Shown here: positions 1 through 64,000 of the stretch, piece after piece
How the letters are laid out: every line of letters begins with the position of its first letter
Numbering within the stretch: the stretch's first letter is position 1
From: Escherichia phage DCP80
Sequence record: PQ671644.1
Length of the DNA: 64,000 bases
Direction: 5' to 3' (one strand)
Translations under genes and position numbers: made by a program
Notes under the pieces: generated by a model
What the model saw: the letters and a program-made list of their open reading frames with translations, nothing else
The model's database searches: none
What the model was told of the DNA's origin: nothing

Positions 1-734
1 GATACATCCAGCAAGTTGGCATCAATACGTTTGGCACATACTTCTTCAGCCATTTCCATGCTTATATAAAGAACATTATGACCAGTCTGAAGATAGTCAG
101 CAGCTAACGAACAAAGTCCAAGAGATTTACCGACGTTTGTCCCGGCCAGTAAAACGTTCTCTGTACCGTACTCAACCCCACCCTTTGTGATTTTATTCAG
201 GATGTTAATACGGAACGGAACCTTCTTCGATTTGTTCAGATAAGTCTGGAATCGAGCTTCGTAATCGTTTAACCAGTCATGGCCCAGAGCAGAGTCAAAA
301 CAGATAGACAATGCATCGCGCATGATGTCGGGGATAGCACCAATATCCGGGATTCGTTTATCACGTTTATCTTTCGGAAGTTCGGCATTACTCTGGATTT
401 CGATAATCCTGGATGTGGCATTGAACATCGCAGACTTCTGCACATACTTCTCGGTTTCTTTAACCAACCATTCCTGGTCTTCTGGAGTATCGGCCAGGAC
501 TCCTAAGAGTTTCTTTGTGCCTTCATATTCGACTTCAGAAAGGTCAGAACTGTCGAGCGCGATATCAAGTGCAGTCTTAGTTGGTACCGCTTGATATTCT
601 TTTACGTGTTCGTTAATCGTATTAAAAAGAGTCTTCGCGGGACCCTTTTCAAAATATGTGTTATTCAGATACGGCCAGACTTTAACAAAATATTCCTTGT
701 TAAAGAGTAGCTGGGATAAAATAGTTTCTACCAC
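1..734 (-). CDS. 41: Replicative DNA helicase gp41 (DnaB-like), N-terminal part; gene continues beyond window start
   Basis: Minus-strand translation from GTG at 734 reads VETILSQLLFNKEYFVKVWPYLN..., matching T4 gp41 N-terminus; GAGG RBS upstream; open to position 1. Confidence 0.8.
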   Translation of the reverse strand, partial: MVETILSQLLFNKEYFVKVWPYLNNTYFEKGPAKTLFNTINEHVKEYQAVPTKTALDIALDSSDLSEVEYEGTKKLLGVLADTPEDQEWLVKETEKYVQKSAMFNATSRIIEIQSNAELPKDKRDKRIPDIGAIPDIMRDALSICFDSALGHDWLNDYEARFQTYLNKSKKVPFRINILNKITKGGVEYGTENVLLAGTNVGKSLGLCSLAADYLQTGHNVLYISMEMAEEVCAKRIDANLLDV

Positions 735-1072
735 TTCCACCACCTCTTTTTCATTTTAATTTTATCAATTTCATCTTGTATTTGCATTGTAACACACTTT
801 TCTACATGCACAGCAAGCTCCGCTTTGCGGTCTTCAGAAGGGGTGCCGAAATCAACTGAAACTTTTCCAGATGGTTCAATTTTAATTCCGGTTACGTACA
901 CAATGTGACTGGACCCATCAGGGAGTGATAACAGAATTTCCTGTCGTACGGTTCCCATGGATTGCCGGATAATCTCCAAACTTTTTTCGTAGTAAGGTAC
1001 AGAAGGAGCCTTAGCTCCCTCCGCATCTTTCTCGAAATTATCTAAATCAGATAAATCGATATCATTCATCAA
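728..1072 (-). CDS. 40: gp40-like protein (head vertex assembly chaperone position)
   Basis: 114-aa ORF between uvsX and 41 as in T4 uvsX-40-41 operon; start overlaps uvsX stop; called by synteny and size. Confidence 0.55.
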   Translation of the reverse strand: MMNDIDLSDLDNFEKDAEGAKAPSVPYYEKSLEIIRQSMGTVRQEILLSLPDGSSHIVYVTGIKIEPSGKVSVDFGTPSEDRKAELAVHVEKCVTMQIQDEIDKIKMKKRWWKW

Positions 1073-2053
1073 GGTCTTCCATCATATCTAAATCGTTTTC
1101 GATATCTGCCGCAGACGGTTTTGTCTTACCTTCAGGAGCAGTGTATTTTTCAACCTTGGAGGCAATAAGCGCATCAACTTCGGCATCAACAACAGCATTG
1201 CTATCGATTGCACCCAGCTGGTAATGGCGTTTGATTGCGTCACGGAAAGGTTCGTGCTTGAACAACGGGCCCCAGAATTCGGTGCAGTTAGTATCTTTTG
1301 CGCGCCATGATTTTTCTTCGCGGACCATTTCACCGGTCTCAACATCAAGATATTCACGGTTATACCAACCAACTTTCGGTTTCACCACAAATCCGATTTC
1401 CATTGCCATATCAAGCAGGCCAGAATACGGGTCAATACCGCCATCGAATTTTACATCAATGAAGAATTTACTTTTCTCTTTGACCATACGAGATTTTTCG
1501 GCGTTCAGAACAAATTGGAAACCTTCAAGTTCTTTACCAGTTTCTTTAATCTGGCGTTTGCCGATAATGAATACGGTGTCTGCGGAATACATAACACCTG
1601 TACCACCGGTCATAACGGTTTTGCTATACATCTCAATCGTCTCGATTGTATGGTTAACCGCGACACAAGGAATATCCTTGATGCTAAAATATGGAGTAAC
1701 AATACGGAACAGAGATTTCAGGGATTTGGCACGAGTCATATCGCCAACAACTTTTTCGTTCATCGCATCTTCTGTTTCTTTTTTCGACGCCATGTTACCG
1801 ATTGAGTCAATAAAGATAATGACTTTTTCACCACGCTCAATTGCTTCAAGCTGGTTAACCATATCAACTTTCAATTGTTCAACCGACTGGATTGGTGTGT
1901 GGATAACACGTTCCGGGTCAACTTTCATTGCACGAAGATAGGCTTCTGTGATACCAAATTCTGAATCATAGAACAAACAGATTGCATCGGGGTATTTGTT
2001 CATATATGCAGAGACCATCGTTAAACCCATATTGGATTTAAAGTGTTTTGACN
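1062..2053 (-). CDS. uvsX: UvsX RecA-like recombinase, partial (N-terminus lost at N-run)
   Basis: Near-identity to T4 UvsX over ~330 aa (SKHFKSNMGLTMVSAYM...FIIGKRQIKE...); ORF-track N-terminus MRLR across Ns is an artefact. Confidence 0.9.
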
Positions 2054-2102
2054 NNNNNNNNNNNNNNNNNNNNNNNNNNNNNNNNNNNNNNNNNNNNNNN
2101 NN

Positions 2103-2155
2103 ACGCAACCTCATGTTCGTTTAATTGAACGTCATCATCAAAGAGACTTACAGCC
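2103..2155 (-). CDS. 62: Clamp-loader small subunit gp62, first 17 codons only (cut by N-run)
   Basis: ATG at 2155 overlapping gene 44 stop; MAVSLFDDDVQLNEHEVA matches T4 gp62 N-terminus. Confidence 0.6.
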
Positions 2156-3107
2156 ATTTCATTTCCCCAGCCAGTTGAGCAAACAGATAAGTCAAGTGAA
2201 CTTCGGTATTGGCCGCAATGCCATGATACTGATTGTTCTCACCTACAATCTCATACATGCGGATGATACTTGCACCAGTCAGTTTGCCATACATTTCATC
2301 AGCCAGCTTTGCAATGAAGCTTGAATAATCATTTGCATGTTTAGGAGCCAGACCACGAAGAACTTTAAAGTTACGGTCTTTAAGGGCATCAATCACATCA
2401 TCAATTGGCGTGCGATTGTTTGTCACGATACTCAGAATACCAGAATCGATAACACCCTTTGCAGAGTAACGGTCAAGCTCGTTAATTGTCTTACGCAGGT
2501 CCGGGAAGTTATGCTTAACCAGAGCAGCAACAACTTTCAGGTCTTCGATTTCAACGCCTTCGTTTTTACATACCGCAACTGCACGATGAATCATCTCTTT
2601 CATCATGGTAGTCTGGTCAGCCGGAGTTGCTTCACCGAACTTAATGACGCGACAACGAGACTGCAACGGAGTGATAATGCCATCGATATTGTTCGCGGTC
2701 ATAATGATTGAACAGTTGCTCGAATAAGCTTCCATAAAGCTACGAAGATGCCGTTGTGATTCGGCCAGACCTGCACGGTCAAACTCATCGATAACGATTA
2801 CCTTACGGCGACCTTCGATTGATTTGGATGATGCAAAGCGAGTCAATTCATTACGCACAAAGTCAATTCGACAATCGGAGCCGTTAACAAACAGCATATC
2901 AGAATTCGTATCTGCGCACATAGCTTTTGCAACTGTTGTCTTACCAGTACCAGGGGAACTACTGACCAGAATCAAGTTAGGAATCAAACCTTTTTTAACA
3001 ATCGCCTCTAATGTTTCTTTATCATGAGCCGGGAGAATACACTCTGATAATGTACCTGGGCGGTATTTTTGTTCCCACATGAATTCTTTGTCATTAACCG
3101 TTAACAT
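2148..3107 (-). CDS. 44: Clamp-loader large subunit gp44 (AAA+ ATPase)
   Basis: 319 aa, Walker A SPGTGKTT, near-identical to T4 gp44 throughout. Confidence 0.93.
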   Translation of the reverse strand: MLTVNDKEFMWEQKYRPGTLSECILPAHDKETLEAIVKKGLIPNLILVSSSPGTGKTTVAKAMCADTNSDMLFVNGSDCRIDFVRNELTRFASSKSIEGRRKVIVIDEFDRAGLAESQRHLRSFMEAYSSNCSIIMTANNIDGIITPLQSRCRVIKFGEATPADQTTMMKEMIHRAVAVCKNEGVEIEDLKVVAALVKHNFPDLRKTINELDRYSAKGVIDSGILSIVTNNRTPIDDVIDALKDRNFKVLRGLAPKHANDYSSFIAKLADEMYGKLTGASIIRMYEIVGENNQYHGIAANTEVHLTYLFAQLAGEMKWL

Positions 3108-3142
3108 ATATTTTCCTCATATTAGTTTCTACTTTGTACTCC

Positions 3143-3160
3143 ATGGGGCCGAAGCCCCAT
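3143..3160 (-). other. Intercistronic GGGGC(UUCG)GCCCC hairpin between genes 45 and 44
   Basis: Perfect 7-bp stem with UUCG tetraloop on the transcribed strand between 45 stop and 44 start. Confidence 0.5.
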
Positions 3161-3163
3161 TTA

Positions 3164-3859
3164 TTAATCTTGGAATTCGTGGCTAGAGCCTTGTTCCATT
3201 GCAATCACATAGCTTGCTTGTGTGCCTTCAAACTTCGTAGCAAATTTATCATCTTTCGCCCAAAGCATAACACGGTAATCAGCCGGAATCATTTTCATGT
3301 TCAGTTTGTTAATGATAAATTTAAACGCTGCATCACCTTCGTAATCGCCACACACCAGGGAATACAATGGACGCGCCAATTCTTTATCTTCGAGCTGGTT
3401 ATAACCATGGATAACAATCTTACCGTCTTTGTTGGTGATTGCAAAAGTATCCAGAGACAAACCACCAGCCACACGCAGAAGCTGCTGCAGGTCACTGCCT
3501 TTCAGGTCGAAGATAACCTTAGCTACCGGGAAAGGAATCTTCTTAGCAGGGAACACGATAGTGCTCGGGTCAGCCGCAGGCCAGTGAATCGTTGAACGTT
3601 GGTCTTTGATAATGATATTTGATGCGTCTTCAGCCAGAGATACTTCAGCTTGGTCAGTTACCAGGCCCAGGATACTTAAGAAGCCGTTCAGGTCATAAAT
3701 CGCAGCTTCAAAGTCAATTGTATCATTGATTTCGGATTCGCCATATGACGCTCCAGTTACAGAACGAGTCAGGATGGTATTACCCGGCTTAAGCATAATG
3801 CCAGAGTAAATGGAGGTGAAATTTTTCAATACCGCGATTGTGTCCTTTGAGAATTTCAT
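3164..3859 (-). CDS. 45: Sliding clamp gp45
   Basis: 231 aa; strong similarity to T4 gp45 (MKFSKDT...AIYDLNGFL...DLQQLLRV...). Confidence 0.93.
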   Translation of the reverse strand: MKFSKDTIAVLKNFTSIYSGIMLKPGNTILTRSVTGASYGESEINDTIDFEAAIYDLNGFLSILGLVTDQAEVSLAEDASNIIIKDQRSTIHWPAADPSTIVFPAKKIPFPVAKVIFDLKGSDLQQLLRVAGGLSLDTFAITNKDGKIVIHGYNQLEDKELARPLYSLVCGDYEGDAAFKFIINKLNMKMIPADYRVMLWAKDDKFATKFEGTQASYVIAMEQGSSHEFQD

Positions 3860-3924
3860 GTAATTACCTTTTATTCAATATTCAGTTAATGAGAATTAAT
3901 TATACAACGTTTGTTAACAAGCAG

Positions 3925-4332
3925 TTAAGCAACAACTACCATTTGTTTGCGGATAGCTTCCGGAAGAGATTCAATATACTCTGGAAGTTGCGCAGCAATA
4001 ATAGAACCAGCTTGCACCAGATGGTCGTCCGAGTTAACACAATAATCATCTTCAAGACGTTCGGAACCATCACGGTCGATAACCAGTTTAGCACCAGCGG
4101 CCAGTGAATCATTGTAGTGATTACGCATCAGTTCAATCCACTTATCAGATACATCAGTATCAATCACACCGTACAGCATGAATTTAATTTCTTGTGGCAG
4201 AGACTGCAGACGGGTAGCAGATGCTTCATCACATGCCAGGACCCAGGATTTGCGAACACGGTTTTGGTTATGTGGGTTAGCGTCGGTGCGGATGGTTTTA
4301 ACTTGGATATCTTTAGCAGTTACGTTGTTCAT
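3925..4332 (-). CDS. rpbA: RpbA-like protein (RNA polymerase-binding protein position)
   Basis: ORF directly upstream of gene 45 as in T4; start chosen at ATG with GAGAG RBS (ORF track starts at 4356); sequence not verified. Confidence 0.45.
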   Translation of the reverse strand: MNNVTAKDIQVKTIRTDANPHNQNRVRKSWVLACDEASATRLQSLPQEIKFMLYGVIDTDVSDKWIELMRNHYNDSLAAGAKLVIDRDGSERLEDDYCVNSDDHLVQAGSIIAAQLPEYIESLPEAIRKQMVVVA

Positions 4333-4356
4333 AATATTCTCTCTATTCATTATCAA

Positions 4357-4548
4357 TTAATCAAAGTATTCATATGCGAACCAGGCATTGTGTCTGTTCG
4401 CGATTATTTTAACATATTCTTCGCCGAAAGCGTTTTGTAAGTCACGTTCAGTAACAAGGTGTTCATCTTTCGAAAAGGTATTAACTAACACATACCGTTT
4501 AATTTCAGGGACAGCCAGTAAATGCTGCCCGGTTAAGAAGTCAGCCAT
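4357..4548 (-). CDS. Hypothetical protein in gp45.2 position
   Basis: 62-aa model from internal Met (ORF track 83 aa from 4608 would overlap gene 46 end); synteny only. Confidence 0.35.
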   Translation of the reverse strand: MADFLTGQHLLAVPEIKRYVLVNTFSKDEHLVTERDLQNAFGEEYVKIIANRHNAWFAYEYFD

Positions 4549-4582
4549 AATAGCCTCTATTATAACATCCTTGTTTAAAGCA

Positions 4583-6265
4583 TTATTCCATAACAGTGAA
4601 TCGACCAACTTTTTTCATCTGGAGATGTTGCCCGTATGCTTCCGGGTCATGGTCTCGGTGACTGATAATAAAGATGTTGGTGTCTTCCAATTTGTTCAGG
4701 ATGGTAGCAATTGCTTTAACACCCTCTACATCCGTAGCCGAGTCAAAAACTTCGTCCAGAATCAAGGTGTTAATATTAACACCAGATACTTTCGCAGCAA
4801 TATCACGCCATGTAAACAGCAATGCAATATCGATACGAGCTTTTTCACCCTGGCTAAATGATGCATAGCTGAAGTCTTCACGTCCACGAGATTTAATCGT
4901 TTCGTTGAACTCTTCATCTAACGTAAAACTATAATCAGCTTCCATAACTTTAAGATAAGCGTTTATCTGCTTATTAAAGATAGGAATATATTTCTTAATA
5001 ATCGCACCCTTGATACCAGAATCTTTCAACATATCCGTTAGGATACCACGTTGATATTTTTCCATCACAAGGTCAGATTTCTGTTTGACTATTTTATCAA
5101 GCTGGTCTTGAAGCATTTTAATGTCTGCAGCATGGTCAATGAATTCTGACTTGGCTTGCTCGATTAATGCTTTAACCTTTTTAGCTTTTTCGACAGTCTG
5201 GACTAAGGTTTGTTTCTTGGTTTGAATGTCTTGAGCTATTGTACGCTGGTTTTGTCTTGCCTTGGTATACGCATCAAATTGCTCCTGAACAGCGTTCTGG
5301 CGAGCTTTATGGTTATCAGCTGATACATTACATTCTTCAATCTTTGACTCAATCCTGGCGACAATAGGGTCTCCTGGATGCAACTGACTGGCACAAGTCT
5401 GACAGCAACCACCTTTCTCGTACAGACCAACAACCTTTCGGTAATCGTCTATCTTCGATTTAATCAGGAATGATTCCTGCTTTAACTTCGTGAGTTCATG
5501 CTCAGGGTCTTCTCCCAAGATTATCTCGGTCAGTCTTGTCGTTGCTTCTTCGATAGTCGTCTTGATTCCACGTGCTTCTGTGGCAAGTTCATCATACATC
5601 GTTTGCAGCCGCAACAGATTATCACCTGATAATTTTCTTTGGCGGTCTTCGTTGTCCTGATAGATTTTAATCTGTTGAACAATACCATCATGCTGCACAT
5701 CCATCACCTGGATTTGACTATTGACTTCGCGGATAAGAGATTTGTTCAGCTTATCCATATCGGCCAGTACAGAAACCTCTAAAAGGTCTTCGACAAGTTT
5801 TCTTCTTGCAGGAGTGGATAGGCCCATAAAAGGGGTATATCCAGCTGTGCCGAGTACGACAATCTGTTTGAAGCTTGCATAGGACATTCCGATAAGCTGT
5901 TCAAATTCCGCTTGGAAGTCTTTACTGCTGGCAGATTCATCAAGACGTTTACCGCCACAAGAGATTTCAAAAACATTGGGTTTTTGCCCGCGTTTGATAT
6001 AGTATTCTTTTCCATCATATTCCATCCACAATTCAACGAGCATATCTTTTTTATTGCTCGAGTTAATCAGCTGGCCTTTCTTTACATCACGGAAAGGCTT
6101 ACCGAACATAGCAAAGGTAACCGCTTCAAGGAACGTAGATTTCCCCGCGCCGTTCTTACCGGTGACCAGAGTTTTCTGGACTTTATCCAGTTCAACAGTA
6201 ATCGGTTTGGCGCCAACCGACATAATATTTTTATAGATAACTTTCTTAAGCTTAAAAGTCTTCAT
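4583..6265 (-). CDS. 46: Recombination nuclease subunit gp46 (Rad50/SbcC-like ATPase)
   Basis: Walker A GKNGAGKST, signature SFSQGEKAR, Walker B LILDEVFD; near-identical to T4 gp46; start at MKTFKLKK. Confidence 0.92.
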   Translation of the reverse strand: MKTFKLKKVIYKNIMSVGAKPITVELDKVQKTLVTGKNGAGKSTFLEAVTFAMFGKPFRDVKKGQLINSSNKKDMLVELWMEYDGKEYYIKRGQKPNVFEISCGGKRLDESASSKDFQAEFEQLIGMSYASFKQIVVLGTAGYTPFMGLSTPARRKLVEDLLEVSVLADMDKLNKSLIREVNSQIQVMDVQHDGIVQQIKIYQDNEDRQRKLSGDNLLRLQTMYDELATEARGIKTTIEEATTRLTEIILGEDPEHELTKLKQESFLIKSKIDDYRKVVGLYEKGGCCQTCASQLHPGDPIVARIESKIEECNVSADNHKARQNAVQEQFDAYTKARQNQRTIAQDIQTKKQTLVQTVEKAKKVKALIEQAKSEFIDHAADIKMLQDQLDKIVKQKSDLVMEKYQRGILTDMLKDSGIKGAIIKKYIPIFNKQINAYLKVMEADYSFTLDEEFNETIKSRGREDFSYASFSQGEKARIDIALLFTWRDIAAKVSGVNINTLILDEVFDSATDVEGVKAIATILNKLEDTNIFIISHRDHDPEAYGQHLQMKKVGRFTVME

Positions 6266-6515
6266 CGTAATAAGCATCCTTGATACATGATTCAGCCATA
6301 TGGATTAATGCCTCTGGGGTATCATCTTCCATTACATTAAAGCTAAATTCTACGGCCCAATCGGTGACTACATAGACTTTGATAAGTTGACCAGTTTCCC
6401 GGTCAGTGATAGCTTCAAACCAATACTTAATAGTATTCGGTTGATTATCGTCGTCAACCACATCACATTCGCGGATATGCTCAAGCCCCGCTTCATTAAA
6501 ATCATAAAGTCTCAT
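6252..6515 (-). CDS. Hypothetical protein in gp46.1 position
   Basis: 87-aa ORF between 47 and 46; synteny only. Confidence 0.4.
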   Translation of the reverse strand: MRLYDFNEAGLEHIRECDVVDDDNQPNTIKYWFEAITDRETGQLIKVYVVTDWAVEFSFNVMEDDTPEALIHMAESCIKDAYYDEDF

Positions 6516-7307
6516 GGTTGCACCTCAAGATATAATTTGTTGGCCAATGCTTTGAGAGCTTTTGATTCTTTCTCATTGGCGTCAGGTAATGCATCGATAT
6601 ATTCTGCCATCATATCTGTTAAGCGTTTTATGTCTAACTCTTCATCAGAGTCTGACGTATCAACACTGTTATCAACCTTATTGACAACACGCAATTCGTG
6701 CACACGCTTTTCTAATTCAGATTCGAACTTGGTCAGGTCTTTATCGACTTTTTCTACAATAACACGGACTGATAAGTCTTTGAAGTCGTCGTAGTTAATA
6801 GTTTCGTTTGGATAAAAAATCTTCCGATGCCAGGTGGTTTCATTCGGAATAAATTTCATCTCTTCGGTTTCTGTATCAAATTCCCAGAATCCGCGCGGGT
6901 CATTCTCATCACCTGCTGTTAATGTCCATGGCGTTCCTATGTACTTAACGTTCGCAGCTTCTGAAATGGTATGGAAGTGCCCAGACCAAACTTGCTTGTA
7001 CTTCTTAAGGAAATCAGGCTCAAGTCCGTGGGATTTCAATCCTTTATAGAAATAAAACCCGGTTAATTCCCAGTGACCGATGCAATATTCGGCACCAGAA
7101 GTTTTGATGTGTTGATGAATGTCAGTCGCGTTCTCGTCACACATCCATGGAATCATATCAATCTGACAACCGTCAAAATCAACAGTCGTTGGCTTATCGT
7201 AGATTTTAACATGGTCATACTTATTCAGGAGTTCAGTGATAGCATTAGGATGAATCTTATTCTTCAGATTCATGTCATGGTTCCCGACTATCGTGTGCAT
7301 AGTAATT
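6512..7307 (-). CDS. 47: Recombination nuclease subunit gp47 (Mre11/SbcD-like), partial (N-terminus lost at N-run)
   Basis: Phosphoesterase motifs GNHD and GHFH; matches T4 gp47 from ...ITLHTIVGNHD to C-terminus. Confidence 0.88.
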
Positions 7308-7322
7308 NNNNNNNNNNNNNNN

Positions 7323-7405
7323 TTCCCGGTCGCATTATCTTTAAAAATTCTATCAAGAAGTCCAAAAAGTAGGTCTGATAATGAAAATCCTACTTTTGGT
7401 TCCAT
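7323..7405 (-). CDS. t: Holin t, first 27 codons (cut by N-run)
   Basis: MEPKVGFSLSDLLFGLLDRIFKDNATG resembles T4 holin T N-terminus; lies downstream of gene 38 as in T4. Confidence 0.7.
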
Positions 7406-7441
7406 ACTTTTCTCCTTTAAAGATATTTATAATATGGGGTA

Positions 7442-8242
7442 TTATACTCTGCTTCCGTATATCGTACCAACGTTTTGCCAGTTAGGAGCATTACCGGCGA
7501 CTGCTGCCCCAGCATTACCACCAGCACCAACTTTAAGCACTTTACCTCCATCATTCCAAGCGTTTTGGCCTTTAGCACCGACATTCCCACCAGCACCTGA
7601 ATGCGCGTTACCATAATTATAACCACCACCTGCTCCGGTAAGAGATGCCGCCCCACCGGAGTATCCTCCGCCACCAGCTGCACCAAATGGTCTACCGCCG
7701 CCAGCGCCTATATCTTGCCAGTTAGCACCTGAATGGGGTCTATACGCGATGCCACCACCACCGCCACCACCACCGGCTATAGCGCCATTATTACGGATAC
7801 GAAGTTTAGTTCCGGCATTGTTTTGTATGGCTATTCCGCCGGCCTCACCATTACCATTGCCGTCGCTATGGGTCCAGCCTCCTCGGCCTCCTCGACCATA
7901 AACGGTAACACCGCTATTAATATTAAGTTGTATATAAGCATTAGGTAAGTTGCTAGGGAATTCCAGACATGGGTTTCCGCGGTTGTTAGATACCAAGTCA
8001 CCAGTAATTGTAATAACAACAGGCGCACTGCCTTGTGCTCTCATCCAGTTTATAAGGGTGTTTTTATCATAGTTATGATTAGCCCCTATAGATAAGTAAA
8101 TTTCTTTTGATTGGTTAGCCATCGAACCCATCCAACCCGGGACAGCTACACGAACATCTCGCATTGCTGCATCCATCCAACGTTGGCCAGTTTCGTCAAC
8201 TGCAGATTGTCCGACCCAACCAGGTAATCCTACAATTGCCAT
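7442..8242 (-). CDS. 38: gp38 tail-fibre adhesin, T2-type with glycine-rich loops
   Basis: 266 aa; N-terminus MAIVGLPGWVG...QRWM typical of T2-type gp38; several poly-Gly stretches including eight consecutive Gly. Confidence 0.8.
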   Translation of the reverse strand: MAIVGLPGWVGQSAVDETGQRWMDAAMRDVRVAVPGWMGSMANQSKEIYLSIGANHNYDKNTLINWMRAQGSAPVVITITGDLVSNNRGNPCLEFPSNLPNAYIQLNINSGVTVYGRGGRGGWTHSDGNGNGEAGGIAIQNNAGTKLRIRNNGAIAGGGGGGGGIAYRPHSGANWQDIGAGGGRPFGAAGGGGYSGGAASLTGAGGGYNYGNAHSGAGGNVGAKGQNAWNDGGKVLKVGAGGNAGAAVAGNAPNWQNVGTIYGSRV

Positions 8243-8273
8243 AATAAATCCTTAGGGCCCGAAGGCCCTTTTC

Positions 8274-11200
8274 TTAATTTAATTTAGCTTCAAGTTCTCT
8301 AACTTTAGCCGACAGGGTTTTAACTGCTTCAATTAACAGAGCAACTTGTGCCTGAGTCGAAACTGTCAGAACCATATTTTCCTGCGAATCTAAAGACTCA
8401 TGCACCGCTTCAGGTAATACTTCTTTAAGATTCTGAGCAATAACACCTGCTTCAGTTTGAACCGCTTCACCACCGATATATTCAGCTTTATCATAGATTA
8501 AACCGTCGAGCTGTTCAACCTTTTCAAGAGCATTTTCAATAGGCCTGAAGTTTGATTTCAAACGAATGTCAGAACGAATATAAACGTTTGGAGCATTTAT
8601 ATTTTTATATGAGTACAAATCACCGTTTTGGAAACGGAAAGTCTGTACGCCATTCGCATATATGTCTAATAATCCATCGCCATTTTGCTTAATACCGGTA
8701 TCACTATCGCCAATTGTTATACTACTTCCACCGAGTGAGTTAGTTGTATTAACACCAAAGGCACTTGTTTGTGGCATCTGTACTTTACCCGGGCAATCTA
8801 AAATGCCATCCATTGTAAATCGCCATCTTGCTTGTTGGCCGTTAGCGTTATCTCCGCGAATACGAATAATACCTTCTCGCCAACCAGCTGTGGTACCAGA
8901 GCCGACCCATCCAAATTCAAAGGTTTGACGATATCCAGAGGAACCATAGTTGCTGTATGCACCTACAATAGGATAATAACTACCTGAATTAGATAAATCA
9001 CCATGGTCTGCCATAAAGGTGATTTTAGATTTCATTGTATCTGAGGTATCTCCCCAACCAGAGGCACCGCGCCAACCTGCAACCACACGAGACGAGATAT
9101 TGCCTAAACTAGTATTACCACTGGTGACATTAAGGCCGCCCGCCACGTTCAGACCACCACCAGTAATATTCAGACCACTGCCCATGCCTACACGACCATC
9201 AGCCATGTTGATAGAGAAAGGTCTTAAGCCATTCCACAACCCGTCAGTTGCATTCGGGTTTTCTTCCGTGTTTTTATCCGTAACTAAAATATGAAAATTT
9301 TCACCGTCGTTTCTAATCAAAGCGGCATTAGAACCTATATCATTACCGCTGGATTTGATACGCATACCTTTTTGGTTATTGGTAACGTATTCACCACGTG
9401 TAACAATATCCGATTCGCCGGCAGCAAACATTCCGTCAATGTTGTTCAGCATTCTTACAGATTTACCTACAACATGACCTTCAGGTAATGTTTCTACCAA
9501 AGGCTGGACACCGCTATTAATACCCACTACGGTTACTTTACTATTGCTACTGCATGTATATTCTACCGCCAAAGAATTAGAATACCCACCTAAGTAAACG
9601 TAAATATCATAGGTATCTTCGCTTGTATTAACAGAAGCAATCTGAGAAATAGCTTCAGAAGTTCTATTCCACAGCGTAGCATTAAGGCCTTTAGGGTTAT
9701 TATTGCCGGTTCTAAGGACTATTTCGGCTATTGAAGCCTGACCATAACTTTTAAAATTAAATCCAGAACCACCTGATATTTTAAAGGATGCTGTACCCGT
9801 CGCTTGTGGAATTTCTACAGTAGCAAATTTATACCAACCTGTAGTAGCGCCGCCAGCCCAACCGCCTGTGTTAACTTTACGGTCTAACGTTGTGTTCAGG
9901 TTTTTAAAGTTATCTAATGCAGTGCTGCCTGTAATATTACCGTCAGGACCAATACGAACATCGGAACCAATTTTAAGTGCCTTGGTTATATCAACAGTAT
10001 CAGAGTTTAATGCAATACCATGGGAGTATGTATAGTTATGTAAACGAACAACGTTGCCGCCGTCGCCAATACCGAGATACCATTTTGTAACATCTGCTTT
10101 ACGTCCTTGGATAAAGTTGGATGATGCCTGGGATGAAGCATTTACCACAATGGCATCAGAATCCATATTAACACGCAGTCTACAGTCGGTCTGGACAAAT
10201 TTACTTACGTTGTCTACTGTAAAAAGTGGACCATACCCGGCACTTTTATTCCCCATTATAACCGTGCCGGTGGCTAAATTGATAGATAGCGGACGAAGGT
10301 CACTTATTCCACCATTTTCTCCAGCGTTCTGAAGAGTAGGAATAAGATGGAATGAAGCAGAAGAACCTGTTTCTGAACGACGGAAAATCATACCATATTC
10401 GGCATTCCAAATTCTTAATGCATCAGCGGTACCGCCTATTTTAACTTGACCGTTAAAAGTGGCGCCACCATTTATATTCAATCCGTTTGCTGAAGTGATA
10501 CTACCTTCCGATGAAATACTACCAGCAGTAGTCAATCCACCATTTACACGGAATTGAATAGAACCTACGGTTTGGGAACTTGTGGGAGCAACGCGTTGTG
10601 AATAAAAATGCCAACCCTGTCCATCGCCTAATTCAAATACAGTTTCTCTGCTTTTATTAGTGTCATCCTCAAATGCGTTACCCCATACTTTCATGGTCAC
10701 ATAGCTTTTGTTCTGACCCGGGCGGGTGCCTGCGTTCCAAACAATCGTTTTTGTGCCATTGATAGTGGAAGAAGCGCCGAACTTTATACCTTTATTGTTG
10801 TTGTTAGTATTAAAAAATAATTCGTTATCTAATTTAACTGGTTGGGTCGAGGAAACTGTGCCATCGGCTCTAAGATTCAGTTCATTAACCCCGGTTTTAA
10901 TATTCAAAATACCTGGTTCAATAATCATGCCTTCTGCCATAGAAATGGCTACACGACCTGTACCACGGAAATAATGATAAAGTTTACCATTAGAATTATA
11001 ACCTAAATGGGTTTGGCCATCCCCAGAGTTATTACCGTCTATTTCGGTTCTAATAGAAACCATAGAAGAGTTCTGGCCAGGCAGAAGCCAAGTAAGACCT
11101 TGGTCATTACTACGGCCAAATATGGTTTTACTAGTCCCACGGAAGCCGTCGGAAGTAATAGATGCAACGGAATAACCTCCACCAACTAAATCATAAACAC

Positions 11201-12027
11201 CTTGCTTAATATATTTCAGACCGGTTACAGTGTCACCGAGAACAAGATACTTATCGCCCATTACACCGACGTTACCATAATCACTAGACGGGAAACCCGT
11301 AGTGAATGTACCTAATGCAAGGCTATTACGGCCTGCCATTCGTCCGTCATTACGAATGCCATATTGTTTAGATGATGGAGTATTACCTGTCCACCATGAC
11401 ATTTCATCAGCTTGACCTGTCTGGGCGGTGCAAAGCTCATGCCACATAGTGCCACCAGACTTGGCGCGAACTTTACGAAGATAGTTTACACCATTCGTTT
11501 CGCCTGTGCCTGGGTATACATAATTAACTAATGAATCTGTATCATATACACCAAAGGCTTTGCCACCGTGGATAACTGTATCGACTGCAATGCGTTTAGT
11601 TACTAATGAATCTGATGCTAAAATACGGTTGGCCTGAAATTCACCACCATTTATAGAACGGAAATAGAATTCACTATTAGCAGTACCTTCTGTCCCCTGT
11701 TTAATCCTAATGCGTAATTCACCAGCATTTGTAGTTTGAGGACGTGCATATATAACACCGCGTTCACTGCCATCAGCATTTTCAAACCATAAATGGGCAT
11801 TTGATGTTGTATCGTTTGAAGCTCTTGAATAAAACGAGCCTTGCAACGCTCTAAAAGTTTGAGCCGAAATACTAGTGCCTGCTGTAATCGACCCGCTTGT
11901 AGAAAAGTTTCCAAAATTGTTTAATGGGCCGTTAATGCGTAAAGTTCCATTAATAGTTACATCCCCGTCAACCTGCCCACCTTTAGCAAAGCCCAAATCA
12001 ATAATCTGTCCCTGGTCTGACTTAGTN
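8274..12027 (-). CDS. 37: Long tail fibre distal subunit gp37, T2-type with C-terminal chaperone-like domain; N-terminus lost at N-run
   Basis: More than 1250 aa; N-terminal half near-identical to T4 gp37; C-terminus carries SDIRLKSNF motif and coiled-coil tail instead of the T4 His-box tip. Confidence 0.9.
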
Positions 12028-12062
12028 NNNNNNNNNNNNNNNNNNNNNNNNNNNNNNNNNNN

Positions 12063-12246
12063 GCGGAAAGGGGGTGTTATGAAAACATTCAAAGATTTTA
12101 TCAACGAAGATATGGTTGCAGGTGATGCAGGTGGAAACCCAACTAATATCACAACAGGTACCACTTCCGGGGCAGTTGTCAATAAAGGCCCTGAACAAAT
12201 CCCATCAAAAAAGCGTAAGAACAAAGACGATAAACCTACAGTATAA
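12063..12246 (+). CDS. 3' end of an ORF emerging from the N-run (possibly gene 41 C-terminus by synteny)
   Basis: Open frame from the gap ending ...PSKKRKNKDDKPTV; immediately upstream of gene 61. Confidence 0.3.
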
Positions 12247-12278
12247 TGGTCCTTCGGGGCCATTGAAATGAGGAAACT

Positions 12279-13307
12279 ATGTCATATATTGATAAAGAAT
12301 TTGCAGTCAGAGCTTTATCGTATCAACCACGTTATAGAGAAGTCACCGGGAGCACATTTAAAGCAAACTGCAGATGTAAAGTTTGTGGCGACTCCCAGAA
12401 AGATTCACATAAAGCCAGATTCTGGGCGTATACTAATCCGGCTGATGGCGCGGTTTACGTGAAATGTTTTAACTGTGACTACTCCACGCATATAAGCAAA
12501 TACATAAAAGAGTTTGAGCCGGATTTGCACCGGGAATATATGGTTGAGAAGTACAAGGAGAACGCCTTCGGGCGACAACGCACTGAAGTTGTCGAAACTC
12601 CGAAAGAACCAGAAAAAACTCCGGTTATCGAACAGCTTGCTTTTTGTGAAAGACTCGATACTTTACCAGAAGCACATCCGATAGTTAAGTATGTAAAAAG
12701 TCGATGTATTCCAAGCAATGTTTGGAACCGGTTATGGTTTACAAACCAATGGCCCGCATTAGTTAACTCCGTCAATCCTGGGACGTATAAGAATGAAACG
12801 AATGAACCACGCTTGGTTATTCCTATCTTCAACGGCAAAAAAGAAATCGAATCTTTCCAAGGACGAGCTCTTCGCAAAGATGCACCACAAAAATATATCA
12901 CAATCAAAGCTCACCCAGAAGCTTCCAAAGTCTATGGCGTAGACAAGATTGATGAGCGTAAACGCGTATGGGTAATGGAAGGTCCAATTGATAGTTTGTT
13001 TATCCCTAACAGCATTGCGATAACTGGTGGCACATTGTCATTGGAAGCAGTTCCTTATGCTGAAACCAGAGTATGGGTAATGGACAACGAGCCAAGACAT
13101 CCGGATACGATTAAACGTATGAAGAAGCTCGTTGAAGCTGGCGAAGCTGTTATGTTCTGGGACAATGCACCATGGCATACGAAAGACATAAATGAGATGG
13201 TTAAATCAGAAGGGGCAACCCCTGAACAAATCGAATCATATATGGCCGATAACGTTGCTCAAGGATTGATGGCGAGAATGCGACTTTCGAAGTACGCAAA
13301 AGTTTAG
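12279..13307 (+). CDS. 61: DNA primase gp61
   Basis: 342 aa; zinc ribbon CRCKVCGDS...CFNC and toprim region near-identical to T4 gp61. Confidence 0.92.
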   Translation: MSYIDKEFAVRALSYQPRYREVTGSTFKANCRCKVCGDSQKDSHKARFWAYTNPADGAVYVKCFNCDYSTHISKYIKEFEPDLHREYMVEKYKENAFGRQRTEVVETPKEPEKTPVIEQLAFCERLDTLPEAHPIVKYVKSRCIPSNVWNRLWFTNQWPALVNSVNPGTYKNETNEPRLVIPIFNGKKEIESFQGRALRKDAPQKYITIKAHPEASKVYGVDKIDERKRVWVMEGPIDSLFIPNSIAITGGTLSLEAVPYAETRVWVMDNEPRHPDTIKRMKKLVEAGEAVMFWDNAPWHTKDINEMVKSEGATPEQIESYMADNVAQGLMARMRLSKYAKV

Positions 13308-13363
13308 GAAGGGATTCCGGTAAAGTAACCGATGATGGAATGAATATGTTCTATTGTGACCTG

Positions 13364-13385
13364 GGGTAAGTGCACCCCTTGTGTT
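13364..13385 (+). terminator. Stem-loop terminator candidate downstream of gene 61
   Basis: GGGGT-AAGTGC-ACCCC hairpin followed by TTGTGTTG. Confidence 0.4.
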
Positions 13386-13415
13386 GCAGCGATAGGCACA
13401 ACCAGTAAGTTCCAC

Positions 13416-13613
13416 CTATATAAGGCCGATTAATGCTAGTGAAACATCTACAACTGATTCGAGCGCGACGACTGGCAATATAACACCATGTGCCAATGCA
13501 ATAGGGGCAACAATGAAATTCCAGAGTAGAACAAAACAGAGTATCGAAAGGACCAGAATCGTTCGCTTACGACTGCCTTTGATGGCTTGAATTAGACTAG
13601 ATAGTTTGAGCAT
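13416..13613 (-). CDS. Small hydrophobic membrane protein, opposite strand
   Basis: 65 aa, two predicted TM segments, AAAGGAGGA RBS; conserved in the second copy of this block. Confidence 0.45.
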   Translation of the reverse strand: MLKLSSLIQAIKGSRKRTILVLSILCFVLLWNFIVAPIALAHGVILPVVALESVVDVSLALIGLI

Positions 13614-13697
13614 ACATCCTCCTTTCTTGTATTTATGCTTTAAACCAATATGATATAATTAACATACAAACAATATGAATTGATAAGGAAAAATATA

Positions 13698-14216
13698 ATG
13701 GCTCATTTTAACGAGTGTTCTCAACTGATTGCTGGTGTTGATAAAGCGCAAGATGCGTATAATGATGTCCTAAAAGGCAATGATGACCCTCTGCAGATTA
13801 TGCTTGATATGCAGAAATCTTTGCAGGTTCGTCTGGCTACAGAAAAACCAGAATATAACGCACATCCAGATGAATTGGCAACCGCAGGCGATGTTGTTGC
13901 ATGGCTTCGTAACCAGAAAGATTATGTCGACGACGAATTCCGTGAACTTCTGACTTCGCTCGGTGGCATGTCTAATGGTGAGAAAGCCGCATCCAGTTGC
14001 TGGAAGCCGTGGAAAGCGCAACATGCTGAATATCGTAATCGTCGTATTGATGAACTGTCTCCTGAAGACCAGCTCGAAATTAAATTCGAAATGATTGATA
14101 TTCTGCACTTCGTTCTGAATATGTTTCAAGGTCTGGGTCTTTCTGCTGAAGAAATCTTTAAACTGTATTACTTGAAAAATGCCGAGAACTTTGCTCGCCA
14201 AGACCGAGGTTATTAA
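13698..14216 (+). CDS. 56: dCTP pyrophosphatase gp56
   Basis: MAHFNECSQLIAGVDKAQ...EEIFKLYYLKNAENFARQDRGY, near-identical to T4 gp56; ORF-track start 13680 is an upstream TTG. Confidence 0.9.
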   Translation: MAHFNECSQLIAGVDKAQDAYNDVLKGNDDPLQIMLDMQKSLQVRLATEKPEYNAHPDELATAGDVVAWLRNQKDYVDDEFRELLTSLGGMSNGEKAASSCWKPWKAQHAEYRNRRIDELSPEDQLEIKFEMIDILHFVLNMFQGLGLSAEEIFKLYYLKNAENFARQDRGY

Positions 14217-14497
14217 TGGCTCGTTTAAATAAACGTCAACTTAAGAAAGCTCGTAAGAAGCATATTAATGCTATAATTGAAAACGCTAATGTTGAAATCT
14301 TTGTAGAACTCTTAGCCAATCAACTAAAAAATTTATCTAAACAAGAAATTGATATGAATACTGAAAATGCTAAAAATGTAATCGAAACTCATAATGTTTT
14401 TGCTCAAGCTACAGCCGAATACATTGCCAATCCTACTGCTGAAAATCTAGCTAAAATGACTGAAGCCAATAAAGCAGTCCAAGCCGCCAAATTGTAA
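14216..14497 (+). CDS. Hypothetical protein
   Basis: 93-aa ORF coupled to gene 56 stop (ATGA overlap), Lys-rich N-terminus. Confidence 0.5.
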   Translation: MARLNKRQLKKARKKHINAIIENANVEIFVELLANQLKNLSKQEIDMNTENAKNVIETHNVFAQATAEYIANPTAENLAKMTEANKAVQAAKL

Positions 14498-14499
14498 GT

Positions 14500-14507
14500 T
14501 ATAAATA
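14500..14507 (+). promoter_or_regulatory. T4 late promoter box TATAAATA upstream of soc
   Basis: Exact TATAAATA about 30 nt upstream of soc start. Confidence 0.6.
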
Positions 14508-14538
14508 CACCTGTAATTAAACAACAAAGGAGTTTATT

Positions 14539-14772
14539 ATGGGTGGTTTCGTTAATATCAAAACCTTCACGCATCCAGCTGGTGAAGGTAAAGAAGTTAA
14601 AGGCGTTGAAGTATCAGTTCCGTTTGAAATCTATTCGAACGAGCACCGTATTGCTGATGCGCACTATCAGACTTTCCCTTCGGCCGTTGCAGCATATACT
14701 ACTGTAGTGACTGATGCAGCCGATTGGCGAACTAAGAACGCGGCAATGTTTACGCCTACCCCAGTAGTTTAA
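14539..14772 (+). CDS. soc: Small outer capsid protein Soc
   Basis: 77 aa; GFVNIKTF...AHYQTFPS... resembles T4 Soc; late promoter upstream. Confidence 0.8.
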   Translation: MGGFVNIKTFTHPAGEGKEVKGVEVSVPFEIYSNEHRIADAHYQTFPSAVAAYTTVVTDAADWRTKNAAMFTPTPVV

Positions 14773-14777
14773 TTATA

Positions 14778-14802
14778 GGGAACCTTCGGGTTCCCTTTTT
14801 TG
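14778..14802 (+). terminator. Rho-independent terminator
   Basis: GGGAACC-TTCG-GGTTCCC hairpin followed by TTTTTTG. Confidence 0.7.
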
Positions 14803-14849
14803 CTTTTAATAGAGATGGTATAATTATTTCAACTACAGAGGAGAATACT

Positions 14850-15047
14850 ATGTTAAACCGTTGGATTAAACCAAATAAAACTTTAGATGAAGTTATTGCC
14901 CATGATGTGCATTTTAAGTATGGTCTGGGTGTGTTTGACGAGGTTGTCGTGCACTCGTTCATGATGCACGATGATGATTCTTTAGAATTCAATATTGAAA
15001 TCCGTTATGATGATGGTCAAGTTGAATTTAAACGAGGTTTCCTATGA
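14850..15047 (+). CDS. Hypothetical protein
   Basis: 65-aa ORF with GAGGAGAA RBS. Confidence 0.5.
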   Translation: MLNRWIKPNKTLDEVIAHDVHFKYGLGVFDEVVVHSFMMHDDDSLEFNIEIRYDDGQVEFKRGFL

Positions 15048-15403
15048 TTAGTTGGCTCAAGAATTTATTCAAGACTAAACCTGGTGAAGGGGTGGTTCCT
15101 GTTAGCCTGCCAGATGTTAAACTAAGAGAATATGTTTACATGGGCGATGGTATGATGGAAGAAGTTCGTCGCCGCCCAGAAAAAGCCGGTAATGTCGGAC
15201 CAGGCGCATTGCCATTGAATTCGAAAAAGTTAAAAGAGCATCTGGATTCAAGACGTTCTACAAGCCATGTCGATACTACACCGCATATTGATATGACTCC
15301 GATTGTGGTTACTGCGGCCGCTGTCAGTTCGTGGACTGGTGATTCGTCTTATTCCTCCTATGATTCAGGAAGCTGCGATTCATCTTCCAGCTCGTGTGAT
15401 TAA
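15044..15403 (+). CDS. Hypothetical protein with Ser/Cys-rich C-terminus
   Basis: 119-aa ORF, start overlaps upstream stop; C-terminus SYDSGSCDSSSSSCD. Confidence 0.5.
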   Translation: MISWLKNLFKTKPGEGVVPVSLPDVKLREYVYMGDGMMEEVRRRPEKAGNVGPGALPLNSKKLKEHLDSRRSTSHVDTTPHIDMTPIVVTAAAVSSWTGDSSYSSYDSGSCDSSSSSCD

Positions 15404-15598
15404 ATGAGAATTACAAGTTGGCTTAAAGATTGGTTGGTTACCCCGGGGATTGATGATTCCTGGGTGGCCAGAGCCGAGGAAGAAATGCAGCGCGAAGCTG
15501 AAGAATGGGCCGCCGCAAGCGTCAAAGATATGCAGGAAAAGAAGACCGAACGAGCTGTGCTTAAACTGATGCGTGATATCTACGGAGATAAATCATGA
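15404..15598 (+). CDS. Hypothetical protein
   Basis: 64-aa ORF, identical protein in second copy at 44193-44387. Confidence 0.5.
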
Positions 15599-15744
15599 CA
15601 CAAGAAGAAGCTGAACGTCAGGCAAAAGAAGCACTGGATTTGCTTTTGAAAATTGGCAGTAAAATGATGGAAGAAAATGAAAAGTACATCAAGGAAAATA
15701 AAGTTCCTGATGGTCCATTAGTTGGTAAGAGGAAAACATTATGA
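15595..15744 (+). CDS. Hypothetical small protein
   Basis: 49-aa ORF with ATGA overlaps at both ends. Confidence 0.35.
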
Positions 15745-16229
15745 AAGTATATGAATTAGAATTCTATGTCCGTGATTCTGCTGGGCAAACACGACCTTAC
15801 GATGCAACAGCCTGTCTTATCTTTGCATATAATGGCATGGATTCGGTTACTGAGTTGGAAACAAAATTAATGAACCTGACGATGCCAGAAAATGTCATGA
15901 TGAAGGTATTTCATAACAAAAACGTTAATGTGGCTGAAGGGTGTCCGTTTACTGTTTCCGAAGCTCTACACATTAAAGGCTATCGTCACCCGGACCCTTA
16001 TGCAGAAGGTACTGCGGATATCTTCTATAAAGATACCGATAGAATTTCAGAAGAACGCCTTAAAGGTCGCACATATCTGATTTCCACTACCGACGACCTT
16101 GCTGAAGTTGAACGTCAGATTTGGAAGCACTTTGATATCGGTCTGCGCTTTACTTTAACAGAAGAAGCTATTCAAGATACTAAAATGCGTGCTCGTATGT
16201 ATGGTTACGGTCCGATTGGTGGTTACTAA
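15741..16229 (+). CDS. Hypothetical protein
   Basis: 162-aa ORF, RBS AGGAAAA. Confidence 0.55.
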
Positions 16230-16405
16230 TGGATTTATTTGAACTTTTTGAAGAGCCTAAAGCTCCCACAGAAGCCCGTGTGGACCTAGTTGACGAACTT
16301 GATGCGATTATACAGAAGCACGGTTTTAGTCTCCCATTGGAAGTTCTGCGCGACCTGGCCTCATATTACGACGACCCACCTCCATGGGCACCATGGAAAC
16401 AGTAG
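16229..16405 (+). CDS. Hypothetical small acidic protein
   Basis: 58-aa ORF overlapping upstream stop. Confidence 0.4.
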   Translation: MDLFELFEEPKAPTEARVDLVDELDAIIQKHGFSLPLEVLRDLASYYDDPPPWAPWKQ

Positions 16406-16562
16406 TTTACTTACTCCCCTCCTAATGACATAATGACCTTTCTTACAACAGAGAGGTCATTATGAACATCATCAAATCTGATACCGAACCCAACCAGTTA
16501 AAATTTAGTGAAATGGAGATAGCTTCANNNNNNNNNNNNNNNNNNNNNNNNNNNNNNNNNNN

Positions 16563-16778
16563 ACTGAAGGCACAAGCCCCGGTGGCCAAGGTTCAAGTCA
16601 ATCAGCAGGCCCTTCTAATGGTTCTGCACATGCATCACATTCTCAAGGTATAGAGAATATTAAATCCAGCTATGTAAATACCACTCACGGTAAAGCACAG
16701 GAAGCATGGGCGAAAGGTAGAGTAGTTACTGATTCTGTTTTCTGTCATATGCCAAAATATGTTGGTTGTAAGAAATAA
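16563..16778 (+). CDS. C-terminal fragment of unknown Gly/Ser-rich protein (5' end in N-run)
   Basis: Open frame from gap to TAA at 16776-16778. Confidence 0.35.
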   Translation, partial: TEGTSPGGQGSSQSAGPSNGSAHASHSQGIENIKSSYVNTTHGKAQEAWAKGRVVTDSVFCHMPKYVGCKK

Positions 16779-16782
16779 TCTA

Positions 16783-16806
16783 AGGACCCTTCGGGGTCCT
16801 TTTTTA
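16783..16806 (+). terminator. Rho-independent terminator
   Basis: AGGACCC-TTCG-GGGTCCT hairpin followed by TTTTTT. Confidence 0.7.
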
Positions 16807-16810
16807 TTTT

Positions 16811-16870
16811 AAAAAGTAGTGTACAACCAGATGGTCATAAGACATAATGATTCCATACTGAGTTACCAAA
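16811..16870 (+). promoter_or_regulatory. Early promoter cassette, family A
   Basis: -35-like GTGTAC 16819-16824, 18-nt spacer, -10 CATAAT 16843-16848, conserved ATTCCATACTGAGTTAC leader. Confidence 0.6.
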
Positions 16871-16889
16871 TAAACAAACGGAGAATAAA

Positions 16890-17096
16890 ATGTTAGAATT
16901 AATCAAAGCTGCTGGTGAAAAAGGTCTGATGGTTAACACTCGTGACCCTGAGCAACGTCAAGCATTTGGTGAGTTAAAAGCCAAAGGTCTGGTTAAAGCA
17001 TCCCTTGGTATTGGTAATGCTTTGCGTGTGACTTTGACCCCTGCAGGTAAAGCAATGTTCTTCCCTAAACCATTACCAAAACGTCGTCGCAAGTGA
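16890..17096 (+). CDS. Hypothetical protein
   Basis: 68-aa ORF behind promoter cassette, RBS GGAGAA. Confidence 0.55.
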   Translation: MLELIKAAGEKGLMVNTRDPEQRQAFGELKAKGLVKASLGIGNALRVTLTPAGKAMFFPKPLPKRRRK

Positions 17097-17102
17097 GGAA
17101 TT

Positions 17103-17405
17103 ATGAAGAAGTATGAACTTGACATGATTGAGGCATGTCTGAAATCTGCTGACCATTTTAAGTTGAAAATGCACAAGTTAAGAGGAATGGTCAAAACTCC
17201 AGAAGAGAAGAAGCGATATGCTCTTAAGGAGAAATGTAAAGCTCTTATCATGATGGATAAGCTGCAAATGGTCGCCGCAGAAGCTCACAGGACACGTAAA
17301 GCCGAGGCCCTTGGTGTTTATATGGCAGAGCAGCTTCATCGTGCACAGCAAGCCGTTAAGAGCGTCTGGTTCAGCGGTGAAAATACTGAAAGAACTTTTA
17401 ATTAA
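17103..17405 (+). CDS. Hypothetical protein
   Basis: 100-aa ORF, RBS GAGGAA. Confidence 0.55.
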   Translation: MKKYELDMIEACLKSADHFKLKMHKLRGMVKTPEEKKRYALKEKCKALIMMDKLQMVAAEAHRTRKAEALGVYMAEQLHRAQQAVKSVWFSGENTERTFN

Positions 17406-17460
17406 ATGTGTACATAGTATGGGGATAGACGTATAATGTTCCCATACTGAGTTACCAAAT
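17405..17460 (+). promoter_or_regulatory. Early promoter cassette, family A
   Basis: GTGTAC 17408-17413, 18-nt spacer, TATAAT 17432-17437, CCATACTGAGTTAC leader. Confidence 0.6.
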
Positions 17461-17473
17461 ACTGGAGAATAAA

Positions 17474-17998
17474 ATGGACGCAAAATCAATCTTTAATCTG
17501 ATTAATTACAATAATGGTAATTTTAAATCAGAAGCGCAAAGCAAGTTCTTTAATGATGTTGCTTGTGCAGGTGAGATTACAGTATCAGGTGGTCAGACTT
17601 ATAAAAACGCCTGGAACTGGATTGTGACTGTTGATTCAGTTGGTATTGTTGATGTGTATAAAAACACCAACAAAAACCGCTCTTTGTTCTGGTCAAGAGA
17701 GACTAATGCAGAATATCAAGCGACAAGAGCGAAGAAAAATATGCCTACTGAATCTGATGTACAAAACATCAAATCAGATATCCAATATTATGATGGTCTG
17801 ATTGCTGAACAACAAGCGGTGCTTGATAAGTTCAATGAAATCAAGGCGTGTAAAGAGATTCCTGAATTCATGAGGGAATCAGTTAATGAACAATACAATC
17901 TCACTTCAGAGCGTATTGAAACCTATACCAAACAAAGAGCAGAGCGCCAGGTACTCCTTCAGAAGTTTGAAGAGCGTTTAAAGACGGTTCTCGCATAA
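17474..17998 (+). CDS. Hypothetical protein
   Basis: 174-aa ORF. Confidence 0.6.
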   Translation: MDAKSIFNLINYNNGNFKSEAQSKFFNDVACAGEITVSGGQTYKNAWNWIVTVDSVGIVDVYKNTNKNRSLFWSRETNAEYQATRAKKNMPTESDVQNIKSDIQYYDGLIAEQQAVLDKFNEIKACKEIPEFMRESVNEQYNLTSERIETYTKQRAERQVLLQKFEERLKTVLA

Positions 17999-18061
17999 AC
18001 GCTTTATACCAAGGATGGTATAATGGTTCTGACCTTTGATTAATCTATTGAGGAAATTATT

Positions 18062-18904
18062 ATGTCACAAGCAATTAATGAAATTCGTTCTGAAGTTAAA
18101 AAAGTTATTAAATTTGGTCGTATTCCAAGCACTAAAGATGTGGTTGAAAAGGTTCTATATATGATGTGGGACAAGTTCAATGTTTGTACTGTTAAAAATG
18201 ACTTCACTAAAATCTTTGACAAGACTAAAGGTTCGTTTACATTAGAAGACCGAGTCATGAAAACTCTTCGTAAAACAGGTATGTTGTCTCGTGCTAATGC
18301 CAAAATTATTCTTAAAAAATATAACAAAGGCTACGACCTTTATGGTCGTGCGATTAACACCATGACGTTTGATGAAGTGGTTAAAGACCTTCATGCCAAC
18401 CAACGACGTTTACTAGCACTAGGTGCTCGCCTTGCAAAAGGTCAAGATAAACAAATGACCTTTAAAACCAATAATTCTTTAGATTATAAAGTATTCAATG
18501 TTATTAAAGGTCAAAATGAAGGCGAATACAGTATTTCTTCTTTTAGTGGTTGTCAATATGACAACTGGAAGTTCCATCTCCGATTGGCCTTGTCTGAATT
18601 AGAACAGCACGGTGTTCTTAGTTTTGGTGATGCCGAAACTGGAGCAGGTCAGCGTATTAAACTTTATAAAATTAAAGACCTGGCTGAAGACTCTTCAGAA
18701 CAAGCTCCTAAAATGGAACCTGTTCCAGTGCGAAGCAATGAAAAATATTCAGAGCAAATTGAGCTTTTCACTAAACAGATTGAAGAGCTTAACATCACCA
18801 TCCAGCAGCAAGATGATGAAATTTTCCGCCTGTCAGGACTGAACGGCGCGGCAAAAGCTGAACGTCAGAAACTGATGGACGTTATTAAATTGCTTAAGGC
18901 TTAA
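18062..18904 (+). CDS. Hypothetical protein
   Basis: 280-aa ORF, RBS GAGGAAA, C-terminal coiled-coil-like region. Confidence 0.6.
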   Translation: MSQAINEIRSEVKKVIKFGRIPSTKDVVEKVLYMMWDKFNVCTVKNDFTKIFDKTKGSFTLEDRVMKTLRKTGMLSRANAKIILKKYNKGYDLYGRAINTMTFDEVVKDLHANQRRLLALGARLAKGQDKQMTFKTNNSLDYKVFNVIKGQNEGEYSISSFSGCQYDNWKFHLRLALSELEQHGVLSFGDAETGAGQRIKLYKIKDLAEDSSEQAPKMEPVPVRSNEKYSEQIELFTKQIEELNITIQQQDDEIFRLSGLNGAAKAERQKLMDVIKLLKA

Positions 18905-18905
18905 T

Positions 18906-19121
18906 ATGACCATTTTGATTATCAGTATTATTTTTGGTTATCTTGTGACGGGTTTTATTACTACCCTGTTGCTTCACAAGTTTGATAGTCCCTACGAAAG
19001 TGGGGACGAGTATGATGCGGTGTTCACAACATTTTGCTGGCCTATATTCTGGGTAGTCGCTGTTATAATGTGTGTGACCTGGCCTTTTGCTAAACTCTAT
19101 GAAAAATTATTTGGACTATGA
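18906..19121 (+). CDS. Small membrane protein
   Basis: 71 aa, two hydrophobic segments. Confidence 0.5.
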   Translation: MTILIISIIFGYLVTGFITTLLLHKFDSPYESGDEYDAVFTTFCWPIFWVVAVIMCVTWPFAKLYEKLFGL

Positions 19122-20004
19122 TATGAACATTAAAACACGTAAAGAATATTCTCGATTTGAACAGCGTGAAGGACGTGCAACCCGTCTTATCGCGATGAAT
19201 TCTCTGGTTAACTTTGGCAAAATCAAATCAGGTTCTGCCACCCAGGGGTATGGACAACGTATTGTAAGAATTAACTCTCTGAATGATTACTGCCGCCGCC
19301 CGGCGTTTTTGTTTGGTGCCACAGTTCGTAAGAGCATCAAGGAAATCCTGGCCGCTGGACTTCGTATTCGTAAAGCTCCAGTTAACATCAAGAACTATAA
19401 TTTTACCTCCAGTAACTTGATTATCAATATCAAGAATGATGGTGTGCAGATTAAGTTCAAGCCAACCACCAAGGGTGATGTTGCTCTTTGTGATACCTTT
19501 AAAGAGGTTATGGGTATTGCGCTGTTTTATATGCGCCATGCTGTTGAAGCATACACGTTTGAAGAAGATACAAATTATATCCACCAAACGGAAAAATTCC
19601 TTAAAACTATAACCATTGATATTAAATTGACTAAAGAATATCTTTTGTCTTACGCTCCTTATCAGGAGAAAAAGGAACCAGAAATGACAGAACGTATCCC
19701 TACCGCATCATATGGCCCAGCATTTGCAGGTCAGTTTAAATCTTACGACCAGGCTAAAATTTCACCGTTGGACGTTAAAAACATGTACAAATGGAAAGTT
19801 CAACCATCCAGCTCTCTTGAAATCTTTAACCCACCAATGAAGCCTATTGAGAGCTATCATGCTGATGCTATCCAGGAATCAGTCAACCGCTTAAATGGTC
19901 TGATTGAAGATGAGAAAAAGGGTATCCAGGATGTTCTGAATCGCATCAAGAACATGGAAACACAACGCAATAAATTGCAGGCGGCGATTTTAGCATTAAA
20001 ATAA
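19087..20004 (+). CDS. Hypothetical protein
   Basis: 305-aa ORF; true start probably an internal ATG at 19099 or 19123. Confidence 0.55.
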   Translation: MLNSMKNYLDYDMNIKTRKEYSRFEQREGRATRLIAMNSLVNFGKIKSGSATQGYGQRIVRINSLNDYCRRPAFLFGATVRKSIKEILAAGLRIRKAPVNIKNYNFTSSNLIINIKNDGVQIKFKPTTKGDVALCDTFKEVMGIALFYMRHAVEAYTFEEDTNYIHQTEKFLKTITIDIKLTKEYLLSYAPYQEKKEPEMTERIPTASYGPAFAGQFKSYDQAKISPLDVKNMYKWKVQPSSSLEIFNPPMKPIESYHADAIQESVNRLNGLIEDEKKGIQDVLNRIKNMETQRNKLQAAILALK

Positions 20005-20005
20005 T

Positions 20006-20035
20006 GTTTACTTCCAAGGATGGAGGGAGTATAAT
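20006..20035 (+). promoter_or_regulatory. Sigma70-type early promoter
   Basis: GTTTAC 20006-20011, 18-nt spacer, TATAAT 20030-20035. Confidence 0.55.
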
Positions 20036-20062
20036 GAATTCCTACTTTATGAGGAGAACACT

Positions 20063-20806
20063 ATGACACGTAACGAATATATCCAGGCCTTTAACGCAAC
20101 TATCGACACAAAAGTAAAACCATTGACAGGCGAATCGGCTATCCTTTTAATTATCAATTATTGGTTAAATCAGATTGATTCGACGATTGTTGCATCTGGT
20201 CGCTTCAAGAAAGACATTGCAACTATTGCGAGTCGTGCCGGTAATGATGATATCAAGAAAACTTTTAAAGGTTCCAGAGTCCTGGCGTACCTGGTTAATA
20301 AAGACCTTCTTCATAAGTTTGGTGTTGAATCCAACCGCGGTAAAGGTACAATTGGGTATCATTGGTTTGGCGATGTTGAAAAATACTACCTTGATAAACA
20401 AGGCTATACTGTTTCTGAATTCGCACATTGCTGGGCTCGTGAATTCAGAGATAACAAAATGTCTATCATAAAATCAGCGACAAAATTGATGGGCGGTGAT
20501 TTTCGCACTATCTCCCATTTGGCTGAGCACATGATAAAGGTTAAAGAGTCTGGTGAAAACCAGGTAATTATTACAGTTAAGCATGAGTTCTTTACGCCGG
20601 TGGCTACTCCAGAAAATGTCAAAAAGTATCTTGATGTTGCCTGTACGCTTTCTCATCAGCTGGTGTGTGCCCTTAACTATATGCGCACTGTTGAAAAAAT
20701 TAAAGTAGACCCTATCACCAGTGCTCATGGTTGGAAAGGTTGGAAAATTGTGGTGACATTACCGACGATGAAGATGAGGACGATGAATAATGTTTATTAT
20801 CCCTGA
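20063..20806 (+). CDS. Hypothetical protein
   Basis: 247-aa ORF, RBS GAGGAGAA. Confidence 0.6.
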
Positions 20807-21218
20807 TGATTACGAATTAACTCTTGAAAACATTGAAAGTGTTTCCGAAGAAGCTCAGGGACAATTTGATTCATTATCTGAAGCCTTAGAAAAAGACGAT
20901 ATAAATATTATTGTAGAAAACATGTTTGCAGCCGGTGAATACGAAAAAGCAACGGTTATCGGCGCTCTGAATGAAGGTGTTCAGCTTAACGAATTTATCG
21001 TTAAACATGTATCGTCTCGCGGTGAGTTAACCCGCACAAAAGACCGAGCTACTCGTAAGCGTAATGCTTTCCAAACAACTGGTCTTTCTAAAGCTAAACG
21101 TCGTCAAATTGCCCGTCTGGCTACTAAAACGAAAAGAGCAAACCCATCTACGCAAATCAGAGCAGAGCGCAAGCGCAAAAAAGCTCGAGCTAAGCGTAAA
21201 GCATTCGGACTTGATTAA
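20790..21218 (+). CDS. Possible prohead core protein (gp68 position, upstream of gene 21)
   Basis: 142 aa with strongly basic C-terminus; position and size match T4 gp68; sequence not verified. Confidence 0.4.
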
Positions 21219-21856
21219 TGGAACAGAAACCAGAGTTACTAATCGAACACTGGGGTCAACCGGGCGAAATTAAAGATGGTGTACCGATGTTGGAATCTCA
21301 TGATGGTTCCAGCAGCGGTTTAAAGCCAGGACTTTATATTGAAGGTATTTTCCTACAAGCTGAAGTTGTTAACCGTAATAAACGACTTTATCCTAAACAT
21401 ATTTTGGAAAAAGCCGTTGCGGACTATATCGCCGAACAGGTTGAAACCAAGCAGTCTCTTGGAGAATTAAACCATCCACCTCGCGCAAACGTTGACCCTA
21501 TGCAGGCAGCAATTATTATCGAGGAAATGTGGTGGAAAGGGAATGATGTATATGGCCGCGCGCGTATTATCGAAGGCGACCATGGCCCAGGTGATAAACT
21601 TGCTGCGAATATAAGAGCAGGTTGGATTCCTGGTGTATCTAGTCGTGGACTTGGTTCCTTGACTAAATCAGCAAAAGGTTATAGCATCGTTAATGAAGGT
21701 TTTAAATTGACGGTTGGAGTAGATGCAGTATGGGGGCCAAGTGCTCCGGACGCTTGGGTCAAACCAAAGCAGATTACAGAATCACAAACGGCAGTTGCCG
21801 ATACCAGTGCCGATGACGCCTTTATGGCTCTCGCAGAGGCTTTAAAGACGTTATAA
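21218..21856 (+). CDS. 21: Prohead protease gp21
   Basis: 212 aa, near-identical to T4 gp21 (GQPGEI...DGVPMLESHDG...GELNHPPRANVDP...). Confidence 0.92.
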   Translation: MEQKPELLIEHWGQPGEIKDGVPMLESHDGSSSGLKPGLYIEGIFLQAEVVNRNKRLYPKHILEKAVADYIAEQVETKQSLGELNHPPRANVDPMQAAIIIEEMWWKGNDVYGRARIIEGDHGPGDKLAANIRAGWIPGVSSRGLGSLTKSAKGYSIVNEGFKLTVGVDAVWGPSAPDAWVKPKQITESQTAVADTSADDAFMALAEALKTL

Positions 21857-21859
21857 ATA
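21852..21859 (+). promoter_or_regulatory. T4 late promoter box TATAAATA upstream of gene 22
   Basis: Exact TATAAATA about 30 nt upstream of gene 22 start. Confidence 0.6.
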
Positions 21860-21888
21860 AATGTATATCTTAACAACAGGACTACAAA

Positions 21889-22707
21889 ATGCTTAAAGAA
21901 CAACTCATTTCTGAAGCTCAGAATATCGATGCTTCCGTTGCTCTTGATAGTATTTTCGAATCAGTTAATTTGTCCCCGGAAGCGAAAGCTACCTTCGGCA
22001 CTGTATTCGAAGCTACCGTCAAGCAACACGCCATCAAACTGGCAGAATCTCACATTCACGCCATCGCTGAAAAAGCTGAAGAAGAAGTCGAAAAGAATAA
22101 AGAAGAAGCCGACGAAAAAGCAGAGAAAAAACTGAAAGAATCTGCAGCTAAATTCCTGGACCACGTTGCTAAAGAATGGCTCGCTGAAAATAAACTGGCT
22201 GTCGACCGCGGCATTAAAGCTGACCTGTTCGAATCCATGTTCACCGGCATGAAAGAACTGTTCGTTGAGCACAACGTTGTTGTTCCAGAAGAATCTGTCG
22301 ATGTTGTTGCAGAAATGCAGGAAGAACTGGCTGAACAGAAAGAAGAAACCGCTAATCTGTTCGAAGAAGTTGCTAAGCGTGATGCTTATATCAATTATGT
22401 CCAACGTGAAGTTGCGTTGACTGAAGCGACTAAAGACCTGACTGAATCCCAAAAAGAAAAAGTTGGTTCTCTGGTAGAAGGCATGGAATACTCTGATGCA
22501 TTCGGTACCAAAATTGGCGCTATCGTTGAAATGGTTAAAGGTCAGGTAGAACCCACCAACAAACCAATCACCGAAGCCGCTATAAATAAAAATGTAGACG
22601 ATGCTGCGGCACTGAATTACATTTCAGAAGCAGTTGAAGAAAAAGGCGCCAAGCCTACCCTGTCCTTCGCGGACTTGTCTGCTCTCGCAGCATCACGAAT
22701 TTCTTAA
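21889..22707 (+). CDS. 22: Prohead core scaffold protein gp22
   Basis: 272 aa, near-identical to T4 gp22 (MLKEQLI.EAQ.IDASVALDSIFESVN...). Confidence 0.92.
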   Translation: MLKEQLISEAQNIDASVALDSIFESVNLSPEAKATFGTVFEATVKQHAIKLAESHIHAIAEKAEEEVEKNKEEADEKAEKKLKESAAKFLDHVAKEWLAENKLAVDRGIKADLFESMFTGMKELFVEHNVVVPEESVDVVAEMQEELAEQKEETANLFEEVAKRDAYINYVQREVALTEATKDLTESQKEKVGSLVEGMEYSDAFGTKIGAIVEMVKGQVEPTNKPITEAAINKNVDDAAALNYISEAVEEKGAKPTLSFADLSALAASRIS

Positions 22708-22728
22708 TTTAATAAGGTTATACAACAC

Positions 22729-24288
22729 ATGAAAAAGAATGCATTAGTTCAAAAATGGTCCGCTCTGTTGGAAAACGAAGCTCTTCCGGAAATCGTTGGT
22801 GCTTCTAAACAAGCTATCATCGCTAAAATCTTTGAAAACCAGGAACAAGATATTCTGACCGCTCCTGAATACCGTGACGAAAAAATCTCCGAGGCATTTG
22901 GTTCTTTCCTGACCGAAGCTGAAATCGGTGGTGACCATGGTTATGATGCTACCAATATCGCTGCTGGCCAGACCTCTGGTGCAGTAACTCAGATTGGGCC
23001 GGCAGTTATGGGCATGGTTCGTCGTGCTATCCCGCATCTGATTGCGTTTGATATTTGTGGCGTACAGCCTCTGAACAACCCGACTGGCCAGGTATTTGCC
23101 CTGCGTGCAGTATACGGTAAAGACCCTGTAGCTGCTGGTGCTAAAGAAGCTTTCCACCCGATGTATGCTCCGAACGCTATGTTCTCTGGTCAGGGCGCTG
23201 CTGAAGCTTTTGAAGCACTGGCTGCAAGCAAAGTTCTGGAAGTTGGTAAAATTTATTCTCACTTCTTCGAAGCAACCGGTTCTGCACACTTCCAGGCTGT
23301 TGAAGCTGTAACTGTTGATGCTGCTGCTACTGATGCCGCTAAACTTGACGCCGAAGTTACCAAACTGCTCGAAGCTGGTAAGCTGGCCGAAATCGCTGAA
23401 GGTATGGCTACCTCTATCGCCGAATTGCAGGAAGGCTTCAACGGTTCTACTGATAACCCGTGGAACGAAATGGGCTTCCGTATCGATAAACAAGTTATCG
23501 AAGCTAAATCCCGTCAGCTGAAAGCAAGTTACTCCATCGAACTGGCACAGGACCTGCGCGCTGTTCATGGTATGGATGCTGATGCCGAATTGAGTGGTAT
23601 TCTGGCTACCGAAATTATGCTGGAAATCAACCGCGAAGTTATCGATTGGATTAACTACTCCGCACAGGTTGGTAAATCTGGTATGACCAACACCGTTGGC
23701 GCTAAAGCTGGTGTGTTTGACTTCCAGGACCCGATTGATATCCGTGGCGCTCGTTGGGCTGGTGAAAGCTTCAAAGCCTTACTGTTCCAGATTGATAAAG
23801 AAGCCGCTGAAATCGCTCGTCAGACTGGCCGTGGTGCAGGTAACTTCATCATCGCTTCCCGTAACGTAGTTAACGTGCTGGCTGCTGTTGATACTTCTGT
23901 TAGTTATGCTGCTCAGGGTCTGGGTAAAGATTTCAACGTTGACACCACTAAAGCTGTGTTCGCCGGTGTTCTGGGTGGCAAATACCGTGTATACATCGAC
24001 CAGTATGCTCGTGCAGACTATTTCACCATCGGTTATAAAGGCGCTAACGAAATGGATGCTGGTATCTACTACGCACCATATGTTGCACTGACCCCGCTGC
24101 GTGGCTCTGACCCGAAAAACTTCCAGCCGGTTATGGGCTTCAAAACCCGTTACGGTATCGGTATCAACCCGTTTGCTGACCCTGCTGCTCAGGCTCCGAC
24201 CAAGCGCATTCAGAACGGCATGCCGGACATCGTTAACAGCCTTGGCTTGAACGGTTACTTTAGACGTGTATATGTTAAGGGAATTTAA
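22729..24288 (+). CDS. 23: Major capsid protein gp23
   Basis: 519 aa, roughly 85-90 percent identical to T4 gp23 by eye, ending FRRVYVKGI. Confidence 0.95.
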   Translation: MKKNALVQKWSALLENEALPEIVGASKQAIIAKIFENQEQDILTAPEYRDEKISEAFGSFLTEAEIGGDHGYDATNIAAGQTSGAVTQIGPAVMGMVRRAIPHLIAFDICGVQPLNNPTGQVFALRAVYGKDPVAAGAKEAFHPMYAPNAMFSGQGAAEAFEALAASKVLEVGKIYSHFFEATGSAHFQAVEAVTVDAAATDAAKLDAEVTKLLEAGKLAEIAEGMATSIAELQEGFNGSTDNPWNEMGFRIDKQVIEAKSRQLKASYSIELAQDLRAVHGMDADAELSGILATEIMLEINREVIDWINYSAQVGKSGMTNTVGAKAGVFDFQDPIDIRGARWAGESFKALLFQIDKEAAEIARQTGRGAGNFIIASRNVVNVLAAVDTSVSYAAQGLGKDFNVDTTKAVFAGVLGGKYRVYIDQYARADYFTIGYKGANEMDAGIYYAPYVALTPLRGSDPKNFQPVMGFKTRYGIGINPFADPAAQAPTKRIQNGMPDIVNSLGLNGYFRRVYVKGI

Positions 24289-24303
24289 TCCTTAATAAAT
24301 TTA

Positions 24304-24332
24304 AGGGACTCTTCGGAGTCCCTTTCTTGTTT
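24304..24332 (+). terminator. Rho-independent terminator after gene 23
   Basis: GGGACTC-TTCG-GAGTCCC hairpin followed by T-rich run. Confidence 0.75.
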
Positions 24333-24614
24333 TCATACCATACCATTTAAATGAACTTCTACCCGGCGCTTGATGAGGTCTCTGAAGTTAACATTGTTTT
24401 CTTGAAGTTTCAACCAATTACCATTTTTATCTTTAGTGTGAGTAGAATAATTACCATTCCACCAGAAATCAGTGTCATATGCTAAGTTTTCATATTTTTT
24501 AACTAGTTTGTTCAGAGCATTACCATTAACACCATTTGGGTATTTGTTGACCAATGCAATAACTTCAATTTCCAGATTTTTAAAGGTGTTCAGAAGGAAA
24601 GTTGATTTGTTCAT
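24333..24614 (-). CDS. Hypothetical protein, opposite strand between genes 23 and 24
   Basis: 93-aa ORF with its own family-A promoter on the minus strand. Confidence 0.5.
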   Translation of the reverse strand: MNKSTFLLNTFKNLEIEVIALVNKYPNGVNGNALNKLVKKYENLAYDTDFWWNGNYSTHTKDKNGNWLKLQENNVNFRDLIKRRVEVHLNGMV

Positions 24615-24630
24615 TTTTAAACTCCATTGT

Positions 24631-24690
24631 TTGGTAACTCAGTATGGAATCATTATGTCTTATCTTAATCTGGTTGTAAACAACTTTTAT
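24631..24690 (-). promoter_or_regulatory. Early promoter cassette, family A, minus strand
   Basis: Minus strand: GTTTAC (plus 24676-24681), 18-nt spacer, CATAAT (plus 24652-24657), then ATTCCATACTGAGTTACC. Confidence 0.6.
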
Positions 24691-24695
24691 AAATA
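24688..24695 (+). promoter_or_regulatory. T4 late promoter box TATAAATA upstream of gene 24
   Basis: Exact TATAAATA 27 nt upstream of gene 24 ATG. Confidence 0.6.
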
Positions 24696-24721
24696 AAGTA
24701 TATCACAAAAGGAAAGCGCAA

Positions 24722-24921
24722 ATGGCAAAGATTAACAAATTACTGCGCGAGTCAACTACCACTACCAGCAACTCCTTGGGCCGCCCGAATCTTGTTGCTT
24801 TGACCCGCGCTACAACCAAATTGATTTACCGCGATATTATCGCTGAACAACGTACAAGCCAGCCAGTTGCGGCGCTGTATGGTGTTAAATATCTTACTCC
24901 TGATAATGAATTCAGTTTCCA
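24722..24921 (+). CDS. 24: Head vertex protein gp24, N-terminal part (cut by N-run)
   Basis: MAKINKLLRESTTTTSNSLGRPNLVALTRATTKLIY... near-identical to T4 gp24 N-terminus. Confidence 0.85.
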
Positions 24922-24962
24922 NNNNNNNNNNNNNNNNNNNNNNNNNNNNNNNNNNNNNNNNN

Positions 24963-25045
24963 TTCCCGGTCGCATTATCTTTAAAAATTCTATCAAGAAG
25001 TCCAAAAAGTAGGTCTGATAATGAAAATCCTACTTTTGGTTCCAT
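24963..25045 (-). CDS. t: Holin t, first 27 codons (cut by N-run); identical to copy at 7323-7405
   Basis: Same MEPKVGFSLSDLLFGLLDRIFKDNATG; located downstream of T4-type gene 38. Confidence 0.7.
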
Positions 25046-25085
25046 ACTTTTCTCCTTTAAAGATATTTATAATGCTTTTGCGCTA

Positions 25086-25631
25086 CTATTTTTTAAACCA
25101 TCTTTTGAAGAATGATTTTTTCTCTTTTTCTGGCCAAGCCGGGAATTCACCACCGAGGTGTTCGTGTTTTTCTAAAAGAGCAAAGAAACGTTTAAGATTC
25201 TGGTGATAGAATTTTTCTTTCTTATCGGCGACTGAGGCTTCAACCATATTACTTAATACCTGGAATTCTTTATACAAATCGTCAATTTTTCGATTGCGAA
25301 TCATTACTCGTTTATATGTTTCATCTTCTTTCCAGCCATCATCTGTCCATATATCAAACTCGCCAGGTTTATCGAAAGTTATACCGACTGGGCTTCCTAT
25401 GTCATTTATTAAGATTTCTTCTTTATTAAAAGTCCATGCACGTTTGCCTCGATGGTCTTCTTCATAAATCCAATCTTGAATGCGTTCGTCAAATACAACG
25501 GCATACCCTTCTTTAGGTTCTAAAGGTTTTTTAGCTGTTGAATGGGCCGGAAGGCCAAGGCCTTTAATGGGTTTATAATTTTCTTCTTTGTAGAATTCTT
25601 TTGTGTCAAAATAAAAATGATAAATTTTCAT
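25086..25631 (-). CDS. 38: gp38, T4-type tail fibre assembly chaperone
   Basis: MKIYHFYFDTKEFYKEENYKP...HLGGEFPAWPEKE near-identical to T4 gp38 (183 aa); ORF-track start is an upstream TTG. Confidence 0.9.
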   Translation of the reverse strand: MKIYHFYFDTKEFYKEENYKPIKGLGLPAHSTAKKPLEPKEGYAVVFDERIQDWIYEEDHRGKRAWTFNKEEILINDIGSPVGITFDKPGEFDIWTDDGWKEDETYKRVMIRNRKIDDLYKEFQVLSNMVEASVADKKEKFYHQNLKRFFALLEKHEHLGGEFPAWPEKEKKSFFKRWFKK

Positions 25632-25658
25632 ATTCAAAAGGGGCCGAAGCCCCTCTCC

Positions 25659-28600
25659 TTATGCTAAACGAACGATATAGTTAAAAGCAATGTTTTTAAC
25701 CGTGTTTTCTGTATTACCTGTACTATTTACGGTAATGGTATGCCCATGTGAACCAATCGCTACAGTATGAGTGTGAGCACCGATACCTACCGTATGCGTG
25801 TGAGCACCAATACCTACAGTATGAGCGTGGTTACCTGTGGCACTTGTGGTCCCTGACCAACTATGAGTATGAGCACCGTCTGAAGAAGTTTTGGCTATAT
25901 TCGACCCTGCAGTAGCACCGCTCACGGTTCCAGTGATTTTAGCGTTGGCGTTTGCACCTACACTATTATATCCGTCATAGAATATGTTATTGGGTACGCC
26001 GGCTTGCATCTGAGGGCCTGAACGCGCGTGTTGGTGTGCTCCGGCTGAACTGGTAGTACCACTCACTGTATGGTTATGGTTACCGGTGGTATTACTGGTC
26101 TTAGTACCATAATCAAAGCTTGAAGATGTTTTAGTGCCATAATCAAAGCTTGATGTGGTTTTAGTACCCAAGTCAGTACTCGAAGCAGATGCGCCATGGT
26201 TATGAGACTTAATACCATCAGCTTCTGCACTCAACACTGCGCGGCCACTTGGTTTACCCTTGATAGTTTGTCCACGCATATCAGGAATAGTACCAGAAGG
26301 ATATGCAACAGCAAGCTTAGGATAAGCACCTGTATCAAAGGTCTGACCTTCCATCAAAGCATAACCATTAGGAGGAGTATCCGTTGGCCATGGAATTGGG
26401 GCTCCAATAGGATAACTTGAAACAATATCAGTTTTAAGTGATTCAATTGTACTGTTTAAGTTAGCAAAGTTACCAGAGCCACCGGTGATATTACCATCAG
26501 TTCCTAAAGTTGTGTTGCCTACAATAATTTTACCAGGTAAGCGGAAGTCACCGGTGCGGCGGAATTCCCAACTTAAATCAGTTCCGGTAGTACTATTGCC
26601 CTGGTGATAATGAACGCGGAAGTCTCCTTGAGAAATTAAGGTGCCAATAGAATAAGTGCTATCACCATTTACATACCGTTGTTTAACAATAGGAATGTAT
26701 TCAGAAGTAGCAGTACGCTCTATATTCATATAAATTGGAGCCCTGACATCTGCGTAATTCTGAGATGCAAACGAACCAGCTCCTGCTGGGCGTACCGTAT
26801 CAGTACATTCGGCCTCAATATATGTCGACTGCCCCAATTTCATTCTAAAATTGGCATTAATGCGAGAGTTACTGTTTATCGTAGTTAAAGCATTATTTTG
26901 ATCTACTATAAAAGAATCTCTTCCTAATCCAACCATACCATCGTTTAATCCTATTCTCACAGGTCTCAAAGAGCTGTGAATGTCTCCACTTTCGCCTTCA
27001 TTTTGATTGGTTGGAAGAATATAAAAGTTACTTTCTGAACGACGGAAAATAGCGCCATATTCAGCATTCCAAATTCTTAATGCATCTGCTGTTCCACCAA
27101 TTTTTACTTGTCCGGTAATAGAAGAACCACCTTGGACAAACAAACCGTTAGACATAGTAACATTGCCACCAAAAGAACCTGTACCGGAGGCACTTATATT
27201 TCCAAGGCCTATGATATGGTCTGTTTCAACAGCTCCGTTAAATTTAAAGTTAACTGGACCTACTGTTTGACCTGACGCAGGATTAGTACGTTGAGCGTAG
27301 AAATAATAACCTTGTGAATCTGAAACTTCGAATACAGTTTCTCTATTACCGCCACCTGTATTAAATGAATTACCCCACGCTTTAATAGATATATAGTTTT
27401 TATTCTGTCCTGCGCGAGTACCAGCGCCCCACAGTATAGTTTTAGTGCCATCTAATGATGTAGGTGCATCAAGTTGAATACCGTCAGCTCTAGCCCCGGT
27501 AAGAAGTACCCCGTTATCAAATTTAATTCTTTGAATAGAAGAAATAGTGCCGTCAGCATAAAGCTGTACATTATTAGCGCCGGTTACCAGTTTAAGAATA
27601 CCTGGGTTAAGTTCCATGCCTTCTTGGGTGTTAATATTGGTTTGACCTCTACCGCGGAAATAGTGCGACATTTTTCCGCCAGAGTTATAACCAATATGCG
27701 TCTGACCATCGCCAGCTGTATTCCCGTCAGCCTGAGTTTGAGCTGATAAAAATGCAGCATTGGTTCCAGGCATAATCCATGTGGTGCCTTGGTCTTCTGA
27801 ACGACCAAATAAACCTTTACGAGTACTACGGAAACTATCTGGAGTAATAGAAGCAACTGAATTCCCTGAACCAACTAAATCATAAACACCGGTTTTTTTG
27901 TATGACAGCCCCGTCCCGTTATCGCCTAGAGCTAAATAAACACCGAATCCTAAAGCGGCACCATTACCATAGTCGCTTGACGGGTATCCTTCAGTCACAG
28001 TACCAATGGCCAAGCTATTGCGAACAATCATTCTGCCGTCATTACGAATACCATATAGTTTATATGTTGGTGTATTACCAGACCACCAAGAAACCTCATC
28101 AGCTTGGCCTAATTGGGCCGTACAAATTTCATGATACATTGTACCACCAGACTTGGCGCGAACTTTACGAAGATAGTTTACACCATTCGTTTCGCCTGTG
28201 CCTGGGTATGTATATTTAACTAATGAATCAGTGTCATATACACCAAATGCTTTGGCATCGTGAATAACTGTATCAGCTGCAATGCGTTTTGTTAATAACG
28301 CATCCGAAGCTAAAATACGGTTAGCCTGAAATTCACCGCCGTTTATAGAACGGAAATAGAATTCACTATTAGCAGTGCCTTCTGTCCCCTGTTTAAGCCT
28401 AATGCGTAATTCACCAGCATTTGTAGTTTGAGGGCGAGTATATATAACACCACGTTCAGTGCCATCGGCATTTTCAAACCAAAGGTGGGCATTTGACGTA
28501 TCGTTTGTTGCTCTTGAATAAAACGAACCCTGTAATGCTCTAAAAGTTTGAGCCGAAATACTCGTGCCTGCTGTAATCGACCCGCTTGTGGAAAAGTTTC

Positions 28601-28832
28601 CAAAATTGTTTAATGGGCCATTAATGCGTAAAGTTCCAGTAATAGTTACATCGCCATCAACTTGTCCACCTTTTGCAAAGCCCAAATCAATAATCTGTCC
28701 CTGGTCGGACTTGGTAAAAATAGTGCGGTCACGCAAGTTAATAGCCAGTTCGCCTTCATCTAACTGAGCTGCAGTAGGCTTGGCTCCTGGTGTTTTACTT
28801 CTTTTAAATTGTATCGATTTTAAAGTAGCCAT
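25659..28832 (-). CDS. 37: Long tail fibre distal subunit gp37, T4-type with His-box tip
   Basis: 1057 aa; N-terminus [13 protein letters not shown] and C-terminus [47 protein letters not shown] as in T4 gp37. Confidence 0.95.
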
Positions 28833-28840
28833 AATGCCTC

Positions 28841-29045
28841 TTAATAATATCCAAAATCTTCAGATGTACCTCTAAGAACAACCTGGTCAATACGAGGAAC
28901 GTGTTCGTTCAATGTTCCTGGGTTCCTAGATATGAAATTCGGGGCTGAAAGAACACCAGCCATAGATTGTATGTTACTATTATTTATTTGGACCTGTTTT
29001 GCGTTATCCACATCACTTAATCCAACTTGTGCTTTTGTCGGGGTA
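28841..29045 (-). CDS. 36: Tail fibre subunit gp36, C-terminal part (cut by N-run)
   Basis: Frame open from gap, stop adjacent to gene 37 start as in T4 36-37. Confidence 0.65.
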
Positions 29046-29102
29046 NNNNNNNNNNNNNNNNNNNNNNNNNNNNNNNNNNNNNNNNNNNNNNNNNNNNNNN
29101 NN

Positions 29103-29276
29103 ATTAACCCAGCCAAAGACCATCCGGTTTGGCGTGAATGTGTTGAGCAAGGGTTTATCTATGTTCACTTTATGTCTAAGTTTAAACCAGATGGGCGAAT
29201 GAGATTTGTGTTCACTTATCACAAACGCCTGGATTTGCTTTTGGAAGATGTGGCATATAATAGAGCCAACGACTAA
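29103..29276 (+). CDS. C-terminal fragment of unknown ORF upstream of ligase
   Basis: Open frame from gap ending ...AYNRAND. Confidence 0.3.
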   Translation: MNPAKDHPVWRECVEQGFIYVHFMSKFKPDGRMRFVFTYHKRLDLLLEDVAYNRAND

Positions 29277-29285
29277 GAGGTGATT

Positions 29286-30818
29286 ATGATTTTAGATATT
29301 TTAAATGAAATTGCTGCAACCGATTCCACTAAAGAGAAACAAGCTATCCTGGAATCGTATTCTGACAATGAAACCCTTAAACGCGTGTATCGTTTGACAT
29401 ATTCCAAAGGCATCCAGTTCTATATTAAGAAATGGCCTAAACCTGGGGCAACGACACAAAGCTTTGGTATGCTGAATATCGATGATATGCTTGACTTTAT
29501 CGAATTCACATTGGCCTCTCGCAAATTGACAGGTAATGCTGCAATCGAGGAATTATCTGGCTATATTGCAGATGGTAAAAAGGCTGATGTTGAAGTTCTT
29601 CGCCGTGTGATGATGCGTGACCTGGAATGCGGAGCATCCGTATCAATTGCGAATAAGGTTTGGAAAGGTTTAATTCCTGAACAACCACAGATGCTCGCTT
29701 CTTCCTATGATGAAGCCGGTATTGCCAAGAACATTAAGTTCCCGGCCTTTGCACAATTGAAAGCCGACGGCGCTCGGTGTTTTGCAGAAGTTCGTGGCGA
29801 TGAGTTGGATGATGTTCGATTGTTATCCCGAGCTGGCAACGAATACCTCAAGCTTGACCTCCTTAAAAAGGAATTGATTGAAGCTACCCGTGAAGCGCGT
29901 GAGAGACATCCTGAGGGCGTTTTGATTGACGGCGAGTTAGTATACCATGAACAGAAAGTAGCTCCCCAGAATGACGGTTTGGGTTTCCTTTTTGACGATT
30001 CAGATGAGATTGCTCCTGCAAAAGAAACCGCAGAATCAAGAACATTTTCGAATGGTATGGCAAACAAATCATTAAAAGGAACCATTTCTGCAACAGAAGC
30101 TTCTTGCATGAAATTCCAGGTTTGGGATTATGTTCCGCTGATTGAAGTCTATTCTGATGTTAAGATTCTCAATCCGTTGAAATACGATGTGCGTTTTGCT
30201 GTTCTGGAAAAGATGATTGCAGATAACGTGGTGTTGCATGGTTTCGACCGCATGATTCTGATTGAAAACCATGTTGTTAACAATCTCGATGAAGCGAAGG
30301 TTATCTATAAGAAATATGTGGATGAAGGTCTTGAAGGTATTATCCTTAAGAACATGGCATCGATTTGGGAAAACAAGCGCTCAAAGAACTTGTATAAGTT
30401 CAAAGAAGTAATTGACATCGCAATGGAAATCATTGGATATTACGAGCACGATAAAGACCCGAATAAGATTGGTGGTGTTGTGCTTCGTTCTTCTTGTGGT
30501 AAGATTACAAATAACTGTGGTTCTGGTTTTAAAGACACAACTCAAGTTAAAGATAAGAAAACCAAAAAATGGGTTACTATTCCGATTGAGGAGCGTCATA
30601 AACTAGACCGTGAAGCCTTGATGGTTAAAGCCCGCAAAGGTGAATTGGTTGGAATGATTGCTGACTGTGAATGCAATGGTTGGTTGACTTCCGAGACTCG
30701 TAAAGATAATACGGTTGCATTGTTCCTGCCGATTATCAAAGGGTTCCGTTTCGATAAAGACCATGCAGACACATTCGAAGATGTATTTGGTGACTGGTCA
30801 AAGACTGGACTAAACTAA
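29286..30818 (+). CDS. 30: ATP-dependent DNA ligase gp30
   Basis: Near-identical to T4 DNA ligase including adenylation lysine motif KADGARC; start at MILDIL. Confidence 0.92.
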   Translation: MILDILNEIAATDSTKEKQAILESYSDNETLKRVYRLTYSKGIQFYIKKWPKPGATTQSFGMLNIDDMLDFIEFTLASRKLTGNAAIEELSGYIADGKKADVEVLRRVMMRDLECGASVSIANKVWKGLIPEQPQMLASSYDEAGIAKNIKFPAFAQLKADGARCFAEVRGDELDDVRLLSRAGNEYLKLDLLKKELIEATREARERHPEGVLIDGELVYHEQKVAPQNDGLGFLFDDSDEIAPAKETAESRTFSNGMANKSLKGTISATEASCMKFQVWDYVPLIEVYSDVKILNPLKYDVRFAVLEKMIADNVVLHGFDRMILIENHVVNNLDEAKVIYKKYVDEGLEGIILKNMASIWENKRSKNLYKFKEVIDIAMEIIGYYEHDKDPNKIGGVVLRSSCGKITNNCGSGFKDTTQVKDKKTKKWVTIPIEERHKLDREALMVKARKGELVGMIADCECNGWLTSETRKDNTVALFLPIIKGFRFDKDHADTFEDVFGDWSKTGLN

Positions 30819-30822
30819 TAAA

Positions 30823-30841
30823 AGGGCTTCGGCCTTTTTTT
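30823..30841 (+). terminator. Terminator candidate after ligase
   Basis: AGGGC-TTCG-GCCTT hairpin with T-run. Confidence 0.55.
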
Positions 30842-30876
30842 CGTATAAATACATCATATTTTATAAGGAAAACAAT

Positions 30877-32754
30877 ATGACCGAATTATTGTCAGAGGTT
30901 TTTGAAGGGGAATCTAATATCCCGGCCATTAACCTTTCAAAGTCAAAAGTTCCACAGATTTGGAATATTCAGGTCCCTGGGAACGATAATCTTATTGCTC
31001 GTATGGTTTCTTACGCATCCGAAGGCGATGCTATCAAACAGGTCAAAACTGGTGATAAGTATGCTCACGTTATTTTGATGTCGTTAAATTCAAACGGTAC
31101 TCCAGCTATTCTTAAAGGGGGTCTTGGTGATAACCCGATTGGAGCAATTAAATCCATTTTTGATGTAGTTTACGAACAAGTAAAACTGATGAAAATGGAT
31201 GCAATTATGTTCCGCTTCCCGACCCGTAAAATGAAGGGGCAAGAACGAACCATTCAGCGTGTTCTTGCTCGACTTATTATGGCTCGCGCGGGTGGCCAAT
31301 TCAAAGTCCTGGATGATATGTATCAATACACAGGTAAACATACTTACGTATTGATTTATCGTAAATCCAAACCGATTGAATCTATCGCCGGAATTCCAGG
31401 CATCAACACTGAGCTATACACAAAAGTGGAATCGAAAGTTGGTGATGTTTATGTGGATAAAGCCAGCGGTGAAACTGTTACCAAAAATGAAGCTATTGCA
31501 GCATCCATTGCAAAGGTTGAAGAAAAACGTACAGACCAGGCAGTTGTTGTTAAAACCAAGTTTTCTAAACGCGCGGCTATTAATGCGTTGTATTCGGGGA
31601 ACGAACCAACTGGGCTTGCTAAATTCTCGCCAGAACATAAAGAGATTTATACAAAGCTCTCGACTACCAGCGCAGTGCATTCAACAGATGATGCCAGAGA
31701 AAGTCAGATAGCTAAAGCTTCGATAAAAGTAATCGACCGAGCAGGTGATGAATATGCAGATTATTTTGATTTAGTCGCGCAAGGCGATGTCGGTGAAGAT
31801 AAGACAAAAACTCGTGTAGCTATGGATGTGCTTAATGCTCTTAAAGAAGTCGGCATGGAACACAAAATAAGTGAGTTTTCGAACGTCCTGCGAGCCTCAA
31901 AGAATCCTGTTGATACATTGCGCAGGATTGCGGATATGTTGCTCGACGACTCCATTGTGGGGACCTGGGCTCGCGAAGATAAGACTAAAGAAGCTATTCG
32001 TATTATTGCGGATGAAATTTATACCAAGGCAATCCAACCGTTATTCCATATCTCCGATAACCCTGAAATAACCGACGACCAGGCCGAAGCAATTAAGGCA
32101 TATACTCGCGGAAAATATACTGCAATCAATAATTTCCTTTTAGGGAAAGCTGATGCAAAAGAAAGCGAAATCAAAATGATTTCCGATATGGATAAAGTGT
32201 TTGAAAACGGTGTTAAGCTTCCGAAAGGAACTATTATCTACCGTGCTCAAGTTATGCCAACTGACATGGCGATTAATTCCATCAAAAATAAAACGATGTA
32301 TCTTCCTATGTTTGCAAGTACATCTCTTGCGCCAAATATTTTTGGTCGTATGGGCCATACTGCAGCAAACCTTGACCCGAATGCATTATCAAGTGATATC
32401 GATGACGGGGCAATTGATGCAACTATTAAGAGTGCAACTGGTTCAGCAAAGCCTACAATCAAGATTGGTATGATTATCAAAGGTGCAGAAAATATCAAGG
32501 TAGTTATCCCTGGTGACTTGGCAAACTGGTCCGTTGAAACCGAAGTTATTCTTCCTCGTGGAACGATGCTTAAGATTGATAAGGTCTATGGTGCTACTGC
32601 TGGCATGATGGGTTCGATGGGTAAATACATTCTTGTTGAATGCTCTATCTTAGAAAATGACCAGATAGACGAATCAAATTCGCTTTTGAAAAAATATGAC
32701 AGAATCTCTTATGATTTGTCTATGGAAAAACTTGTACACCTTCTTAATTATTAA
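30877..32754 (+). CDS. alt: Alt-like ADP-ribosyltransferase (R-S-E type)
   Basis: 625 aa; C-terminal region has Arg (IIYRAQ), STS (MFASTSL) and ExE (VETEV) motifs; position after gene 30 fits T4 alt region. Confidence 0.65.
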   Translation: MTELLSEVFEGESNIPAINLSKSKVPQIWNIQVPGNDNLIARMVSYASEGDAIKQVKTGDKYAHVILMSLNSNGTPAILKGGLGDNPIGAIKSIFDVVYEQVKLMKMDAIMFRFPTRKMKGQERTIQRVLARLIMARAGGQFKVLDDMYQYTGKHTYVLIYRKSKPIESIAGIPGINTELYTKVESKVGDVYVDKASGETVTKNEAIAASIAKVEEKRTDQAVVVKTKFSKRAAINALYSGNEPTGLAKFSPEHKEIYTKLSTTSAVHSTDDARESQIAKASIKVIDRAGDEYADYFDLVAQGDVGEDKTKTRVAMDVLNALKEVGMEHKISEFSNVLRASKNPVDTLRRIADMLLDDSIVGTWAREDKTKEAIRIIADEIYTKAIQPLFHISDNPEITDDQAEAIKAYTRGKYTAINNFLLGKADAKESEIKMISDMDKVFENGVKLPKGTIIYRAQVMPTDMAINSIKNKTMYLPMFASTSLAPNIFGRMGHTAANLDPNALSSDIDDGAIDATIKSATGSAKPTIKIGMIIKGAENIKVVIPGDLANWSVETEVILPRGTMLKIDKVYGATAGMMGSMGKYILVECSILENDQIDESNSLLKKYDRISYDLSMEKLVHLLNY

Positions 32755-32762
32755 GGGTAAAA

Positions 32763-33152
32763 ATGTCTGAACAATTAAATGAACTCTTTGACAAATATAT
32801 CGAAGCCTTCGGTTATCCTGTCATTAATATGAATCCAAAATACAAGGTCCCGCAGGTTTGGCAATTCGGTGTTCCTGGGACCAATTCTCTTATGGCCCGT
32901 TTGATGCAATTCACGGGCAAAGAAACAGTTAAACAATATAAACGTGGTGATGCAATTGCCGAGGTATTCCTGCTCTCCGGGACTTCACACGGCCACGCTG
33001 TTCCTCTGAAGGGTGGTCTAGGTGAAAAACCTCTTGATGCAATTAACCTGATTTTTGTTACAGTCTGGGAAAGCATTAAACTAGGCAAACCTGATGTAGT
33101 CTTGTTCCGTTTCCCATCCAAAAAGATGAAAGGACAAGACCAAGCTGTTATT
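32763..33152 (+). CDS. Paralogue of the Alt-like N-terminal domain, truncated by N-run
   Basis: First ~120 aa align with N-terminus of the 625-aa protein (KVPQxW...PGxxxLxARM...LKGGLG...FRFP.KKMKGQ). Confidence 0.6.
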
Positions 33153-33268
33153 NNNNNNNNNNNNNNNNNNNNNNNNNNNNNNCAGTAAACTATTCCTGCA
33201 TAATGATGACCCCGGAGATTTGAAACTTTGATGTCACGGTCTGACACATTGAAATGCTTAATCATAAT

Positions 33269-33466
33269 TTATTCACCAAAATAAGAGATACGAACTGCCA
33301 GTACATGAGCATAAGCGCCCATCGCGTCTAGTTGTGCAATCAAAAGACCTTGTTGACGAGCATCGAGAGTTTCAAAAACACCGCCCTTAATAAATTCTTC
33401 AAGAGCATTGATTTTCAAAACCAGCTGGTCATGTTCTTCAACTGCACGTGCTTGGAAACCTAACAT
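33269..33466 (-). CDS. Hypothetical protein downstream of rIIB
   Basis: 65-aa ORF with GAGG RBS, preceded by GGGGC-TTCG-GCCCC hairpin. Confidence 0.45.
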   Translation of the reverse strand: MLGFQARAVEEHDQLVLKINALEEFIKGGVFETLDARQQGLLIAQLDAMGAYAHVLAVRISYFGE

Positions 33467-33499
33467 AAAGCCTCATTAGGGGCCGAAGCCCCGATTAAT

Positions 33500-34474
33500 T
33501 TAGAATTGTTCAGTTACATCATCAAGAACCAGGTAACCACAAACCCTCATCTTACTATCACCATAATCCACCGGGATGCTTACAACATCACGCGGGTGAA
33601 CTTTACAGGATACGATGCGGCCATCACCATGGCCAAAGCCACTTCCGATATAACCTTTAGAACAAACGTGCAGCCCAGTTGAACAGGTCTGTTCGTCATT
33701 GTCATTCACACGAGAGCGCGGCATTTTAACATATTGGCCAGGGCTGTTGTCGAATGTGTTTGAGTGGCAATCTTTGTAGGTTGAACGAACCATTTTCCAT
33801 GCGATGAAATGACCGTCTTCGGTGATTTCGATATCGTTTGCAACCAGGAAGTCAAACAAACGCTGTACAGCTTTCTCACTCGGGTTCTCAAGGAGATTCT
33901 CAAGGAACGGCAGATAGAATTCAAAGTCTTCGCCATTTTGCATTGAATCAATGATACGAGTAACCAGGCCGGAGCGCAGTTCAATTCCCTGATAGAACAG
34001 ACTACCACCTTCAATACGCACATCGCCTTTCACATATTTTTGTACTGCAGCTTTGATTGAAATAAACTCGATAGCATCTTCATAACGGAATTCAATCAAT
34101 GCCTGAATAATATCATCAAAGTGTTTATGGTCTTTTGTTGCGTTCCAGACTGTACGACCTTCAGTGATGGAAACGAATTTGCTTGATGCGTTCCATACGA
34201 TTTCTGGACGGCTGCCGCCGATTGTATCTTCAACAACCGGAACTTCAACCGTTACTGTCACTGGAGCATTAATCGCCACCCCGACAGCGGCTTTCAATGA
34301 TGCAGAAATGGTTTTAGCTAATTTTGATTCTTTATCATTTTTCAAAACGCGGCGAATGGTGTCAACGGACACAGCAAAATATTCTGCCAATTCAGGCTGG
34401 GTATAATTGCCAGTTGAATACATCTGGACCACATCAGCTTGTTCGGCTTTAGACATACATTTGATATTAAACAT
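33500..34474 (-). CDS. rIIB: rIIB protein
   Basis: 324 aa, MFNIKCMSKAEQADVVQMYSTGNYTQ... with conserved C-terminal half as in T4 rIIB. Confidence 0.92.
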   Translation of the reverse strand: MFNIKCMSKAEQADVVQMYSTGNYTQPELAEYFAVSVDTIRRVLKNDKESKLAKTISASLKAAVGVAINAPVTVTVEVPVVEDTIGGSRPEIVWNASSKFVSITEGRTVWNATKDHKHFDDIIQALIEFRYEDAIEFISIKAAVQKYVKGDVRIEGGSLFYQGIELRSGLVTRIIDSMQNGEDFEFYLPFLENLLENPSEKAVQRLFDFLVANDIEITEDGHFIAWKMVRSTYKDCHSNTFDNSPGQYVKMPRSRVNDNDEQTCSTGLHVCSKGYIGSGFGHGDGRIVSCKVHPRDVVSIPVDYGDSKMRVCGYLVLDDVTEQF

Positions 34475-34475
34475 A

Positions 34476-36710
34476 TTATTCCTTATTGGCCGCTTCCACG
34501 GCCTTCATGATTTGAGCAACGTTCTGTACTTGTTCAGTTGACATAGCGTTACGGTTATATAAAAAGTGTGAAACAATCGGGTGATTCTTTTCAAATTCAA
34601 AAACCATTTTATCGCTTGTTACCGAAGCGTTTTTGGTCAGGTCGTCATAAATCTTATTACAAAGGACCAGCGTTTCCTGCATGGTCTTATCAACCGTTCC
34701 ACTGTTATATGCGTTATAAGCAAAGAACTTATTGAACTGCATTAGTTCGGCATAGTCAGTATTCACATCTTTCTGAACATCTTTCGCATAAAAATACTTG
34801 AACATAAAATTCAGTTCTGCATATTCAGACAGGATAGGAATATAATAACGCGAACGGCTTGAAGCGGCAATGTACTGGTCCGCATCAACCGCATCAATCA
34901 ATTCCACATAACGATTGACTGCAGCTTCAATCAGACAATCACATTGCGCCAGCTTGGTAACCTTTTTCTGAAGCTGTGGACGAATAACACAGAATTCATT
35001 GATTTCCAACAGGTTTGCCAGTTTACACAATGTCTGGGTCCCGAAGGTCGTGGTGCCATATTCCTGATTCAACGGGGAAATGCTACTGCGGTTAATGAAT
35101 ACAGCATAACCATCGATTTCCTCTGCATCAGCTGCACATGTAAATTCTTCAACAGACTGCCATTTGCCATTAGTTTTAGTCCAACGAATCAATGATGGAG
35201 TCTTTGACTTAACGCGCGCTTTCGGGTCAGCAACCGGAATCCAGTCTTTTACAAGGGCAATCAGTTCAGATGTACGATAGATATTAACCGTATCGCCTTC
35301 AAATCGTTCCTGGAGTTGAACCATCAGACGTGTTTGAATTTCGCTGGTTGGGTCAACGAACAATAGACTACTACCTTGTACAGTCGGAACTTTACCAGAT
35401 GCTTTGAGCTTTTTGGCTTTCGCGCTGGTGTCATACAGCATTGAACTGATACCACGAATCATCGCAATTCGCCCTTTAGCATCGTCAATAACAATATTCA
35501 AGGTATCATTATGAATACCAAACATGCTTGTCAGGCTTGCAGTATTCGTGTTCGAGCTTGAGTTACGCAGACGTTTCAGACGGGTGGTGCTATAGATATC
35601 ATAGACAACCCCGGCATTAATAAGGTCTTTGTCCAGCTCAAACATTTCGTACATCTGGTTAAAAGTCAATTGTGATTTTGTAAATTTCGTTTCAGCATTA
35701 CGAGCTTTCAGAAAATTACGAGCTTCATAATTCAGATTCTGTAATTCGCGATACGTGTGGCGGATACATTCTGATTCCTGCCATTTCTTACAATCATCTT
35801 CCATAACTTTCTTATCAAGGGATTCAATACGTTCAACGATATTTGCGACCGTACGTTTGTCCAGCGATAATGCTTCACGAGAAGGAGCGATATCCAGCGA
35901 ACCCATCGGGAACTTAATAAAGACAACATCATTTTTGGCAGTCATCCAGGTTTTCTTTGTATAACCGTCGGCAATTGGATAAACAATTCCACCGTAAATT
36001 GCATAAAGACCATAACGTTCTGGGCTACTATAATTAATACGCTCTGGAGCATAATAATCATCAAATTCTGGGAAGTAATTAATTTCGCCTACGCCTTGTA
36101 CTTCAGCCAGTCCGGCAAATGGGCGCATGATATATGCAATCTCGTGGCGGAACTTACCAAAATCATTACTATCAACCGGGACAACAACTTCAATCCCCGT
36201 CCGGTCACCAGGTTTCATTGGTTCGCTAAAGGTTGGCTTAATCTGTGGGCCATCGCCGTCCATATAAGCGACATAACCATTAACTTGACCATCGTGATAT
36301 GAAATCAGGCTAAACGTCTCTGTATAACTAAACGGAGATTTAGAACCCAGACCAAAGCCACCAATAAAATCATTGGATTCTGCCTTGGATGATGCAAAGA
36401 AACTGTTATACAGACCTGGGGTATTTTCATCACCACGAATCTGGAAATCACTCATACCCGGACCAAAGTCACGACATACAAAACGTGGGTCCAGTTCACC
36501 AGGAGCTTGCACAATGAATTTATCCTGACAGCCATTGAGCATATGAGCATCAATCATATTGGTAATCAGCTCACGGACAACCGCGCGCACCTTGTTTGTA
36601 TAAAGGTCGCTGGTCAGAATCTTAAACACCTTCGGAGATGCCTGGATTGTGAATGCTGACGCCTTGGCACCATTACCAAGGATTGTTTCCTTTTCAGTTT
36701 CTAAAATCAT
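34476..36710 (-). CDS. rIIA: rIIA protein
   Basis: 744 aa, MILETEKETILGNGAKASAFTIQASPKVFKILTSDLYTNK... as in T4 rIIA. Confidence 0.92.
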   Translation of the reverse strand: MILETEKETILGNGAKASAFTIQASPKVFKILTSDLYTNKVRAVVRELITNMIDAHMLNGCQDKFIVQAPGELDPRFVCRDFGPGMSDFQIRGDENTPGLYNSFFASSKAESNDFIGGFGLGSKSPFSYTETFSLISYHDGQVNGYVAYMDGDGPQIKPTFSEPMKPGDRTGIEVVVPVDSNDFGKFRHEIAYIMRPFAGLAEVQGVGEINYFPEFDDYYAPERINYSSPERYGLYAIYGGIVYPIADGYTKKTWMTAKNDVVFIKFPMGSLDIAPSREALSLDKRTVANIVERIESLDKKVMEDDCKKWQESECIRHTYRELQNLNYEARNFLKARNAETKFTKSQLTFNQMYEMFELDKDLINAGVVYDIYSTTRLKRLRNSSSNTNTASLTSMFGIHNDTLNIVIDDAKGRIAMIRGISSMLYDTSAKAKKLKASGKVPTVQGSSLLFVDPTSEIQTRLMVQLQERFEGDTVNIYRTSELIALVKDWIPVADPKARVKSKTPSLIRWTKTNGKWQSVEEFTCAADAEEIDGYAVFINRSSISPLNQEYGTTTFGTQTLCKLANLLEINEFCVIRPQLQKKVTKLAQCDCLIEAAVNRYVELIDAVDADQYIAASSRSRYYIPILSEYAELNFMFKYFYAKDVQKDVNTDYAELMQFNKFFAYNAYNSGTVDKTMQETLVLCNKIYDDLTKNASVTSDKMVFEFEKNHPIVSHFLYNRNAMSTEQVQNVAQIMKAVEAANKE

Positions 36711-36717
36711 GTTTTTC

Positions 36718-36927
36718 TCACTTTATGCTACGTTTGATTAATTCTGCAACTTCAAGAAGTTCATCCTTTGTTGCGGTGTCTGAAGCTATTTTATTACGGA
36801 TTTCTTTGAAGCGTTCTTTAAACTCTTCGGCTTCTCTTATATCAAAAAATCGTTGGATAACGCGGTATTCTTTATGAACAGCTTTATCAAACAGTTCCAT
36901 ATTAACTTTGAAGTTCGTCATTTCCAA
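36718..36927 (-). CDS. Hypothetical protein in rIIA.1 position
   Basis: 69-aa ORF immediately upstream of rIIA; synteny only. Confidence 0.5.
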   Translation of the reverse strand: MEMTNFKVNMELFDKAVHKEYRVIQRFFDIREAEEFKERFKEIRNKIASDTATKDELLEVAELIKRSIK

Positions 36928-37134
36928 TCTCCTGTAATATTTTTCTCATACTACGCATGGTAGCTTTATGTTCTTGGTCATGGTATATCAATGCNNNNNN
37001 NNNNNNNNNNNNNNNNNNNNNNGACTATAAATTATGGAATCTTTCCGTTCTTTCTTACTGAAGTATTCTGGGTTAACAAAAGGCCAAAGACCTTAGAACC
37101 ATTATACACAGTAAAAATAAAAGCGTTAAAGGCA

Positions 37135-37195
37135 AAAAGTAGTGTACATAAAAGATGAATAGTATATAATGATTCCGTACTGAGTTATTCAATCG
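37135..37195 (+). promoter_or_regulatory. Early promoter cassette, family A
   Basis: GTGTAC 37142-37147, 17-nt spacer, TATAAT 37165-37170, ATTCCGTACTGAGTTA leader. Confidence 0.6.
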
Positions 37196-37217
37196 TCCGT
37201 AAGATGAGAAAAATATC

Positions 37218-37964
37218 ATGACTTTATCAAAAACCAAAACGCTGAAAGTTAAACGTCGTCTGGAACACACTCAAGCTTCCGCTAAACGTCGCGGTAAGGA
37301 CTTTAACCTGGATTTTGATTATCTGGTTAACATTCTTGACCAAAAAGTTTGTGCTTATTCTGGTGAGACATTTAATAACTCTATTGAAGGTGAGAAGTTA
37401 TCATTAGAGCGTTTTAACAATGATATTGGTTATATCAAGGGTAATGTTATTCCTGTTAAAAAGAAATACAATACCATGCGTTCTGATTGGACCCTGGATG
37501 AGCTTAAACAACGCCGTGATGATGTTGCTGTAAAAATTGCTCGCCCTTCTGCCAAGAAGATTGATAAGTTAAATCTGACTGCAGAGAAATGGGAACAGAT
37601 TAAAAAGTCATATACTCATATCAAGAACATCCAGCATAAACGTGATAATCGCGTTAAGCATTATGCTCAAATGAGTAAATCAGAGCAGTCCAAAGAAAAC
37701 CAATTAAAAATGGTTGCTCTGAAGGCTCGCATTGATGGTTCCCGTGTTGCGGAAGGTCATGAGCTTACTAAATTGAACGTTTTGCTCAAAGGCAATGACT
37801 GGAAAGTTACCAAGAAATTAACTGATGCTGAAACGCTTTTTGATTGCTATGATAAAATCATTCAAGGTCTTGAGCGTTTTGAGAAGATTGGTTTTATTGG
37901 TAAATTAAAACTGAAACGTGGTCTGCCTTTGAACGCGTCAATTTTTAAACTGATTAGAGGTTAA
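37218..37964 (+). CDS. Hypothetical protein (T4 srd position, similar size)
   Basis: 248-aa basic ORF upstream of dda.1-dda; synteny and size only. Confidence 0.5.
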   Translation: MTLSKTKTLKVKRRLEHTQASAKRRGKDFNLDFDYLVNILDQKVCAYSGETFNNSIEGEKLSLERFNNDIGYIKGNVIPVKKKYNTMRSDWTLDELKQRRDDVAVKIARPSAKKIDKLNLTAEKWEQIKKSYTHIKNIQHKRDNRVKHYAQMSKSEQSKENQLKMVALKARIDGSRVAEGHELTKLNVLLKGNDWKVTKKLTDAETLFDCYDKIIQGLERFEKIGFIGKLKLKRGLPLNASIFKLIRG

Positions 37965-37965
37965 T

Positions 37966-38265
37966 GTGATGTACTACGCATATGTGCTAGTCTACAAAGA
38001 TAAAGATGGTTTTGAACATCCATTGGAGTATGATGGAAAGGTGACCTTATACACCACAAAAGTGGGCGCAGAATATGAACTTGCCAACTATTCATATACT
38101 ACAAAACGCTATTTAAGTATGGGACGTATTGAAACACGGTATATTCCCAGAAAATGGTGGTTTGATAAGCGTGAAACAAAAACAGTTTTTCCTACTGAAG
38201 AACGTGCCCGCGAACTGAAATTAATTTTAGATACTTTATATGTTAAGCGAGTAAAATTGGCATGA
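37966..38265 (+). CDS. Hypothetical protein in dda.1 position
   Basis: 99-aa ORF coupled to dda start. Confidence 0.5.
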   Translation: MMYYAYVLVYKDKDGFEHPLEYDGKVTLYTTKVGAEYELANYSYTTKRYLSMGRIETRYIPRKWWFDKRETKTVFPTEERARELKLILDTLYVKRVKLA

Positions 38266-39590
38266 TTAAATTTGAAGACTTGAACACAGGACAAAAAGAA
38301 GCTTTTGATTATATCACTGAAGCTATTCAGCGACGTTCGGGGGAATGTATCACTCTGAATGGCCCAGCTGGCACAGGTAAGACCACTCTGACAAAATTTG
38401 TCATTGACCACTTAGTGCGTAATGGAGTTATGGGAATTGTGCTTGCTGCACCAACTCACCAGGCGAAAAAAGTTTTATCTAAATTGTCTGGTCAAACGGC
38501 GAATACAATCCATAGTATTCTGAAGATTAACCCGACCACATATGAAGACCAAAACGTTTTTGAACAGCGCGAAATGCCTGACATGTCAAAATGCAATGTT
38601 CTGGTTTGTGATGAAGCAAGTATGTATGACGGGGCTCTGTTTAAGATTATTCTTAACTCTGTTCCTGAATGGTGTACTATTCTTGGGATTGGTGATATGC
38701 ACCAGCTGCAACCAGTTGACCCAGGAAGTACACAACAAAAGATAAGCCCATTCTTTACGCATCCTAAGTTCAAACAGATTCATCTGACTGAGGTCATGCG
38801 AAGCAATGCTCCTATCATTGAAGTGGCGACAGAAATTCGTAATGGTGGCTGGTTCCGTGACTGTATGTATGATGGTCATGGTGTGCAGGGTTTTACCTCA
38901 CAAACCGCTTTAAAGGATTTCATGATAAACTATTTCGGTATTGTAAAAGATGCTGATATGTTGATGGAAAACCGGATGTATGCGTACACGAATAAATCAG
39001 TTGAAAAACTGAACAATATCATTCGCCGTAAGCTCTATGAAACAGATAAAGCATTTTTACCGTATGAAGTCCTGGTTATGCAAGAGCCACACATGAAAGA
39101 GCTGGAATTTGAAGGCAAGAAATTCAGCGAAACCATTTTTAATAATGGTCAGTTGGTTCGCATCAAGGATTGCAAATACACTTCCACAATTCTCCGTTGT
39201 AAAGGCGAATCGCACCAGTTGGTGATTAATTACTGGGACCTGGAAGTTGAGTCAATTGATGAAGATGAAGAATATCAGGTTGACCGCATCAAAGTTTTAC
39301 CAGAAGACCAGCAACCAAAATTCCAGGCATACCTGGCTAAAGTTGCTGACACATACAAACAGATGAAAGCCGCTGGTAAACGTCCAGAGTGGAAAGACTT
39401 CTGGAAAGCTCGCCGGACCTTCTTGAAAGTTCGTGCTCTTCCGGTCAGTACAATCCATAAGGCACAGGGTGTTTCAGTGGACAAAGCATTCATCTATACT
39501 CCATGCATCCATATGGCCGAAGCTTCATTAGCGAGCCAGTTGGCTTATGTAGGAATCACACGAGCGAGGTACGACGCATATTATGTATAA
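38262..39590 (+). CDS. dda: Dda DNA helicase (SF1B)
   Basis: 442 aa, Walker A GPAGTGKTT, near-identical to T4 Dda. Confidence 0.92.
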   Translation: MIKFEDLNTGQKEAFDYITEAIQRRSGECITLNGPAGTGKTTLTKFVIDHLVRNGVMGIVLAAPTHQAKKVLSKLSGQTANTIHSILKINPTTYEDQNVFEQREMPDMSKCNVLVCDEASMYDGALFKIILNSVPEWCTILGIGDMHQLQPVDPGSTQQKISPFFTHPKFKQIHLTEVMRSNAPIIEVATEIRNGGWFRDCMYDGHGVQGFTSQTALKDFMINYFGIVKDADMLMENRMYAYTNKSVEKLNNIIRRKLYETDKAFLPYEVLVMQEPHMKELEFEGKKFSETIFNNGQLVRIKDCKYTSTILRCKGESHQLVINYWDLEVESIDEDEEYQVDRIKVLPEDQQPKFQAYLAKVADTYKQMKAAGKRPEWKDFWKARRTFLKVRALPVSTIHKAQGVSVDKAFIYTPCIHMAEASLASQLAYVGITRARYDAYYV

Positions 39591-39822
39591 GGTACATAAA
39601 GAAGATTTAGATAATCTCATCTATGGTATTCAGGACGCGGTTGAATTTTTCGAAGATAATCCGACTATCGTCGTGCAGGGTAATTACGTTTTACTGGAAC
39701 TGAATCTTATTCGGAAACGTATGGCCGCGATTGAATATTTTAACAATGAAGAGCCAGGGATTTTTATCTCCGACTATGTTGCTGGTGAAATTCAGAAATT
39801 AAAAGAGATGTGCGATGATTGA
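39583..39822 (+). CDS. Hypothetical protein in dexA.2 position
   Basis: 79-aa ORF between dda and dexA. Confidence 0.5.
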   Translation: MYKVHKEDLDNLIYGIQDAVEFFEDNPTIVVQGNYVLLELNLIRKRMAAIEYFNNEEPGIFISDYVAGEIQKLKEMCDD

Positions 39823-40498
39823 TGCTATTATTGACTTTGAAACTCTGGGAAACGGCTCGAAGGGAGCCGTTATTGACCTGGCCCTGATTACATTCGAATC
39901 TGACCCTGCTATTGTGGAATCGTTCGAAACCCTGGTTAATCGCGGCAAACGCATTAAGTTCAGCCTTGAATATCAAAAAGGTAAGCGGCTGTTCGACACA
40001 ACAACTATGGGTTGGTGGAAAAAGCAATCAGCCGAAGCACGTGTTAACCTGGTCCCTTCTGCGCAAGATGTTGATACTCTGACTGGTATCCAACAAGCAA
40101 TTGACTATCTGAATGACAATGGAATTAACAAATACGAAAGCCTTATGTGGTGCCGTGGAATGTCTTTTGACTTCCCGTTGTTTGTCGACCTTATCCGCGA
40201 CCTGCAGCGCAATGAGGGGATTCCTGAGCGCGAATTGAATACCTATAACCTGGAGCCGGTTGTATTCTGGAACCAGCGAGATATCAGAACAGCAATCGAA
40301 GCCCTGTCACTCGTCCGTAAAATGTGTGAAACTCCATTACCAAAGGGGACTTTAGATGGATTCGTGGCGCACGATTCGGTACATGACTGTGCGAAAGATA
40401 TTTTGATGCTTAAGTACGCCCAGCGCTATGCCCTTGGTTTAGATGAAGTTCCTTCCGAAGAAGATGCAGACCCATTATCTTTGCCGAAAAAACGATAA
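39815..40498 (+). CDS. dexA: Exonuclease A (DexA)
   Basis: 227 aa, MIDAIIDFETLGNG...CRGMSFDFP...HDSVHDCAKD near-identical to T4 DexA. Confidence 0.92.
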   Translation: MIDAIIDFETLGNGSKGAVIDLALITFESDPAIVESFETLVNRGKRIKFSLEYQKGKRLFDTTTMGWWKKQSAEARVNLVPSAQDVDTLTGIQQAIDYLNDNGINKYESLMWCRGMSFDFPLFVDLIRDLQRNEGIPERELNTYNLEPVVFWNQRDIRTAIEALSLVRKMCETPLPKGTLDGFVAHDSVHDCAKDILMLKYAQRYALGLDEVPSEEDADPLSLPKKR

Positions 40499-40499
40499 A

Positions 40500-40560
40500 A
40501 AGTAGTGTACAAGGCCAATGGAAAGAGACATAATCATCTCATCAACTACTGATGAGGACA
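40500..40560 (+). promoter_or_regulatory. Early promoter cassette, family B
   Basis: GTGTAC 40505-40510, 18-nt spacer, CATAAT 40529-40534, CATCAACTACTGATGAGGA leader. Confidence 0.6.
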
Positions 40561-40565
40561 ACAAA

Positions 40566-40718
40566 ATGATTACTTCTTTTGAAATTGGCCAACAATATGA
40601 AATGTCCGCTCTTCAAGCTGCTGAAGCAGGTCTGACTAAAGCGTTTGAATGTGCATTTGCAAATATTCGTGGTAAAATCTTTACTGTCAATAAAATTGCG
40701 GTATATGATAAAGAAACA
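40566..40718 (+). CDS. N-terminal fragment of hypothetical protein (cut by N-run)
   Basis: ATG after GAGGA RBS; MITSFEIGQQYEMSALQAAE... Confidence 0.4.
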
Positions 40719-40743
40719 NNNNNNNNNNNNNNNNNNNNNNNNT

Positions 40744-41202
<459 letters not shown>

Positions 41203-41231
41203 AAGTAAAGCAAACTATTAGAGGACTCAAA

Positions 41232-43211
41232 ATGGCTTTATTATCCCCGGGCATTGAGCTCAAAGAAACAACGGTCCAAAGCACTGTTGTTCGTAACGCG
41301 ACGGGTCGTGCGGCGCTGGTTGGTAAATTCCAGTGGGGCCCAGCTTTCCAGGTAACTCAGATTACAAACGAAGTGGAACTTGTCGATTTGTTTGGTGGCC
41401 CGAACAATATCACGGCTGACTACTTTATGAGTGGAATGAACTTCCTTCAATATGGTAATGACCTGCGCACTGTTCGTGTTGTTAACCGTGATTTTGCTAA
41501 AAACGCATCTCCGGTAGCAGGGAACATCGAAAGTACAATCGCTACTGCTGGTTCTAACTATGCAGTCGGTGACGCTATCCAGGTTAAATACAACCAGACT
41601 GTTGTTGAAACTTCTGGCCGTATCACCAAGGTTGACGTTGACGGGAAAATCCTCGCGGTCTTCATTCCGTCTGACAAAATTATTTCCTTTGCAAAATCTG
41701 TAAACCAGTATCCTGCTTTAGGCCCGGCTTGGGCTGCTGAAATCCTGACCACTTCTTCAGGTGTGTCTGGCACGATTACCCTCGGGAAAATTGTTACCGA
41801 TTCTGGTATCCTGTTGACCGAAGCAGAAAATAGTGAAGAAGCTATTACCTCTCTGGAATTCCAGGCTTCCCTGCAGAAATATGCAATGCCGGGTGTTGTT
41901 GCTCTTTATCCTGGTGAAATCGGTTCGACTCTCGAAGTTGAAATCGTTTCCAAAGCTGCTTATGATGCTGGCTCTTCAAAGATGCTTGACATCTATCCGA
42001 ATGGCGGTTCCCGTGCTTCTGTAGCTCGTGCAGTGTTTAACTATGGCCCACAGTCTGACGACCAGTATGCAATCATCGTTCGCCGTGATGGTGCTATCGT
42101 TGAAAACGTCGTTCTGTCAACTAAAGAAGGCGATAAAGACGTTTACGGCAACAACATTTATCTGGATGACTACTTTGCAAAAGGTACTTCCAATTACATC
42201 TATGCAACTTCTCTGAACTGGCCAAAAGGTTTTGCAGGCATCATCAATCTGATGGGCGGTATTTCTGCAAACGACCAGGTGACCGCTGGTGATTTGATGC
42301 AAGGTTGGGACCTGTTTGCTGACCGTGAAGCACTGCATATTAACCTGCTTATTGCTGGTGCTTGTGCTGGTGAAGGTGATGCGACTGCTTCCACTGTTCA
42401 GAAGCACGTAGTTTCTATCGCTGACGAACGTCAGGATTGCTTGGCATTTATCTCTCCACCGAAAGGTCTGTTGGTTAACGTTCCACTGACCCGCGCAGTG
42501 GATAACCTGATTGACTGGCGTACAGGTAGTGGTGCATTTGATACTGATAACATGAATATCAGCACGACTTATGCAGCGATTGATGGCAACTATAAATATC
42601 AGTATGATAAATATAACGACGTTAACCGTTGGGTTCCTCTGGCAGCTGATATGGCTGGTCTGTGTGCTCGTACTGATGATGTTTCTCAGCCTTGGATGTC
42701 TCCGGCCGGCTATAACCGTGGTCAGATTCTGAACGTTCTGAAATTGGCAATCGAACCACGTCAGACTCAACGTGACCGCATGTATCAGGAAGCTATCAAC
42801 CCGGTTGTTGGTTTCGCAGGTGGCGATGGTTTTGTTCTGTACGGTGATAAGACTGCAACTAAAGTTCCATCTCCGATGGACCATATCAACGTTCGCCGTC
42901 TTACGAATATGCTGAAGAAAAATATCGGTGACGCATCCAAATATAAACTGTTTGAGCTTAACGATAACTTCACTCGTGCATCATTCCGTATGGAAACTTC
43001 TCAATACTTGGATGGTATTCGTGCGCTCGGTGGCATTTATGAAGGTCGTGTAGTTTGTGATACTACTAACAACACCCCAGCGGTCATAGACCGAAATGAG
43101 TTTGTTGCTAGTATATATTTTAAACCGGCAAGGGCGATAAATTATATCACACTTAATTTCGTAGCAACAAGCACGGGCGCTGATTTCGATGAGCTGATTG
43201 GACCACAATAA
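41232..43211 (+). CDS. 18: Tail sheath protein gp18
   Basis: 659 aa, MALLSPGIELKETTVQSTVV... near-identical to T4 gp18. Confidence 0.95.
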   Translation: MALLSPGIELKETTVQSTVVRNATGRAALVGKFQWGPAFQVTQITNEVELVDLFGGPNNITADYFMSGMNFLQYGNDLRTVRVVNRDFAKNASPVAGNIESTIATAGSNYAVGDAIQVKYNQTVVETSGRITKVDVDGKILAVFIPSDKIISFAKSVNQYPALGPAWAAEILTTSSGVSGTITLGKIVTDSGILLTEAENSEEAITSLEFQASLQKYAMPGVVALYPGEIGSTLEVEIVSKAAYDAGSSKMLDIYPNGGSRASVARAVFNYGPQSDDQYAIIVRRDGAIVENVVLSTKEGDKDVYGNNIYLDDYFAKGTSNYIYATSLNWPKGFAGIINLMGGISANDQVTAGDLMQGWDLFADREALHINLLIAGACAGEGDATASTVQKHVVSIADERQDCLAFISPPKGLLVNVPLTRAVDNLIDWRTGSGAFDTDNMNISTTYAAIDGNYKYQYDKYNDVNRWVPLAADMAGLCARTDDVSQPWMSPAGYNRGQILNVLKLAIEPRQTQRDRMYQEAINPVVGFAGGDGFVLYGDKTATKVPSPMDHINVRRLTNMLKKNIGDASKYKLFELNDNFTRASFRMETSQYLDGIRALGGIYEGRVVCDTTNNTPAVIDRNEFVASIYFKPARAINYITLNFVATSTGADFDELIGPQ

Positions 43212-43231
43212 GGCTTTACATCTGATTTAAT

Positions 43232-43900
43232 TTGGGCTATAATGCGCGTATGTTAATAAATACGCGCAAGGATTTACAAGTGATTATAGATAAATTTGTT
43301 GAAGTTAAAATCATGTACTGTAATTATCAGTATTTTTTGGATTTGGGATACGACTTGAAACCATTAGGTGCCGCTAAGTGGGGCTATAAATCACAAGTGA
43401 TTATGGCTAAAGTTGAAGATATGCTCCCGGGTTCAAACAAATATGTCAATTGTCAATGTGATAAATGTGGTGCTACATTTAAACAAAGAATTGCCAGGAA
43501 CACAGATGTGTGCTATCCATGCCGCAAAAATTCTTTTATGAAGGGAAATAAATTAGGCGAAGCAAATAAAGGAAAGGTTATTTCCTGTATGCAAGGTGAT
43601 AAACATCCAAGATGGAATCCTAACAAAAAAGAATTTGATGCATATGGAAGACGTGTTAGATGGTTAACTCTCAAACAAAAAGATATTTGGTCAAAATGGG
43701 AAAATGCAGATAAGATAGGAAAATGTGGTGTAGAAGGTGCATATCAACTTGACCACAAAGTTTCTATTGCATATGGATTTTATAATCACATACCAGAGAC
43801 TGTTATCGCTTCGCTCAACAATTTATCTATAGTCACTTGGGAATCTAATAGGTCCAAAGGAAAATCAAATAGTATTGACTTATGGGATATATTATCCTGA
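43232..43900 (+). CDS. HNH endonuclease with N-terminal Cys cluster (free-standing homing-endonuclease-like)
   Basis: 222 aa; CQCDKCG...CYPCRKN zinc-ribbon-like motif and YQLDHKVSIAYGFYNHIPETVIASLNNLSIVTWESNRSKG HNH motif; sits between 18 and 19 where T4 has no gene. Confidence 0.65.
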   Translation: MGYNARMLINTRKDLQVIIDKFVEVKIMYCNYQYFLDLGYDLKPLGAAKWGYKSQVIMAKVEDMLPGSNKYVNCQCDKCGATFKQRIARNTDVCYPCRKNSFMKGNKLGEANKGKVISCMQGDKHPRWNPNKKEFDAYGRRVRWLTLKQKDIWSKWENADKIGKCGVEGAYQLDHKVSIAYGFYNHIPETVIASLNNLSIVTWESNRSKGKSNSIDLWDILS

Positions 43901-43924
43901 CAGTAAATGTAATTAAGCAGTAAA

Positions 43925-43978
43925 CCGTAGAACCATTATACAATGCTATAAATAAAAGCATATCATCGGTTCTACGGA
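43925..43978. repeat. Perfect 10-bp inverted repeat CCGTAGAACC / GGTTCTACGG with 34-nt loop
   Basis: Direct inspection; the loop contains a TATAAATA box. Confidence 0.8.
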
Positions 43979-44035
43979 CTCCTCAGAGCTCCTCCAGCGA
44001 CCTAAATACATTTATTGATGAATCATATTACCTAG

Positions 44036-44043
44036 TATAAATA
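44036..44043 (+). promoter_or_regulatory. T4 late promoter box TATAAATA upstream of gene 19
   Basis: Exact TATAAATA about 53 nt upstream of gene 19 ATG. Confidence 0.55.
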
Positions 44044-44095
44044 CATGCATCAGGGACGCGTTCGCGCGACCTGTGTCTATAAAGAGGATTCCTTA

Positions 44096-44126
44096 ATGGA
44101 GTTGACCGATATCACACGCGCTTTCG
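44096..44126 (+). CDS. 19: Tail tube protein gp19, first 10 codons (cut by N-run)
   Basis: MELTDITRAF resembles T4 gp19 MFVDDVTRAF. Confidence 0.55.
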
Positions 44127-44192
44127 NNNNNNNNNNNNNNNNNNNNNNNNNNNNNNNNNNNNCTTTTGCCTGACGTTCAGCTTCTTCTTGTG

Positions 44193-44387
44193 TCATGATT
44201 TATCTCCGTAGATATCACGCATCAGTTTAAGCACAGCTCGTTCGGTCTTCTTTTCCTGCATATCTTTGACGCTGGCGGCGGCCCATTCTTCAGCTTCGCG
44301 CTGCATTTCTTCCTCGGCTCTGGCTACCCAGGAATCATCAATCCCTGGAGTAACCAACCAATCTTTAAGCCAACTTGTAATTCTCAT
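44193..44387 (-). CDS. Hypothetical protein (second copy of 15404-15598)
   Basis: Identical 64-aa protein. Confidence 0.5.
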   Translation of the reverse strand: MRITSWLKDWLVTPGIDDSWVARAEEEMQREAEEWAAASVKDMQEKKTERAVLKLMRDIYGDKS

Positions 44388-44744
44388 TTAATCACACGAG
44401 CTGGAAGACGAATCGCAGCTTCCTGAATCATAGGAGGAATAAGACGAATCACCAGTCCACGAACTGACGGCAGCAGCGACTACAATCGGAGTCATATCAA
44501 TATGCGGTGTAGTATCGACATGGCTTGTAGAACGTCTTGAATCCAGATGCTCTTTTAACTTTTTCGAATTCAATGGCAATGCACCTGGTCCGACATTACC
44601 GGCTTTTTCTGGTCGGCGACGAACTTCTTCCATCATACCATCGCCCATGTAAACATATTCTCTTAGCTTGACATCTGGTAGGCTAACAGGAACCACGCCC
44701 TCGTTTGGTTTGGTCTTGAATAAATTCTTGAGCCAACTAATCAT
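44388..44744 (-). CDS. Hypothetical Ser/Cys-rich protein (second copy of 15044-15403)
   Basis: 118 aa, one substitution and one residue shorter than first copy. Confidence 0.5.
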   Translation of the reverse strand: MISWLKNLFKTKPNEGVVPVSLPDVKLREYVYMGDGMMEEVRRRPEKAGNVGPGALPLNSKKLKEHLDSRRSTSHVDTTPHIDMTPIVVAAAVSSWTGDSSYSSYDSGSCDSSSSSCD

Positions 44745-44938
44745 AGGAAACCTCGTTTAAATTCAACTTGACCATCATCATAACGGATTTCAATATTGAA
44801 TTCTAAAGAATCATCATCGTGCATCATGAACGAGTGCACGACAACCTCATCAAACACACCCAGACCATACTTAAAATGTACATCATGGGCAATAACTTCG
44901 TCTAAAGTTTTGTTCGGTTTAATCCAACGGTTTAACAT
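44741..44938 (-). CDS. Hypothetical protein (second copy of 14850-15047)
   Basis: Identical 65-aa protein. Confidence 0.5.
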   Translation of the reverse strand: MLNRWIKPNKTLDEVIAHDVHFKYGLGVFDEVVVHSFMMHDDDSLEFNIEIRYDDGQVEFKRGFL

Positions 44939-45014
44939 AGTATTCTCCTCTGTAGTTGAGATAATTATACCATCTCTATTAAAAGCAAAAAGGGAACCCG
45001 AAGGTTCCCTATAA

Positions 45015-45248
45015 TTAAACTACTGGGGTAGGCGTAAACATCGCCGCGTTCTTAGTTCGCCAATCGGCTGCATCAGTCACTACAGTAGTATAGGCTGCAA
45101 CGGCCGAAGGGAAAGTCTGATAATGAGCATCCGCAATACGGTGCTCGTTTGAATAGATTTCAAACGGAACAGATACTTCAACACCTTTAACTTCTTTACC
45201 TTCACCAGCTGGATGCGTAAAGGTTTTGATATTAACGAAACCACCCAT
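45015..45248 (-). CDS. soc: Small outer capsid protein Soc (second copy)
   Basis: Identical 77-aa protein; late box at 45280-45287 on the minus strand. Confidence 0.8.
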   Translation of the reverse strand: MGGFVNIKTFTHPAGEGKEVKGVEVSVPFEIYSNEHRIADAHYQTFPSAVAAYTTVVTDAADWRTKNAAMFTPTPVV

Positions 45249-45289
45249 AATAAACTCCTTTGTTGTTTAATTACAGGTGTATTTATAAC

Positions 45290-45571
45290 TTACAATTTGG
45301 CGGCTTGGACTGCTTTATTGGCTTCAGTCATTTTAGCTAGATTTTCAGCAGTAGGATTGGCAATGTATTCGGCTGTAGCTTTAGCAAAAACATTATGAGT
45401 TTCGATTACATTTTTAGCATTTTCAATATTCATATCAATTTCTTGTTTAGATAAATTTTTTAGTTGATTGGCTAAGAGTTCTACAAAGATTTCAACATTA
45501 GCGTTTTCAATTATATCATTAATATGCTTCTTACGAGCTTTCTTAAGCTGACGTTTATTTAAACGAGGCAT
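45290..45571 (-). CDS. Hypothetical protein (second copy of 14216-14497)
   Basis: 93 aa with 4 substitutions relative to first copy. Confidence 0.5.
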   Translation of the reverse strand: MPRLNKRQLKKARKKHINDIIENANVEIFVELLANQLKNLSKQEIDMNIENAKNVIETHNVFAKATAEYIANPTAENLAKMTEANKAVQAAKL

Positions 45572-46089
45572 TAATAACCTCGGTCCTGACGAGCAAAGTT
45601 CTCGGCATTTTTCAGGTAATACAGTTTAAAGATTTCTTCTGCTGTCAGACCAAGACCATGGAACATGTTCAGAACGAAATGGAGAATATCAATCATTTCG
45701 AATTTAATTTCGAGCTGGTCTTCAGGAGAGAGTTCGTCAATACGACGGTTACGGAATTCGCCATGTTGAGCTTTCCAAGGCTTCCAACAACTTGATGCAG
45801 CTTTCTCGCCATTAGACATACCACCGAGAGAAGTCAGAAGTTCACGGAATTCGTCGTCAACATAATCTTTCTGGTTGCGAAGCCATGCAACAACATCGCC
45901 TGCGGTTGCCAATTCATCTGGATGTGCGTTATATTCTGGTTTTTCTGTAGCCAGACGAACCTGCAAAGATTTCTGCATATCAAGCATAATCTGCAGAGGG
46001 TCATCATTGCCTTTTAGGACATCATTATACGCATCTTGCGCTTTATCAACACCAGCAATCAGTTGAGAACACTCGTTAAAATGAGCCAT
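45571..46089 (-). CDS. 56: dCTP pyrophosphatase gp56 (second copy)
   Basis: About 4 substitutions relative to first copy; start at MAHFNEC. Confidence 0.9.
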   Translation of the reverse strand: MAHFNECSQLIAGVDKAQDAYNDVLKGNDDPLQIMLDMQKSLQVRLATEKPEYNAHPDELATAGDVVAWLRNQKDYVDDEFRELLTSLGGMSNGEKAASSCWKPWKAQHGEFRNRRIDELSPEDQLEIKFEMIDILHFVLNMFHGLGLTAEEIFKLYYLKNAENFARQDRGY

Positions 46090-46173
46090 TATATTTTTCC
46101 TTATCAATTCATGTTGTTTGTATGTTAATTATATCATATTGGTTTAAAGCATAAATACAAGAAAGGAGGATGT

Positions 46174-46371
46174 ATGCTCAAACTATCTAGTCTAATTCAA
46201 GCCATCAAAGGCAGTCGTAAGCGAACGATTCTGGTCCTTTCGATACTCTGTTTTGTTCTACTCTGGAATTTCATTGTTGTCCCTATTGCATTGGCACATG
46301 GTGTTATATTGCCAGTCGTCGCGCTCGAATCAGTTGTAGATGTTTCACTAGCATTAATCGGCCTTATATAG
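46174..46371 (+). CDS. Small hydrophobic membrane protein (second copy)
   Basis: 65 aa, one substitution (A to V) relative to 13416-13613. Confidence 0.45.
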   Translation: MLKLSSLIQAIKGSRKRTILVLSILCFVLLWNFIVVPIALAHGVILPVVALESVVDVSLALIGLI

Positions 46372-46479
46372 GTGGAACTTACTGGTTGTGCCTATCGCTG
46401 CAACACAAGGGGTGCACTTACCCCAGGTCACAATGGAACATATTCATTCCATCATCGGTTACTTTACCGGAATCCCTTC

Positions 46480-47508
46480 CTAAACTTTTGCGTACTTCGA
46501 AAGTCGCATTCTCGCCATCAATCCTTGAGCAACGTTATCGGCCATATATGATTCGATTTGTTCAGGGGTTGCCCCTTCTGATTTAACCATCTCATTTATG
46601 TCTTTCGTATGCCATGGTGCATTGTCCCAGAACATAACAGCTTCGCCCGCTTCAACGAGCTTCTTCATACGTTTAATCGTATCTTTATGTCGCGGTTCAT
46701 GGTCCATCACCCATACTCTGGTTTCTGGATAAGGAACAGCTTCCAATGCCAATGTGCCACCGGTTATCGCAATGCTGTTAGGGATAAACAAACTATCAAT
46801 TGGACCTTCCATTACCCATACGCGTTTACGCTCATCAATCTTGTCTACGCCATAGACTTTGGAAGCTTCTGGGTGAGCTTTGATTGTGATATATTTTTGT
46901 GGTGCATCTTTGCGAAGAGCTCGTCCTTGGAAAGATTCGATTTCTTTTTTGCCGTTGAAGATAGGAATAACCAAGCGTGGTTCATTCGTTTCATTCTTAT
47001 ACGTCCCAGGATTGACGGAGTTAACTAATGCAGGCCATTTGTTTGTAAACCATAACCGGTTCCAAACATTGCTAGGAATACACCGACTTTTTACATACTT
47101 AATTATCGGATGTGCTTCTGGTAAAGTATCGAGTCTTTCACAAAAAGCAAGCTGCTCGATAACCGGAGTTTTTTCTGGTTCTTTCGGAGTTTCTGCAACT
47201 TCATTGCGCTGTCTGCCAAAGGCATTCTCCTTATACTTCTCAACCATATATTCCCGGTGTAAATCCGGCTCAAACTCTTTTATGTATTTGCTTATATGCG
47301 TGGAGTAGTCACAGTTAAAACATTTCACGTAAACCGCGCCATCAGACGGATTGGTATACGCCCAGAATCGAGCTTTATGTGAATCTTTCTGGGAGTCGCC
47401 ACAAACTTTACATCTGCAGTTTGCCTTAAATGTGCTCCCGGTGACTTCTCTATAACGTGGTTGATACGATAAAGCTCTGACTGCAAATTCTTTATCAATA
47501 TATGACAT
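46480..47508 (-). CDS. 61: DNA primase gp61 (second copy)
   Basis: 342 aa with about 10 substitutions relative to first copy. Confidence 0.92.
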   Translation of the reverse strand: MSYIDKEFAVRALSYQPRYREVTGSTFKANCRCKVCGDSQKDSHKARFWAYTNPSDGAVYVKCFNCDYSTHISKYIKEFEPDLHREYMVEKYKENAFGRQRNEVAETPKEPEKTPVIEQLAFCERLDTLPEAHPIIKYVKSRCIPSNVWNRLWFTNKWPALVNSVNPGTYKNETNEPRLVIPIFNGKKEIESFQGRALRKDAPQKYITIKAHPEASKVYGVDKIDERKRVWVMEGPIDSLFIPNSIAITGGTLALEAVPYPETRVWVMDHEPRHKDTIKRMKKLVEAGEAVMFWDNAPWHTKDINEMVKSEGATPEQIESYMADNVAQGLMARMRLSKYAKV

Positions 47509-47715
47509 AGTTTCCTCATTTCAATGGCCCCGAAGGNNNNNNNNNNNNNNNNNNNNNNNNNNNNNNNNNNNNNNNNNNNNNNAGCGGACGAACGTTTGGA
47601 ACGAGCTATCAAACAAGAAGCTATTGCCAAACGAGCATTGATGAAGTCTCTTTATCTCTGCCTTCATGTCATTAATGCGCTGGAAGCTATTCGGTTTTAT
47701 GTTTCATTTGCGTAA

Positions 47716-48045
47716 ATTGCGCCTTTAAGTGGTAACACTTATCGAAAACTCCTTTAATTGCTGGAAAATCCGGAAACGGAAAACTAGCAGCCAAGGTTTT
47801 GCTTGCGCCTTTAATTAGTATCATATTATAAATATGATTATACTTTTAAGAGGATGCACAATTGCAAAACAAGGTTCAACGACTAGTCTTCGGACGTAGG
47901 GCCAAGCGGCTCGAAATGGGGAGAATCCTTCTGGGATTGTGATATAGTCTGGTCTGCATGGTAACATGCAGCAGTTCATAAGAGAACGGGATAAGAAATA
48001 GCGAGCTTATTCGAACATAACGGTACATTTAATTTCCATAAGAAC
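47716..48045 (+). other. Group I self-splicing intron, 3' portion, interrupting nrdB
   Basis: Non-coding stretch with group I R element GGTTCAACGACTAGTC (47873-47888) and S element GATATAGTC (47941-47949) directly upstream of nrdB exon 2; in-frame stop at 47992. Confidence 0.7.
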
Positions 48046-48525
48046 ATGGAAATCATGGAAGGTAATGCGAAGATAATGAAGTTCATCGCCCGTGATGAAC
48101 AGCTCCACCTTAAGGGGACCCAATATATTCTTCGTCAGTTGCAGACTGGTACTGACGGTGACGAATGGGTTAAAATCGCACATGAATGTGAAGCAGAAGC
48201 CGCAGCCATTTTCATGGAAGTTAATCGCCAGGAAAAAGAATGGGCCGTGCATCTGTTTAAAGATGGTGGACTCCCCGGGCTGAGCGTCGAGATTCTTAAC
48301 CGGTTCATCGATTACCTGACGGTTTCTCGTATGAAGCAATGTGGTCTCCCGTGTGAAATCGTGTTAGAATCTACTAAGCACCCGATTCCATGGATTCGTG
48401 AATATCTTAACTCTGATAATGTGCAATCAGCACCACAAGAAGTTGAGTTGTCTGCTTACCTGGTAGCCCAGATTGACAATGACGTCGATGAGAATGTTCT
48501 TGCTGGTTTCCGTAAATATCTATAA
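48046..48525 (+). CDS. nrdB: Ribonucleotide reductase small subunit NrdB, exon 2 (exact 3' splice site uncertain by about 20 nt)
   Basis: EGNAKIMKFIARDEQLHLKGTQYIL...SDNVQSAPQEVE matches the C-terminal third of class Ia R2 proteins. Confidence 0.85.
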   Translation: MEIMEGNAKIMKFIARDEQLHLKGTQYILRQLQTGTDGDEWVKIAHECEAEAAAIFMEVNRQEKEWAVHLFKDGGLPGLSVEILNRFIDYLTVSRMKQCGLPCEIVLESTKHPIPWIREYLNSDNVQSAPQEVELSAYLVAQIDNDVDENVLAGFRKYL

Positions 48526-48528
48526 GGA

Positions 48529-48548
48529 AAGGGCTTCGGCCCTTTTTG
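48529..48548 (+). terminator. Terminator candidate after nrdB
   Basis: AAGGGC-TTCG-GCCCTT hairpin with T-run. Confidence 0.6.
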
Positions 48549-48551
48549 TCT

Positions 48552-48962
48552 ATGAAACAAATCGCTGACGAATACAGTTTTATAAAATACGCGGAGTTAG
48601 AGTTAGTCGATGGTAAAATCCCTATTCTTACTCTCGCAAACAAGAAAAATGTTATCTATGCTATTTCAGTTGATGATGAACTAGTGTATATTGGTAAGAC
48701 GAACAACCTTAAGAAGCGTATCAACTATTACCGGACTGCAATTAACCGAATCGAACAGACGAGTGATTCAAACAAATCCCGGATGATACATGAAGCTTTA
48801 CAAGAAGGTAAAAAGGTGGTATTCTATGCACGACAATGTTTCAATCTGTCAATGACCAATGAACTTGGCACAATGTCAGTCGAAACGATGTCTCTAGAAG
48901 AGCCGATGTTCATCAAGCTTTTTAATCCCCCGTGGAATTACCAACATAAGGTGAAGAAATGA
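48552..48962 (+). CDS. denA: Endonuclease II (DenA), GIY-YIG family
   Basis: 136 aa; MKQIADEYSFIKY...VIYAISVDDELVYIGKTNNLKKRINYYRTAINR near-identical to T4 EndoII. Confidence 0.88.
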   Translation: MKQIADEYSFIKYAELELVDGKIPILTLANKKNVIYAISVDDELVYIGKTNNLKKRINYYRTAINRIEQTSDSNKSRMIHEALQEGKKVVFYARQCFNLSMTNELGTMSVETMSLEEPMFIKLFNPPWNYQHKVKK

Positions 48963-50095
48963 TTGAATTATATGATAACTTAATGAAGCTTTGCGCCGAA
49001 TCCGATAAAGGTAAGTTTTTCTATACGGATTTTGTTTCTCCATTTGAAACCAAGTTCCGCATCTTTAGCTATAACTATGCTTCCTATAGTGATTGGCTTC
49101 TTGATGACGCACTGGAGTGCCGCGGCATTATGTTTGAAATGGATGACAATGGTCCAGTTCGCATTGCTGCCCGTCCTATGGAAAAATTCTTTAATCTGGG
49201 TGAGAACCCAATGACCATGGACCTTAACCTTGATGAGGTTGTCCTGGTTACTGCAAAAGCTGATGGTAGCTTGGTTTCTACTTATATGGACCAGACTAAT
49301 ATTGCTTTTAAATCCAAAGGGTCAATCAAAAGCTCCCAGGCTGCTGAATCTCTGCAGGTGTTTAAACAACCGCACCGTGAAGCGTTCAGGGCTCGCGTAA
49401 CTGAAATCACTGAAGCTGGTTATACATGCAATATGGAATATGTTGCACCAACCAACCGCATTGTTTTGCCTTACCAGGAACGTGACCTGATTTTACTGAA
49501 CGTTCGTCATAATGAAACTGGCGAATATATCCCATACCAGGAACTGTTCAAAGATGCTGCACTCCGTCCTTTCCTGGTTGAAGCATATGACCTGGTGAGC
49601 ATTGAGAATGTTCGTGGCATGAAAGAGATTGAAGGCTTCGTCTACGAGCTGGCAAGTGGTCAGAAGTTCAAGCTGAAAACAGAATGGTATTGTGCTCTGC
49701 ACCATACTAAAGACTCCATTAATAATAATGAGCGTTTGTTTGAAGTTGTTGTTGCCGGCGGGGCTGATGATGTTATTGCCATGTTTACTGGTGATGATTA
49801 TGCTCGCGAAAAAGTTAATGCCTTTACCATTGTACATCTGGATTATCTGTCCAATACGCTGGGATTGTTGCTTGACGCCCAGAAACAACTGGCAGGAAAA
49901 GACCGTCGCGAGTTTGCGATTAAAGGTCAAGAGTTGTGTAAACCGTACCCGGGATTGTTCTCCGTATTAATGAACACCTATCAACGCCCCCAGGAAACCG
50001 AACAAACGATTGCTCAAATCAATAAAGTTTTCCTTAAAAATCATAAACTTTACATTCCGTCGGACTACCAAGCGGAAGTAATCCTTCCTGAATAA
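48959..50095 (+). CDS. rnlA: RNA ligase 1 (RnlA, gp63)
   Basis: 378 aa; adenylation lysine motif TAKADGSLVSTY; near-identical to T4 Rnl1. Confidence 0.92.
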   Translation: MIELYDNLMKLCAESDKGKFFYTDFVSPFETKFRIFSYNYASYSDWLLDDALECRGIMFEMDDNGPVRIAARPMEKFFNLGENPMTMDLNLDEVVLVTAKADGSLVSTYMDQTNIAFKSKGSIKSSQAAESLQVFKQPHREAFRARVTEITEAGYTCNMEYVAPTNRIVLPYQERDLILLNVRHNETGEYIPYQELFKDAALRPFLVEAYDLVSIENVRGMKEIEGFVYELASGQKFKLKTEWYCALHHTKDSINNNERLFEVVVAGGADDVIAMFTGDDYAREKVNAFTIVHLDYLSNTLGLLLDAQKQLAGKDRREFAIKGQELCKPYPGLFSVLMNTYQRPQETEQTIAQINKVFLKNHKLYIPSDYQAEVILPE

Positions 50096-50099
50096 TAAA

Positions 50100-57722: not shown

Positions 57723-57920
57723 AATCATCAAACCATCACCAGAAGCTTCAACATAGTTGTTATTCAACAAGGTCTGCACACTATCAATTGATGTGTTCTG
57801 CTGGTCTAAAACAACCTCTGGACTCACGAAGTTATTTTTGTATACAAACACCAGAGCATTGACATCAGTCTCATGCAGCGCGTTCTGGGAGCATTTAACG
57901 ATATAATTTAACTTGTTCAC
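57723..57920 (-). CDS. N-terminal fragment of hypothetical protein (3' end in N-run)
   Basis: ATG at 57920; ORF-track model continues across the N-run. Confidence 0.4.
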
Positions 57921-57922
57921 AA

Positions 57923-58150
57923 TTATCCCTTAATAGATTTCATGTAATTTGATGCATATGATTGTACCACAGTACGTTTCATATGGGAAGTAGAAACAAT
58001 CACATCAATCGCTTGTTTACGTTCTTCTTTAGAATTCGCCAGTTTGAACATGTCAAAGTAGTAGTAACAAGCTTCTTTGTTAGATTTGAATTTAGCGTTG
58101 ATGTATTCTTGACCTTCATTCTGTTGTGCAGTAAACATTTTATTCTCCAA
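57923..58150 (-). CDS. Hypothetical protein, member of VQSYASNF C-terminal motif family
   Basis: 75 aa; C-terminus KQAIDVIVSTSHMKRTVVQSYASNYMKSIKG. Confidence 0.5.
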   Translation of the reverse strand: MENKMFTAQQNEGQEYINAKFKSNKEACYYYFDMFKLANSKEERKQAIDVIVSTSHMKRTVVQSYASNYMKSIKG

Positions 58151-58154
58151 AGTT

Positions 58155-58228
58155 TTTGTGATTCATTGTGTAACTCAGTATGGAATCATTATGCATCAGG
58201 TCAAGGGACTTGTACACTACTTTTTTAA
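58155..58228 (-). promoter_or_regulatory. Early promoter cassette, family A, minus strand
   Basis: Minus strand: GTGTAC (plus 58212-58217), 18-nt spacer, CATAAT (plus 58188-58193), ATTCCATACTGAGTTACAC leader. Confidence 0.6.
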
Positions 58229-58231
58229 AAT

Positions 58232-58260
58232 AAAAAAGGACCCCGAAGGGTCCTAGTCTT
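58232..58260 (-). terminator. Rho-independent terminator downstream of gene 52 (minus strand)
   Basis: GGACCC-TTCG-GGGTCC hairpin followed by TTTTTTATTTT on the minus strand. Confidence 0.7.
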
Positions 58261-58347
58261 TATCTATCTTATTACCAATAAACATACCAACAATCACACC
58301 TGCAATTGCCGCGAAAATACAAAGCAATGTAAACTCAACTCCAAAAC

Positions 58348-59727
58348 TCATAGAGCCTCCAAATCATTAAGGTATTCAGTTTTAACATCAGTTGTCTTCC
58401 AGTATTCATGCTCAGCTTTCTTAGCCTTTGCTTCGTCTGCAAGCTTCTTGGCTTCATCAGAGGTCATATGGTAGATGTTCATCGCCACTAACTTCTCTGC
58501 ATAATCGCCATATATTTCACTCGCCTGGAGTTCCTCAATCAACTTCTTACGAGGTTTCCCCTGGATAACAACCTTGCCGTCAATCACTTCTTTAATAAAG
58601 AAGACTTTTGCCCGGGCCAGTTTAAATGCTGCTTCGGTTTCTTTAATCTTACTGTCAATTCGCACTTGAACATAAGTCTTACGGACATCAACGAAATCGC
58701 GAATCAGGTCAAGCGTGTTGGTGTATTCAGCCAGCTTGCCTTTGTGATTAAGCACCGTTAAGTTCTGGGAGAGCTTCTCAATCAGACCGAAGTCTTTCAT
58801 GATTTTCTCATGATTCTCTTCTTCAGTACCATCCAGCTTGTATTCTTTGCGGAATTTAATCTTAAACCCGAAACCATGCTCGCCACAGTTATCTTTCCAG
58901 GTGATAAAACCTTTTTCTTCCAGCGGGTCCAGGATTTTACTTGTATATTTTTCCAGGTTCCATTGGACCGGGATTTCAGTAATTTCCATTTGGGTCCTGG
59001 AAGTCATTTTGTACGTGCCATGAAGTTCATACTTACCAGGCTCTTCCAGCTCAACAACTTCACCACGGAATTCTGGATATTTTACTTTCGGAGCAACCGG
59101 CTCACGACCTTCCACGATAGCTTTAACAGCTTCCTTGACGTCCTGGAACGAATGAGGAAGAATATCAGTAGCGAAGCCAACAGCAATCCCAGAAGTGGCG
59201 TTAAGTAATACAGTAGGAATAACAGGAAGATAAAAAGCAGGAGGCTTATGTTCTTCATCAGGATGGACCGGAGCATATTCTGTATCCTTAAACAAGTTAT
59301 AAAAGTTCTTTGAAACCCTTGCGAATACATAACGAGCTGATGATGCTTCTGGCACCATTCTGGAACCAAAGTTGCCTTGCCCATCAAACATGGGGTATTC
59401 ATTTTTATATGTTGCGACCAGACCAGAAGTTGCTTCTTCCGCTGATGCTTCGCCATGGTGATAACCATAATCAGCTACGCCACCTGCAATGGAGGCAACC
59501 TTATGGAATTTATTCTTATCACCACGAGCCAGGTCTAATGCTCTCGCCATAACAAATCTGTGAACTGGTTTAAAACCATCAATCATGTTTGGGATTGCGC
59601 GACCTTCCACAGTGTAGATAGCATATGATAATGCTTCCACATCAATAATGTCTTTTAGACTGCGTGGGTTAAGGGACCCCATGGAATCACTGAACTGCTT
59701 GGACATCATACTTAAAACGTCAGACAT
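58348..59727 (-). CDS. 52: Topoisomerase II medium subunit gp52 (GyrA-like)
   Basis: 459 aa; DGFKPVHRFV and active-site tyrosine region; matches T4 gp52. Confidence 0.9.
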   Translation of the reverse strand: MSDVLSMMSKQFSDSMGSLNPRSLKDIIDVEALSYAIYTVEGRAIPNMIDGFKPVHRFVMARALDLARGDKNKFHKVASIAGGVADYGYHHGEASAEEATSGLVATYKNEYPMFDGQGNFGSRMVPEASSARYVFARVSKNFYNLFKDTEYAPVHPDEEHKPPAFYLPVIPTVLLNATSGIAVGFATDILPHSFQDVKEAVKAIVEGREPVAPKVKYPEFRGEVVELEEPGKYELHGTYKMTSRTQMEITEIPVQWNLEKYTSKILDPLEEKGFITWKDNCGEHGFGFKIKFRKEYKLDGTEEENHEKIMKDFGLIEKLSQNLTVLNHKGKLAEYTNTLDLIRDFVDVRKTYVQVRIDSKIKETEAAFKLARAKVFFIKEVIDGKVVIQGKPRKKLIEELQASEIYGDYAEKLVAMNIYHMTSDEAKKLADEAKAKKAEHEYWKTTDVKTEYLNDLEAL

Positions 59728-59735
59728 ATATCACC

Positions 59736-59876
59736 TTACCAGATTAACGAATGTACTGCCATTATAGCATCAGAAATAAAAAGCACAACCTGCACTAATG
59801 CAAACATAACTCCATAATACAACGCCACCAATAAGGTAGCAAGGGCTAACGAGTAGCCCAAGATTTTCTTAATCAT
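59736..59876 (-). CDS. Small hydrophobic membrane peptide (cassette unit A, second gene)
   Basis: 46 aa; ATGA overlap with upstream gene; stop 9 nt before gene 52 RBS. Confidence 0.35.
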   Translation of the reverse strand: MIKKILGYSLALATLLVALYYGVMFALVQVVLFISDAIMAVHSLIW

Positions 59877-60024
59877 TTTTATCCAATAATTTAAATAGTG
59901 ATAAAACCGCTACGGTACCTTGAGCAATCGCCTGTGAAAATACTGAAGTTTCTCCAGTTAATAATGTTCCAACAAATACAAATGACCAACAGAAAAAAGC
60001 TACACTATAAACAAATTTATTCAT
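59869..60024 (-). CDS. Small hydrophobic membrane peptide (cassette unit A, first gene)
   Basis: 51 aa; GAGGAAAAT RBS preceded by GGCGTC-TTTG-GACGCC hairpin. Confidence 0.4.
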   Translation of the reverse strand: MNKFVYSVAFFCWSFVFVGTLLTGETSVFSQAIAQGTVAVLSLFKLLDKND

Positions 60025-60126
60025 ATTTTCCTCAATGGCGTCCAAAGACGCCTGTTAATTTCAGATTATGACGATGTCATTACAGCGCTACAGGCAGCAA
60101 GGGCTAACGAGTAGCCCAAGATTTTC

Positions 60127-60288
60127 TTAATCATTTTTAATCATCTTAAGTAAAACGACAAAAGTAGAAAGAATCCAGCCAATAAACAAAAAACTTAAGA
60201 ATAGCGGACCAGGGGTCCACACGCCTAAAAAGAAGCAAACCGAACAAACAATAGCTATAATAAGTTCAATAAAAACTAGGATAATCAT
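60127..60288 (-). CDS. Small hydrophobic membrane peptide (cassette unit B, first gene)
   Basis: 53 aa; same RBS and hairpin context as unit A. Confidence 0.4.
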   Translation of the reverse strand: MIILVFIELIIAIVCSVCFFLGVWTPGPLFLSFLFIGWILSTFVVLLKMIKND

Positions 60289-60377
60289 ATTTTCCTCAGG
60301 GGCGTCCAAAGACGCCAGTTAATTTCAGATTATAACGATGCCATTGCATCACATGTTCATTATGGAAATTACTCATA

Positions 60378-60827
60378 TTAATAGCTCTGCAGAATGAATT
60401 TAAAGTTATCAGCAAGCATGCGATTCATTTCTGAAAGGGTTTGGCAATCAGAACTATGTGAGCGAGTGAACGCCATCGCAATTTGACCTTTACCATAACC
60501 AGTTGTCAGAGGTTTCATTTTAGAAACTGGAACAAACAGGACTTCATAGATAACCCCATTGTGCGCCATTGTGCGCGACAGTTGTGAACGCTGTTTGCGG
60601 ATGTGACTTAATACAGTGTCAAACCCTTGTTGTGAACGTTGGTTACCAACGTAAAAACGTGCAGCAACAATACGTGATTCGCCTTCACCTTTAACCACGA
60701 AATAAAAACCTGGTTGGGTGATAGCCTCTTTAGTTGGGCGCCCTGCAACATAATTACCATTATGGATGTAAGCAACAGTGGTAGCGCCAGCATTCAGTAC
60801 GTCACGACGGGTCATGTAAGTAGTCAT
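60378..60827 (-). CDS. ndd: Nucleoid disruption protein Ndd
   Basis: 149 aa; ...[28 protein letters not shown]...Y.V...[20 protein letters not shown]...[18 protein letters not shown] matches T4 Ndd. Confidence 0.88.
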
Positions 60828-60844
60828 ATTAATTTCCTCAGTAA

Positions 60845-60910
60845 GTTAAAGTTTTGTGCTCCAGTGGGGTCATTATACTCTGACCCCAAGAGTTTGTACA
60901 CTATTTTTGA
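60845..60910 (-). promoter_or_regulatory. Early promoter upstream of ndd with stem-loop over the -10 box
   Basis: Minus strand: GTGTAC (plus 60896-60901), 18-nt spacer, TATAAT (plus 60872-60877) inside GGGGTCA..TGACCCC hairpin. Confidence 0.55.
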
Positions 60911-61082
60911 AGTTGTNNNNNNNNNNNNNNNNNNNNNNNNNNNNNNNNNNNNNNNNNNNNNNATATCTTGGATAGTCAGTACGATTTTATCGTCTTCTTG
61001 ACAAAGCTCAATTGCGTTATTAACTACTTCAGCGGTCAGTTCGCCAAACAATTCAGTTGTTTCAATAATCATTTTCTGTTCC

Positions 61083-61280
61083 TCAACGGTTATGTTTTAA
61101 AATACTATAAAGCTCTTCGACTTGGTCTGCATTCAGACAAATCATATCATTTTCTTGCTGGATTGTGATTCCACCTTTTTCTTCCCAATCTTTAACAAAG
61201 ATGTCATCGTCGGATTCTTCATCATCTGCTAAAAGGACAATAATACCATCTTCAGAATTACCACTCGGGTCATATAACAT
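61083..61280 (-). CDS. Hypothetical acidic protein
   Basis: 65 aa from ATG with GAGGAA RBS; ORF-track start 61355 is upstream in frame. Confidence 0.4.
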   Translation of the reverse strand: MLYDPSGNSEDGIIVLLADDEESDDDIFVKDWEEKGGITIQQENDMICLNADQVEELYSILKHNR

Positions 61281-61371
61281 TACAGTTTCCTCGCTAACCA
61301 TGAAAAGAATAAACCAATTAAAACAGGCCCTACAGCCATTGTTAACCAAGCCCAAGGTTCAAGATAGTAAA

Positions 61372-61629
61372 TCATCTCATGCTCCTGTGCCAGCAATTTC
61401 GTGGCTCACGTTTAAAAATTTTGTCGTGCATTGATTGACAACCAACACAATATATCACACCTTTAATCGCTTGTCTCCGCGCTTCAGGAATTTTTTCGTC
61501 GCAGTCAAAACAGAATTCAGCAGACTCCCTTTCAACTGCAACTTGCGCTCTCGCATGGGTGATAGCGGCTTGGACAACCGCTTCCATCTCTAACTGTTCA
61601 GCACCATCTTTTGCAAATCCAACAGCCAT
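61372..61629 (-). CDS. DksA/TraR-type C4 zinc-finger protein
   Basis: 85 aa; CFDCDEKIPEARRQAIKGVIYCVGCQ gives CxxC-17-CxxC spacing. Confidence 0.55.
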   Translation of the reverse strand: MAVGFAKDGAEQLEMEAVVQAAITHARAQVAVERESAEFCFDCDEKIPEARRQAIKGVIYCVGCQSMHDKIFKREPRNCWHRSMR

Positions 61630-61811
61630 TATTCTTTCAACTCATTCAGATACTCAACCAAGGCTGCTTTAGAGTTAGCCAAATCTCGTTTACACTGTTC
61701 TATTCCAGAATATGAATAACCTTCACAATATTCAACAGCCAGGTCATTGGATGCATTTTCAATGTGCCAGGCGAGTTTGATAATTTTTTCAATCTGTTCA
61801 GTAGTTAACAT
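61629..61811 (-). CDS. Hypothetical protein
   Basis: 60-aa ORF coupled to neighbours. Confidence 0.45.
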   Translation of the reverse strand: MLTTEQIEKIIKLAWHIENASNDLAVEYCEGYSYSGIEQCKRDLANSKAALVEYLNELKE

Positions 61812-61815
61812 AATA

Positions 61816-62052
61816 TCACCAGTATTTTTTGATGGTAGAAATTAATTCTTGGACTTGAGTGTTCTTCAGCTTGCACCCACAACCTTTTAAGGTGTCTTTA
61901 AGGAGCCATGGTTCCTTGAGCTCGTCCTTTTCCAGGCGGATTCTATATCCTCTGTAATCAGCAAATATGCTTCCGTCATCAAATATCTTAATTTCAAGAA
62001 TATGATTATTGGTTTCATATTCCAATGAAACCATGGTATTTGTAAGTTTCAT
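61816..62052 (-). CDS. Hypothetical protein
   Basis: 78-aa ORF. Confidence 0.45.
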   Translation of the reverse strand: MKLTNTMVSLEYETNNHILEIKIFDDGSIFADYRGYRIRLEKDELKEPWLLKDTLKGCGCKLKNTQVQELISTIKKYW

Positions 62053-62255
62053 TATTCCACCACATATGATAATGAGAAAATTGCTGATGAAAGATGGGTA
62101 GCATCTTCTTCACACAGTTCAAATGGAGCTTTCTGTAAGAGTTCAACCACTTCTTCATCAGTGGCACTGTCCATAAAGATTGCATAATCATTAAGATAGA
62201 TAACAACCTCATCACCAGTATTAACTGCATCAATCTTGATATTTTTAATTCTCAT
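62052..62255 (-). CDS. Hypothetical protein
   Basis: 67-aa ORF behind a minus-strand family-B promoter, RBS GAGGAGAA. Confidence 0.45.
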   Translation of the reverse strand: MRIKNIKIDAVNTGDEVVIYLNDYAIFMDSATDEEVVELLQKAPFELCEEDATHLSSAIFSLSYVVE

Positions 62256-62356
62256 TGTGTTCTCCTCAGTAGTTGATGGGATAATAGTACACCCTTTTTA
62301 TGGTGTTGTAAACCCCCTAAATGAAAAAAGGTCCACCCGAAGGCAGACCTTTTGAA

Positions 62357-62740
62357 TTACTCTAATGTTAACAGATACTTAGTCTGAAAGAAAACTCCAA
62401 CGATATCGTCCAGAGTCGATTGAATAGCCTTGGGTACAACTTTATAGACTCTTTCCGAGCTTTTAATCATTTCATCTAAAAACAAAATTGTATCTTTCGG
62501 CAAGTCCGAGGCGGACGGTAATGCAGCTTTGTATTGTTTCCCGCTGTAACCTAACCATTGCTCACTGAACTGGTCGAGTGGACCTTGGATTTCTGTGAAG
62601 TAGAAATCATAAGCTTTATGGCGGGCGTAACTTTTGGTTTCAAGATGGGCGGACTTAAAATAAGCCAAAGAGACTAACAACCACCCAATATATGAATCCA
62701 CCTCAGACCCACGACCCGTTACGAAATCATCAAATTTCAT
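62357..62740 (-). CDS. Hypothetical protein
   Basis: 127-aa ORF followed by a hairpin with T-run at about 62325-62355. Confidence 0.5.
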   Translation of the reverse strand: MKFDDFVTGRGSEVDSYIGWLLVSLAYFKSAHLETKSYARHKAYDFYFTEIQGPLDQFSEQWLGYSGKQYKAALPSASDLPKDTILFLDEMIKSSERVYKVVPKAIQSTLDDIVGVFFQTKYLLTLE

Positions 62741-63023
62741 CTTCCAATTTTACCTTCATTAATTTAGCGTACTCTCTCGCCGCAGCTTTACCATCGCTTT
62801 TGCAGGTAATTTCAGTTTCGCATTGGCTTTTGTTGTTCCATTCAGTCTTGATAAACGCCCAGAACTGTTCGGATTGGTGTACGCTTGGTTCTTTGAATTG
62901 CGAATAAATCTTCATCGCACTATCTGCATATTGGGTAAACTTCCCATCTGTTGCAGAGGACAGATTTGGACCTAAACAGCCCAGGATTATTAGACTTAAT
63001 GAAAGTCCTCGAATAAGGTCCAT
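62730..63023 (-). CDS. Putative secreted lipoprotein
   Basis: 97 aa; N-terminal signal peptide with lipobox-like IILGC. Confidence 0.45.
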   Translation of the reverse strand: MDLIRGLSLSLIILGCLGPNLSSATDGKFTQYADSAMKIYSQFKEPSVHQSEQFWAFIKTEWNNKSQCETEITCKSDGKAAAREYAKLMKVKLEDEI

Positions 63024-63095
63024 AAGGACTCCTATTGTTGGTCATGATTACGCTTTGCAGCCTTAACATAGCGGAATACTAGTTAGTAACTGTAT

Positions 63096-63371
63096 TTATA
63101 GACGTTTAAAATTAAAGCAGTACTCTGAAAATAAACCTGCAAAATTACGTTCAACCCAGACCCGTTGTTTTGGACTGGTGACCGTTGACAAATAGTATGC
63201 TTGTTGCAGGCTTATTCCGTTTTTATTGGGGCACTCTTTGTTGAACGAGTGATAGGTACTTGCAACGATTTCGACTTCGCGCTCATACCTTTCCTGGTCC
63301 TGTTGCATAGGAACAAAAACCAAAACCAGGAATATCAAAATAGAGATATACGTCCAAACCTTGTATACCAT
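63096..63371 (-). CDS. Small membrane protein with N-terminal TM segment
   Basis: 91-aa ORF downstream of tk. Confidence 0.45.
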   Translation of the reverse strand: MVYKVWTYISILIFLVLVFVPMQQDQERYEREVEIVASTYHSFNKECPNKNGISLQQAYYLSTVTSPKQRVWVERNFAGLFSEYCFNFKRL

Positions 63372-63378
63372 GTGAACC

Positions 63379-63951
63379 TCAGCTTGTTAATTCGAGCCAA
63401 TGTTTTCTGCACAAAGATACGTACGATTCATTCCCACCGACCAATACTTGCTCGCCGTCCTTTACAGCAGCACCGTCGATTACTCGAGCGGTCATGGTTG
63501 CTTTCCGGCCGCAATGGCAGACGCCCTTTAATTCAACCAGTTTATCCGAAATAGCCAGAAGTCTGGCCGAACCGGGAAATAATTGACCCCGAAAATCTGT
63601 TCTTAACCCGTAACACATAACGGGGATATTGTAATTATCAACCACTTGAGCTAACTGGTCAATTTGCTCTGGTAACAAAAATTGAGCTTCATCGACCAGG
63701 ACACAATGGATATCCTTTTGAGACTCGGCCCATTTATAGAATTCAAACAGGTTCATGTCGGCCGTTACCAGGTTTGCTTCCTGGCTAATACCGATGCGTG
63801 ATTTAATTTCGCCTTCCGAGTCCCGATTATCAATAACAGGTTTTAGCAAAAGCACACTCATTCCACGCTCTTTATAGGAATAAGCTGCAGTCAGCAATGA
63901 AGCTGTTTTGCCTGCATTCATTGCTGCGTAATGATAAATTAAACTCGCCAT
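63379..63951 (-). CDS. tk: Thymidine kinase
   Basis: 190 aa; P-loop MNAGKT, DEAQF, zinc ligands CHCGRKAT...LCRKH; matches T4 and E. coli Tdk. Confidence 0.9.
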   Translation of the reverse strand: MASLIYHYAAMNAGKTASLLTAAYSYKERGMSVLLLKPVIDNRDSEGEIKSRIGISQEANLVTADMNLFEFYKWAESQKDIHCVLVDEAQFLLPEQIDQLAQVVDNYNIPVMCYGLRTDFRGQLFPGSARLLAISDKLVELKGVCHCGRKATMTARVIDGAAVKDGEQVLVGGNESYVSLCRKHWLELTS

Positions 63952-64000
63952 ATCACCTTCTTAAAGCGTATTCACATAAGCTATTAATTCGTTTTCTTTC

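Follow-up and report, generated by a model that had tools for sequence, protein, structure and literature searches.

Runs of N in a T4-like coliphage sequence as line padding between contigs sorted by length

Near the beginning of the 64,000-nucleotide stretch of DNA analysed here (the window), gene 62 of a T4-like phage starts on the minus strand and soon disappears into a run of N, on the other side of which uvsX is already under way. The question raised by this locus is what such a run of N stands for: a gap between linked pieces of one genome, a masked stretch in a rearranged genome, or something that has no physical counterpart at all. The closest relatives of the window are the JS98/SP18 group of T4-like coliphages (~97-98% identity, Shigella phage SP18) and not T4, and SP18 served as the reference for alignment. 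The features at the locus are as follows:

Left of 2053, minus strand: uvsX, matching residues 64-393 of SP18 UvsX, with the first ~63 codons absent.
2053-2102: run of 50 N, with minus-strand genes on both flanks.
2103-2157, minus strand: 5' fragment of gene 62 (clamp-loader subunit), with the start codon at 2157-2155, then 18 codons (start included) plus 1 nt, then N.

The minus-strand translation from 2157, MAVSLFDDDVQLNEHEVA, is identical to residues 1-18 of SP18 gp62. The original prediction, which was made from the letters of the window, had gene 62 starting at 2155 and running into 49 N from position 2054; the start of the gene stands, but the run is 50 nt long and begins one position earlier. 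That the far side of the run lies within uvsX is borne out both by the alignment to SP18, in which the gene is entered at codon 64, and by Pfam, in which T4_UVSX_C is matched at E=3.7e-39 while the RecA match begins only at profile position 79, meaning that the N-terminus of uvsX is missing. The two edges of the run correspond to SP18 positions 22856 and 28007, with 5,151 bp between them against the 50 N found here. The SP18 interval that is absent from this place comprises the 5' end of uvsX, two small ORFs, imm, gene 43, one further ORF, regA and most of gene 62. A missing stretch of ~7 kb had been put forward on the T4 model; this figure overstates what is missing, because the interval in the closest reference is 5.15 kb and genes 42 and beta-gt are not annotated within it.

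Each piece between runs of N was aligned by local blastn to the full annotated SP18 record (170.6 kb), which is the piece-by-piece comparison proposed with the original prediction, and the pieces proved to be scattered over the SP18 genome in both orientations. Inside each piece the match is collinear, with reported identities of 92-99% and lower stretches in two tail-fibre pieces (contigs 3 and 7 below). On the circularised SP18 genome, the two flanks of every one of the 15 runs of N are 5,151 to 84,543 bp from each other, as expected from the earlier claim that similar breaks occur at every run. The breaks that had been named were all located by mapping: gp47 to t at 7308-7322, gp24 to t at 24922-24962, gp19 to the soc region at 44127-44162, and gene 61 to nrdB, with the group I intron described below, at 47537-47582. 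Annotated SP18 genes contain 27 of the 30 piece ends, and the genes cut in this way include uvsX, 62, 47, gp24, gp17, gp19, gp55 and nrdB, several of which are essential in T4.

A reference genome with these pieces adjacent in this order was sought with three chunks of 23-25 kb, together covering the window, among 50,697 phage records. None was found: no record among the 50,697 holds at least 80% of any chunk in one place, and the best chunk coverage (28-32%) comes from two pieces that by chance lie on the same strand and within joining distance. The top matches in the phage-record searches were all SP18/JS98-group coliphages. With flanks 5.2-84.5 kb apart in SP18 and no reference in which they adjoin, adjacency across the N is untrustworthy, as had been cautioned.

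The N themselves (562 in the whole window, in 15 runs of 5-58 nt each) follow an arithmetic rule. Every piece that comes after a run starts at a position for which (start-1) mod 60 = 2 (15 of 15), and in all 14 testable cases the run is 60 - (piece length mod 60) nt long, an agreement with a chance probability of ~(1/60)^14. Because this arithmetic is exact, the N complete the last line of a 60-column FASTA record and carry no information on physical gaps. The suspicion that the gap lengths are not to scale is thus justified in 14 cases out of 14, the runs being line-width padding.

One boundary bears no N. The 8,359-nt piece at 16563-24921 corresponds to SP18 48103 to 44156 (-) and then, directly abutting, to 102118 to 106285 (+). 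This junction, 20762/20763, is the only synteny break inside a piece and it falls on the 60-base register: the segment before 20763 is exactly 4,200 nt long (70 x 60), and since 4200 mod 60 = 0 the contig that it represents needs no filler, which accounts for the missing N. The join is blunt: nrdC.4 breaks off near residue 233 of 329 and is followed directly, in a different reading frame, by the final 28 nt of gp67. It is spanned by none of the 50,697 phage records, though each half matches at >99%, and the junction 32-mer is absent from IMG/VR, the GTDB genomes and the JGI metagenomes. A chimeric contig was considered for the 8,359-nt piece and rejected, as a boundary with zero padding explains both the join and the anomalous length, and a chimeric clone or a real rearrangement at 20762/20763 was likewise superseded by the hidden boundary, the join being blunt, out of frame and present in no collection. 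Hidden boundaries of this kind are expected for ~1 contig in 60, and a set of 16 contigs has a ~24% chance of including one or more. The expectation that every break sits at a run of N therefore holds for the 15 runs but fails at this one boundary.

Splitting the piece at 20762/20763 restores an order of length, and the window resolves into one sorted list of 17 contigs with one boundary invisible. The 15 complete contigs descend strictly from 5,205 to 3,194 nt (1/15! = 7.6e-13), and the two contigs cut by the window edges both fit the order; if the sort order holds, the true length of contig 1 is at least 5,205 nt. Two sorted lists from two assemblies had been considered for the lengths, an idea rejected once the 4,200-nt part and the 60-base register gave a single list. 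The contigs are listed below with window positions, length, gene content (primes mark genes cut at a contig end), counterpart and strand in SP18, and the N that follow:

Contig 1, 1-2052, at least 2,052 nt, cut by the window start, genes on the minus strand: gp41', gp40, uvsX without codons 1-63; SP18 20805-22856 (+), 98.9%; then the 50 N described above.
Contig 2, 2103-7307, 5,205 nt, genes on the minus strand: gp62', gp44, gp45, rpbA, 45.2, gp46, 46.2, gp47'; SP18 28007-33196 (+), 96.7%; then 15 N (15 predicted by the rule).
Contig 3, 7323-12026, 4,704 nt: t', adhesin-type gp38, gp37', tail-fibre tip variant 1; first 111 nt 100% identical to SP18, afterwards ~73% in gp37 only; then 36 N.
Contig 4, 12063-16527, 4,465 nt: 61.1, 61, 56, soc pair, srh/mrh, modA.x genes, modB', locus variant 1; SP18 17251 to 12613 (-), 94-98%; then 35 N.
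Contig 5, 16563-20762, 4,200 nt: nrdC.x region, ending inside nrdC.4; SP18 48103 to 44156 (-), 92%; no N after it.
Contig 6, 20763-24921, 4,159 nt, genes on the plus strand: gp67', gp68, gp21, gp22, gp23, gp24'; SP18 102118-106285 (+), 96.5%; then 41 N.
Contig 7, 24963-29045, 4,083 nt: t', T4 chaperone-type gp38, gp37, gp36', tip variant 2; SP18 160890 to 156952 (-), 72-97%; then 57 N.
Contig 8, 29103-33152, 4,050 nt: 30.1', gene 30 (ligase), alt genes; SP18 127538 to 123483 (-), 94.8%; then 30 N.
Contig 9, 33183-36994, 3,812 nt: denB.1, rIIB, rIIA, rIIA.1; SP18 169332-170605 then 1-2520 (+), only apparently broken where the record is arbitrarily opened; then 28 N.
Contig 10, 37023-40718, 3,696 nt: modA', srd, dda.1, dda, dexA; SP18 11497 to 7802 (-), 96.7%; then 24 N.
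Contig 11, 40743-44126, 3,384 nt: gp17', gp18, an extra 222-aa ORF, gp19'; SP18 97097-99801 (+) with a 698-nt insertion; then 36 N.
Contig 12, 44163-47536, 3,374 nt: srh to soc to 56 to 61, locus variant 2; SP18 13739-17063 (+); then 46 N.
Contig 13, 47583-50944, 3,362 nt: nrdB' with a group I intron, denA, rnlA, alc, pseT.3'; SP18 141095 to 138043 (-) with a 311-nt insertion; then 58 N.
Contig 14, 51003-54357, 3,355 nt: tRNA region; SP18 70685 to 67309 (-); then 5 N.
Contig 15, 54363-57667, 3,305 nt: gp55', 55.x genes, nrdH; SP18 34707-38002 (+), 92%; then 55 N.
Contig 16, 57723-60916, 3,194 nt: motA', gene 52, ndd; SP18 163895-166790 (+); then 46 N.
Contig 17, 60963-64000, at least 3,038 nt, cut by the window end: mobD.1' to tk.2'; SP18 50467-53522 (+), 97.8%.

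Inside the contigs, gene content is the same as in SP18, of the JS98 group (Tevenvirinae: Gaprivervirus, Dhakavirus), and the order is collinear with it. The beginning of contig 8 is also contained in an ordinary IMG/VR genome of 170 kb, a match of no diagnostic value. The neighbourhoods 41-40-uvsX and 62-44-45-46-47 of the T4 map are also found here, consistent with the SP18 annotation, while nucleotide identity to T4 is only ~80% where measured. Relative to SP18, the contigs differ by different gp38/gp37 modules, by small intergenic differences and by two larger additions. The first is an nrdB group I intron that SP18 lacks, matched by Rfam RF00028 (74 bits) at 47688-47971 (+) on the nrdB sense strand; the corresponding insertion spans ~47712-48022, and its ~311 nt leave little room for a homing-endonuclease ORF. 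The second is the 698-nt insertion between genes 18 and 19, containing an ORF of 222 aa at 43232-43900 (+) that SP18 lacks. Its product is weakly matched by a treble-clef zinc finger (DUF4379, short of the curated cut-off), shows an HNH-like motif discernible by eye, and on these sequence features is probably a free-standing homing endonuclease.

Smaller features of the contigs include the first 243 nt of contig 5 (16563-16805), which have no SP18 counterpart, and, in both contig 4 and contig 12, a segment of ~278 nt that SP18 lacks, located between gene 56 and soc. Three adjacent tRNA genes at 52219-52449 (+) (Rfam RF00005, 61-72 bits) are equivalent to the SP18 Arg/Asn/Met tRNA cluster. The spacer between gene 52 and ndd contains a tandem duplication of ~260 nt (59834-60348), in which the copies at 60003-60084 and 60267-60348 agree at 84% and include a GC-rich hairpin, GGCGTCCAAAGACGCC, and those at 59834-59881 and 60092-60139 agree at 98% and include a similar inverted repeat, GGGCTAACGAGTAGCCC. 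Dispersed intergenic repeats of ~90-130 nt are found at ~16783-16894, 53064-53158, 54109-54193 and 58136-58249, and match SP18 intergenic sites near 67.5, 68.5, 130.5, 146.4 and 164.4 kb at 74-88%; presumably they may be early-promoter or stem-loop cassettes of the hyperplastic regions of T4-type phages.

Two loci are present in two versions each. Contigs 4 and 12 carry the same soc-56-61 locus, single-copy in SP18, in opposite orientation and at 96.6% identity over 3,378 columns, with differences in 114 columns (110 mismatches plus gaps) that are unevenly spread, at 1 to 17 per 200 columns. Contigs 3 and 7 carry alternative t-38-37 modules: the best matches of contig 3 are IME341, IME08 and fDHCT2 (89-92%), annotated as 'gp38 distal long tail fiber adhesin', and the best match of contig 7 is phage 04086 (96.8%), with T4 genes 36-38 matching at 80%. 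The doubling of two loci in divergent versions means that at least two related phages contributed to the list.

The way in which these versions begin and end is equally specific. Contig 12 agrees with contig 4 throughout its first and last 111 nt and departs from it at base 112 from either end; its two ends lie in unrelated places, gp024 and the spacer between 61 and 61.1. Contigs 3 and 7 start at a common base in gene t, are identical for exactly 111 nt and then diverge; the shared stretch comprises the 5' part of t together with the spacer, with the swap point at the gp38 end, and their other ends are not shared. Between sequences that are 96.6% identical, even one terminal identical run of exactly 111 nt is improbable, and three are much more so. 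Exact sharing followed by difference, as found at these three termini, is the pattern of branch points in the assembly of a strain mixture. In a de Bruijn graph, neighbouring edges share exactly k end bases, and as any odd k below 128 is allowed a value of 111 is possible. The alignment of contigs 4 and 12 also contains identical runs that exceed 111 nt and reach 269 nt, and since a plain graph with k=111 would collapse them, resolution by read pairs or paths would be needed. The 17 contigs showed no dovetail overlaps with one another, as would be the case if their partners were beyond the window edges, and the three termini are the sole support of the k=111 graph model.

The window is very probably a slice of a multi-record FASTA file of contigs, sorted by length and padded with N, from the de Bruijn assembly of a phage mixture. 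In this scheme, a sample with at least two JS98/SP18-group coliphages would have been assembled with a final k of 111; where the phages differ, the graph would branch and the contigs stop, leaving fragments of 3-5 kb with genes cut at arbitrary points. The records, of which the window would hold 17, would then have been written out from longest to shortest in 60-base lines and run together, each last line being filled up to 60 with N and a contig whose length is a multiple of 60 receiving none. We infer the contig-list origin from the arithmetic and the mapping alone, and infer too both the type of assembler and a mixture that lay in the sample rather than in pooled data. Runs of N set by formatting, an order set by a bookkeeping rule and flanks that are truncated and not adjacent, which are the marks of an artefact, all occur here together. 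What puts gene 62, N and uvsX side by side is nothing more than one contig ending and the next shorter one beginning.

Contig files of the SPAdes type list their records by decreasing length at 60 bases per line, and the window resembles them in its descending sort, its 60-base lines and its exactly shared 111-nt termini. Such files have no N between records, and the filler here would have been added by whatever joined the lines. As in the gaps of GenBank/AGP scaffolds, where a fixed 100 N stands for 'unknown length', the runs do not measure missing sequence. Conventional scaffold gaps, however, have a fixed or estimated size and separate pieces whose order and orientation are based on evidence, whereas here size alone decides the order, line width decides the number of N (5-58, and once 0), and adjoining pieces may belong to different genomes.

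Among other explanations, it is very unlikely that the window pools partial sequences of several phage isolates, deposited one by one as shotgun clones or PCR products and then sorted by size, with contigs 3 and 7 obtained from the same primer in gene t. The JS98-group phages were historically sequenced piecemeal, and a common primer would account for the identical start of these two contigs inside the conserved 5' end of t; nothing specific on a partial-sequencing origin of JS98-group phages was found in the literature. Against this stand the exactly 111 nt at three independent termini, the unrelated sites at which contig 12 ends, where no common primer is expected, and the different other ends of contigs 3 and 7. 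The primer-site explanation of their shared start became less likely once the ends of contig 12 showed 111 nt too.

A true scaffold, in which the pieces of a single phage genome are ordered and oriented by links and N stands for unsized gaps, is extremely unlikely. The junction at 2053-2102 agrees with it, being collinear with SP18 and in the same orientation with 5.15 kb missing, but collinear junctions of consistent orientation, on which a true scaffold depends, number only this one in 16, and a single such coincidence among 16 junctions is not unlikely. At the remaining 14 runs of N, the flanks map 9-85 kb from each other and in mixed orientation. Nor would a scaffold be strictly sorted by length, have runs of N that obey a line-padding rule exactly, or contain divergent copies of two loci, each of which it should represent once, whereas soc-56-61 and t-38-37 are each present twice. 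The original prediction of a non-contiguous scaffold was therefore right about the lack of contiguity but not about the scaffold, the window being a length-sorted list of contigs from more than one genome. A genuinely rearranged T4-like genome, with short stretches masked by N and flanks adjacent but for 5-58 bases, is scarcely credible: it accommodates the bare presence of short runs of N and nothing more, while 27 of the 30 ends truncate genes, a 3.4-kb inverted duplicate (96.6%) and two different t-38-37 modules would be needed, none of the 50,697 phage records has any such adjacency, 15 junctions are filled with N and the one without N destroys both nrdC.4 and gp67, and biology leaves the padding arithmetic and the length sort unexplained.

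The pattern in the window is thus a formatting artefact and not a biological feature, and any conclusion that relies, across one of its joins, on gene neighbours, operons, fused or truncated genes, or distances is invalid. The join at 20762/20763, in particular, would otherwise pass for a striking nrdC.4-gp67 fusion or rearrangement. Adjoining contigs may belong to different phages, and a common genome cannot be assumed for them. If other windows share the same pipeline, the 60-base register, the descending lengths and the padding rule would reveal hidden boundaries mechanically.

For the phages themselves, the contig list from a mixed assembly suggests, tentatively, that two JS98/SP18-group phages with a ~97%-identical backbone and different tail-fibre tips may have co-occurred in one sample, the switch between tips lying precisely at the conserved 5' end of t. 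The tips would then be a T2/IME08-type gp38 adhesin on the one hand and, on the other, a gp37 tip accompanied by a gp38 chaperone of the T4 type. If this is true, the window would hold a natural snapshot of adhesin-module exchange within one population.

Follow-up and report, generated by a model that had tools for sequence, protein, structure and literature searches.

Two long-tail-fibre tip modules in the Escherichia phage DCP80 assembly as probable alternative alleles of one locus in a mixed phage sample

The window analysed here is a stretch of 64,000 nucleotides from the sequence record of Escherichia phage DCP80 (PQ671644.1). It holds two different modules for the long-tail-fibre tip, both on the minus strand and both where the first-pass annotation had placed them: module A in 7323-12026 and module B in 24963-29045. 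The same annotation had typed module A as a T2-type gp37 with a gp38 adhesin and module B as a T4-type gp37 with a His-box tip and a gp38 chaperone, and the searches against Pfam, PHROGs and PDB sequences bear this contrast out. It had made the T2-type assignment depend on a similarity of 7442-8242 to T2-family gp38, which is indeed found (Pfam: PF05268; PDB: 6F45_D).

The gp38 of module A (7442-8242, minus strand) is a protein of 266 amino acids that matches the monomeric adhesins of the T2/S16 type. The GP38 family (Pfam: PF05268) matches over its own full length with an E-value of 3.6e-67, and the Gp38_N domain (Pfam: PF21721, 5.8e-16), with which gp38 attaches to gp37, is found at residues 1-42. 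In PHROGs the best family is phrog_2056 (1.3e-98), and the protein aligns to residues 6-247 of the solved S16 gp38 adhesin (PDB: 6F45_D, 6e-42). The C-terminal domain has glycine-rich motifs split by hypervariable segments, visible in alignment A1, as would be expected of the polyglycine-sandwich fold.

Over the whole protein, gp38 of module A is 69-70% identical (BLASTP) to its nearest Dhakavirus adhesins, those of IME341 and fDHCT2, and over residues 1-120 the identity to both rises to about 95%. In alignment A1 the protein is chimeric, with residues 1 to ~120 of the Dhakavirus/Gaprivervirus type and hypervariable loops of the RB32/LHE83 type. Neither the exact protein in the public collections searched nor an exact 42-mer of module A in genome, viral or metagenome contig collections gave a match, and the protein is a new allele of the T2/S16-type adhesin. 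The adhesin of RB32 binds OmpA plus LPS (PMC3157838) and that of LHE83 binds OmpA (PMC10987938). Since the loops of the module A adhesin resemble those of these two phages, its receptor is presumably OmpA.

Next to the adhesin gene lies gp37 of module A, the distal long-tail-fibre subunit (8274-12026, minus strand), which matches phrog_1699 with 4e-277. The contig end cuts its 5' side at codon 40, so that the first 39 codons are missing. The listed open reading frame 8274-12263 is an artefact which reads through a run of N into the adjoining contig. At its C-terminus gp37 carries an intramolecular chaperone of the Peptidase_S74 family (Pfam: PF13884, 1e-15, residues 1152-1209), which is predicted to be cleavable, and it has no His-box needle. 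It also matches the S16 gp37 tip (PDB: 6F45_A, 6.6e-9), and beyond residue ~715 it has nothing similar to the tip of module B. The amino acid identity to IME341 gp37 is 84%, and a sliding-window comparison shows a mosaic, the pieces of which are 85-99% and never 100% identical to different published phages. A segment at about 10900-10530 diverges from the relatives compared.

Module A thus shares several features with the known T2/T6/S16-type tip (PDB: 6F45; PMC3157838, PMC12032242): the gene order 37-38-t, a gp38 with attachment domain and glycine-rich/hypervariable domain, and the Peptidase_S74 end of gp37. It differs from it by the chimeric, new gp38 allele and by the one divergent gp37 segment.

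The gp38 of module B (25086-25631, minus strand) has 181 amino acids counted from its ATG, while the open reading frame list has a TTG start at 25637. It matches the tail fiber assembly family phrog_105 with 8e-44, is 88% identical to T4 gp38 and has distant matches to lambda Tfa. There was no match to PF05268, and no family was assigned from the local Pfam copy; the identity of the protein was settled via PHROGs and a precomputed Pfam annotation (Caudo_TAP_N). This annotation comes from two Logan contigs that are unrelated and have one normal locus each; in both, the exact protein from the ATG lies between gp37 and t. The exact gp37 of module B, and its gp38 counted from the TTG, were not found in the public protein records searched. 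By these family matches gp38 of module B is a Tfa-like assembly chaperone and not an adhesin.

The gp37 of module B (25659-28832, minus strand, 1057 amino acids) matches phrog_1699 with 2e-265 and ends in a Collar domain (Pfam: PF07484, 1.3e-10) and a His-x-His needle. Its residues 780-1057 match the T4 gp37 needle (PDB: 2XGF_A, 3e-92), in which collar and needle align to T4 gp37 residues 785-1026. Upstream of it lies the C-terminal end of gp36 (28841-29045, minus strand), which is cut by the contig end (phrog_1425, 1e-11) and is annotated as gp36 in the matching references. Module B has the 36-37-38-t order of T4. It differs from T4 in sitting in a Dhakavirus/Gaprivervirus backbone of about 41% GC, with phage 04086 as its nearest relative (96.8% DNA identity end to end), and in a tip with additional His-box repeats and an altered distal head region. 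With such a tip, the receptor specificity may differ from that of T4.

Both pieces open with the same 111 bases, at 7323-7433 and at 24963-25073 on the minus strand, which can be read directly from the sequence and which agree with the observation of the first-pass annotation that the same holin t start follows both modules. Of holin gene t the segment comprises the initial 83 nt, with the start codon at 7405, and it extends over the 28 nt upstream, in which the late-promoter motif TATAAATA lies at 7424-7431. The identity is exact over the 111 bases and the sequences then diverge instantly. The N-terminal 27 amino acids of gene t adjoin gp38 in every reference locus, and the remainder of the gene is on a contig outside the window. 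The 111-base segment would be the branch vertex of an assembly graph.

One explanation for the shared start is a single phage genome with both modules, arising for example from a tandem duplication of 37-38-t in which one copy was replaced; this was the dual host-range determinant proposed by the first-pass annotation. If true, such a phage could build long tail fibres of two kinds and use receptors of two classes. Both modules are intact, have no stop codons and are each accompanied by an intact t start with the late-promoter motif, and a repeat within one genome would likewise fork at a shared k-mer. This reading would however need a physical link between the two modules, and the window does not offer one, being a sorted list of contigs.

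At least 17 contigs make up the window; they are separate from one another, ordered by decreasing length and padded with N to lines of 60 bases. All 15 runs of N end at a window position of the form 60k+2, and the piece lengths drop strictly along the window (5205, 4704, 4465, 4200, 4159, 4083 ... 3194). One junction, at 20762/20763, has no N at all: it lies between the contigs of 4200 bp and 4159 bp, the former of which fills exactly 70 lines of 60 bases. On phage 212, the two sides of this junction fall at 161310-165513 and 108254-104096, regions which are 57 kb apart. Altogether the pieces are spread around the entire ~171 kb, Dhakavirus/Gaprivervirus-like genome of phage 212 with 94.5-100% identity. 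The first-pass annotation had taken the runs of N for those of a scaffold, which does not hold. Modules A and B are on different contigs of this concatenation, so their presence in a common window is uninformative on physical linkage. Neither contig has unique flanks of its own at the shared side, as both start at the same base of the 111-mer, and the modules are probably on separate molecules.

The heavy fragmentation marks a difficult assembly, and the second module could in principle be an artefact of cross-sample contamination, index hopping or chimeric misassembly. Against this, each module runs in frame over its full length and shows synteny with published loci, with module B at 96.8% identity to its counterpart in 04086, which makes such an artefact extremely improbable. 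Contamination would moreover be just one way for two phages to come into one read set, and would leave the conclusion on linkage unchanged.

Besides the tail-fibre tip, a second locus is present in two versions. The first, a contig with primase (gp61), dCTPase and soc at 12063-16527 (plus strand), has 98.4% identity to phage 212. The second, at 44163-47536 (minus strand), has the character of a bubble contig: it covers the same genes over 3374 bp with 96.6% identity to the first, and both of its ends are exact 111-mers inside 12063-16527. The two haplotypes map to one single-copy place in each reference record. They differ at 115 positions, mostly third codon positions (23 of 36, 26 of 30 and 16 of 21 in three open reading frames, 1 of 5 in a short fourth one), and no stop codon is introduced. 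This pattern led us to reject sequencing errors as the source of the differences.

Taken together, all four exact shared ends measure 111 bases, and with the second locus in two alleles this points to a de Bruijn graph assembly with k of about 111 and to at least two related phages in the sample. In de Bruijn graphs of mixed populations, strain bubbles and forks show the same features: exact ends of the length k, single-copy mapping and allele-like substitutions. For a single genome with both modules, the remaining genome would be expected in one version, and one would have to assume that an unrelated single-copy locus, with primase, dCTPase and soc, had undergone a large duplication as well.

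We therefore consider it highly likely, on the evidence of the contigs, that the two modules are alternative alleles of a single 36-37-38-t locus, one per phage, in a mixed short-read assembly. The first-pass annotation had offered a mixed phage population with two haplotypes of this locus as its fallback, and the separate contigs, the shared 111-mer and the second locus all fit it. At least two T-even-type coliphages, closely related to each other and belonging to the Dhakavirus/Gaprivervirus group, would be in the sample. Their reads would have gone into one short-read de Bruijn graph with k of ~111, a value deduced from the overlaps. The assembler would have merged the sequence common to both phages and forked where they differ, and the fork in gene t would have yielded two contigs opening with the same 111 bases. 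From what the literature describes for tips of the T2/S16 type and the T4 type (PMC3157838, PMC12032242), gp37 of the phage with module A would shed its C-terminal chaperone and then be capped by the monomeric gp38 adhesin. In the phage with module B, the His-box needle of gp37 would itself be the receptor binder and gp38 would serve solely as a folding chaperone.

The far end of the module A contig adds a complication. It lies within an N-terminal region of gp37 that is homologous to module B, and its last base (12026) is not part of a 111-mer with a partner anywhere in the window; the module B piece differs from it at 2 of the last 11 bases. The population or the graph thus has a greater complexity than two clean genomes would give.

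The same N-terminal region bears on a further explanation, in which a single lineage has just swapped the cassette and parent and recombinant propagate together. Over the N-terminal ~500 nt of gp37, modules A and B are about 90% identical, which exceeds the 52-68% between module A and IME341, and the t start is exactly identical in both contigs. A recent swap would nevertheless leave isogenic backbones, and here the difference is 3.4%, with a synonymous bias, in the primase locus and about 10% in the gp37 N-terminal region. In addition, the exchanges in module A are old, because the mosaic pieces are 85-99% and not 100% identical to published phages. A swap within one lineage is accordingly improbable, with a small chance of being right, and the suggestion of the first-pass annotation that module exchange is in progress is not borne out, the mosaic boundaries being a sign of past exchange only.

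The references examined carry one tip type each. In 12 of 12 independent references, which comprise phage 212 as the only complete genome and 11 loci with at most 10 kb of flank, there is one 36-37-38 locus of a single type followed by t, and none holds both. Both tip types occur in Dhakavirus, with the T4-type in 04086 and the T2-type in IME341 and IME08, and also in Gaprivervirus, with the T4-type in VR25 and VR7 and the T2-type in VR20. The viral-contig search with single proteins returned 7 loci only and serves to show the difference between VR20 and VR25, not as a broad survey. In these genera gp36 and the N-terminal part of gp37 form one boundary of the cassette, and the gene t promoter forms the other. 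As in the present assembly, either cassette is found at one locus of one backbone family; the difference is that the published pairs are separately purified isolates, while here both versions are in one assembly.

Among phage records, 759 were found with an adhesin gp38, 295 with a chaperone gp38 and 1,048 with the fused query. By inclusion-exclusion at most 6 of the 1,048 records hold both gp38 types, so that the counts would permit a few phages with two modules. The E-value threshold cost 9 places, which offsets the deficit of 6 records, and the number of records with both types is consistent with zero, though the figures leave room for up to 6. With one tip type per reference, modules on separate contigs that fork at one 111-mer and a second locus in two alleles, a dual host-range determinant in one genome is very improbable.

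What is seen here is ordinary allelic cassette diversity within a mixed sample. Runs of N in concatenated draft assemblies need not represent scaffolding and a common window does not represent linkage, and a claim of dual host range from such concatenated data would be an artefact. The current view of T-even tail-fibre evolution is unchanged by these results, and gp38 of module A is a further example of recombination shuffling the hypervariable loops of the adhesin. Two coliphages related at about 97% and with different tip architectures can co-occur in one sample, and their receptors probably differ, with an OmpA-type adhesin on one and a T4-type needle on the other. Such co-occurrence bears on the design of phage cocktails and on purity checks of phage isolates.

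The two types of tail-fibre tip that the first-pass annotation had seen in this window are both present and were correctly typed, as judged from the matches of their gp38 and gp37 proteins to Pfam, PHROGs, 6F45 and 2XGF. Module A, on the minus strand of the third piece of the window (7323-12026), holds the first 27 codons of the holin gene t, gp38A (266 aa, 7442-8242) and gp37A (8274-12026), which lacks its first 39 codons because the contig ends there. gp38A matches the Pfam families GP38 (3.6e-67) and Gp38_N (5.8e-16), phrog_2056 and the crystallised S16 adhesin (6F45_D, 6e-42), while gp37A has a Peptidase_S74 intramolecular chaperone at its C-terminal end and matches the S16 gp37 tip (6F45_A); the architecture is T2/S16-type. 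Module B, on the minus strand of piece 6 (24963-29045), has the same holin t start, gp38B (181 aa, 25086-25631), gp37B (1057 aa) and the end of gp36. gp38B matches phrog_105 ('tail fiber assembly') and shares 88% identity with T4 gp38, Caudo_TAP_N is annotated on a public protein identical to it, and the last 278 residues of gp37B align with the T4 needle tip 2XGF (3e-92). This module is T4-type.

The window contains 15 N-runs of 5 to 58 bases, all ending at 60k+2, so each following piece begins in the same column of the 60-base lines. Complete pieces become monotonically shorter along the window (5205, 4704, 4465, [8359], 4083, 4050, 3812, 3696, 3384, 3374, 3362, 3355, 3305 and 3194), with the 8359-base piece at 16563-24921 as the sole break. 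This piece consists of two contigs abutting without any N: its first 4200 bases map to Escherichia phage 212 (PQ765507) at 161310-165513 and its last 4159 bases to 108254-104096, 57 kb away and on the opposite strand. The junction at 20762/20763 carries no N because a 4200-bp contig fills exactly 70 lines, and after splitting there the length order is strictly descending. The N-runs are therefore padding between the FASTA records of a length-sorted contig list rather than gaps in a scaffold, and nothing about linkage can be read from the order, orientation or neighbourhood of pieces within the window. At least 17 contigs, with a GC content of 38-42%, are spread round the whole 171 kb genome of phage 212 at 94.5-100% identity. 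Three open reading frames were rejected as chimeras, namely 20063-20806, which spans the hidden junction, and 6512-7405 and the part of 8274-12263 beyond 12026, which read through N-runs.

Pieces 3 and 6 share their starting point and match without a difference over exactly 111 bases, which bears out the earlier remark that both modules are followed by the same holin t start. These bases comprise 83 nt of t and 28 nt upstream, including TATAAATA at 7424-7431, with divergence setting in downstream of the gp38 stop codon, by 8 nt in piece 3 and by 12 nt in piece 6. The same length recurs at a second locus, where piece 11 (44163-47536) is a reverse-strand copy of positions 189-3566 of piece 4 (12063-16527) at 96.6% identity. 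Both ends of piece 11 are exact 111-mers of piece 4, the differences running from alignment column 112 to 111 columns short of the end. Exact overlaps of constant length at branch points are the trace of a de Bruijn graph assembler, and their presence at two unrelated places points to such an assembly with k about 111, in which pieces 3 and 6 are a fork and piece 11 is an unpopped bubble. In each related genome, pieces 4 and 11 map to one and the same place, the primase gp61-dCTPase-soc region. Their 115 differences introduce no stop codons and fall largely on third codon positions (primase 23/36, dCTPase 26/30, third ORF 16/21, short fourth ORF 1/5), which rules out errors; judged by this pattern the two are natural alleles, so that two or more related phage genomes were present in the read set. 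Piece 3, at its right end (11916-12026, gp37A codon 40), lacks an exact 111-mer partner among the window contigs, and piece 6 continues across the homologous place, mismatching at two of the last 11 bases. This end must reflect a coverage gap or a third path of the graph, located in contigs beyond the window.

Modules A and B are thus very probably alternative alleles from a mixed-genome sample, carried on separate molecules, as the first-pass annotation had thought at least as likely with its two haplotypes and as the 111-base fork and the piece 4/11 alleles support. Its other proposal, a single genome with both modules as a dual host-range determinant, draws on their co-occurrence, which results from the construction of the window and the mixed phage sample; given the sorted contig list, the fork and the second locus in two alleles, it is highly improbable. 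Local tblastn of the reference loci with type-specific probes found none that combined both types. All ten distinct references (phage 04086, fDHCT2, IME341, phage 212, two Logan contigs and four further IMG/VR loci, leaving out L010, which repeats the IME341 locus) contain a single 34-35-36-37-38-t-asiA locus, which is of one type. The short loci of RB32 and LHE83, which bring the independent references to 12, have a single gp38 adhesin gene between gp37 and t. Among 50,697 phage records the adhesin was found in 759, the chaperone in 295 and the fused query in 1,048; at most six records could hold both gp38 types, and zero is equally possible because the E-value threshold removed nine places. 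Alternative cassettes among close relatives are already well documented: in Dhakavirus the T4 type is found in 04086 and the T2 type in IME341 and IME08, and in Gaprivervirus the T4 type in VR25 and VR7 and the T2 type in VR20. In the phage 212 record (PQ765507.1, loci L003 and L004, about 48960-54113) product names are displaced by one gene round the tail-fibre locus, with the gp38 chaperone labelled 'holin', gp37 'tail fiber assembly protein' and gp36 'distal subunit', and this annotation should not be taken at face value.

gp37A and gp37B are homologous over the first ~590 aligned residues, with identity above 90% over the first ~230 and then about 60%, and are unrelated beyond. Sliding-window DNA comparison with module B, IME341 and fDHCT2 showed that module A is a mosaic. 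From 12026 to ~11530 it is ~90% identical to module B and fDHCT2 and only 52-68% to IME341, from 11530 to 10930 it is 91-99% identical to IME341, and from 10450 to 8050 it is 85-99% identical to IME341 and fDHCT2 apart from short stretches where identity drops to 63-83%. The stretch at ~10900-10530 is divergent from all three (only 50-75%), is flanked by segments 91-99% identical to IME341 and appears to be an unsampled shaft variant. The gp38 specificity domain (7976-7530) has only 52-67% identity to the three comparators because its loops are of another kind: in the protein alignment gp38A is of Dhaka/Gaprivervirus type from residue 1 to about 120, and the four loops between the glycine-rich motifs, such as IAYRPHSGANWQDIG, GGYNYGNAHSG and GQNAWNDGGKVLKVGAGG, closely match RB32 and LHE83. 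RB32 requires OmpA plus LPS (PMC3157838) and the receptor of LHE83 is OmpA (PMC10987938), so this likeness points to OmpA as the most likely receptor of module A.

Comparison with phage 212 also brought out features of other contigs. At 47688-47971 (+) a group I intron (Rfam RF00028, 74.1 bits, full model) immediately precedes the C-terminal part of NrdB, the ribonucleotide reductase small subunit (PF00268, 48046-48525), and phage 212 has nothing that corresponds to the first 440 bp of this contig; the nrdB allele therefore contains an intron, as in T4 and unlike phage 212. Relative to phage 212 there is an insertion of ~694 bp at 43212-43906, which follows closely on the tail sheath gene and codes for a 222-aa protein without known function (43232-43900, +; phrog_5104, 6e-81). 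The protein gives a treble-clef zinc-finger match that is weak and below threshold, and the insertion may be a mobile or accessory gene. The contig at 51003-54357, with tRNA-Met, tRNA-Asn and tRNA-Arg at 52219-52452, is 100% identical over 3355 bp to phage 212, an isolate from chicken faeces, whereas the other contigs reach 94.5-98.7%. This suggests a mosaic backbone or one co-assembled phage that is locally very near phage 212.

What is new here lies at the sequence level only: the gp38 allele is chimeric and gp37 is mosaic. In the T2/S16-type tip the C-terminal domain of gp37 aids trimerisation and is then cleaved off, and monomeric gp38 docks with its N-terminal domain on the gp37 tip, its hypervariable loops facing the outer-membrane protein; in the T4 type gp37 is folded by gp38 and gp57A and its His-box needle makes direct contact with the receptor (PMC12032242, PMC3157838). 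For such adhesins the established route of shuffling is recombination at their conserved flanks and glycine-rich motifs (PMC3157838, PMC12032242). As read from the sequence, the t-side boundary of the cassette falls just upstream of the late-promoter motif of t, a position at which either cassette could be swapped without disturbing lysis-gene expression.

What the first reader, a model, noticed from the sequence alone, without database searches (positions are those of the whole stretch)
7323..7433. Exact 111-bp repeat (7323-7433 and 24963-25073) with divergence starting precisely at the gene 38 stop
The holin t 5' end plus the 38-t intergenic region are identical in both copies, and identity ends within a few bases of the stop codons of the two unrelated gene 38 versions. 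That is the signature of a recombination junction for host-range cassette exchange. Both copies also sit immediately after an N-run.
Basis: seen in the sequence. Interest (0 to 1): 0.6.

Follow-up and report, generated by a model that had tools for sequence, protein, structure and literature searches.

The report
Contig-end overlap at known fibre-cassette boundary
The exact 111-base "repeat" is the fixed-length overlap an assembler printed at the start of two contigs that branch from one shared holin gene in a mix of two related T4-like phages; the point where they diverge is real, but it is the long-known edge of the swappable tail-fibre host-range module.

Summary
The 111-nt identity (7323-7433 = 24963-25073) is real in the sequence, but it is not a repeat within any genome. 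The window is a length-sorted string of about 17 separate contigs of Gaprivervirus-like (T4-like) phage DNA. The N-runs only pad each contig to a 60-base line. Both copies are contig starts. A third contig (44163-47536) is a 95-97% allelic variant of 12251-15628, and each of its ends overlaps that region by exactly 111 nt. So 111 is the assembler's overlap length (most likely k), and the sample holds at least two related phages. The left edge and the length of the block are therefore artefacts.

The right edge is biological. One contig carries a T2-type gp38 adhesin and the other a T4-type gp38 chaperone. They diverge 2 nt upstream of the late-promoter motif TATAAATA of holin gene t, which is 8 and 12 nt past the gene 38 stops. 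Complete genomes show the same breakpoint at the same base (SP18 and P896 versus CJ20), and T4 versus T2 diverge at the same promoter edge. This boundary of the distal g37-g38 host-range cassette has been described since the 1980s. The finding is part artefact and part known biology, so interest is low.

The parts
7308..7322 (.). N padding between contigs (15 N = 60 - 5205 mod 60)
   Evidence: every segment starts at the same phase modulo 60, and the N-run length always completes the preceding contig to a multiple of 60.
7323..7433 (-). Copy 1 of the 111-nt block: the start of a 4704-nt contig and the assembler overlap with the unseen contig that carries the rest of gene t
7323..7405 (-). 5' end of holin gene t (ATG at 7405-7403, 27 codons, cut by the contig end)
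   Evidence: translation. It is 100% identical to the annotated t of SP18, CJ20 and P896.
7412..7417 (-). Shine-Dalgarno AAGGAG of t
   Evidence: Read from the sequence; inference.
7424..7431 (-). TATAAATA, the T4-type late-promoter motif of t. Identity between the copies ends 2 nt upstream of it.
   Evidence: (15 matches in the window against 4.6 expected). Promoter function is inferred from the T4 consensus.
7442..8242 (-). gene 38, T2-type tail-fibre adhesin (266 aa, glycine-rich motifs)
   Evidence: PF05268 at 3.6e-67, PF21721; 66% aa identity to T2 gp38.
8274..12026 (-). gene 37, T2-type distal half-fibre with a C-terminal S74 intramolecular chaperone domain. Its 5' end is cut by the contig end.
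   Evidence: PF13884, PF20744, PF21446.
24922..24962 (.). N padding between contigs (41 N = 60 - 4159 mod 60)
24963..25073 (-). Copy 2 of the 111-nt block: the start of a 4083-nt contig. It holds the t 5' end (24963-25045), SD (25052-25057) and TATAAATA (25064-25071).
25086..25631 (-). gene 38, T4-type fibre-assembly chaperone (181 aa)
   Evidence: (88% aa identity to T4 gp38). One search found the exact protein on two Logan contigs in a contiguous g37-g38-t-asiA context, with PF28596.
25659..28832 (-). gene 37, T4-type distal half-fibre (1057 aa) with a Collar domain
28841..29045 (-). 3' part of gene 36, cut by the contig end
   Evidence: (maps to SP18 156952-157349 at 97%) and annotation.
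44163..47536 (-). Control case: an allelic contig, 95-97% identical to 12251-15628, whose two ends overlap that region by exactly 111 nt
   Evidence: (I1-I3).
20762..20763 (.). Hidden contig junction without Ns (the preceding contig is 4200 = 70 x 60 nt)
   Evidence: 16563-20762 maps to SP18 around 44-48 kb, and 20763-24921 maps to SP18 102-106 kb.

Best explanation
The window is not one continuous genome. It is a string of contigs, sorted by decreasing length and padded with N to 60-base lines, from an assembly of at least two closely related Gaprivervirus-type (T4-like) phages. The two phages share an identical stretch around the start of holin gene t but carry different receptor-recognition modules upstream of it. 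One has T2-type g37 plus the gp38 adhesin. The other has T4-type g37 with its own binding tip plus the gp38 chaperone. In the assembly graph the shared t sequence collapses into one node. The two modules leave it as two branches, and each branch contig is written out starting with the last 111 bases of the shared node, which is the assembler's overlap length and probably k = 111. That produces an 'exact 111-bp repeat right after an N-run'. The fork itself falls at the first base where the two phages differ, 2 nt upstream of the late-promoter motif TATAAATA of t. This is the conserved right-hand edge of the exchangeable distal-fibre cassette in T-even phages. Exchange is presumed to occur by homologous recombination in the conserved flanks (t and beyond on one side, proximal g37/g36 on the other), not at the divergence point itself. 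Shown here: the contig structure, the recurring 111-nt overlap, the presence of two haplotypes, the gene identities, and the same breakpoint in complete genomes. Inferred: the value of k, the promoter function, and the recombination mechanism.
For: (1) All 15 N-runs end at the same phase modulo 60, and each N-run length equals 60 minus (contig length mod 60). (2) Segment 16563-24921 is two unrelated genome pieces of 4200 and 4159 nt joined without Ns, because 4200 is a multiple of 60. With that split, contig lengths fall strictly: 5205, 4704, 4465, 4200, 4159, 4083, 4050 and so on. (3) Every contig maps to a scattered place on the SP18 genome at about 92-99% (the two fibre contigs, more diverged, only in part). 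Contigs 12063-16527 and 44163-47536 cover the same SP18 region, as do 7323-12026 and 24963-29045. (4) Contig 44163-47536 matches 12251-15628 exactly for 111 nt at each end, with a mismatch at base 112. The three longest terminal exact matches in the window are all 111 nt. (5) The 111-mer occurs once per genome in all 85 phage records that have it. (6) SP18, P896 and CJ20 carry the identical 111-mer followed by T4-type, T4-type and T2-type g38, and diverge at the same column. Many other genomes' alignments stop at query position 109-112. T4 and T2 diverge at the same promoter edge. (7) The T4-type gp38 was found in a contiguous g34...g38-t-asiA-motA context on a 35-kb contig. (8) The literature describes replacement of distal g37 + g38 in T4 and the two unrelated gp38 types (PMC3157838, PMC4122927).
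Against: The contig carrying the rest of t, which should end with the same 111-mer, is not in the window and was not found in the public collections searched. The graph topology is therefore inferred, not seen. No read coverage or assembler header is available, so k = 111 is deduced only from three coincident overlaps. The allelic pair 12251-15628 / 44163-47536 shares internal exact runs of up to 269 nt. A plain unitig graph at k = 111 would have merged these, so the assembler must have resolved paths with read pairs or similar. A graph fork alone cannot distinguish two genomes from one genome with a true duplication.
Confidence: 0.88

Rival explanations
1. Fresh in-sample cassette swap. The two contigs come from otherwise isogenic phages that exchanged the g37-g38 module very recently, and the perfect identity next to the breakpoint is the footprint of that event.
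For: Both module types occur in one assembly next to an identical t start. The T4-type cassette is much closer to T4 (85% nt, 88% aa for g38) than the flanking t and asiA are (63-66% nt, 53-54% aa). That shows the cassette has moved horizontally at some time.
Against: The backbones are not isogenic. The proximal g37 halves are only 75-92% identical, and another locus differs by 3-5%. The same 111-mer is 100% identical in SP18, CJ20 and P896 from unrelated isolations, and the same breakpoint is seen in those genomes and in T2/T4. So the junction is old and shared, and the exact identity is not diagnostic of recency. The 111-nt extent is set by the assembler.
Confidence: 0.06
2. True intragenomic duplication. 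A single phage genome carries two distal tail-fibre cassettes, each followed by a copy of the t promoter and 5' end (a dual-specificity phage).
For: A collapsed true repeat with two different flanks gives the same graph fork and the same pair of contig starts.
Against: All 85 related genomes have the 111-mer once. A second, unrelated locus in the same assembly is present as two alleles, which shows a mixture. The two g37 proximal halves and g36 behave as alleles of one locus. Two copies of the holin start would have no known precedent in Tevenvirinae.
Confidence: 0.03
3. Amplicon or partial-record artefact. The segments are separate PCR-derived or database partial sequences that start at the same primer or restriction site in t.
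For: Both segments start at the same base of t. Historical 38-t records exist, for example the Ox2 record X05675.
Against: The 17 segments are strictly length-sorted and map all around a 170-kb genome. An unrelated pair shares the same 111-nt terminal overlap at both ends. No phage record is identical to either segment.
Confidence: 0.02

Closest known systems
De Bruijn-graph contig-end overlaps (branch or bubble contigs that share the terminal k-mer) in assemblies of mixed strains
   Same: Both copies are contig termini. The overlap has one fixed length (111), seen at three independent places. A mismatch follows immediately at base 112. Allelic contigs of the same locus coexist.
   Different: The assembler and its k are not documented for this window. 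The shared node contig is not visible. Internal exact runs longer than 111 nt in the allelic pair imply path resolution beyond a plain unitig graph.
Distal long-tail-fibre host-range cassette of T-even phages: T2/T6-type (g37 + gp38 adhesin) versus T4-type (g37 with C-terminal tip + gp38 chaperone). See Trojet et al. 2011, PMC3157838; also Tetart et al. 1998 and Henning & Hashemolhosseini 1994, as cited there.
   Same: Same gene order g36-g37-g38-t. Same two unrelated gp38 families. Heterology covers g38 plus the distal part of g37. The right boundary lies at the late promoter of t, as in T4 versus T2 and SP18/P896 versus CJ20.
   Different: Here the backbone is Gaprivervirus-like, about 97% to P896/SP18, not Tequatrovirus. 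The gp38 adhesin allele is diverged, about 64-66% aa over its full length to RB32/T2. Both types turn up in one assembly.
PeSL promoter/stem-loop motifs proposed to mediate modular shuffling in T4-like phages (Comeau et al. 2014, PMC4122927)
   Same: A short conserved regulatory motif sits exactly at the edge of a swapped module.
   Different: The motif here is a late promoter (TATAAATA) with no stem-loop, and it occurs once per genome at this locus. PeSLs are early-promoter plus terminator cassettes that flank hyperplastic-region genes. No test was made of whether the motif itself mediates exchange.

Membership tests
Assembly artefact: fixed-length (k) overlap printed at the ends of branch contigs | Each copy lies at the very end of a contig | tested here: met
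   both copies begin at the first base after an N pad. One search shows that the pads separate unrelated genome pieces.
Assembly artefact: fixed-length (k) overlap printed at the ends of branch contigs | The same overlap length recurs at other contig ends of the same assembly, with a mismatch at the next base | tested here: met
   contig 44163-47536 overlaps 12251-15628 by exactly 111 nt at both ends.
Assembly artefact: fixed-length (k) overlap printed at the ends of branch contigs | A third contig (the shared node) ends with the same k-mer, and its read depth is the sum of the two branches | not testable with these tools
   No third copy in the window. The exact 111-mer is absent from viral, genome and metagenome contig collections. 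No reads are available.
Genuine intragenomic repeat or recombination site | Two or more copies within one genome | tested here: not met
   one place per record in all 85 phage genomes that hold the 111-mer; the window holds two haplotypes.
T2-type gp38 tail-fibre adhesin | Gp38_N attachment domain plus GP38 specificity domain with glycine-rich motifs, encoded between g37 and t | tested here: met
   PF21721 at 5.8e-16, PF05268 at 3.6e-67; poly-G motifs; gene order.
T4-type gp38 fibre-assembly chaperone | Homology to T4 gp38 over the full length, adjacent to a T4-type g37 | tested here: met
   159/180 identical to T4 gp38; g37-g38 about 80% nt to T4; PF28596 on the identical protein.
Holin T (PF11031) | Full-length T holin domain | tested here: inconclusive
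   Only 27 codons are present in each copy. They are identical to the start of the annotated t of SP18, CJ20 and P896. The contiguous homologue on L004 carries PF11031.
T4 late promoter | TATAAATA about 20-30 nt upstream of a late gene start; gp55-dependent transcription | tested here: inconclusive
   The motif is present at 7424-7431 and 25064-25071 on the minus strand and is enriched in the window (15 against 4.6 expected). It is conserved in T4. Transcription was not tested.

The most novel reading that the evidence does not exclude
A single phage genome in this sample carries both distal-fibre modules (T2-type adhesin and T4-type tip), each followed by a copy of the t promoter and start. 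That would be a naturally dual-specificity T-even phage, with the duplicated 111+ nt serving as a substrate for flip-flop loss or gain of one module. A graph fork cannot by itself exclude this.
Probability: 0.03. Interest if true: 0.6.

Novelty: already known. Interest (0 to 1): 0.1.

Why it matters
It matters mainly as a caution. N-runs in this window are formatting pads between unrelated contigs, one junction even has no Ns, and identical blocks at contig starts are assembler overlaps. Repeats, synteny and 'junctions' read across them are unsafe. Biologically it only re-illustrates, on a Gaprivervirus backbone, the textbook modularity of the T-even adhesin locus. The one mildly useful point is that both receptor-recognition architectures co-occur in one sample next to an identical holin start, so the source sample could be used to look for ongoing module exchange.

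Tried and rejected
Four attempts led nowhere.

1. I searched for the source assembly, or the missing t-body contig, by exact 111-mer scans of viral contigs, genome contigs and metagenome contigs. All returned zero matches.

2. Exact-protein look-ups of the 266-aa gp38 and of the 183-aa TTG-started ORF found nothing. Only the 181-aa ATG-started T4-type gp38 was on record, on two Logan contigs that are not the source.

3. I expected no two contigs to share exact runs longer than 111 nt if the assembly were a plain k = 111 unitig graph. This was not met: the allelic pair shares runs of up to 269 nt. The simple-unitig version was therefore dropped in favour of a path-resolving assembler with 111-nt end overlaps.

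4. I considered the 8359-nt segment an exception to the length sorting. That was rejected once mapping showed it is two contigs of 4200 + 4159 nt.

Rfam found nothing in or next to the block. The plus-strand ORFs over the block (7073-7372, 7272-7616, 24722-25012 and others) run across N pads and are spurious.

Full report
**Observation**

Window 7323-7433 and 24963-25073 are identical over exactly 111 nt, and the next base differs (family D4). There is no third copy in the window. On the minus strand the block reads ATTATAAATATCTTTAAAGGAGAAAAGT, then ATG and 27 codons, MEPKVGFSLSDLLFGLLDRIFKDNATG. This is the start of holin gene t.

Upstream on the minus strand, copy 1 is preceded by a 266-aa ORF (7442-8242) whose TAA stop lies 8 nt from the end of the block. 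Copy 2 is preceded by a 181-aa ORF (25086-25631) whose TAG stop lies 12 nt from it. Both copies directly follow N-runs.

**What the window is**

- All 15 N-runs end at the same phase modulo 60. Each run is as long as needed to fill the preceding segment to a multiple of 60: 5205 nt gets 15 N, 4704 gets 36 N, 4465 gets 35 N.
- Mapping all segments onto the complete genome of Shigella phage SP18 (fetched) shows that each segment comes from a different, scattered place of a Gaprivervirus-type genome, at about 92-99% identity outside the more diverged fibre locus. The backbone is about 97.5% identical to phages P896 and SP18.
- The one segment that seemed to break the length order, 16563-24921 (8359 nt), is in fact two unrelated pieces. 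The first maps to SP18 around 44-48 kb and the second to 102-106 kb. They join at 20762|20763 with no N at all, because the first piece is 4200 = 70 x 60 nt.
- With that split the lengths fall strictly: 5205, 4704, 4465, 4200, 4159, 4083, 4050, 3812 and so on.

The window is thus a concatenation of assembler contigs sorted by size. The N-runs carry no gap information. The two copies of the block are the first bases of two separate contigs.

**Why 111**

Contig 44163-47536 is a reverse-complement, 95-97% identical version of 12251-15628, the soc-gp56-gp61 region (I1-I3). It is a second allele of the same locus.

Its two ends match the other contig exactly for 111 nt each, with the first mismatch at base 112. 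In a list of all maximal exact matches in the window, the three that touch contig ends are all exactly 111 nt. At about 4% divergence, the chance that a run from a contig end to the first mismatch is exactly 111 is of the order of 4 in 10,000 per end.

So 111 is a fixed overlap written by the assembler, most likely k = 111 of a de Bruijn graph. Branch and bubble contigs begin and end with the last k-mer of the shared neighbouring node. The allelic pair also shares internal exact runs of up to 269 nt, so the assembler must have resolved paths beyond plain unitigs. The terminal-overlap rule still holds.

The left edge and the length of the finding are therefore artefacts. The true identity between the two phages continues into gene t for an unknown distance, on a contig that lies outside the window. 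It was not retrievable: exact-pattern scans of three collections found nothing.

**What is real**

The fork is the first base at which two co-assembled phages differ.

- Contig 7323-12026 carries a T2-type module. Its gp38 has the Gp38_N and GP38 adhesin domains (PF21721, PF05268), shows glycine-rich motifs and is 66% identical to T2 gp38. Its g37 has a C-terminal S74 chaperone domain. The best DNA matches are fDHCT2 and the Dhakavirus-type phages IME08 and IME341.
- Contig 24963-29045 carries a T4-type module. Its gp38 is 88% identical to the T4 assembly chaperone. Its g37 is 1057 aa with a Collar domain. The best match is phage 04086 at 96.8%.

Between the two contigs there is no detectable DNA similarity from the fork through g38 and the distal half of g37 (7434 to about 10369 against 25074 to about 27031). 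Similarity of 75-92% resumes in proximal g37.

**Is the breakpoint special to this sample?**

No. The 111-mer is 100% identical in the complete genomes of SP18, P896 and CJ20, and 90-96% identical in about 80 further Dhakavirus/Gaprivervirus genomes. It always occurs once per genome.

SP18 and P896 have the T4-type g38 and CJ20 has the T2-type adhesin. In an alignment of all five sequences, the two types part at exactly the same column as in the window. Searches with 300 nt spanning each junction show many genomes whose alignment stops at query position 109-112.

The classical pair T4/T2 is nearly identical through the t start. It diverges at the upstream edge of the same element, TATAAATA in T4 and AATAAATA in T2. 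TATAAATA is the T4 late-promoter consensus (established knowledge) and is enriched in the window, 15 matches against 4.6 expected.

So the conserved unit begins with the promoter of t, and everything upstream of it belongs to the exchangeable module. On a related contig that carries the identical T4-type gp38, g38 is 85% nt / 88% aa identical to T4. The flanking t and asiA are only 63-66% nt / 53-54% aa identical. That step is what horizontal movement of the module would produce, although differing selective constraint cannot be excluded.

All of this is known biology:

- The T4 distal g37 and g38 were replaced by foreign sequences.
- T2/T6-type gp38 is an unrelated adhesin.
- The locus is shuffled by recombination (PMC3157838; PMC4122927).
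- A 1987-era record of phage Ox2 covers this very 38-t junction (X05675).

**Mechanism, with status**

- Shown: the contig concatenation, the recurring 111-nt overlap, two haplotypes in the assembly, the gene identities, and the same boundary in finished genomes.
- Inferred: the two contigs are branches from one collapsed t node. The sample holds at least two related phages, each with one fibre locus. Module exchange in nature proceeds by homologous recombination within the conserved flanks, and the divergence point only marks where homology ends. TATAAATA acts as the t late promoter.

**Rivals**

- A very recent swap between isogenic phages is unlikely. The backbones differ by several percent elsewhere, and the identical 111-mer is shared with phages isolated elsewhere.
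- A single genome with two cassettes cannot be excluded by graph topology alone. It is contradicted by the single-copy state in 85 relatives and by the independent evidence for a mixture.
- An origin as PCR or partial records does not fit the length sorting, the genome-wide mapping or the second 111-nt overlap pair.

**Verdict**

The repeat is an assembly and concatenation artefact. The divergence point is a real but long-known boundary of the T-even host-range cassette. Interest is low.

Noticed in passing
window 20762|20763: A hidden contig junction with no Ns. 16563-20762 maps to the SP18 nrdC region (about 44-48 kb), and 20763-24921 maps to gp67-gp24 (102-106 kb). No padding is present because the first contig is exactly 4200 = 70 x 60 nt. 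Any ORF or feature read across this point is spurious.
   Followed up: yes
window, all 15 N-runs (e.g. 2053-2102, 12027-12062, 54358-54362): Each N-run length equals 60 minus (preceding contig length mod 60). The Ns are line-padding between length-sorted contigs, not sequencing gaps.
   Followed up: yes
window 44163-47536 versus 12251-15628: A second allele of the soc-gp56-gp61 region, 95-97% identical and in reverse orientation, with exactly 111-nt identical ends and internal exact runs of up to 269 nt. This shows that at least two related phages were co-assembled.
   Followed up: yes
window 47688-47971 (+): A group I intron (Rfam RF00028, 74 bits) lies at the start of the contig that otherwise maps to the SP18 nrdB-denA-rnlA region. 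The first 440 nt or so of the contig have no SP18 counterpart. It is probably an nrdB intron absent from SP18, and an intron presence/absence polymorphism may explain the contig break.
   Followed up: partly
window 52219-52449 (+): Three adjacent tRNA genes (Rfam RF00005), corresponding to the SP18 tRNA cluster (Arg, Asn, Met in SP18).
   Followed up: no
window 16803-16881, 17433-17470, 24627-24697, 37166-37203, 40489-40568, 50128-50168, 51150-51229, 51484-51563, 53059-53139, 53618-53655, 54104-54182, 57168-57243, 58153-58265, 62252-62316: Families of 38-100-nt intergenic repeats in both orientations. Each has a G+C-rich stem-loop with a T-run, followed by GTGTACA...(C/T)ATAAT and a conserved leader (CCATACTGAGTTAC or CCATCAACTACTG). 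They look like early-promoter/terminator cassettes of the PeSL kind described for T4-like phages (PMC4122927).
   Followed up: no
window 59834-60348: A tandem duplication of about 260 nt (59834-59881 / 60092-60139 at 98%; 60003-60084 / 60267-60348 at 84%) between gp52 and ndd. It appears as overlapping SP18 coordinates in the mapping.
   Followed up: no
L004 (Logan ERR11172839 contig) versus T4 (L010): On a Gaprivervirus-type backbone, the T4-type g38 is 85% nt / 88% aa identical to T4 and the g37 3' end is 91% nt identical. The flanking t and asiA are only about 63-66% nt and 53-54% aa identical, and g36 is only 42% aa identical. This sharp step is consistent with inter-genus transfer of the fibre module.
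   Followed up: partly
window 7442-8242 (-): This gp38 adhesin allele is diverged from isolates. Full-length tblastn matches reach only about 64% (RB32, fFiEco06), and the 14 best-matching records (80-90%) were not among those listed, so their coverage is unknown. No exact copy was found in the 153-billion-gene index. Its receptor specificity is unknown.
   Followed up: partly

Follow-up and report, generated by a model that had tools for sequence, protein, structure and literature searches.

At two places in the DNA of Escherichia phage DCP80 (PQ671644.1), a block of about 3.4 kb carrying genes for DNA primase, dCTPase and the small outer capsid protein is written in opposite orientations, with slight differences between the copies. 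The first-pass annotation of the stretch analysed (64,000 nt, referred to here as the window) left two readings of this arrangement, i.e. two co-assembled strains or a genuine large inverted duplication, and the question is which of them accounts for the data. We conclude, with a probability of roughly 0.93, that the inverted duplication is an assembly artefact, in which two contigs represent the same T4-like locus of two closely related strains.

The repeat and its genes

The repeat exists as it was first described. Copy 1 and copy 2 (Table 1) form one colinear match of 3.38 kb with an identity of 96.71%, far above chance, and differ at 115 columns (111 substitutions and 4 gap columns). The extent originally proposed for the block, 12063-16527, proved to be that of the whole contig which holds copy 1 (contig A), while the repeated part covers only a portion of it. 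Divergence between the copies is patchy, ranging from 1 difference per 200 nt (positions 13251-13850) to 15-17 per 200 nt in gene 56. In a local divergent patch of gene 61, CCAGAAACCAGAGTATGGGTGATGGACCATGAACCGCGACATAAA, copy 2 has 8 sites of its own over a span of 45 nt.

The genes of contig A are, in order, 61.1, 61, a membrane ORF, 56, an ORF of 93 aa, soc, mrh.2, mrh.1 and srh, followed by modA.4, modA.3, modA.2 and a truncated modB. The product of gene 61 is annotated as DNA primase in phage 212, VR20 and others, and its match to DNAG_N is weak, falling under the Pfam cut-off. The numbers of amino acid changes per protein agree closely with those claimed from first inspection (about 10 in gp61, 4 in gp56, none in Soc, and a one-residue indel in the Ser/Cys-rich ORF, where we found a substitution as well). 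The alleles of the 93-aa ORF differ by 4 aa, and those of Mrh.2 and Srh by 0 aa each. Neither copy contains stop codons or frameshifts, the dN/dS value for copy 1 versus copy 2 is 0.067, and both copies are under strong purifying selection.

Table 1. Positions of the repeat, of its genes and shared ends, and of related features of the window
Feature	Position	Strand	Counterpart (strand)	Remarks
Contig A	12063-16527	+		4465 nt; N-run on each side
Copy 1	12251-15628	+	44163-47536 (-)	Portion of contig A matched by contig B
Contig B (all of copy 2)	44163-47536	-	12251-15628 (+)	3374 nt; N-runs on both sides; alternative allele of the same locus
Repeat arm 1	12251-14800		44987-47536	2550 nt, 97%
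Repeat arm 2	14789-15320		44468-44999	95%
Repeat arm 3	15314-15628		44163-44477	97%
Identical 111 nt	12251-12361	+	47426-47536 (-)	Right-hand terminal 111 nt of contig B; base 112 differs
Identical 111 nt	15518-15628	+	44163-44273 (-)	Left-hand terminal 111 nt of contig B; base 112 differs
gp61, DNA primase	12279-13307	+	46480-47508 (-)	36 nt and 9 aa differences
65-aa membrane ORF (phrog_2024)	13416-13613	-	46174-46371 (+)	1 aa difference
gp56, dCTPase (dUTPase_2)	13680-14216	+	45571-46107 (-)	30 nt and 4 aa differences
Soc, small outer capsid protein (PF16855, 1.2e-17)	14539-14772	+	45015-45248 (-)	9 nt and 0 aa differences
Mrh.1-like Ser/Cys-rich ORF (DUF7206)	15044-15403	+	44388-44744 (-)	1 substitution and a 1-residue deletion
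N spacer left of contig A	12027-12062
N spacer right of contig A	16528-16562
N spacer left of contig B	44127-44162
N spacer right of contig B	47537-47582
Tail-fibre contig, allele 1	7323-12026	-		T2-type Gp38 adhesin and gp37; same starting 111-mer as 24963-29045
Tail-fibre contig, allele 2	24963-29045	-		183-aa ORF and 1057-aa gp37; first 111 nt as in 7323-12026, base 112 differs

A window built of length-sorted contigs

The window is divided into blocks by 15 N-runs and by one break without Ns (20762/20763). The 15 complete blocks are arranged in strictly falling order of length (5205, 4704, 4465, 4200, 4159, 4083, 4050, 3812, 3696, 3384, 3374, 3362, 3355, 3305 and 3194 nt), which would be expected by chance with a probability of 1/15! 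= 8e-13. When compared with the T4-like Gaprivervirus Escherichia phage 212, each block maps to a separate, non-adjacent place and with an orientation of its own. Genes are truncated where the blocks end, and at the 20762 break a phrog_1435 protein stops at position 242 of the 334 in the profile. An exact search of viral_contigs for the junction 20762/20763 gave no match. The N spacers of the window vary in length (0-58 nt), and contigs of more than 5.2 kb or less than 3.0 kb are absent from it. It can be observed directly that the window is a pseudo-molecule, in which contigs sorted by length were joined end to end, so the order and orientation of the blocks carry no meaning. Apart from the shared 111-mers described below, no dovetail overlaps of at least 15 nt were found between any two block ends, which places the neighbours of the window's contigs outside the window.

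The N-runs might alternatively be regarded as masked parts of a continuous sequence. This reading was rejected, since the sequences on either side of each N-run map to reference positions tens of kb from one another, in many cases on opposite strands, and the block lengths are sorted.

Copy 1 and copy 2 are separated by eight N-runs and the N-less contig break. Because they sit on different concatenated contigs, their “inverted orientation” is an accident of the way in which the contigs were written out. Both edges of copy 2 are N-runs, which begin 111 nt past the outermost variant sites, and no sequence connects this copy to unique flanks of its own. The co-assembly of two strains is supported. 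A genuine large inverted duplication has no support, given the location of the copies on different contigs of a length-sorted list. The N-runs, including those which bound both copies, the non-syntenic order of the blocks and the tail-fibre allele pair had been overlooked in the first-pass annotation.

Two alleles of one locus

The shared ends of the two contigs are directly visible: at either end of copy 2, identity with copy 1 extends over exactly 111 nt, and no 112-mer match was found there. The same length recurs at three independent ends, two of them belonging to copy 2 and one to the tail-fibre pair. Such 111-nt ends are characteristic of an alternative path through an assembly graph with k=111. 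Within the repeat, however, some runs of identity exceed 111 nt (up to 269 nt). Copy 2 would have been split into pieces there by a graph of k=111 alone, and the assembler must therefore have used reads or read pairs to carry each path across.

The relationship between the alleles is equally plain from comparison with phage 212. Contig A is colinear with positions 22828-27291 of this phage (98.4% identity), and contig B corresponds to positions 26392-23016 (97.7%), so that the reference span of copy 2 is nested inside that of the contig holding copy 1. Within the shared span, the identity is 98.28% between copy 1 and phage 212, 97.72% between copy 2 and phage 212, and 96.71% between the copies themselves. 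At all of the differing columns (115/115) phage 212 matches one copy or the other. Each copy is thus nearer to phage 212 than to its sister copy, i.e. the two are not mutual closest relatives. Among 591 records of related phages the block was found at 595 places, with a single occurrence in each of the 12 best records listed, and the locus is essentially single-copy across this set. In exact searches, the left end of copy 2 matched only the IMG/VR copy of phage VR20 (a contig of 170336 nt), a 45-mer specific to copy 2 had no match in metagenome_contigs, genome_contigs or viral_contigs, and the gp61 proteins of both copies were absent in identical form from the encoding-contig index.

Another allele pair was observed directly in the two tail-fibre blocks, which share only their starting 111-mer; beyond it, their identity is 79-92% and they carry different gp38/gp37 modules. 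The right end of block 7323-12026 shares no 111 nt with block 24963-29045 (only 2 nt are identical), and this contig therefore ends for another reason. The existence of two distal tail-fibre modules which exclude each other and leave the same flanking 111-mer shows that the assembly contains two genomes.

These observations bear on the possibility that a single Gaprivervirus genome carries a second, diverged and inverted primase-to-srh block elsewhere, and that the assembler broke at the ends of the repeat. In its detailed form, this explanation assumes that a primase-dCTPase-soc-srh copy diverged by ~3% was acquired from a related strain, and that purifying selection maintains both copies. 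A diverged repeat placed in two contexts would also yield contig ends on shared k-mers, so that the 111-nt ends by themselves do not decide the matter, but copy 2 is joined to nothing, having N spacers at both ends, and its orientation within a concatenated contig list is arbitrary. Flanking contigs could exist unseen, as contigs above 5.2 kb or below 3.0 kb fall outside the window. However, the greater similarity of each copy to phage 212 would require either that the duplication predates the split from this phage and was followed by loss there, or that the second copy was acquired from another strain. The number of places at which the locus occurs in the related records also argues against a duplication. 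The intactness of the two copies would suit a duplication, yet redundancy might relax selection, whereas the selection on both is strong; the tail-fibre pair, moreover, reveals two genomes in any case. We consider a duplication within one genome very improbable, and the detailed version of it no less so.

It could also be proposed that the alleles reflect polymorphism within one phage population (a recombined or evolved lysate, or a mixed cocktail) and not two independent wild strains. The patchy divergence has the form of the mosaic that recombination would be expected to leave, and a partner is present for only 2/17 blocks of the window. The nucleotide divergence of 3.3% is nevertheless far above the level of a clonal lysate, and the tail-fibre modules are entirely different (a T2-type adhesin versus another type). 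This explanation, which we judge to be scarcely more probable than a duplication, is a refinement of the two-strain explanation more than a true alternative to it.

Under the preferred explanation of two co-assembled strains, the sample would have contained at least two closely related Gaprivervirus phages, near Escherichia phage 212. In a fragmented short-read assembly, strains only a few percent apart may cause two paths to be retained in the graph. For the primase-to-srh locus, one path would have given contig A, and the alternative path the shorter contig B, starting and ending on k-mers common to the first path. The contigs would then have been sorted by falling length and joined with N spacers; their similar lengths would have brought both into the same region of this list, and the writing of one of them on the opposite strand would have created the apparent inverted duplication. 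We infer that the alleles belong to two phage genomes which replicate separately, and not to a single genome, and the nature of the assembler, as well as its k value, is deduced in the same manner.

Regarded as a duplication, the repeat has no biological importance, and its value is practical. Since the whole window strings together contigs that are unrelated to each other, any findings which rely on how features are ordered, oriented or spaced, or on which of them are neighbours, are void where an N-run or the 20762/20763 break intervenes, and ORFs that read through N-runs or over this break are artefacts. The window does show that two or more related T4-like coliphages, differing in their tail-fibre adhesin modules, were present in the sample. 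Such mixtures are ordinary for phage material of faecal or sewage origin.

Comparison with known systems

Like T4-type terminal redundancy, the repeat involves a few kb of sequence present twice in a T4-like phage. The redundancy that results from T4 headful packaging is direct, identical and located at the ends of the molecule, and it is collapsed by assemblers. It was rejected here, in agreement with the opinion first expressed that it would give identical copies: the two copies differ at 115 columns, are written on opposite strands, and lie on separate contigs internal to the list. The likeness to the invertible segments of Mu and P1, or to inverted terminal repeats, is only formal and consists in the presence of two inverted arms. 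Unlike in those systems, the arms are not connected by continuous DNA, no recombinase or crossover sites are associated with them, and they are whole clusters of housekeeping genes.

The locus is a typical example of the early/middle cluster 61-56-soc-mrh-srh-modA of Gaprivervirus (Tevenvirinae), and neither its gene content nor its gene order departs from that of Escherichia phages 212, P896, PSD2001 and VR20 (identity to VR20, 92-94%). From the Gaprivervirus phages in the database, both alleles differ by ordinary substitutions and by the divergent patch in gene 61.

The closest parallel is found in the bubble branches, or haplotigs, of de Bruijn assemblies of mixed strains. Such contigs are normally confirmed through read depth and graph links, whereas the present case is made from the sequence, and here N-spaced concatenation disguises the contigs as one sequence. 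In both, a shorter contig is nested within a longer one, with the same gene order and a divergence of a few percent, and exactly k bases are common to the main path (here 111 nt, at three ends, with other loci behaving alike).

The inverted repeat and its genes

A repeat search of the window recovered three abutting inverted arms of 95-97% identity (see table). A single alignment of the two copies, copy 1 within the block 12063-16527 and copy 2 filling the block 44163-47536, gave 96.71% identity over ~3.38 kb, with 111 substitutions and 4 gap columns. The inverted repeat described in the first-pass annotation is present at its position, and the amino acid differences counted there agree closely with our gene-by-gene recount: nine in gp61, four each in gp56 and the 93-aa ORF, one in the 65-aa membrane ORF, one substitution plus a one-residue deletion in the Ser/Cys-rich Mrh.1-like ORF, and none in Soc, Mrh.2 or Srh. 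The genes were identified from Pfam and PHROGs matches and the annotation of colinear phages; the Soc, dUTPase_2, DUF7206 and T4_MRH matches pass the Pfam cut-offs, while the DNAG_N match is weak and falls under its cut-off. Among Gaprivervirus 61-56-soc-mrh-srh-modA clusters, this locus is an ordinary example.

The gp61 gene of copy 2 carries a divergent patch (residues about 254-275; 8 sites in 45 nt, unique to this copy among seven aligned phages), which causes four amino acid changes. The patch resembles a short tract recombined in from a lineage that has not been sampled.

Coordinates of features in the window
Feature	Position	Strand
Inverted arm 1	12251-14800/44987-47536	
Inverted arm 2	14789-15320/44468-44999	
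Inverted arm 3	15314-15628/44163-44477	
Divergent gp61 patch, copy 2	46690-46734	
Starts of N-runs 1-8	2053, 7308, 12027, 16528, 24922, 29046, 33153, 36995	
Starts of N-runs 9-15	40719, 44127, 47537, 50945, 54358, 57668, 60917	
T2-type Gp38 adhesin	7442-8242	
183-aa ORF, other tail-fibre module	25086-25637	
Group I intron match in nrdB	47688-47971	+
Intron insert in nrdB	47712-48022	
PF00268 match, nrdB exon 2	48046-48525	
Tail sheath gene	41232-43211	
Insert relative to phage 212	43212-43905	
222-aa ORF in this insert	43232-43900	
GTGTACA-core repeats	16803-16866, 24634-24693, 40489-40551, 51150-51212, 51484-51546, 53059-53122, 54104-54167, 58170-58229	both
tRNA cluster	52219-52452	+
82-nt direct repeat	60003-60084/60267-60348	

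The window as a list of contigs

The whole window was mapped to the closest complete genome, that of Escherichia phage 212 (PQ765507.1). Consecutive pieces of 3-5 kb map tens of kb apart and in either orientation. The joints between them are runs of N (15 in the window, 5-58 nt), apart from a single N-less joint at 20762/20763, where phage 212 position 165513 abuts 108254. With this joint taken as a boundary there are 15 complete blocks, whose lengths fall strictly (5205, 4704, 4465, 4200, 4159, 4083, 4050, 3812, 3696, 3384, 3374, 3362, 3355, 3305 and 3194 nt); the probability of this by chance is 1/15!, about 8e-13. Genes are truncated at the block ends. The patchwork mapping, the N joints, the falling lengths and the cut genes together show that the window is a list of length-sorted assembly contigs, concatenated with N spacers of 0-58 nt. 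Contigs are ordered by length in the output of Shovill, a SPAdes wrapper.

The order, orientation and distance of the blocks therefore carry no biological information, and any other finding that depends on how features are ordered, oriented or placed next to one another across their joints is unsound. Two ORFs are artefacts: 20063-20806, a phrog_1435 protein that ends at profile position 242/334 and continues for a few codons of the next block, is a fusion of a truncated gene across the N-less break, and 8274-12263 joins a tail-fibre gene to the reverse strand of the primase contig by reading across the N-run 12027-12062.

Several other features were recorded. The nrdB gene is interrupted by an ORF-less group I intron (Rfam RF00028, 74 bits), an insert of 311 nt that phage 212 lacks at that site. 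Another insert of ~690 nt relative to phage 212, directly downstream of the tail sheath gene, holds a phrog_5104 ORF with a weak treble-clef zinc-finger match, possibly a gene of mobile or homing type. Repeats of 60-100 nt that share conserved GTGTACA...CATAATGATTCCATACTGAGTTAC-type cores form a family resembling T4-type early promoter regions, with a downstream segment that is also conserved. Block 51003-54357, the only one 100% identical to phage 212, contains a cluster of three tRNA genes (Met-CAT, Asn-GTT, Arg-TCT). The two units of the 82-nt direct repeat are 84% identical and lie 264 nt apart between small ORFs; with its GC-rich hairpin, GGCGTCCAAAGACGCC, the repeat looks like a duplicated terminator-like element.

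Copy 2 as a probable alternative assembly path

The block holding copy 1 is colinear with phage 212 positions 22828-27291 (98.4%) and copy 2 maps to 26392-23016 (97.7%), so that copy 2 falls entirely inside the stretch covered by copy 1. Copy 2 stops at N-flanked contig ends, which are not boundaries in any biological sense. At each end of copy 2 exactly 111 nt are identical to copy 1 before the first difference, and at neither end is the terminal 112-mer common to both copies. The same exact identity recurs at a third place, the start of the tail-fibre blocks 7323-12026 and 24963-29045, which have their initial 111 nt in common and differ at base 112. In a de Bruijn assembler, a path between shared nodes yields a contig ending exactly k bases beyond the outermost variants; with 150-nt reads Shovill uses k values of 31, 51, 71, 91 and, at most, 111. 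Judged from these ends, copy 2 would be one of two paths in a de Bruijn graph with k = 111. Identical stretches within the repeat reach 269 nt, and the assembler therefore used read or pair information to carry the paths across.

Two genomes or one

Shared k-mers would likewise mark the ends of a diverged repeat lying in two contexts of one genome, and the window contains only contigs of 3.0-5.2 kb. A true second copy of the primase-to-srh block within one genome is nevertheless unsupported and very improbable, considering the relationships of the copies to phage 212, selection, the record counts and the tail-fibre pair. Identity to phage 212 across the shared span is 98.28% for copy 1 and 97.72% for copy 2, against 96.71% between the copies, and in all 115 differing columns one copy has the phage 212 state (copy 1 in 68, copy 2 in 47); the copies behave as two orthologous lineages rather than recent paralogues. 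Both gene sets are intact, with 71 synonymous and 19 non-synonymous changes (dN/dS 0.067). Divergence is uneven: gp56 has 15-17 differences per 200 nt, the surroundings of the membrane ORF about 1; such patchy mosaicism is usual among T4-like phages. Across 591 related phage records there are 595 occurrences of the block, a single one in each of the best 12 listed.

The tail-fibre modules start from a common 111-mer on the holin-side flank. One (block 7323-12026) encodes the T2-type Gp38 adhesin (PF05268, 3.6e-67) and a gp37 with a terminal Peptidase_S74 chaperone domain, and the other (block 24963-29045) the 183-aa ORF and a Collar-domain gp37 of 1057 aa. Since two alternative modules depart from one flank, the assembly contains at least two genomes; receptor use probably differs between the two strains.

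Five lines of evidence thus point to an origin of the copies in two genomes, and the alleles may derive from two wild strains, from a cocktail or from a population undergoing recombination, all of which are compatible with the sequence. Of the two explanations offered by the first-pass annotation, co-assembly of two strains is retained. The genuine inverted duplication finds no support: the copies lie on separate contigs rather than on one common molecule, copy 2 lacks flanks of its own, and the copies are not mutual nearest relatives. Terminal redundancy, a direct, identical and terminal repeat, does not fit the copies either. The apparent inverted duplication is an artefact of contig concatenation, and it matches a known behaviour of assemblers, the production of bubble or haplotig contigs from mixed strains.

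Follow-up and report, generated by a model that had tools for sequence, protein, structure and literature searches.

Whether a phage gene that shares the N-terminus of an ADP-ribosyltransferase encodes an effector of another kind, or simply a further copy of the same enzyme, is the question raised by a locus of Escherichia phage DCP80 (record PQ671644.1), of which a stretch of 64,000 nucleotides, hereafter the window, has been analyzed. The initial annotation had described a 625-aa protein with R, STS and ExE motifs in its C-terminal part, followed by a gene that starts with a paralogous N-terminal domain and then runs into Ns, and it had proposed a family of injected effectors built on a common N-terminal module. 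Its description of the sequence and its identification of an ADP-ribosyltransferase (ART) have been borne out, while its interpretation of the second gene has to be abandoned. Based on the observed sequence, fold, motifs and gene context, the locus is very probably the altA-altB pair of a Gaprivervirus (SP18-like, T4-like) coliphage, that is, tandem paralogues of T4 Alt that follow the DNA ligase gene and share a late promoter, with altB cut by the end of a contig.

The altA gene and its upstream region

The altA gene is complete (30877..32754, on the plus strand like all the genes and elements described here) and its 625-aa product is, as predicted from sequence, an Alt-like R-S-E ADP-ribosyltransferase. 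The catalytic motifs are found at R456 (codon 32242-32244), S481-T482-S483 (32317-32325) and E554-T555-E556 (32536-32544); R456, S481, E554 and E556 do not vary in the family alignment (54 sequences), where conservation of S483 and E599 reaches 90% or more. AltA matches the Pfam profile PF03496 (ADPrib_exo_Tox) over residues 397-589 with 57.1 bits (E 1.9e-15), above the curated cutoff of 23.4 bits, and PHROG 802 over residues 1-603 (3e-198), and it thereby combines the ART fold, the R-S-E order of motifs and a PF03496 score beyond threshold. A profile of the 54 sequences also matched the structures of C3, Certhrax, Vip2, iota toxin and ExoS (best E 1.6e-11); these toxins were reached only with this profile, a single-sequence PDB search with AltB having returned nothing relevant, and NCBIfam had no match for AltA, AltB or the altB fragment. 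The R-S-E toxins of PF03496 (C3-like, Vip2, iota, Certhrax, Vis and ExoS) differ in that bacteria secrete them, as toxins or effectors directed at eukaryotic or rival-cell targets, and they have neither the Alt N-terminal domain nor delivery by a phage head.

T4 Alt (UniProt P12726, 682 aa), a head-packaged NAD+:arginine mono-ADP-ribosyltransferase, is collinear over its full length with AltA (33% identity) and with AltB, the product of the second gene (35.7%), and shares with them the R-S-ExE motifs, the location between gene 30 and gene 54 and the L/I-x-E sites. In AltA, a predicted N-terminal propeptide (residues 1-7, MTELLSE; 30877..30897) ends with L-S-E, a site of the gp21 type, and is followed by the conserved N-terminal domain common to altB (residues about 8-235; 30898..31581), by a variable all-helical middle region (residues about 236-395; 31582..32061) and by the ART catalytic domain (residues about 396-599; 32062..32673), at the end of which I-D-E599 forms the predicted C-terminal gp21 site. 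The middle region, with helices at 252-391 in the structure model, has 10-21% identity to the paralogues with numerous gaps and is essentially unalignable with that of T4 Alt (13%). The mapped cleavage sites of T4 Alt are ITE-6 and LTE-619, with which LSE-7 and IDE-599 of AltA align, the counterparts in AltB being LNE-7 and LDE-619. E7 of AltA is nearly invariant among 54-70 homologues (at least 90% conserved), and these motifs predict a cleavage of AltA by the gp21 prohead protease after E7 and E599. Regarding the C-terminus, alignment with T4 Alt and the paralogues delimits a short tail of 26 aa (32674..32751), which bears no relation to the tail of about 63 aa (YDGDxLMETGELV...LASCI..IPxKF) that is conserved among T4 Alt, AltB and the Dhakavirus Alts (6-12% identity in this segment); pLDDT is low at residues 599-612 of the structure model. 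Unlike T4 Alt, AltA is devoid of the conserved C-terminal propeptide, which is a minor new point.

The left neighbor of altA is the DNA ligase gene (29280..30818, 512-aa ORF), a homologue of T4 gene 30 and the conserved left neighbor of the alt locus, which corresponds to features labeled 'DNA ligase' in Shigella phage SP18 and Escherichia phage PSD2001 and shares 97% identity with a ligase fragment from phage TH40. Between ligase and altA, direct reading of the sequence reveals a short GC hairpin with a TTCG loop and a T-run (30820..30841, aaaagggc-ttcg-gcc-ttttttt), which looks like a terminator; it was not called by a simple terminator scan because its stem has fewer than 5 pairs without A-T extension. 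When the contig was scanned for sigma-70 promoters and terminators, no signal exceeded what shuffled sequence would give. The hairpin is followed, 26 nt upstream of the altA ATG, by an exact copy of TATAAATA (30844..30851), an octamer that is well established as the T4 late-promoter consensus and that occurs 15 times in the window for 4.6 copies expected. From its sequence and position, this copy would work as the late promoter of altA. In TH40, which is devoid of altA, the ligase gene is directly followed by the same hairpin, promoter and leader, and then by altB. A terminator has likewise been predicted upstream of alt in five of six T4-like genomes (Nolan et al., 2006).

Relatives of the pair and distribution of altA

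The same two genes are present in phage SP18, as alta and altb (NC_014595.1 / GQ981382.1; YP_003934835.1 and YP_003934834.1), and in phage PSD2001 (UIS66154.1 and UIS66153.1), both of which share 95-97% DNA identity with the window. As in the window, DNA ligase is the left neighbor and the intergenic spacing is 9-10 nt. AltA is 98.7-99.7% identical to its counterparts and, except for one additional residue as compared to SP18 and for the cut altB, nothing of substance differs. In both phages, the gene order is ligase - altA - altB - alt.-3 - gp54. The location of alt between gene 30 and gene 54, on the same strand as gene 30, is therefore found here too, its right side being read from SP18 and PSD2001.

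Unlike T4, which has one intact alt and the degraded remnants alt.-1 and alt.-2, the pair consists of two intact copies. Tandem alt paralogs are common between DNA ligase and gp54, with two copies in T2, three in the Dhakaviruses C6 and LHE83, and two plus an ART-only ORF in the Aeromonas phages AhFM11 and 44RR; locus, orientation and domain architecture are the same in these arrays, while copy number and sequence differ. A count of four copies in LHE83 ('4 places') was discarded, one of its three tandem copies being split by the origin of the record. Alt duplications have been described since 2006. AltA-type sequences are rare: at 80% identity or more they occur in only 5 of 50,697 phage records, and altA is found in only four sequenced phages. 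It is an accessory cassette, or extra copy, which is another minor new point.

The second gene, the contig end and competing readings

By its sequence, the second gene is altB, a second Alt paralogue, seen in the window through its first 130 codons (32763..33152). As the initial annotation had noticed, the two genes start with paralogous domains, and this similarity withstands proper alignment, with 57 identities over 130 residues (44%, BLASTP E 2e-34), far beyond chance. The fragment matches PHROG 802 (1.6e-45) and is identical over 130/130 aa to altB of SP18 (686 aa) and of PSD2001 (98.5% at the DNA level). In these phages, full-length AltB aligns with AltA over residues 1-620 (33% identity) and has its own PF03496 domain (5.8e-20; 71.9 bits for SP18 AltB) with the motifs R475, S500-T-S and E577-Q-E579. 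The similarity had seemed to be restricted to the N-terminus because the contig stops within altB at codon 130; what had been taken as a gene sharing 'only' this domain is a gene whose remainder is absent from the window and hence not observable there. Indeed, tblastn and blastn searches with SP18 and PSD2001 altB and downstream DNA located nothing more of it in the window beyond 32763-33152.

Within the Alt family, conservation is highest in the N-terminal domain. With fragments and spurious matches left out, 57 of the 61 relatives of this domain carry PF03496. The four proteins without a Pfam ART match (P0066, P0068, P0069 and P0070) are rare, metagenomic, and match PHROG 802 over their N-terminal 140-220 positions only; degenerate ART-like motifs were recognized in P0068 by hhalign and in P0066 and P0069 by eye, and P0070 has the N-terminal module without detectable ART. 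Two further candidates, P0073 and P0074, are cadherin/Ig-repeat proteins and were rejected as spurious matches. A search for protein homologues with the domain yielded only four proteins, mostly partial, which served merely as a thin alignment; the precomputed label PF26846.1 was met in this search. Across phage records (n=50,697), the module occurs at 1752 places and the ART domain at 1803, and the idea of a module that is commoner alone than the ART domain was accordingly discarded. AhFM11 even offers the opposite of the model put forward in the initial annotation, its third place being a 358-aa protein which shares the ART domain and has no N-domain.

It had been proposed that the second gene encodes a different, unknown injected effector, in which a portable N-terminal capsid-targeting domain would be joined to a non-ART C-terminal domain. 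The conservation of the N-domain, the comparison limited in the window to the N-terminal 130 aa and the four proteins matching PHROG 802 only N-terminally are in line with this proposal, but it is very unlikely in view of the PF03496 domain found in nearly all N-domain relatives, of the degenerate ART-like motifs in three of the four others and of the near-equal counts of both domains in phage genomes. At the window locus, the sequence identity of the fragment with the start of a 686-aa altB that carries PF03496 and R/STS/ExE refutes it. The C-terminal part of altB in DCP80 could still differ from that of SP18, the draft mixing at least two strains. It is harder still to credit that the Ns are a real gap of 30 nt within a truncated alt remnant comparable to alt.-1 and alt.-2 of T4. 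An in-frame reading across the Ns does give a 141-aa ORF that stops with TAA at 33186-33188, T4 does carry degraded fragments of alt paralogues, and public data contain short ORFs made of the N-domain alone (P0057, P0058, P0061, P0064 and P0067). Yet, with every piece of the window mapped onto the complete genome of PSD2001, the flanks of the N-run (33153..33182) are placed at positions 79608-75552 (left) and 122005-125816 (right), about 46 kb apart, the right-hand one falling in the rIIA/rIIB region; the flanks being unrelated, the 141-aa ORF is an artefact. Moreover, all 15 N-runs of the window end at a coordinate that is 2 mod 60, each filling up a line of 60 bases, and the successive pieces are ordered by length, decreasing from left to right; one junction, 20762/20763, is free of Ns, the contig there measuring exactly 4200 nt. 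The Ns are thus padding that joins two unrelated contigs rather than a sequencing gap inside a gene. As a practical lesson, the N-runs of the window are contig joins, genes that meet them have been cut short by the assembly, and any ORF that spans them is artefactual.

The remaining alternative concerns AltA, which would be a genuine ART but neither a virion protein nor injected, having a late intracellular role or becoming a pseudogene, while AltB alone would do the job of Alt. Most Gapriverviruses are devoid of altA, which is therefore dispensable. In AltA, 26 unrelated residues replace the conserved tail, and the protein could be absent from the virion should packaging depend on the latter. 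Against this stand an intact ORF conserved between independent isolates, the retention of every catalytic residue and of the L-x-E7 and I-D-E599 sites, the same late promoter, and the assignment in T4 of the capsid-targeting function to N-terminal propeptides. We consider this alternative unlikely.

Proposed mode of action and significance

According to the altA-altB reading, both proteins have the same four parts, namely a short N-terminal L-x-E propeptide, a conserved N-domain of about 230 aa, a variable helical linker and an R-S-E ART with a terminal L/I-x-E. By analogy with T4, the two genes would be read from a single late promoter and both proteins synthesized late and incorporated in the prohead core, where the prohead protease would trim them at both ends (after E7 and E599 in AltA, after E7 and E619 in AltB). 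[quoted passage not shown] T4 Alt, present at about 40 copies per head, is injected and modifies Arg265 of the RNA polymerase alpha subunit; this residue, in one of the alpha subunits, is its main target, and the modification favors phage early promoters. Activity, packaging, cleavage, injection and targets are here carried over from T4 Alt, to which AltA and AltB are only 33-36% identical, and it is by this homology that AltA is probably, as first suggested, a head-packaged injected effector. Since altA is an additional copy whose ART domain is divergent and whose product is devoid of the conserved C-terminal propeptide, the target range of AltA probably differs from that of AltB.

Regarding the N-domain, its predicted fold has a weak GNAT-like resemblance, also a minor new point, and it was compared with the acetyl-CoA motif Q/R-x-x-G-x-G/A that precedes helix alpha-3. 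In AltA, this domain is 64-66% identical to the Dhakavirus copies, while the ART domain is only 36-41% identical. This Dhakavirus-like N-domain (65%) next to a divergent ART, together with P0070, suggests the speculative and rather doubtful idea that the domain, about 230 aa long in all Alt paralogues, is more than a packaging handle and acts as a GNAT-like cofactor- or substrate-binding module that is recombinable with different ART or other C-terminal domains. If so, AltA and AltB would be effectors that are both injected but differ in their target spectra, and they might have a second activity as well.

The value of the locus as a discovery is small, the altA/altB pair being already known from the annotation alta/altb of the SP18 GenBank record GQ981382.1 and alt duplications having long been on record. 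Its interest lies in the biology of T-even phages, in which injection of more than one Alt paralogue would be common. To our knowledge, nobody has compared the targets of co-injected Alt paralogues in these phages. AltA, as an accessory protein with a divergent catalytic domain and without the C-terminal propeptide, would be a natural test case for the roles of both Alt propeptides and of the N-domain.

Contig structure of the draft and the end of the second gene

The window contains 15 N-runs, all of which end at a coordinate equal to 2 modulo 60, and the pieces between them become shorter from left to right (5205, 4704, 4465 and so on down to 3194 nt), which is the pattern of contigs sorted by size and filled up with Ns to complete a 60-column FASTA line. 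When every piece was placed on the complete PSD2001 genome (Escherichia phage, OK254198.1), the pieces proved to be scattered and contig neighbours in the window were not genome neighbours; any gene or ORF touching an N-run is therefore truncated or chimeric. The over-long piece 16563-24921 consists of two contigs, whose junction at 20762/20763 is free of Ns because the first contig is exactly 4200 nt long. The N-run at 33153-33182, where the visible part of the second gene of the pair ends, is a contig join and not a sequencing gap: piece 29103-33152 maps to PSD2001 79608-75552 and piece 33183-36994 to 122005-125816, in the rIIA/rIIB region. With flanks mapping so far apart, the 141-aa ORF that can be read through the Ns is therefore an artefact, and the second gene is merely cut off.

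At least two related Gaprivervirus-like phages are present in the draft. Contigs 12063-16527 and 44163-47536 overlap over 3378 nt, with 96.6% identity, and contigs 7323-12026 and 24963-29045 are identical over 111 nt at one end, on the side of the distal tail-fibre locus where holin and gp38 lie, past which they diverge to about 75% identity in gp37/gp38-type tail-fibre genes. Co-occurring strains with different receptor-binding tips are thereby suggested. The latter contig also encodes, at 25659-28832 (-), a 1057-aa distal long-tail-fibre protein (gp37-like) with a C-terminal run of H-x-H repeats, the body of which matches PSD2001 weakly, with alignment at the contig ends only.

The altA/altB pair

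A DNA ligase gene (29280-30818, 512 aa) adjoins altA on its upstream side, and the interval from its stop to the altA start holds a small GC hairpin, followed by a T-run, at 30820-30841. Next comes an exact match to TATAAATA, the T4 late-promoter consensus, at 30844-30851, 26 nt before the ATG of altA (30877-32754, +, 625 aa). The altB ORF begins nine bases past the altA stop, at 32763 (+), and its first 130 aa are visible before the N-run. Across the whole window the octamer occurs 15 times (e.g., at 20900, 21852, 22581, 24688, 41195, 42591, 43947 and 44036) against 4.6 expected from shuffles, a count reached by 1 of 100 shuffles; this excess is compatible with a T4-like phage having many late genes in these contigs.

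Several lines of evidence bear out the initial annotation of the 625-aa protein as an Alt-type R-S-E ADP-ribosyltransferase (ART). PF03496 (ADPrib_exo_Tox) matches AltA residues 397-589 (1.9e-15; 57.1 bits, cutoff 23.4), while PHROG 802 ('Alt-like RNA polymerase ADP-ribosyltransferase') covers residues 1-603 at 3e-198. The R, STS and ExE motifs that had been claimed are present as R456, S481-T-S483 and E554-T-E556, with R456, S481, E554 and E556 invariant across 54 aligned family representatives, and the corresponding profile matches the solved structures of C3, C3larvin, Certhrax, Vip2, iota-toxin, ExoS and Vis (best E 1.6e-11). An ART-fold hit, whose absence would have refuted the initial reading, was thus obtained, and the ART assignment is confirmed.

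The N-terminal similarity reported between the two genes is also real: the altB fragment shares 57/130 identities (44%) with AltA (BLASTP of the two window proteins, E 2e-34) and matches PHROG 802 at 1.6e-45. The second gene had been read as an effector sharing only this N-terminus and carrying a different C-terminal domain. The rest of altB is absent from all other contigs of the window. By megablast, the stretch formed by the ligase and the two ORFs occurs at 95-97% identity in four Gaprivervirus phages (SP18, PSD2001, 212 and P896); SP18 is annotated with alta (624 aa), altb (686 aa), then alt.-3 and gene 54, and PSD2001 has the same layout. AltA of the window is 98.7-99.7% identical to its counterparts in SP18 and PSD2001, and the altB fragment matches their two altB proteins without a single difference over the N-terminal 130 aa (130/130). 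Full-length AltB of these phages carries PF03496 at residues 413-606 (5.8e-20), the motifs R475, S500-T-S and E577-Q-E579, and aligns with window AltA over residues 1-620 (33% identity, E 6e-80). The second gene is thus a complete Alt paralogue with no different C-terminal domain, and the proposed second effector is an artefact of the contig end. The locus is the altA/altB pair already known from SP18-like phages.

Architecture, predicted processing sites and probable life history

An alignment of six proteins (AltA, AltB, T4 Alt and three Dhakavirus C6 copies) distinguishes four parts: a conserved N-domain (AltA residues about 1-235; identity 42% with AltB, 46% with T4 Alt and about 65% with C6), a barely alignable helical middle (residues 236-395, 10-21%), the ART domain (residues 396-600, 33-41%) and a C-terminal tail. 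The gp21 prohead protease cuts T4 Alt at ITE-6 and LTE-619, so that the last 63 residues are lost (Ali et al., 2017), a numbering that we confirmed on the T4 Alt sequence. In AltA, LSE-7 and IDE-599 align with these sites, and in AltB, LNE-7 and LDE-619; E7 and E599 are at least 90% conserved across the Alt family. Predicted mature forms are residues 8-599 of AltA (64.9 kDa) and 8-619 of AltB (68.4 kDa). AltB, T4 Alt and all three Dhakavirus copies have the conserved propeptide of about 63 C-terminal residues (YDGDxLMETGELV...LASCI..IPxKF), whereas AltA lacks it and bears, after the retained I-D-E599 site, an unrelated 26-aa tail (residues 600-625, 32674-32751).

In T4, Alt is present at about 40 copies inside the head; it enters the prohead core, is trimmed by gp21 and is ejected with the DNA. 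AltA and AltB most likely share this life history, since a late promoter precedes the pair, both cleavage motifs are present and the catalytic residues are intact. The late-promoter match would place their expression late, as for T4 Alt, and for both proteins head packaging, gp21 cleavage, injection with the DNA and the choice of targets are inferred from homology to T4 Alt.

Proposed reuse of the N-domain and distribution of altA

The proposal of a shared N-terminal module on different C-terminal domains fails for this locus. Across phage genomes, the N-domain is no more widespread than the ART domain (1752 places in 1201 records vs 1803 in 1220). HMMER, run with the N-domain as query over the full set of 1.84 billion representative proteins, gave 70 matches, 57 of which carry PF03496; the other 13 comprise seven short fragments, two spurious repeat proteins and four metagenomic representatives (P0066, P0068, P0069 and P0070) that match PHROG 802 at their N-terminus only (N-module E 1e-11 to 1e-18) and have no Pfam-detectable ART. 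Among these, P0068 (1142 aa) has a degenerate ART-like middle by hhalign and a long extra C-terminal region, P0066 and P0069 show by eye S-C-S and E-x-x-LP(R/K) remnants, and the C-terminal ~380 aa of P0070 (541 aa) gave no detectable match. Modular reuse of the Alt N-domain is thus at most a rare fringe phenomenon.

With AltB as tblastn query, the Alt family was found at 1840 places in 1221 phage records, out of 50,697. Tandem alt copies occupy the same locus in T2 (two), in Dhakavirus C6 and LHE83 (three each) and in Aeromonas phage AhFM11, where an ART-only ORF accompanies two copies. Duplications of alt have already been described, T4 alt.-1 and alt.-2 being remnants of one (Nolan et al., 2006); the arrangement seen here is therefore already known and annotated. 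The AhFM11 ORF, a 358-aa 'hypothetical protein' upstream of alt_2 and alt_1 (L006:2887-3963), shares with Alt the ART domain only (PF03496, 8.9e-08), with an N-terminal half different from that of Alt, the reverse of the modularity initially proposed.

Gaprivervirus TH40 has a ligase gene with 97% identity, and immediately after it come the same hairpin, TATAAATA leader and altB, with no altA; window 30820-30876 (hairpin, TATAAATA and leader) corresponds to TH40 L012:1118-1176. An AltA-type N-domain at 80% identity or more occurs in only five of the 50,697 phage records, which represent four phages (SP18, twice, PSD2001, 212 and P896). As a small new observation, altA is an accessory cassette.

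Follow-up and report, generated by a model that had tools for sequence, protein, structure and literature searches.

Does the non-coding stretch that precedes the conserved region of nrdB in this phage DNA hold a self-splicing group I intron and, if so, where does it begin and end, does it carry its own homing endonuclease, and how did it reach its host lineage? We addressed these questions in a 64-kb stretch of DNA (64,000 nucleotides of Escherichia phage DCP80, record PQ671644.1), analysed as a whole and referred to here as the window. On comparison with related genes, positions 47714-48022 very probably constitute a functional member of the T-even nrdB family of self-splicing group I introns, located at the canonical nrdB site of an SP18-like (Gaprivervirus) phage. 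This high confidence applies to the joint reading, which takes in intron identity, splicing, endonuclease loss, non-autonomous spread and history.

Composition of the window

The window is T4-like phage DNA with 41% G+C and contains 15 N-runs, all ending at coordinates of the form 60k+2 (Table 1), a pattern that would arise if individual contigs were joined after padding to the FASTA line end. Pieces between the N-runs map to scattered SP18 positions in both orientations, and one region, SP18 13.7-17.2 kb (soc, gp56 dCTPase and gp61 primase), is represented twice, by 12063-16527 and, in opposite orientation, by 44163-47536 (96.6% identity). Thus, the window strings together separate contigs that derive from two or more related SP18-like phages. 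Because the N-runs are contig joints, gene neighbourhoods across them are not real, and the primase gene (46480-47508, - strand) was rejected as a neighbour of nrdB, since a joint lies at 47537-47582.

Elsewhere in the window, 24963-29045 and 7323-12026 share about 1.4 kb at only 75.6% identity, which may be due to a third phage, more distant than the others, or to paralogous genes. At 52219-52452 lies a three-gene tRNA cluster (Met-CAT, Asn-GTT and Arg-TCT) typical of the T4-like tRNA region.

Intron identity and boundaries

The first-pass annotation had placed group I intron core elements at 47716-48045 and proposed a covariance-model search as a check. That search, when run, returned a match above the gathering score: RF00028 (Intron_gpI) at 47688-47971 on the + strand, with 74.1 bits (gathering 50, E 5.9e-17) over the full model (1-253). 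It is the sole group I match in the 64-kb window, and this, together with its score, puts it far beyond chance. Alignment with the intron-less SP18 nrdB and with T4 nrdB sets the intron at 47714-48022 (+), 309 nt that follow U47713 and close with a terminal G48022; the Rfam match stops at P9 and the intron runs 51 nt further. An intron is thus present where it was first proposed, but the limits given for it were wrong: exon 2 starts at G48023, and the ATG at 48046 that had been taken as its beginning lies 23 nt too far downstream.

The intron interrupts nrdB at the codon used in T4 and RB3, with identical junctions (GCGU/AAA... and ...ACG/GUAC, the slash marking the splice site) in an alignment of the window, T4, CJY920 and SP18. 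The intron splits a Cys codon (U/GU) after ...SFA, and the spliced protein reads ...RFYVSFA/CTFNFHKNMEIMEGNAK or, in longer form, ...ALEAIRFYVSFA-C-TFNFHKNMEIMEGNAK.... As had been noticed at the outset, the exon-2 frame is shut off ahead of ...MEIMEGNAK by an in-frame stop, TAA at 47992-47994. The claim that a group I intron interrupts nrdB at the T-even site is borne out by the RF00028 match, by identity to the T4 intron (~92% outside the endonuclease gene) and by the finding that excision restores an SP18-type NrdB. Additionally, the 309-nt intron is 93% identical to the endonuclease-less intron of CJY920, and it aligns end to end with the introns of T4 (598 nt), HY03 (1096 nt) and RB3 (1091 nt) once their I-TevIII gene is left out. 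Core identity to T4, HY03, CJY920 and RB3 is 91-92%, and P7.1, P7.2, P9.1 and P9.2 are all kept. We take P7.1 and P7.2 to mark the subgroup IA architecture, where T4 introns are assigned.

The contig that carries the intron opens after the N-run at 47537-47582, and the first 545 nt of nrdB are absent from the window; no second nrdB fragment was found within the 64 kb. The visible part of exon 1 is identical at 131/131 nt to contig L011, whose exon 1 is complete (225 codons). The spliced product differs from the SP18 NrdB C-terminus at 2 of 210 visible residues and matches Pfam Ribonuc_red_sm (E 4.8e-15), and the genes after nrdB are denA and rnlA, ordered as in T4 and SP18. From the sister contigs described below, we infer that this genome has a complete nrdB and a MobE-like gene, the region upstream being outside the window. 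Further downstream, alc (inhibitor of host transcription) occupies two overlapping frames, 50166-50399 and 50311-50916, as do SP18 alcb/alca; either alc is split throughout this lineage or it needs a frameshift.

Table 1. Positions of contig joints, nrdB exons, predicted ribozyme helices, leader signals and exon polymorphisms in the window, and sources of sister contigs.
Feature	Position or source	Strand	Remarks
N-runs 1-5	2053-2102, 7308-7322, 12027-12062, 16528-16562, 24922-24962
N-runs 6-10	29046-29102, 33153-33182, 36995-37022, 40719-40742, 44127-44162
N-runs 11-15	47537-47582, 50945-51002, 54358-54362, 57668-57722, 60917-60962
nrdB exon 1, last 131 nt	47583..47713	+	aligns to SP18 nrdB nt 546-676
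Flank differences from intron-less relatives			0-based: -50, -44, -38, -35, -20, -11, -8, (-5), -2, +4, +7, +10; next at +116
Intron-linked exon polymorphisms	47694..48033	+	-20, -11, -8, -2, +5, +8, +11 (1-based), all synonymous
P1	47710..47722	+	exon GCGU 47710-47713 with internal guide GCGC 47719-47722; read from the sequence and the minimum-energy fold
P2 hairpin	47726..47741	+	UAAGUG/CACUUA, GUAA loop; compensatory changes in 3 of 6 pairs
P3, 5' strand	47749-47754	+
P4	47759-47764 with 47784-47789	+
P5	47769-47772 with 47777-47780	+	GAAA loop; compensatory G-C / A-U / U-A pair
P6, 5' strand	47790-47792	+
P6a stem	47796-47802 with 47864-47870	+	GUUUUGC with GCAAAAC; 61-nt loop, 47803-47863
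Late-promoter-like TATAAATA	47827-47834	+	P6a loop
Shine-Dalgarno AAGAGGA	47848-47854	+	P6a loop
Deletion junction ACAATTG	47858-47864	+	single copy
Former TTG start	47862-47864	+	inside ACAATTG
P6, 3' strand	47873-47875	+
P7, 5' strand, in element R	47881-47885	+	GACUA
P7.1	47886-47888 with 47893-47895	+	UUCG loop
P7.2	47899-47903 with 47908-47912	+	compensatory C-G / U-A pair
P3, 3' strand	47918-47923	+
P8	47924-47929 with 47933-47938	+
P7, 3' strand, in element S	47945-47949	+	UAGUC
P9	47954-47960 with 47965-47971	+	compensatory changes
P9.1	47974-47977 with 47984-47987	+
P9.2	47989-47995 with 48006-48012	+	compensatory changes
nrdB exon 2	48023..48525	+	GU of the Cys codon and 166 codons; stop 48523-48525
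Contig L011	ENA ERZ27235507 k119_2606		complete exon 1, 1085-nt intron with 269-aa HNH protein, exon 2
Contig L019	ENA ERZ28574880 scaffold_40, 169 kb		1085-nt endonuclease-bearing form; core identical to the window, 234/234 nt
Contig L020	Logan SRR20950995, 51 kb		309-nt endonuclease-less intron at 2669-2977; 2 compensatory differences in P5
Contig L021	Logan SRR28261678, 91 kb		309-nt endonuclease-less intron at 2669-2977; 4 compensatory differences in P2
Contig L022	ENA ERZ28614332 scaffold_67471, 67-1157		window-type 5' core, RB3-type endonuclease gene, T4-type 3' core

Ribozyme structure

The elements R (GGTTCAACGACTAGTC, 47873-47888) and S (GATATAGTC, 47941-47949), which the first reading had picked out from the letters alone, do pair as P7, GACUA with UAGUC. 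At the 5' end, U47713 pairs with G47719 in P1 as the splice-site wobble U.G. P1 consists of 4 bp only, and P10 of 1-2 bp at best. The G at exon position -2, which P1 needs, is present in all intron-containing alleles, and the intron-less Gaprivervirus alleles all have T or A there.

We examined covariation in an alignment of 7 distinct core variants, from which the P6a loop had been trimmed, scoring 69 modelled pairs in 13 helices (P2, P3, P4, P5, P6, P6a, the P7 pseudoknot, P7.1, P7.2, P8, P9, P9.1 and P9.2). Standard pairs fill every sequence-by-pair cell (482/482), and 11 pairs, in P2, P5, P6a, P7.2, P9 and P9.2, have compensatory double changes. When the 3' partners were slid by 1-3 columns as a control, pairing fell to 32-42% and no compensatory pairs remained. 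The alignment shows that the predicted core is intact and covarying; as the variants are close relatives (mean column identity 96%), this covariation is supportive and does not amount to independent proof. The minimum-energy fold of 47704-48030 recovers all helices, including P1, except the P7 pseudoknot (z = -3.5).

From this conservation and covariation among close relatives we infer splicing activity. The intron would be transcribed within the nrdB pre-mRNA and then fold into P1-P9.2. Exogenous guanosine would attack at the U.G pair of P1, directly after U47713, and exon 1 would next attack after G48022, the ligated mRNA giving intact NrdB (...SFA-C-TFNFHK...).

Loss of the endonuclease and the P6a remnant

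The P6a loop holds only the I-TevIII leader, and reading from the former TTG start gives at most 26 codons. With its own homing endonuclease (I-TevIII, HNH) absent from this loop, the intron is a non-autonomous derivative of a mobile intron. A hairpin in the leader pairs CCUUUAA with the Shine-Dalgarno sequence, and the arrangement of hairpin, late promoter and Shine-Dalgarno has been described for I-TevIII regulation (PMC2988022). The T4, HY03 and RB3 introns have two copies of ACAATTG at precisely the site of the window's junction, with the endonuclease gene between them; in such gene-bearing introns the gene starts at a TTG inside one copy and stops just past the second. The window has a single copy, the I-TevIII gene having been lost by clean deletion between the two repeats, with only the leader left.

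The middle 75 nt of the intron (47796-47870) are identical to CJY920 at 73/75 positions and ~68% identical to the cassette of L011. Exact-pattern searches for the endonuclease-less junction (GAGGATGCACAATTGCAAARCAAGGTTCAACGACTAGTC or shorter) gave no match in viral_contigs, genome_contigs or metagenome_contigs, and a search of viral_contigs for the R-element core likewise gave none.

Sister alleles

Sister contigs (Table 1) came to light solely by exact-protein searches with the exon-2 product (159 aa), whose 90% protein cluster contains full-length 392-aa NrdBs as well as many split products of 159 or 156 aa. In their flanks, L019, L020 and L021 are 93-98% identical to SP18. The first 82 nt and the last 152 nt of the window's intron match those of L011 without a difference (core 234/234), and the L011 P6a stem is AGUUUAC/GUAAACU, with compensating changes relative to GUUUUGC/GCAAAAC in the window. 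The 1085-nt form in L011 and L019 encodes a 269-aa HNH protein; that of L011 matches Pfam HNH_3 and is 75% identical to HY03 I-TevIII. L020 and L021 have a 3' core identical to that of the window and the same middle 75-nt segment, and the compensatory swaps that alone set them apart from it, P5 in L020 and P2 in L021, match the HY03/CJY920 versions.

Comparison of these alleles shows that the P6a/endonuclease cassette, and even single helices, have been exchanged among nrdB introns. The P6a and endonuclease cassette would thereby evolve as a module separate from the ribozyme core. The cassette exchange may have run in either direction: the endonuclease gene was lost when its cassette was replaced, or an intron without the gene acquired it.

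Exon flanks and intron acquisition

Isolate Gaprivervirus genomes (SP18, P896 and others) match the contig spanning 47583-50944 at 95-98% identity, each in two pieces that cover 91% of the query, and all of them thus lack ~300 nt. The intron was absent from all ~35 isolate Gaprivervirus genomes in a collection of 50,697 phage records. Two Logan contigs that encode an identical RnlA are also intron-less, and together with six intron-less isolates they formed the set for flank comparison.

Relative to this set, the window has 12 synonymous differences at third codon positions, clustered from -50 to +10, with a density of 16-20% inside the cluster versus ~2% outside (binomial P 1e-6 to 3e-9). Linkage of the whole tract from -50 to +10 to the intron was considered and dropped, because intron-less phages, too, are variable at sites -50 to -35, where VR26, for one, has the window's states. 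Thus, the intron-linked tract narrows to about -20..+11. Within it, -11T, -8A, -2G, +5A, +8T and +11T occur in all intron-containing Gaprivervirus-like contigs and in no intron-less ones, and G at -20 occurs in every intron-containing contig but L021. All seven markers are present in L011; L019 has the six from -11 to +11 and G at -20, with 5 mismatches to the window in the final 60 nt of exon 1. In the mosaic L022, each exon flank is of the same type as the intron half that it adjoins.

I-TevIII cuts at -14/-16 (PMC1865063), and the putative co-conversion tract spans this position. Co-conversion during acquisition would be the simplest reading of the flank markers. The intron and ~30 nt of flanking exon would have entered the lineage from an unsampled donor: no donor of the exon flank was found among the 50,697 phage records, where the best intron-containing match is HY03 at 87-89%, and the evidence for co-conversion is therefore correlative only. 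Selection on the exon-intron RNA context may be a partial cause of the markers, 5 of the 7 being unique to this lineage. Pairing through P10 or an extended P1 was not adopted as the basis of the unique exon changes, since P10 could be given no more than 1-2 bp and AAUUU at +9..+13 does not adjoin the splice site.

Without an endonuclease of its own, this intron could not home alone. It would persist and spread by recombination in mixed infections, with breaks made in trans. One plausible source of breaks would be the I-TevIII homologue of the L011/L019 allele, carried by sister introns in the same phage type; another would be a MobE-family endonuclease encoded just upstream of nrdB. MobE-family HNH/NUMOD genes that are 54% identical to T4 MobE lie between nrdA and nrdB in L020 (1268-1834) and L021 (1355-1996), and a gene of this family is also present in L011 at 2-352. 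Two versions occur, of 188 and 213 aa, of which the 188-aa form (L020) looks truncated compared with L011. L019 and isolates such as SP18 have no MobE-family gene between nrdA and nrdB.

Alternative explanations

The open frame upstream of the intron had been read at first as the tail of an I-TevIII-like endonuclease, in which case the intron would be longer and start upstream of the N-run. The frame is indeed open from the N-run to 47715, and T-even nrdB introns often carry such a gene. However, the translation of 47584-47715 (ADERLERAIKQEAIAKRALMKSLYLCLHVINALEAIRFYVSFA) corresponds to NrdB residues ~183-225, its 43 residues differing from SP18 at one position, and the 131 nt shared with L011 continue upstream in that contig into a complete exon 1. 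Moreover, the endonuclease gene of this family sits in the P6a loop, downstream of P6, and not 5' of P1. The probability that we assign to an endonuclease tail is practically negligible. A different concern is raised by the composite nature of the window, in which contigs from at least two related phages are joined and the intron-bearing contig opens just 131 nt upstream of the intron. A metagenome assembler could have stitched a Gaprivervirus endonuclease-bearing intron to an endonuclease-less Tequatrovirus one, and the pattern of cores 100% identical to L011 around a T4-like middle of 75 nt is what such a chimera would leave. Yet the 309-nt intron recurs, identical in its middle and in matching genomic context, in L020 and L021, two long contigs from unrelated runs, and this largely refutes the idea. 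Additionally, the stretch that L011-type and CJY920-type introns have in common to the left of P6a is 18 nt only. We regard an assembly chimera as extremely improbable.

The intron could also be an inactive relic that has lost splicing, leaving nrdB a pseudogene and ribonucleotide reduction to the host or to NrdD. Only part of nrdB is visible in the window, endonuclease loss is a degenerative stage of the homing cycle, and translation from the retained TTG at 47862 would read 26 codons into the core. Against this, all helices are intact, those differences from T4 that fall in helices being compensatory or G.U, and the same intron has been kept in several diverged genomes. The exons are under clear purifying selection, as the protein has 2 amino-acid differences from SP18 and the 12 flank changes are all synonymous. 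A relic is thus very unlikely, and a functional, non-autonomous intron remains the preferred reading.

Relation to known systems

The closest described relative of the window's intron is that of T4 and RB3 nrdB (Eddy & Gold 1991; Robbins et al. 2007, PMC1865063), with which it shares the gene, the site, helices P1-P9.2 and the leader. It differs in length, with 309 nt compared with the 598 nt of T4, whose endonuclease gene is truncated, and the 1091 nt of RB3, whose gene is intact; in its host, which is SP18-like (Gaprivervirus) and not a Tequatrovirus; and in its core, which has compensatory changes in P2, P5, P7.2 and P9.2. As the T4 nrdB intron is a textbook element, no new mechanism is added here.

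Endonuclease-less introns are also found in the Tequatroviruses CJY920 (PQ349265), BYEP01 (OR757453), SP21535 (PQ615101), PD112 and CE1. These have the same deletion junction, GGATGCACAATTGCAAA(A/G)C, are 300-309 nt long and are not annotated as introns; in the records of CJY920, BYEP01 and SP21535, nrdB is given as two fragments or left out. Their cores are ~92% identical to that of the window (216/234), whereas the exons are only ~82-83% identical, because the host genus differs. The endonuclease-bearing intron of L011 and L019 has the same core with an ATG start, a different leader and a different P6a stem. Additionally, a match to the 5' portion of the intron is present in the related Gelderlandvirus phage S16.

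The defunct nrdB intron of T4 is documented to home in trans through MobE (Wilson & Edgell 2009, PMC2790892). L020 and L021 would parallel this case and the collaborative homing of endonuclease-less introns, in that a non-autonomous nrdB intron lies close enough for recombination to a free-standing MobE-family HNH gene; the local MobE homologues are, however, 54% identical to that of T4, and the arrangement is known from the sister contigs and not from the window.

A 2010 review reported that the JS98 group is without homing endonuclease genes and found no convincing spread of intron endonucleases beyond the T-even cluster (PMC2993671), and our literature search found no paper linking Gaprivervirus with introns. 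The present findings extend the known host range of the nrdB intron to SP18-like phages, a genus with no earlier record of it. Additionally, annotation pipelines routinely report such genes as two nrdB fragments. Endonuclease-less, endonuclease-bearing and mosaic alleles with identical cores constitute a clean natural data set for studying how endonuclease genes are gained and lost, how introns home in trans and how short tracts of exon are co-converted.

Perhaps these alleles capture the homing cycle in progress, although we are evenly balanced on this proposal. In wild Gaprivervirus-like phages one core would circulate with two interchangeable P6a cassettes, an empty T4-type leader and an I-TevIII gene that is intact but diverged and brings along a compensating stem, and the cassette, not the intron, would be the mobile unit. 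Helices (P2 and P5) and exon flanks would also be shuffled between genera. If this is true, the intron is common in natural populations of a genus whose ~35 isolates all lack it.

In the Tequatrovirus records OR757453 (BYEP01), PQ615101 (SP21535), MF001354 (SG1) and PP328843, nrdB is annotated as two coding sequences, and the intron between them, endonuclease-less or degraded, is unannotated. The lengths of nrdB introns form a graded series of 300-309, 420, 591-598 and 1085-1096 nt.
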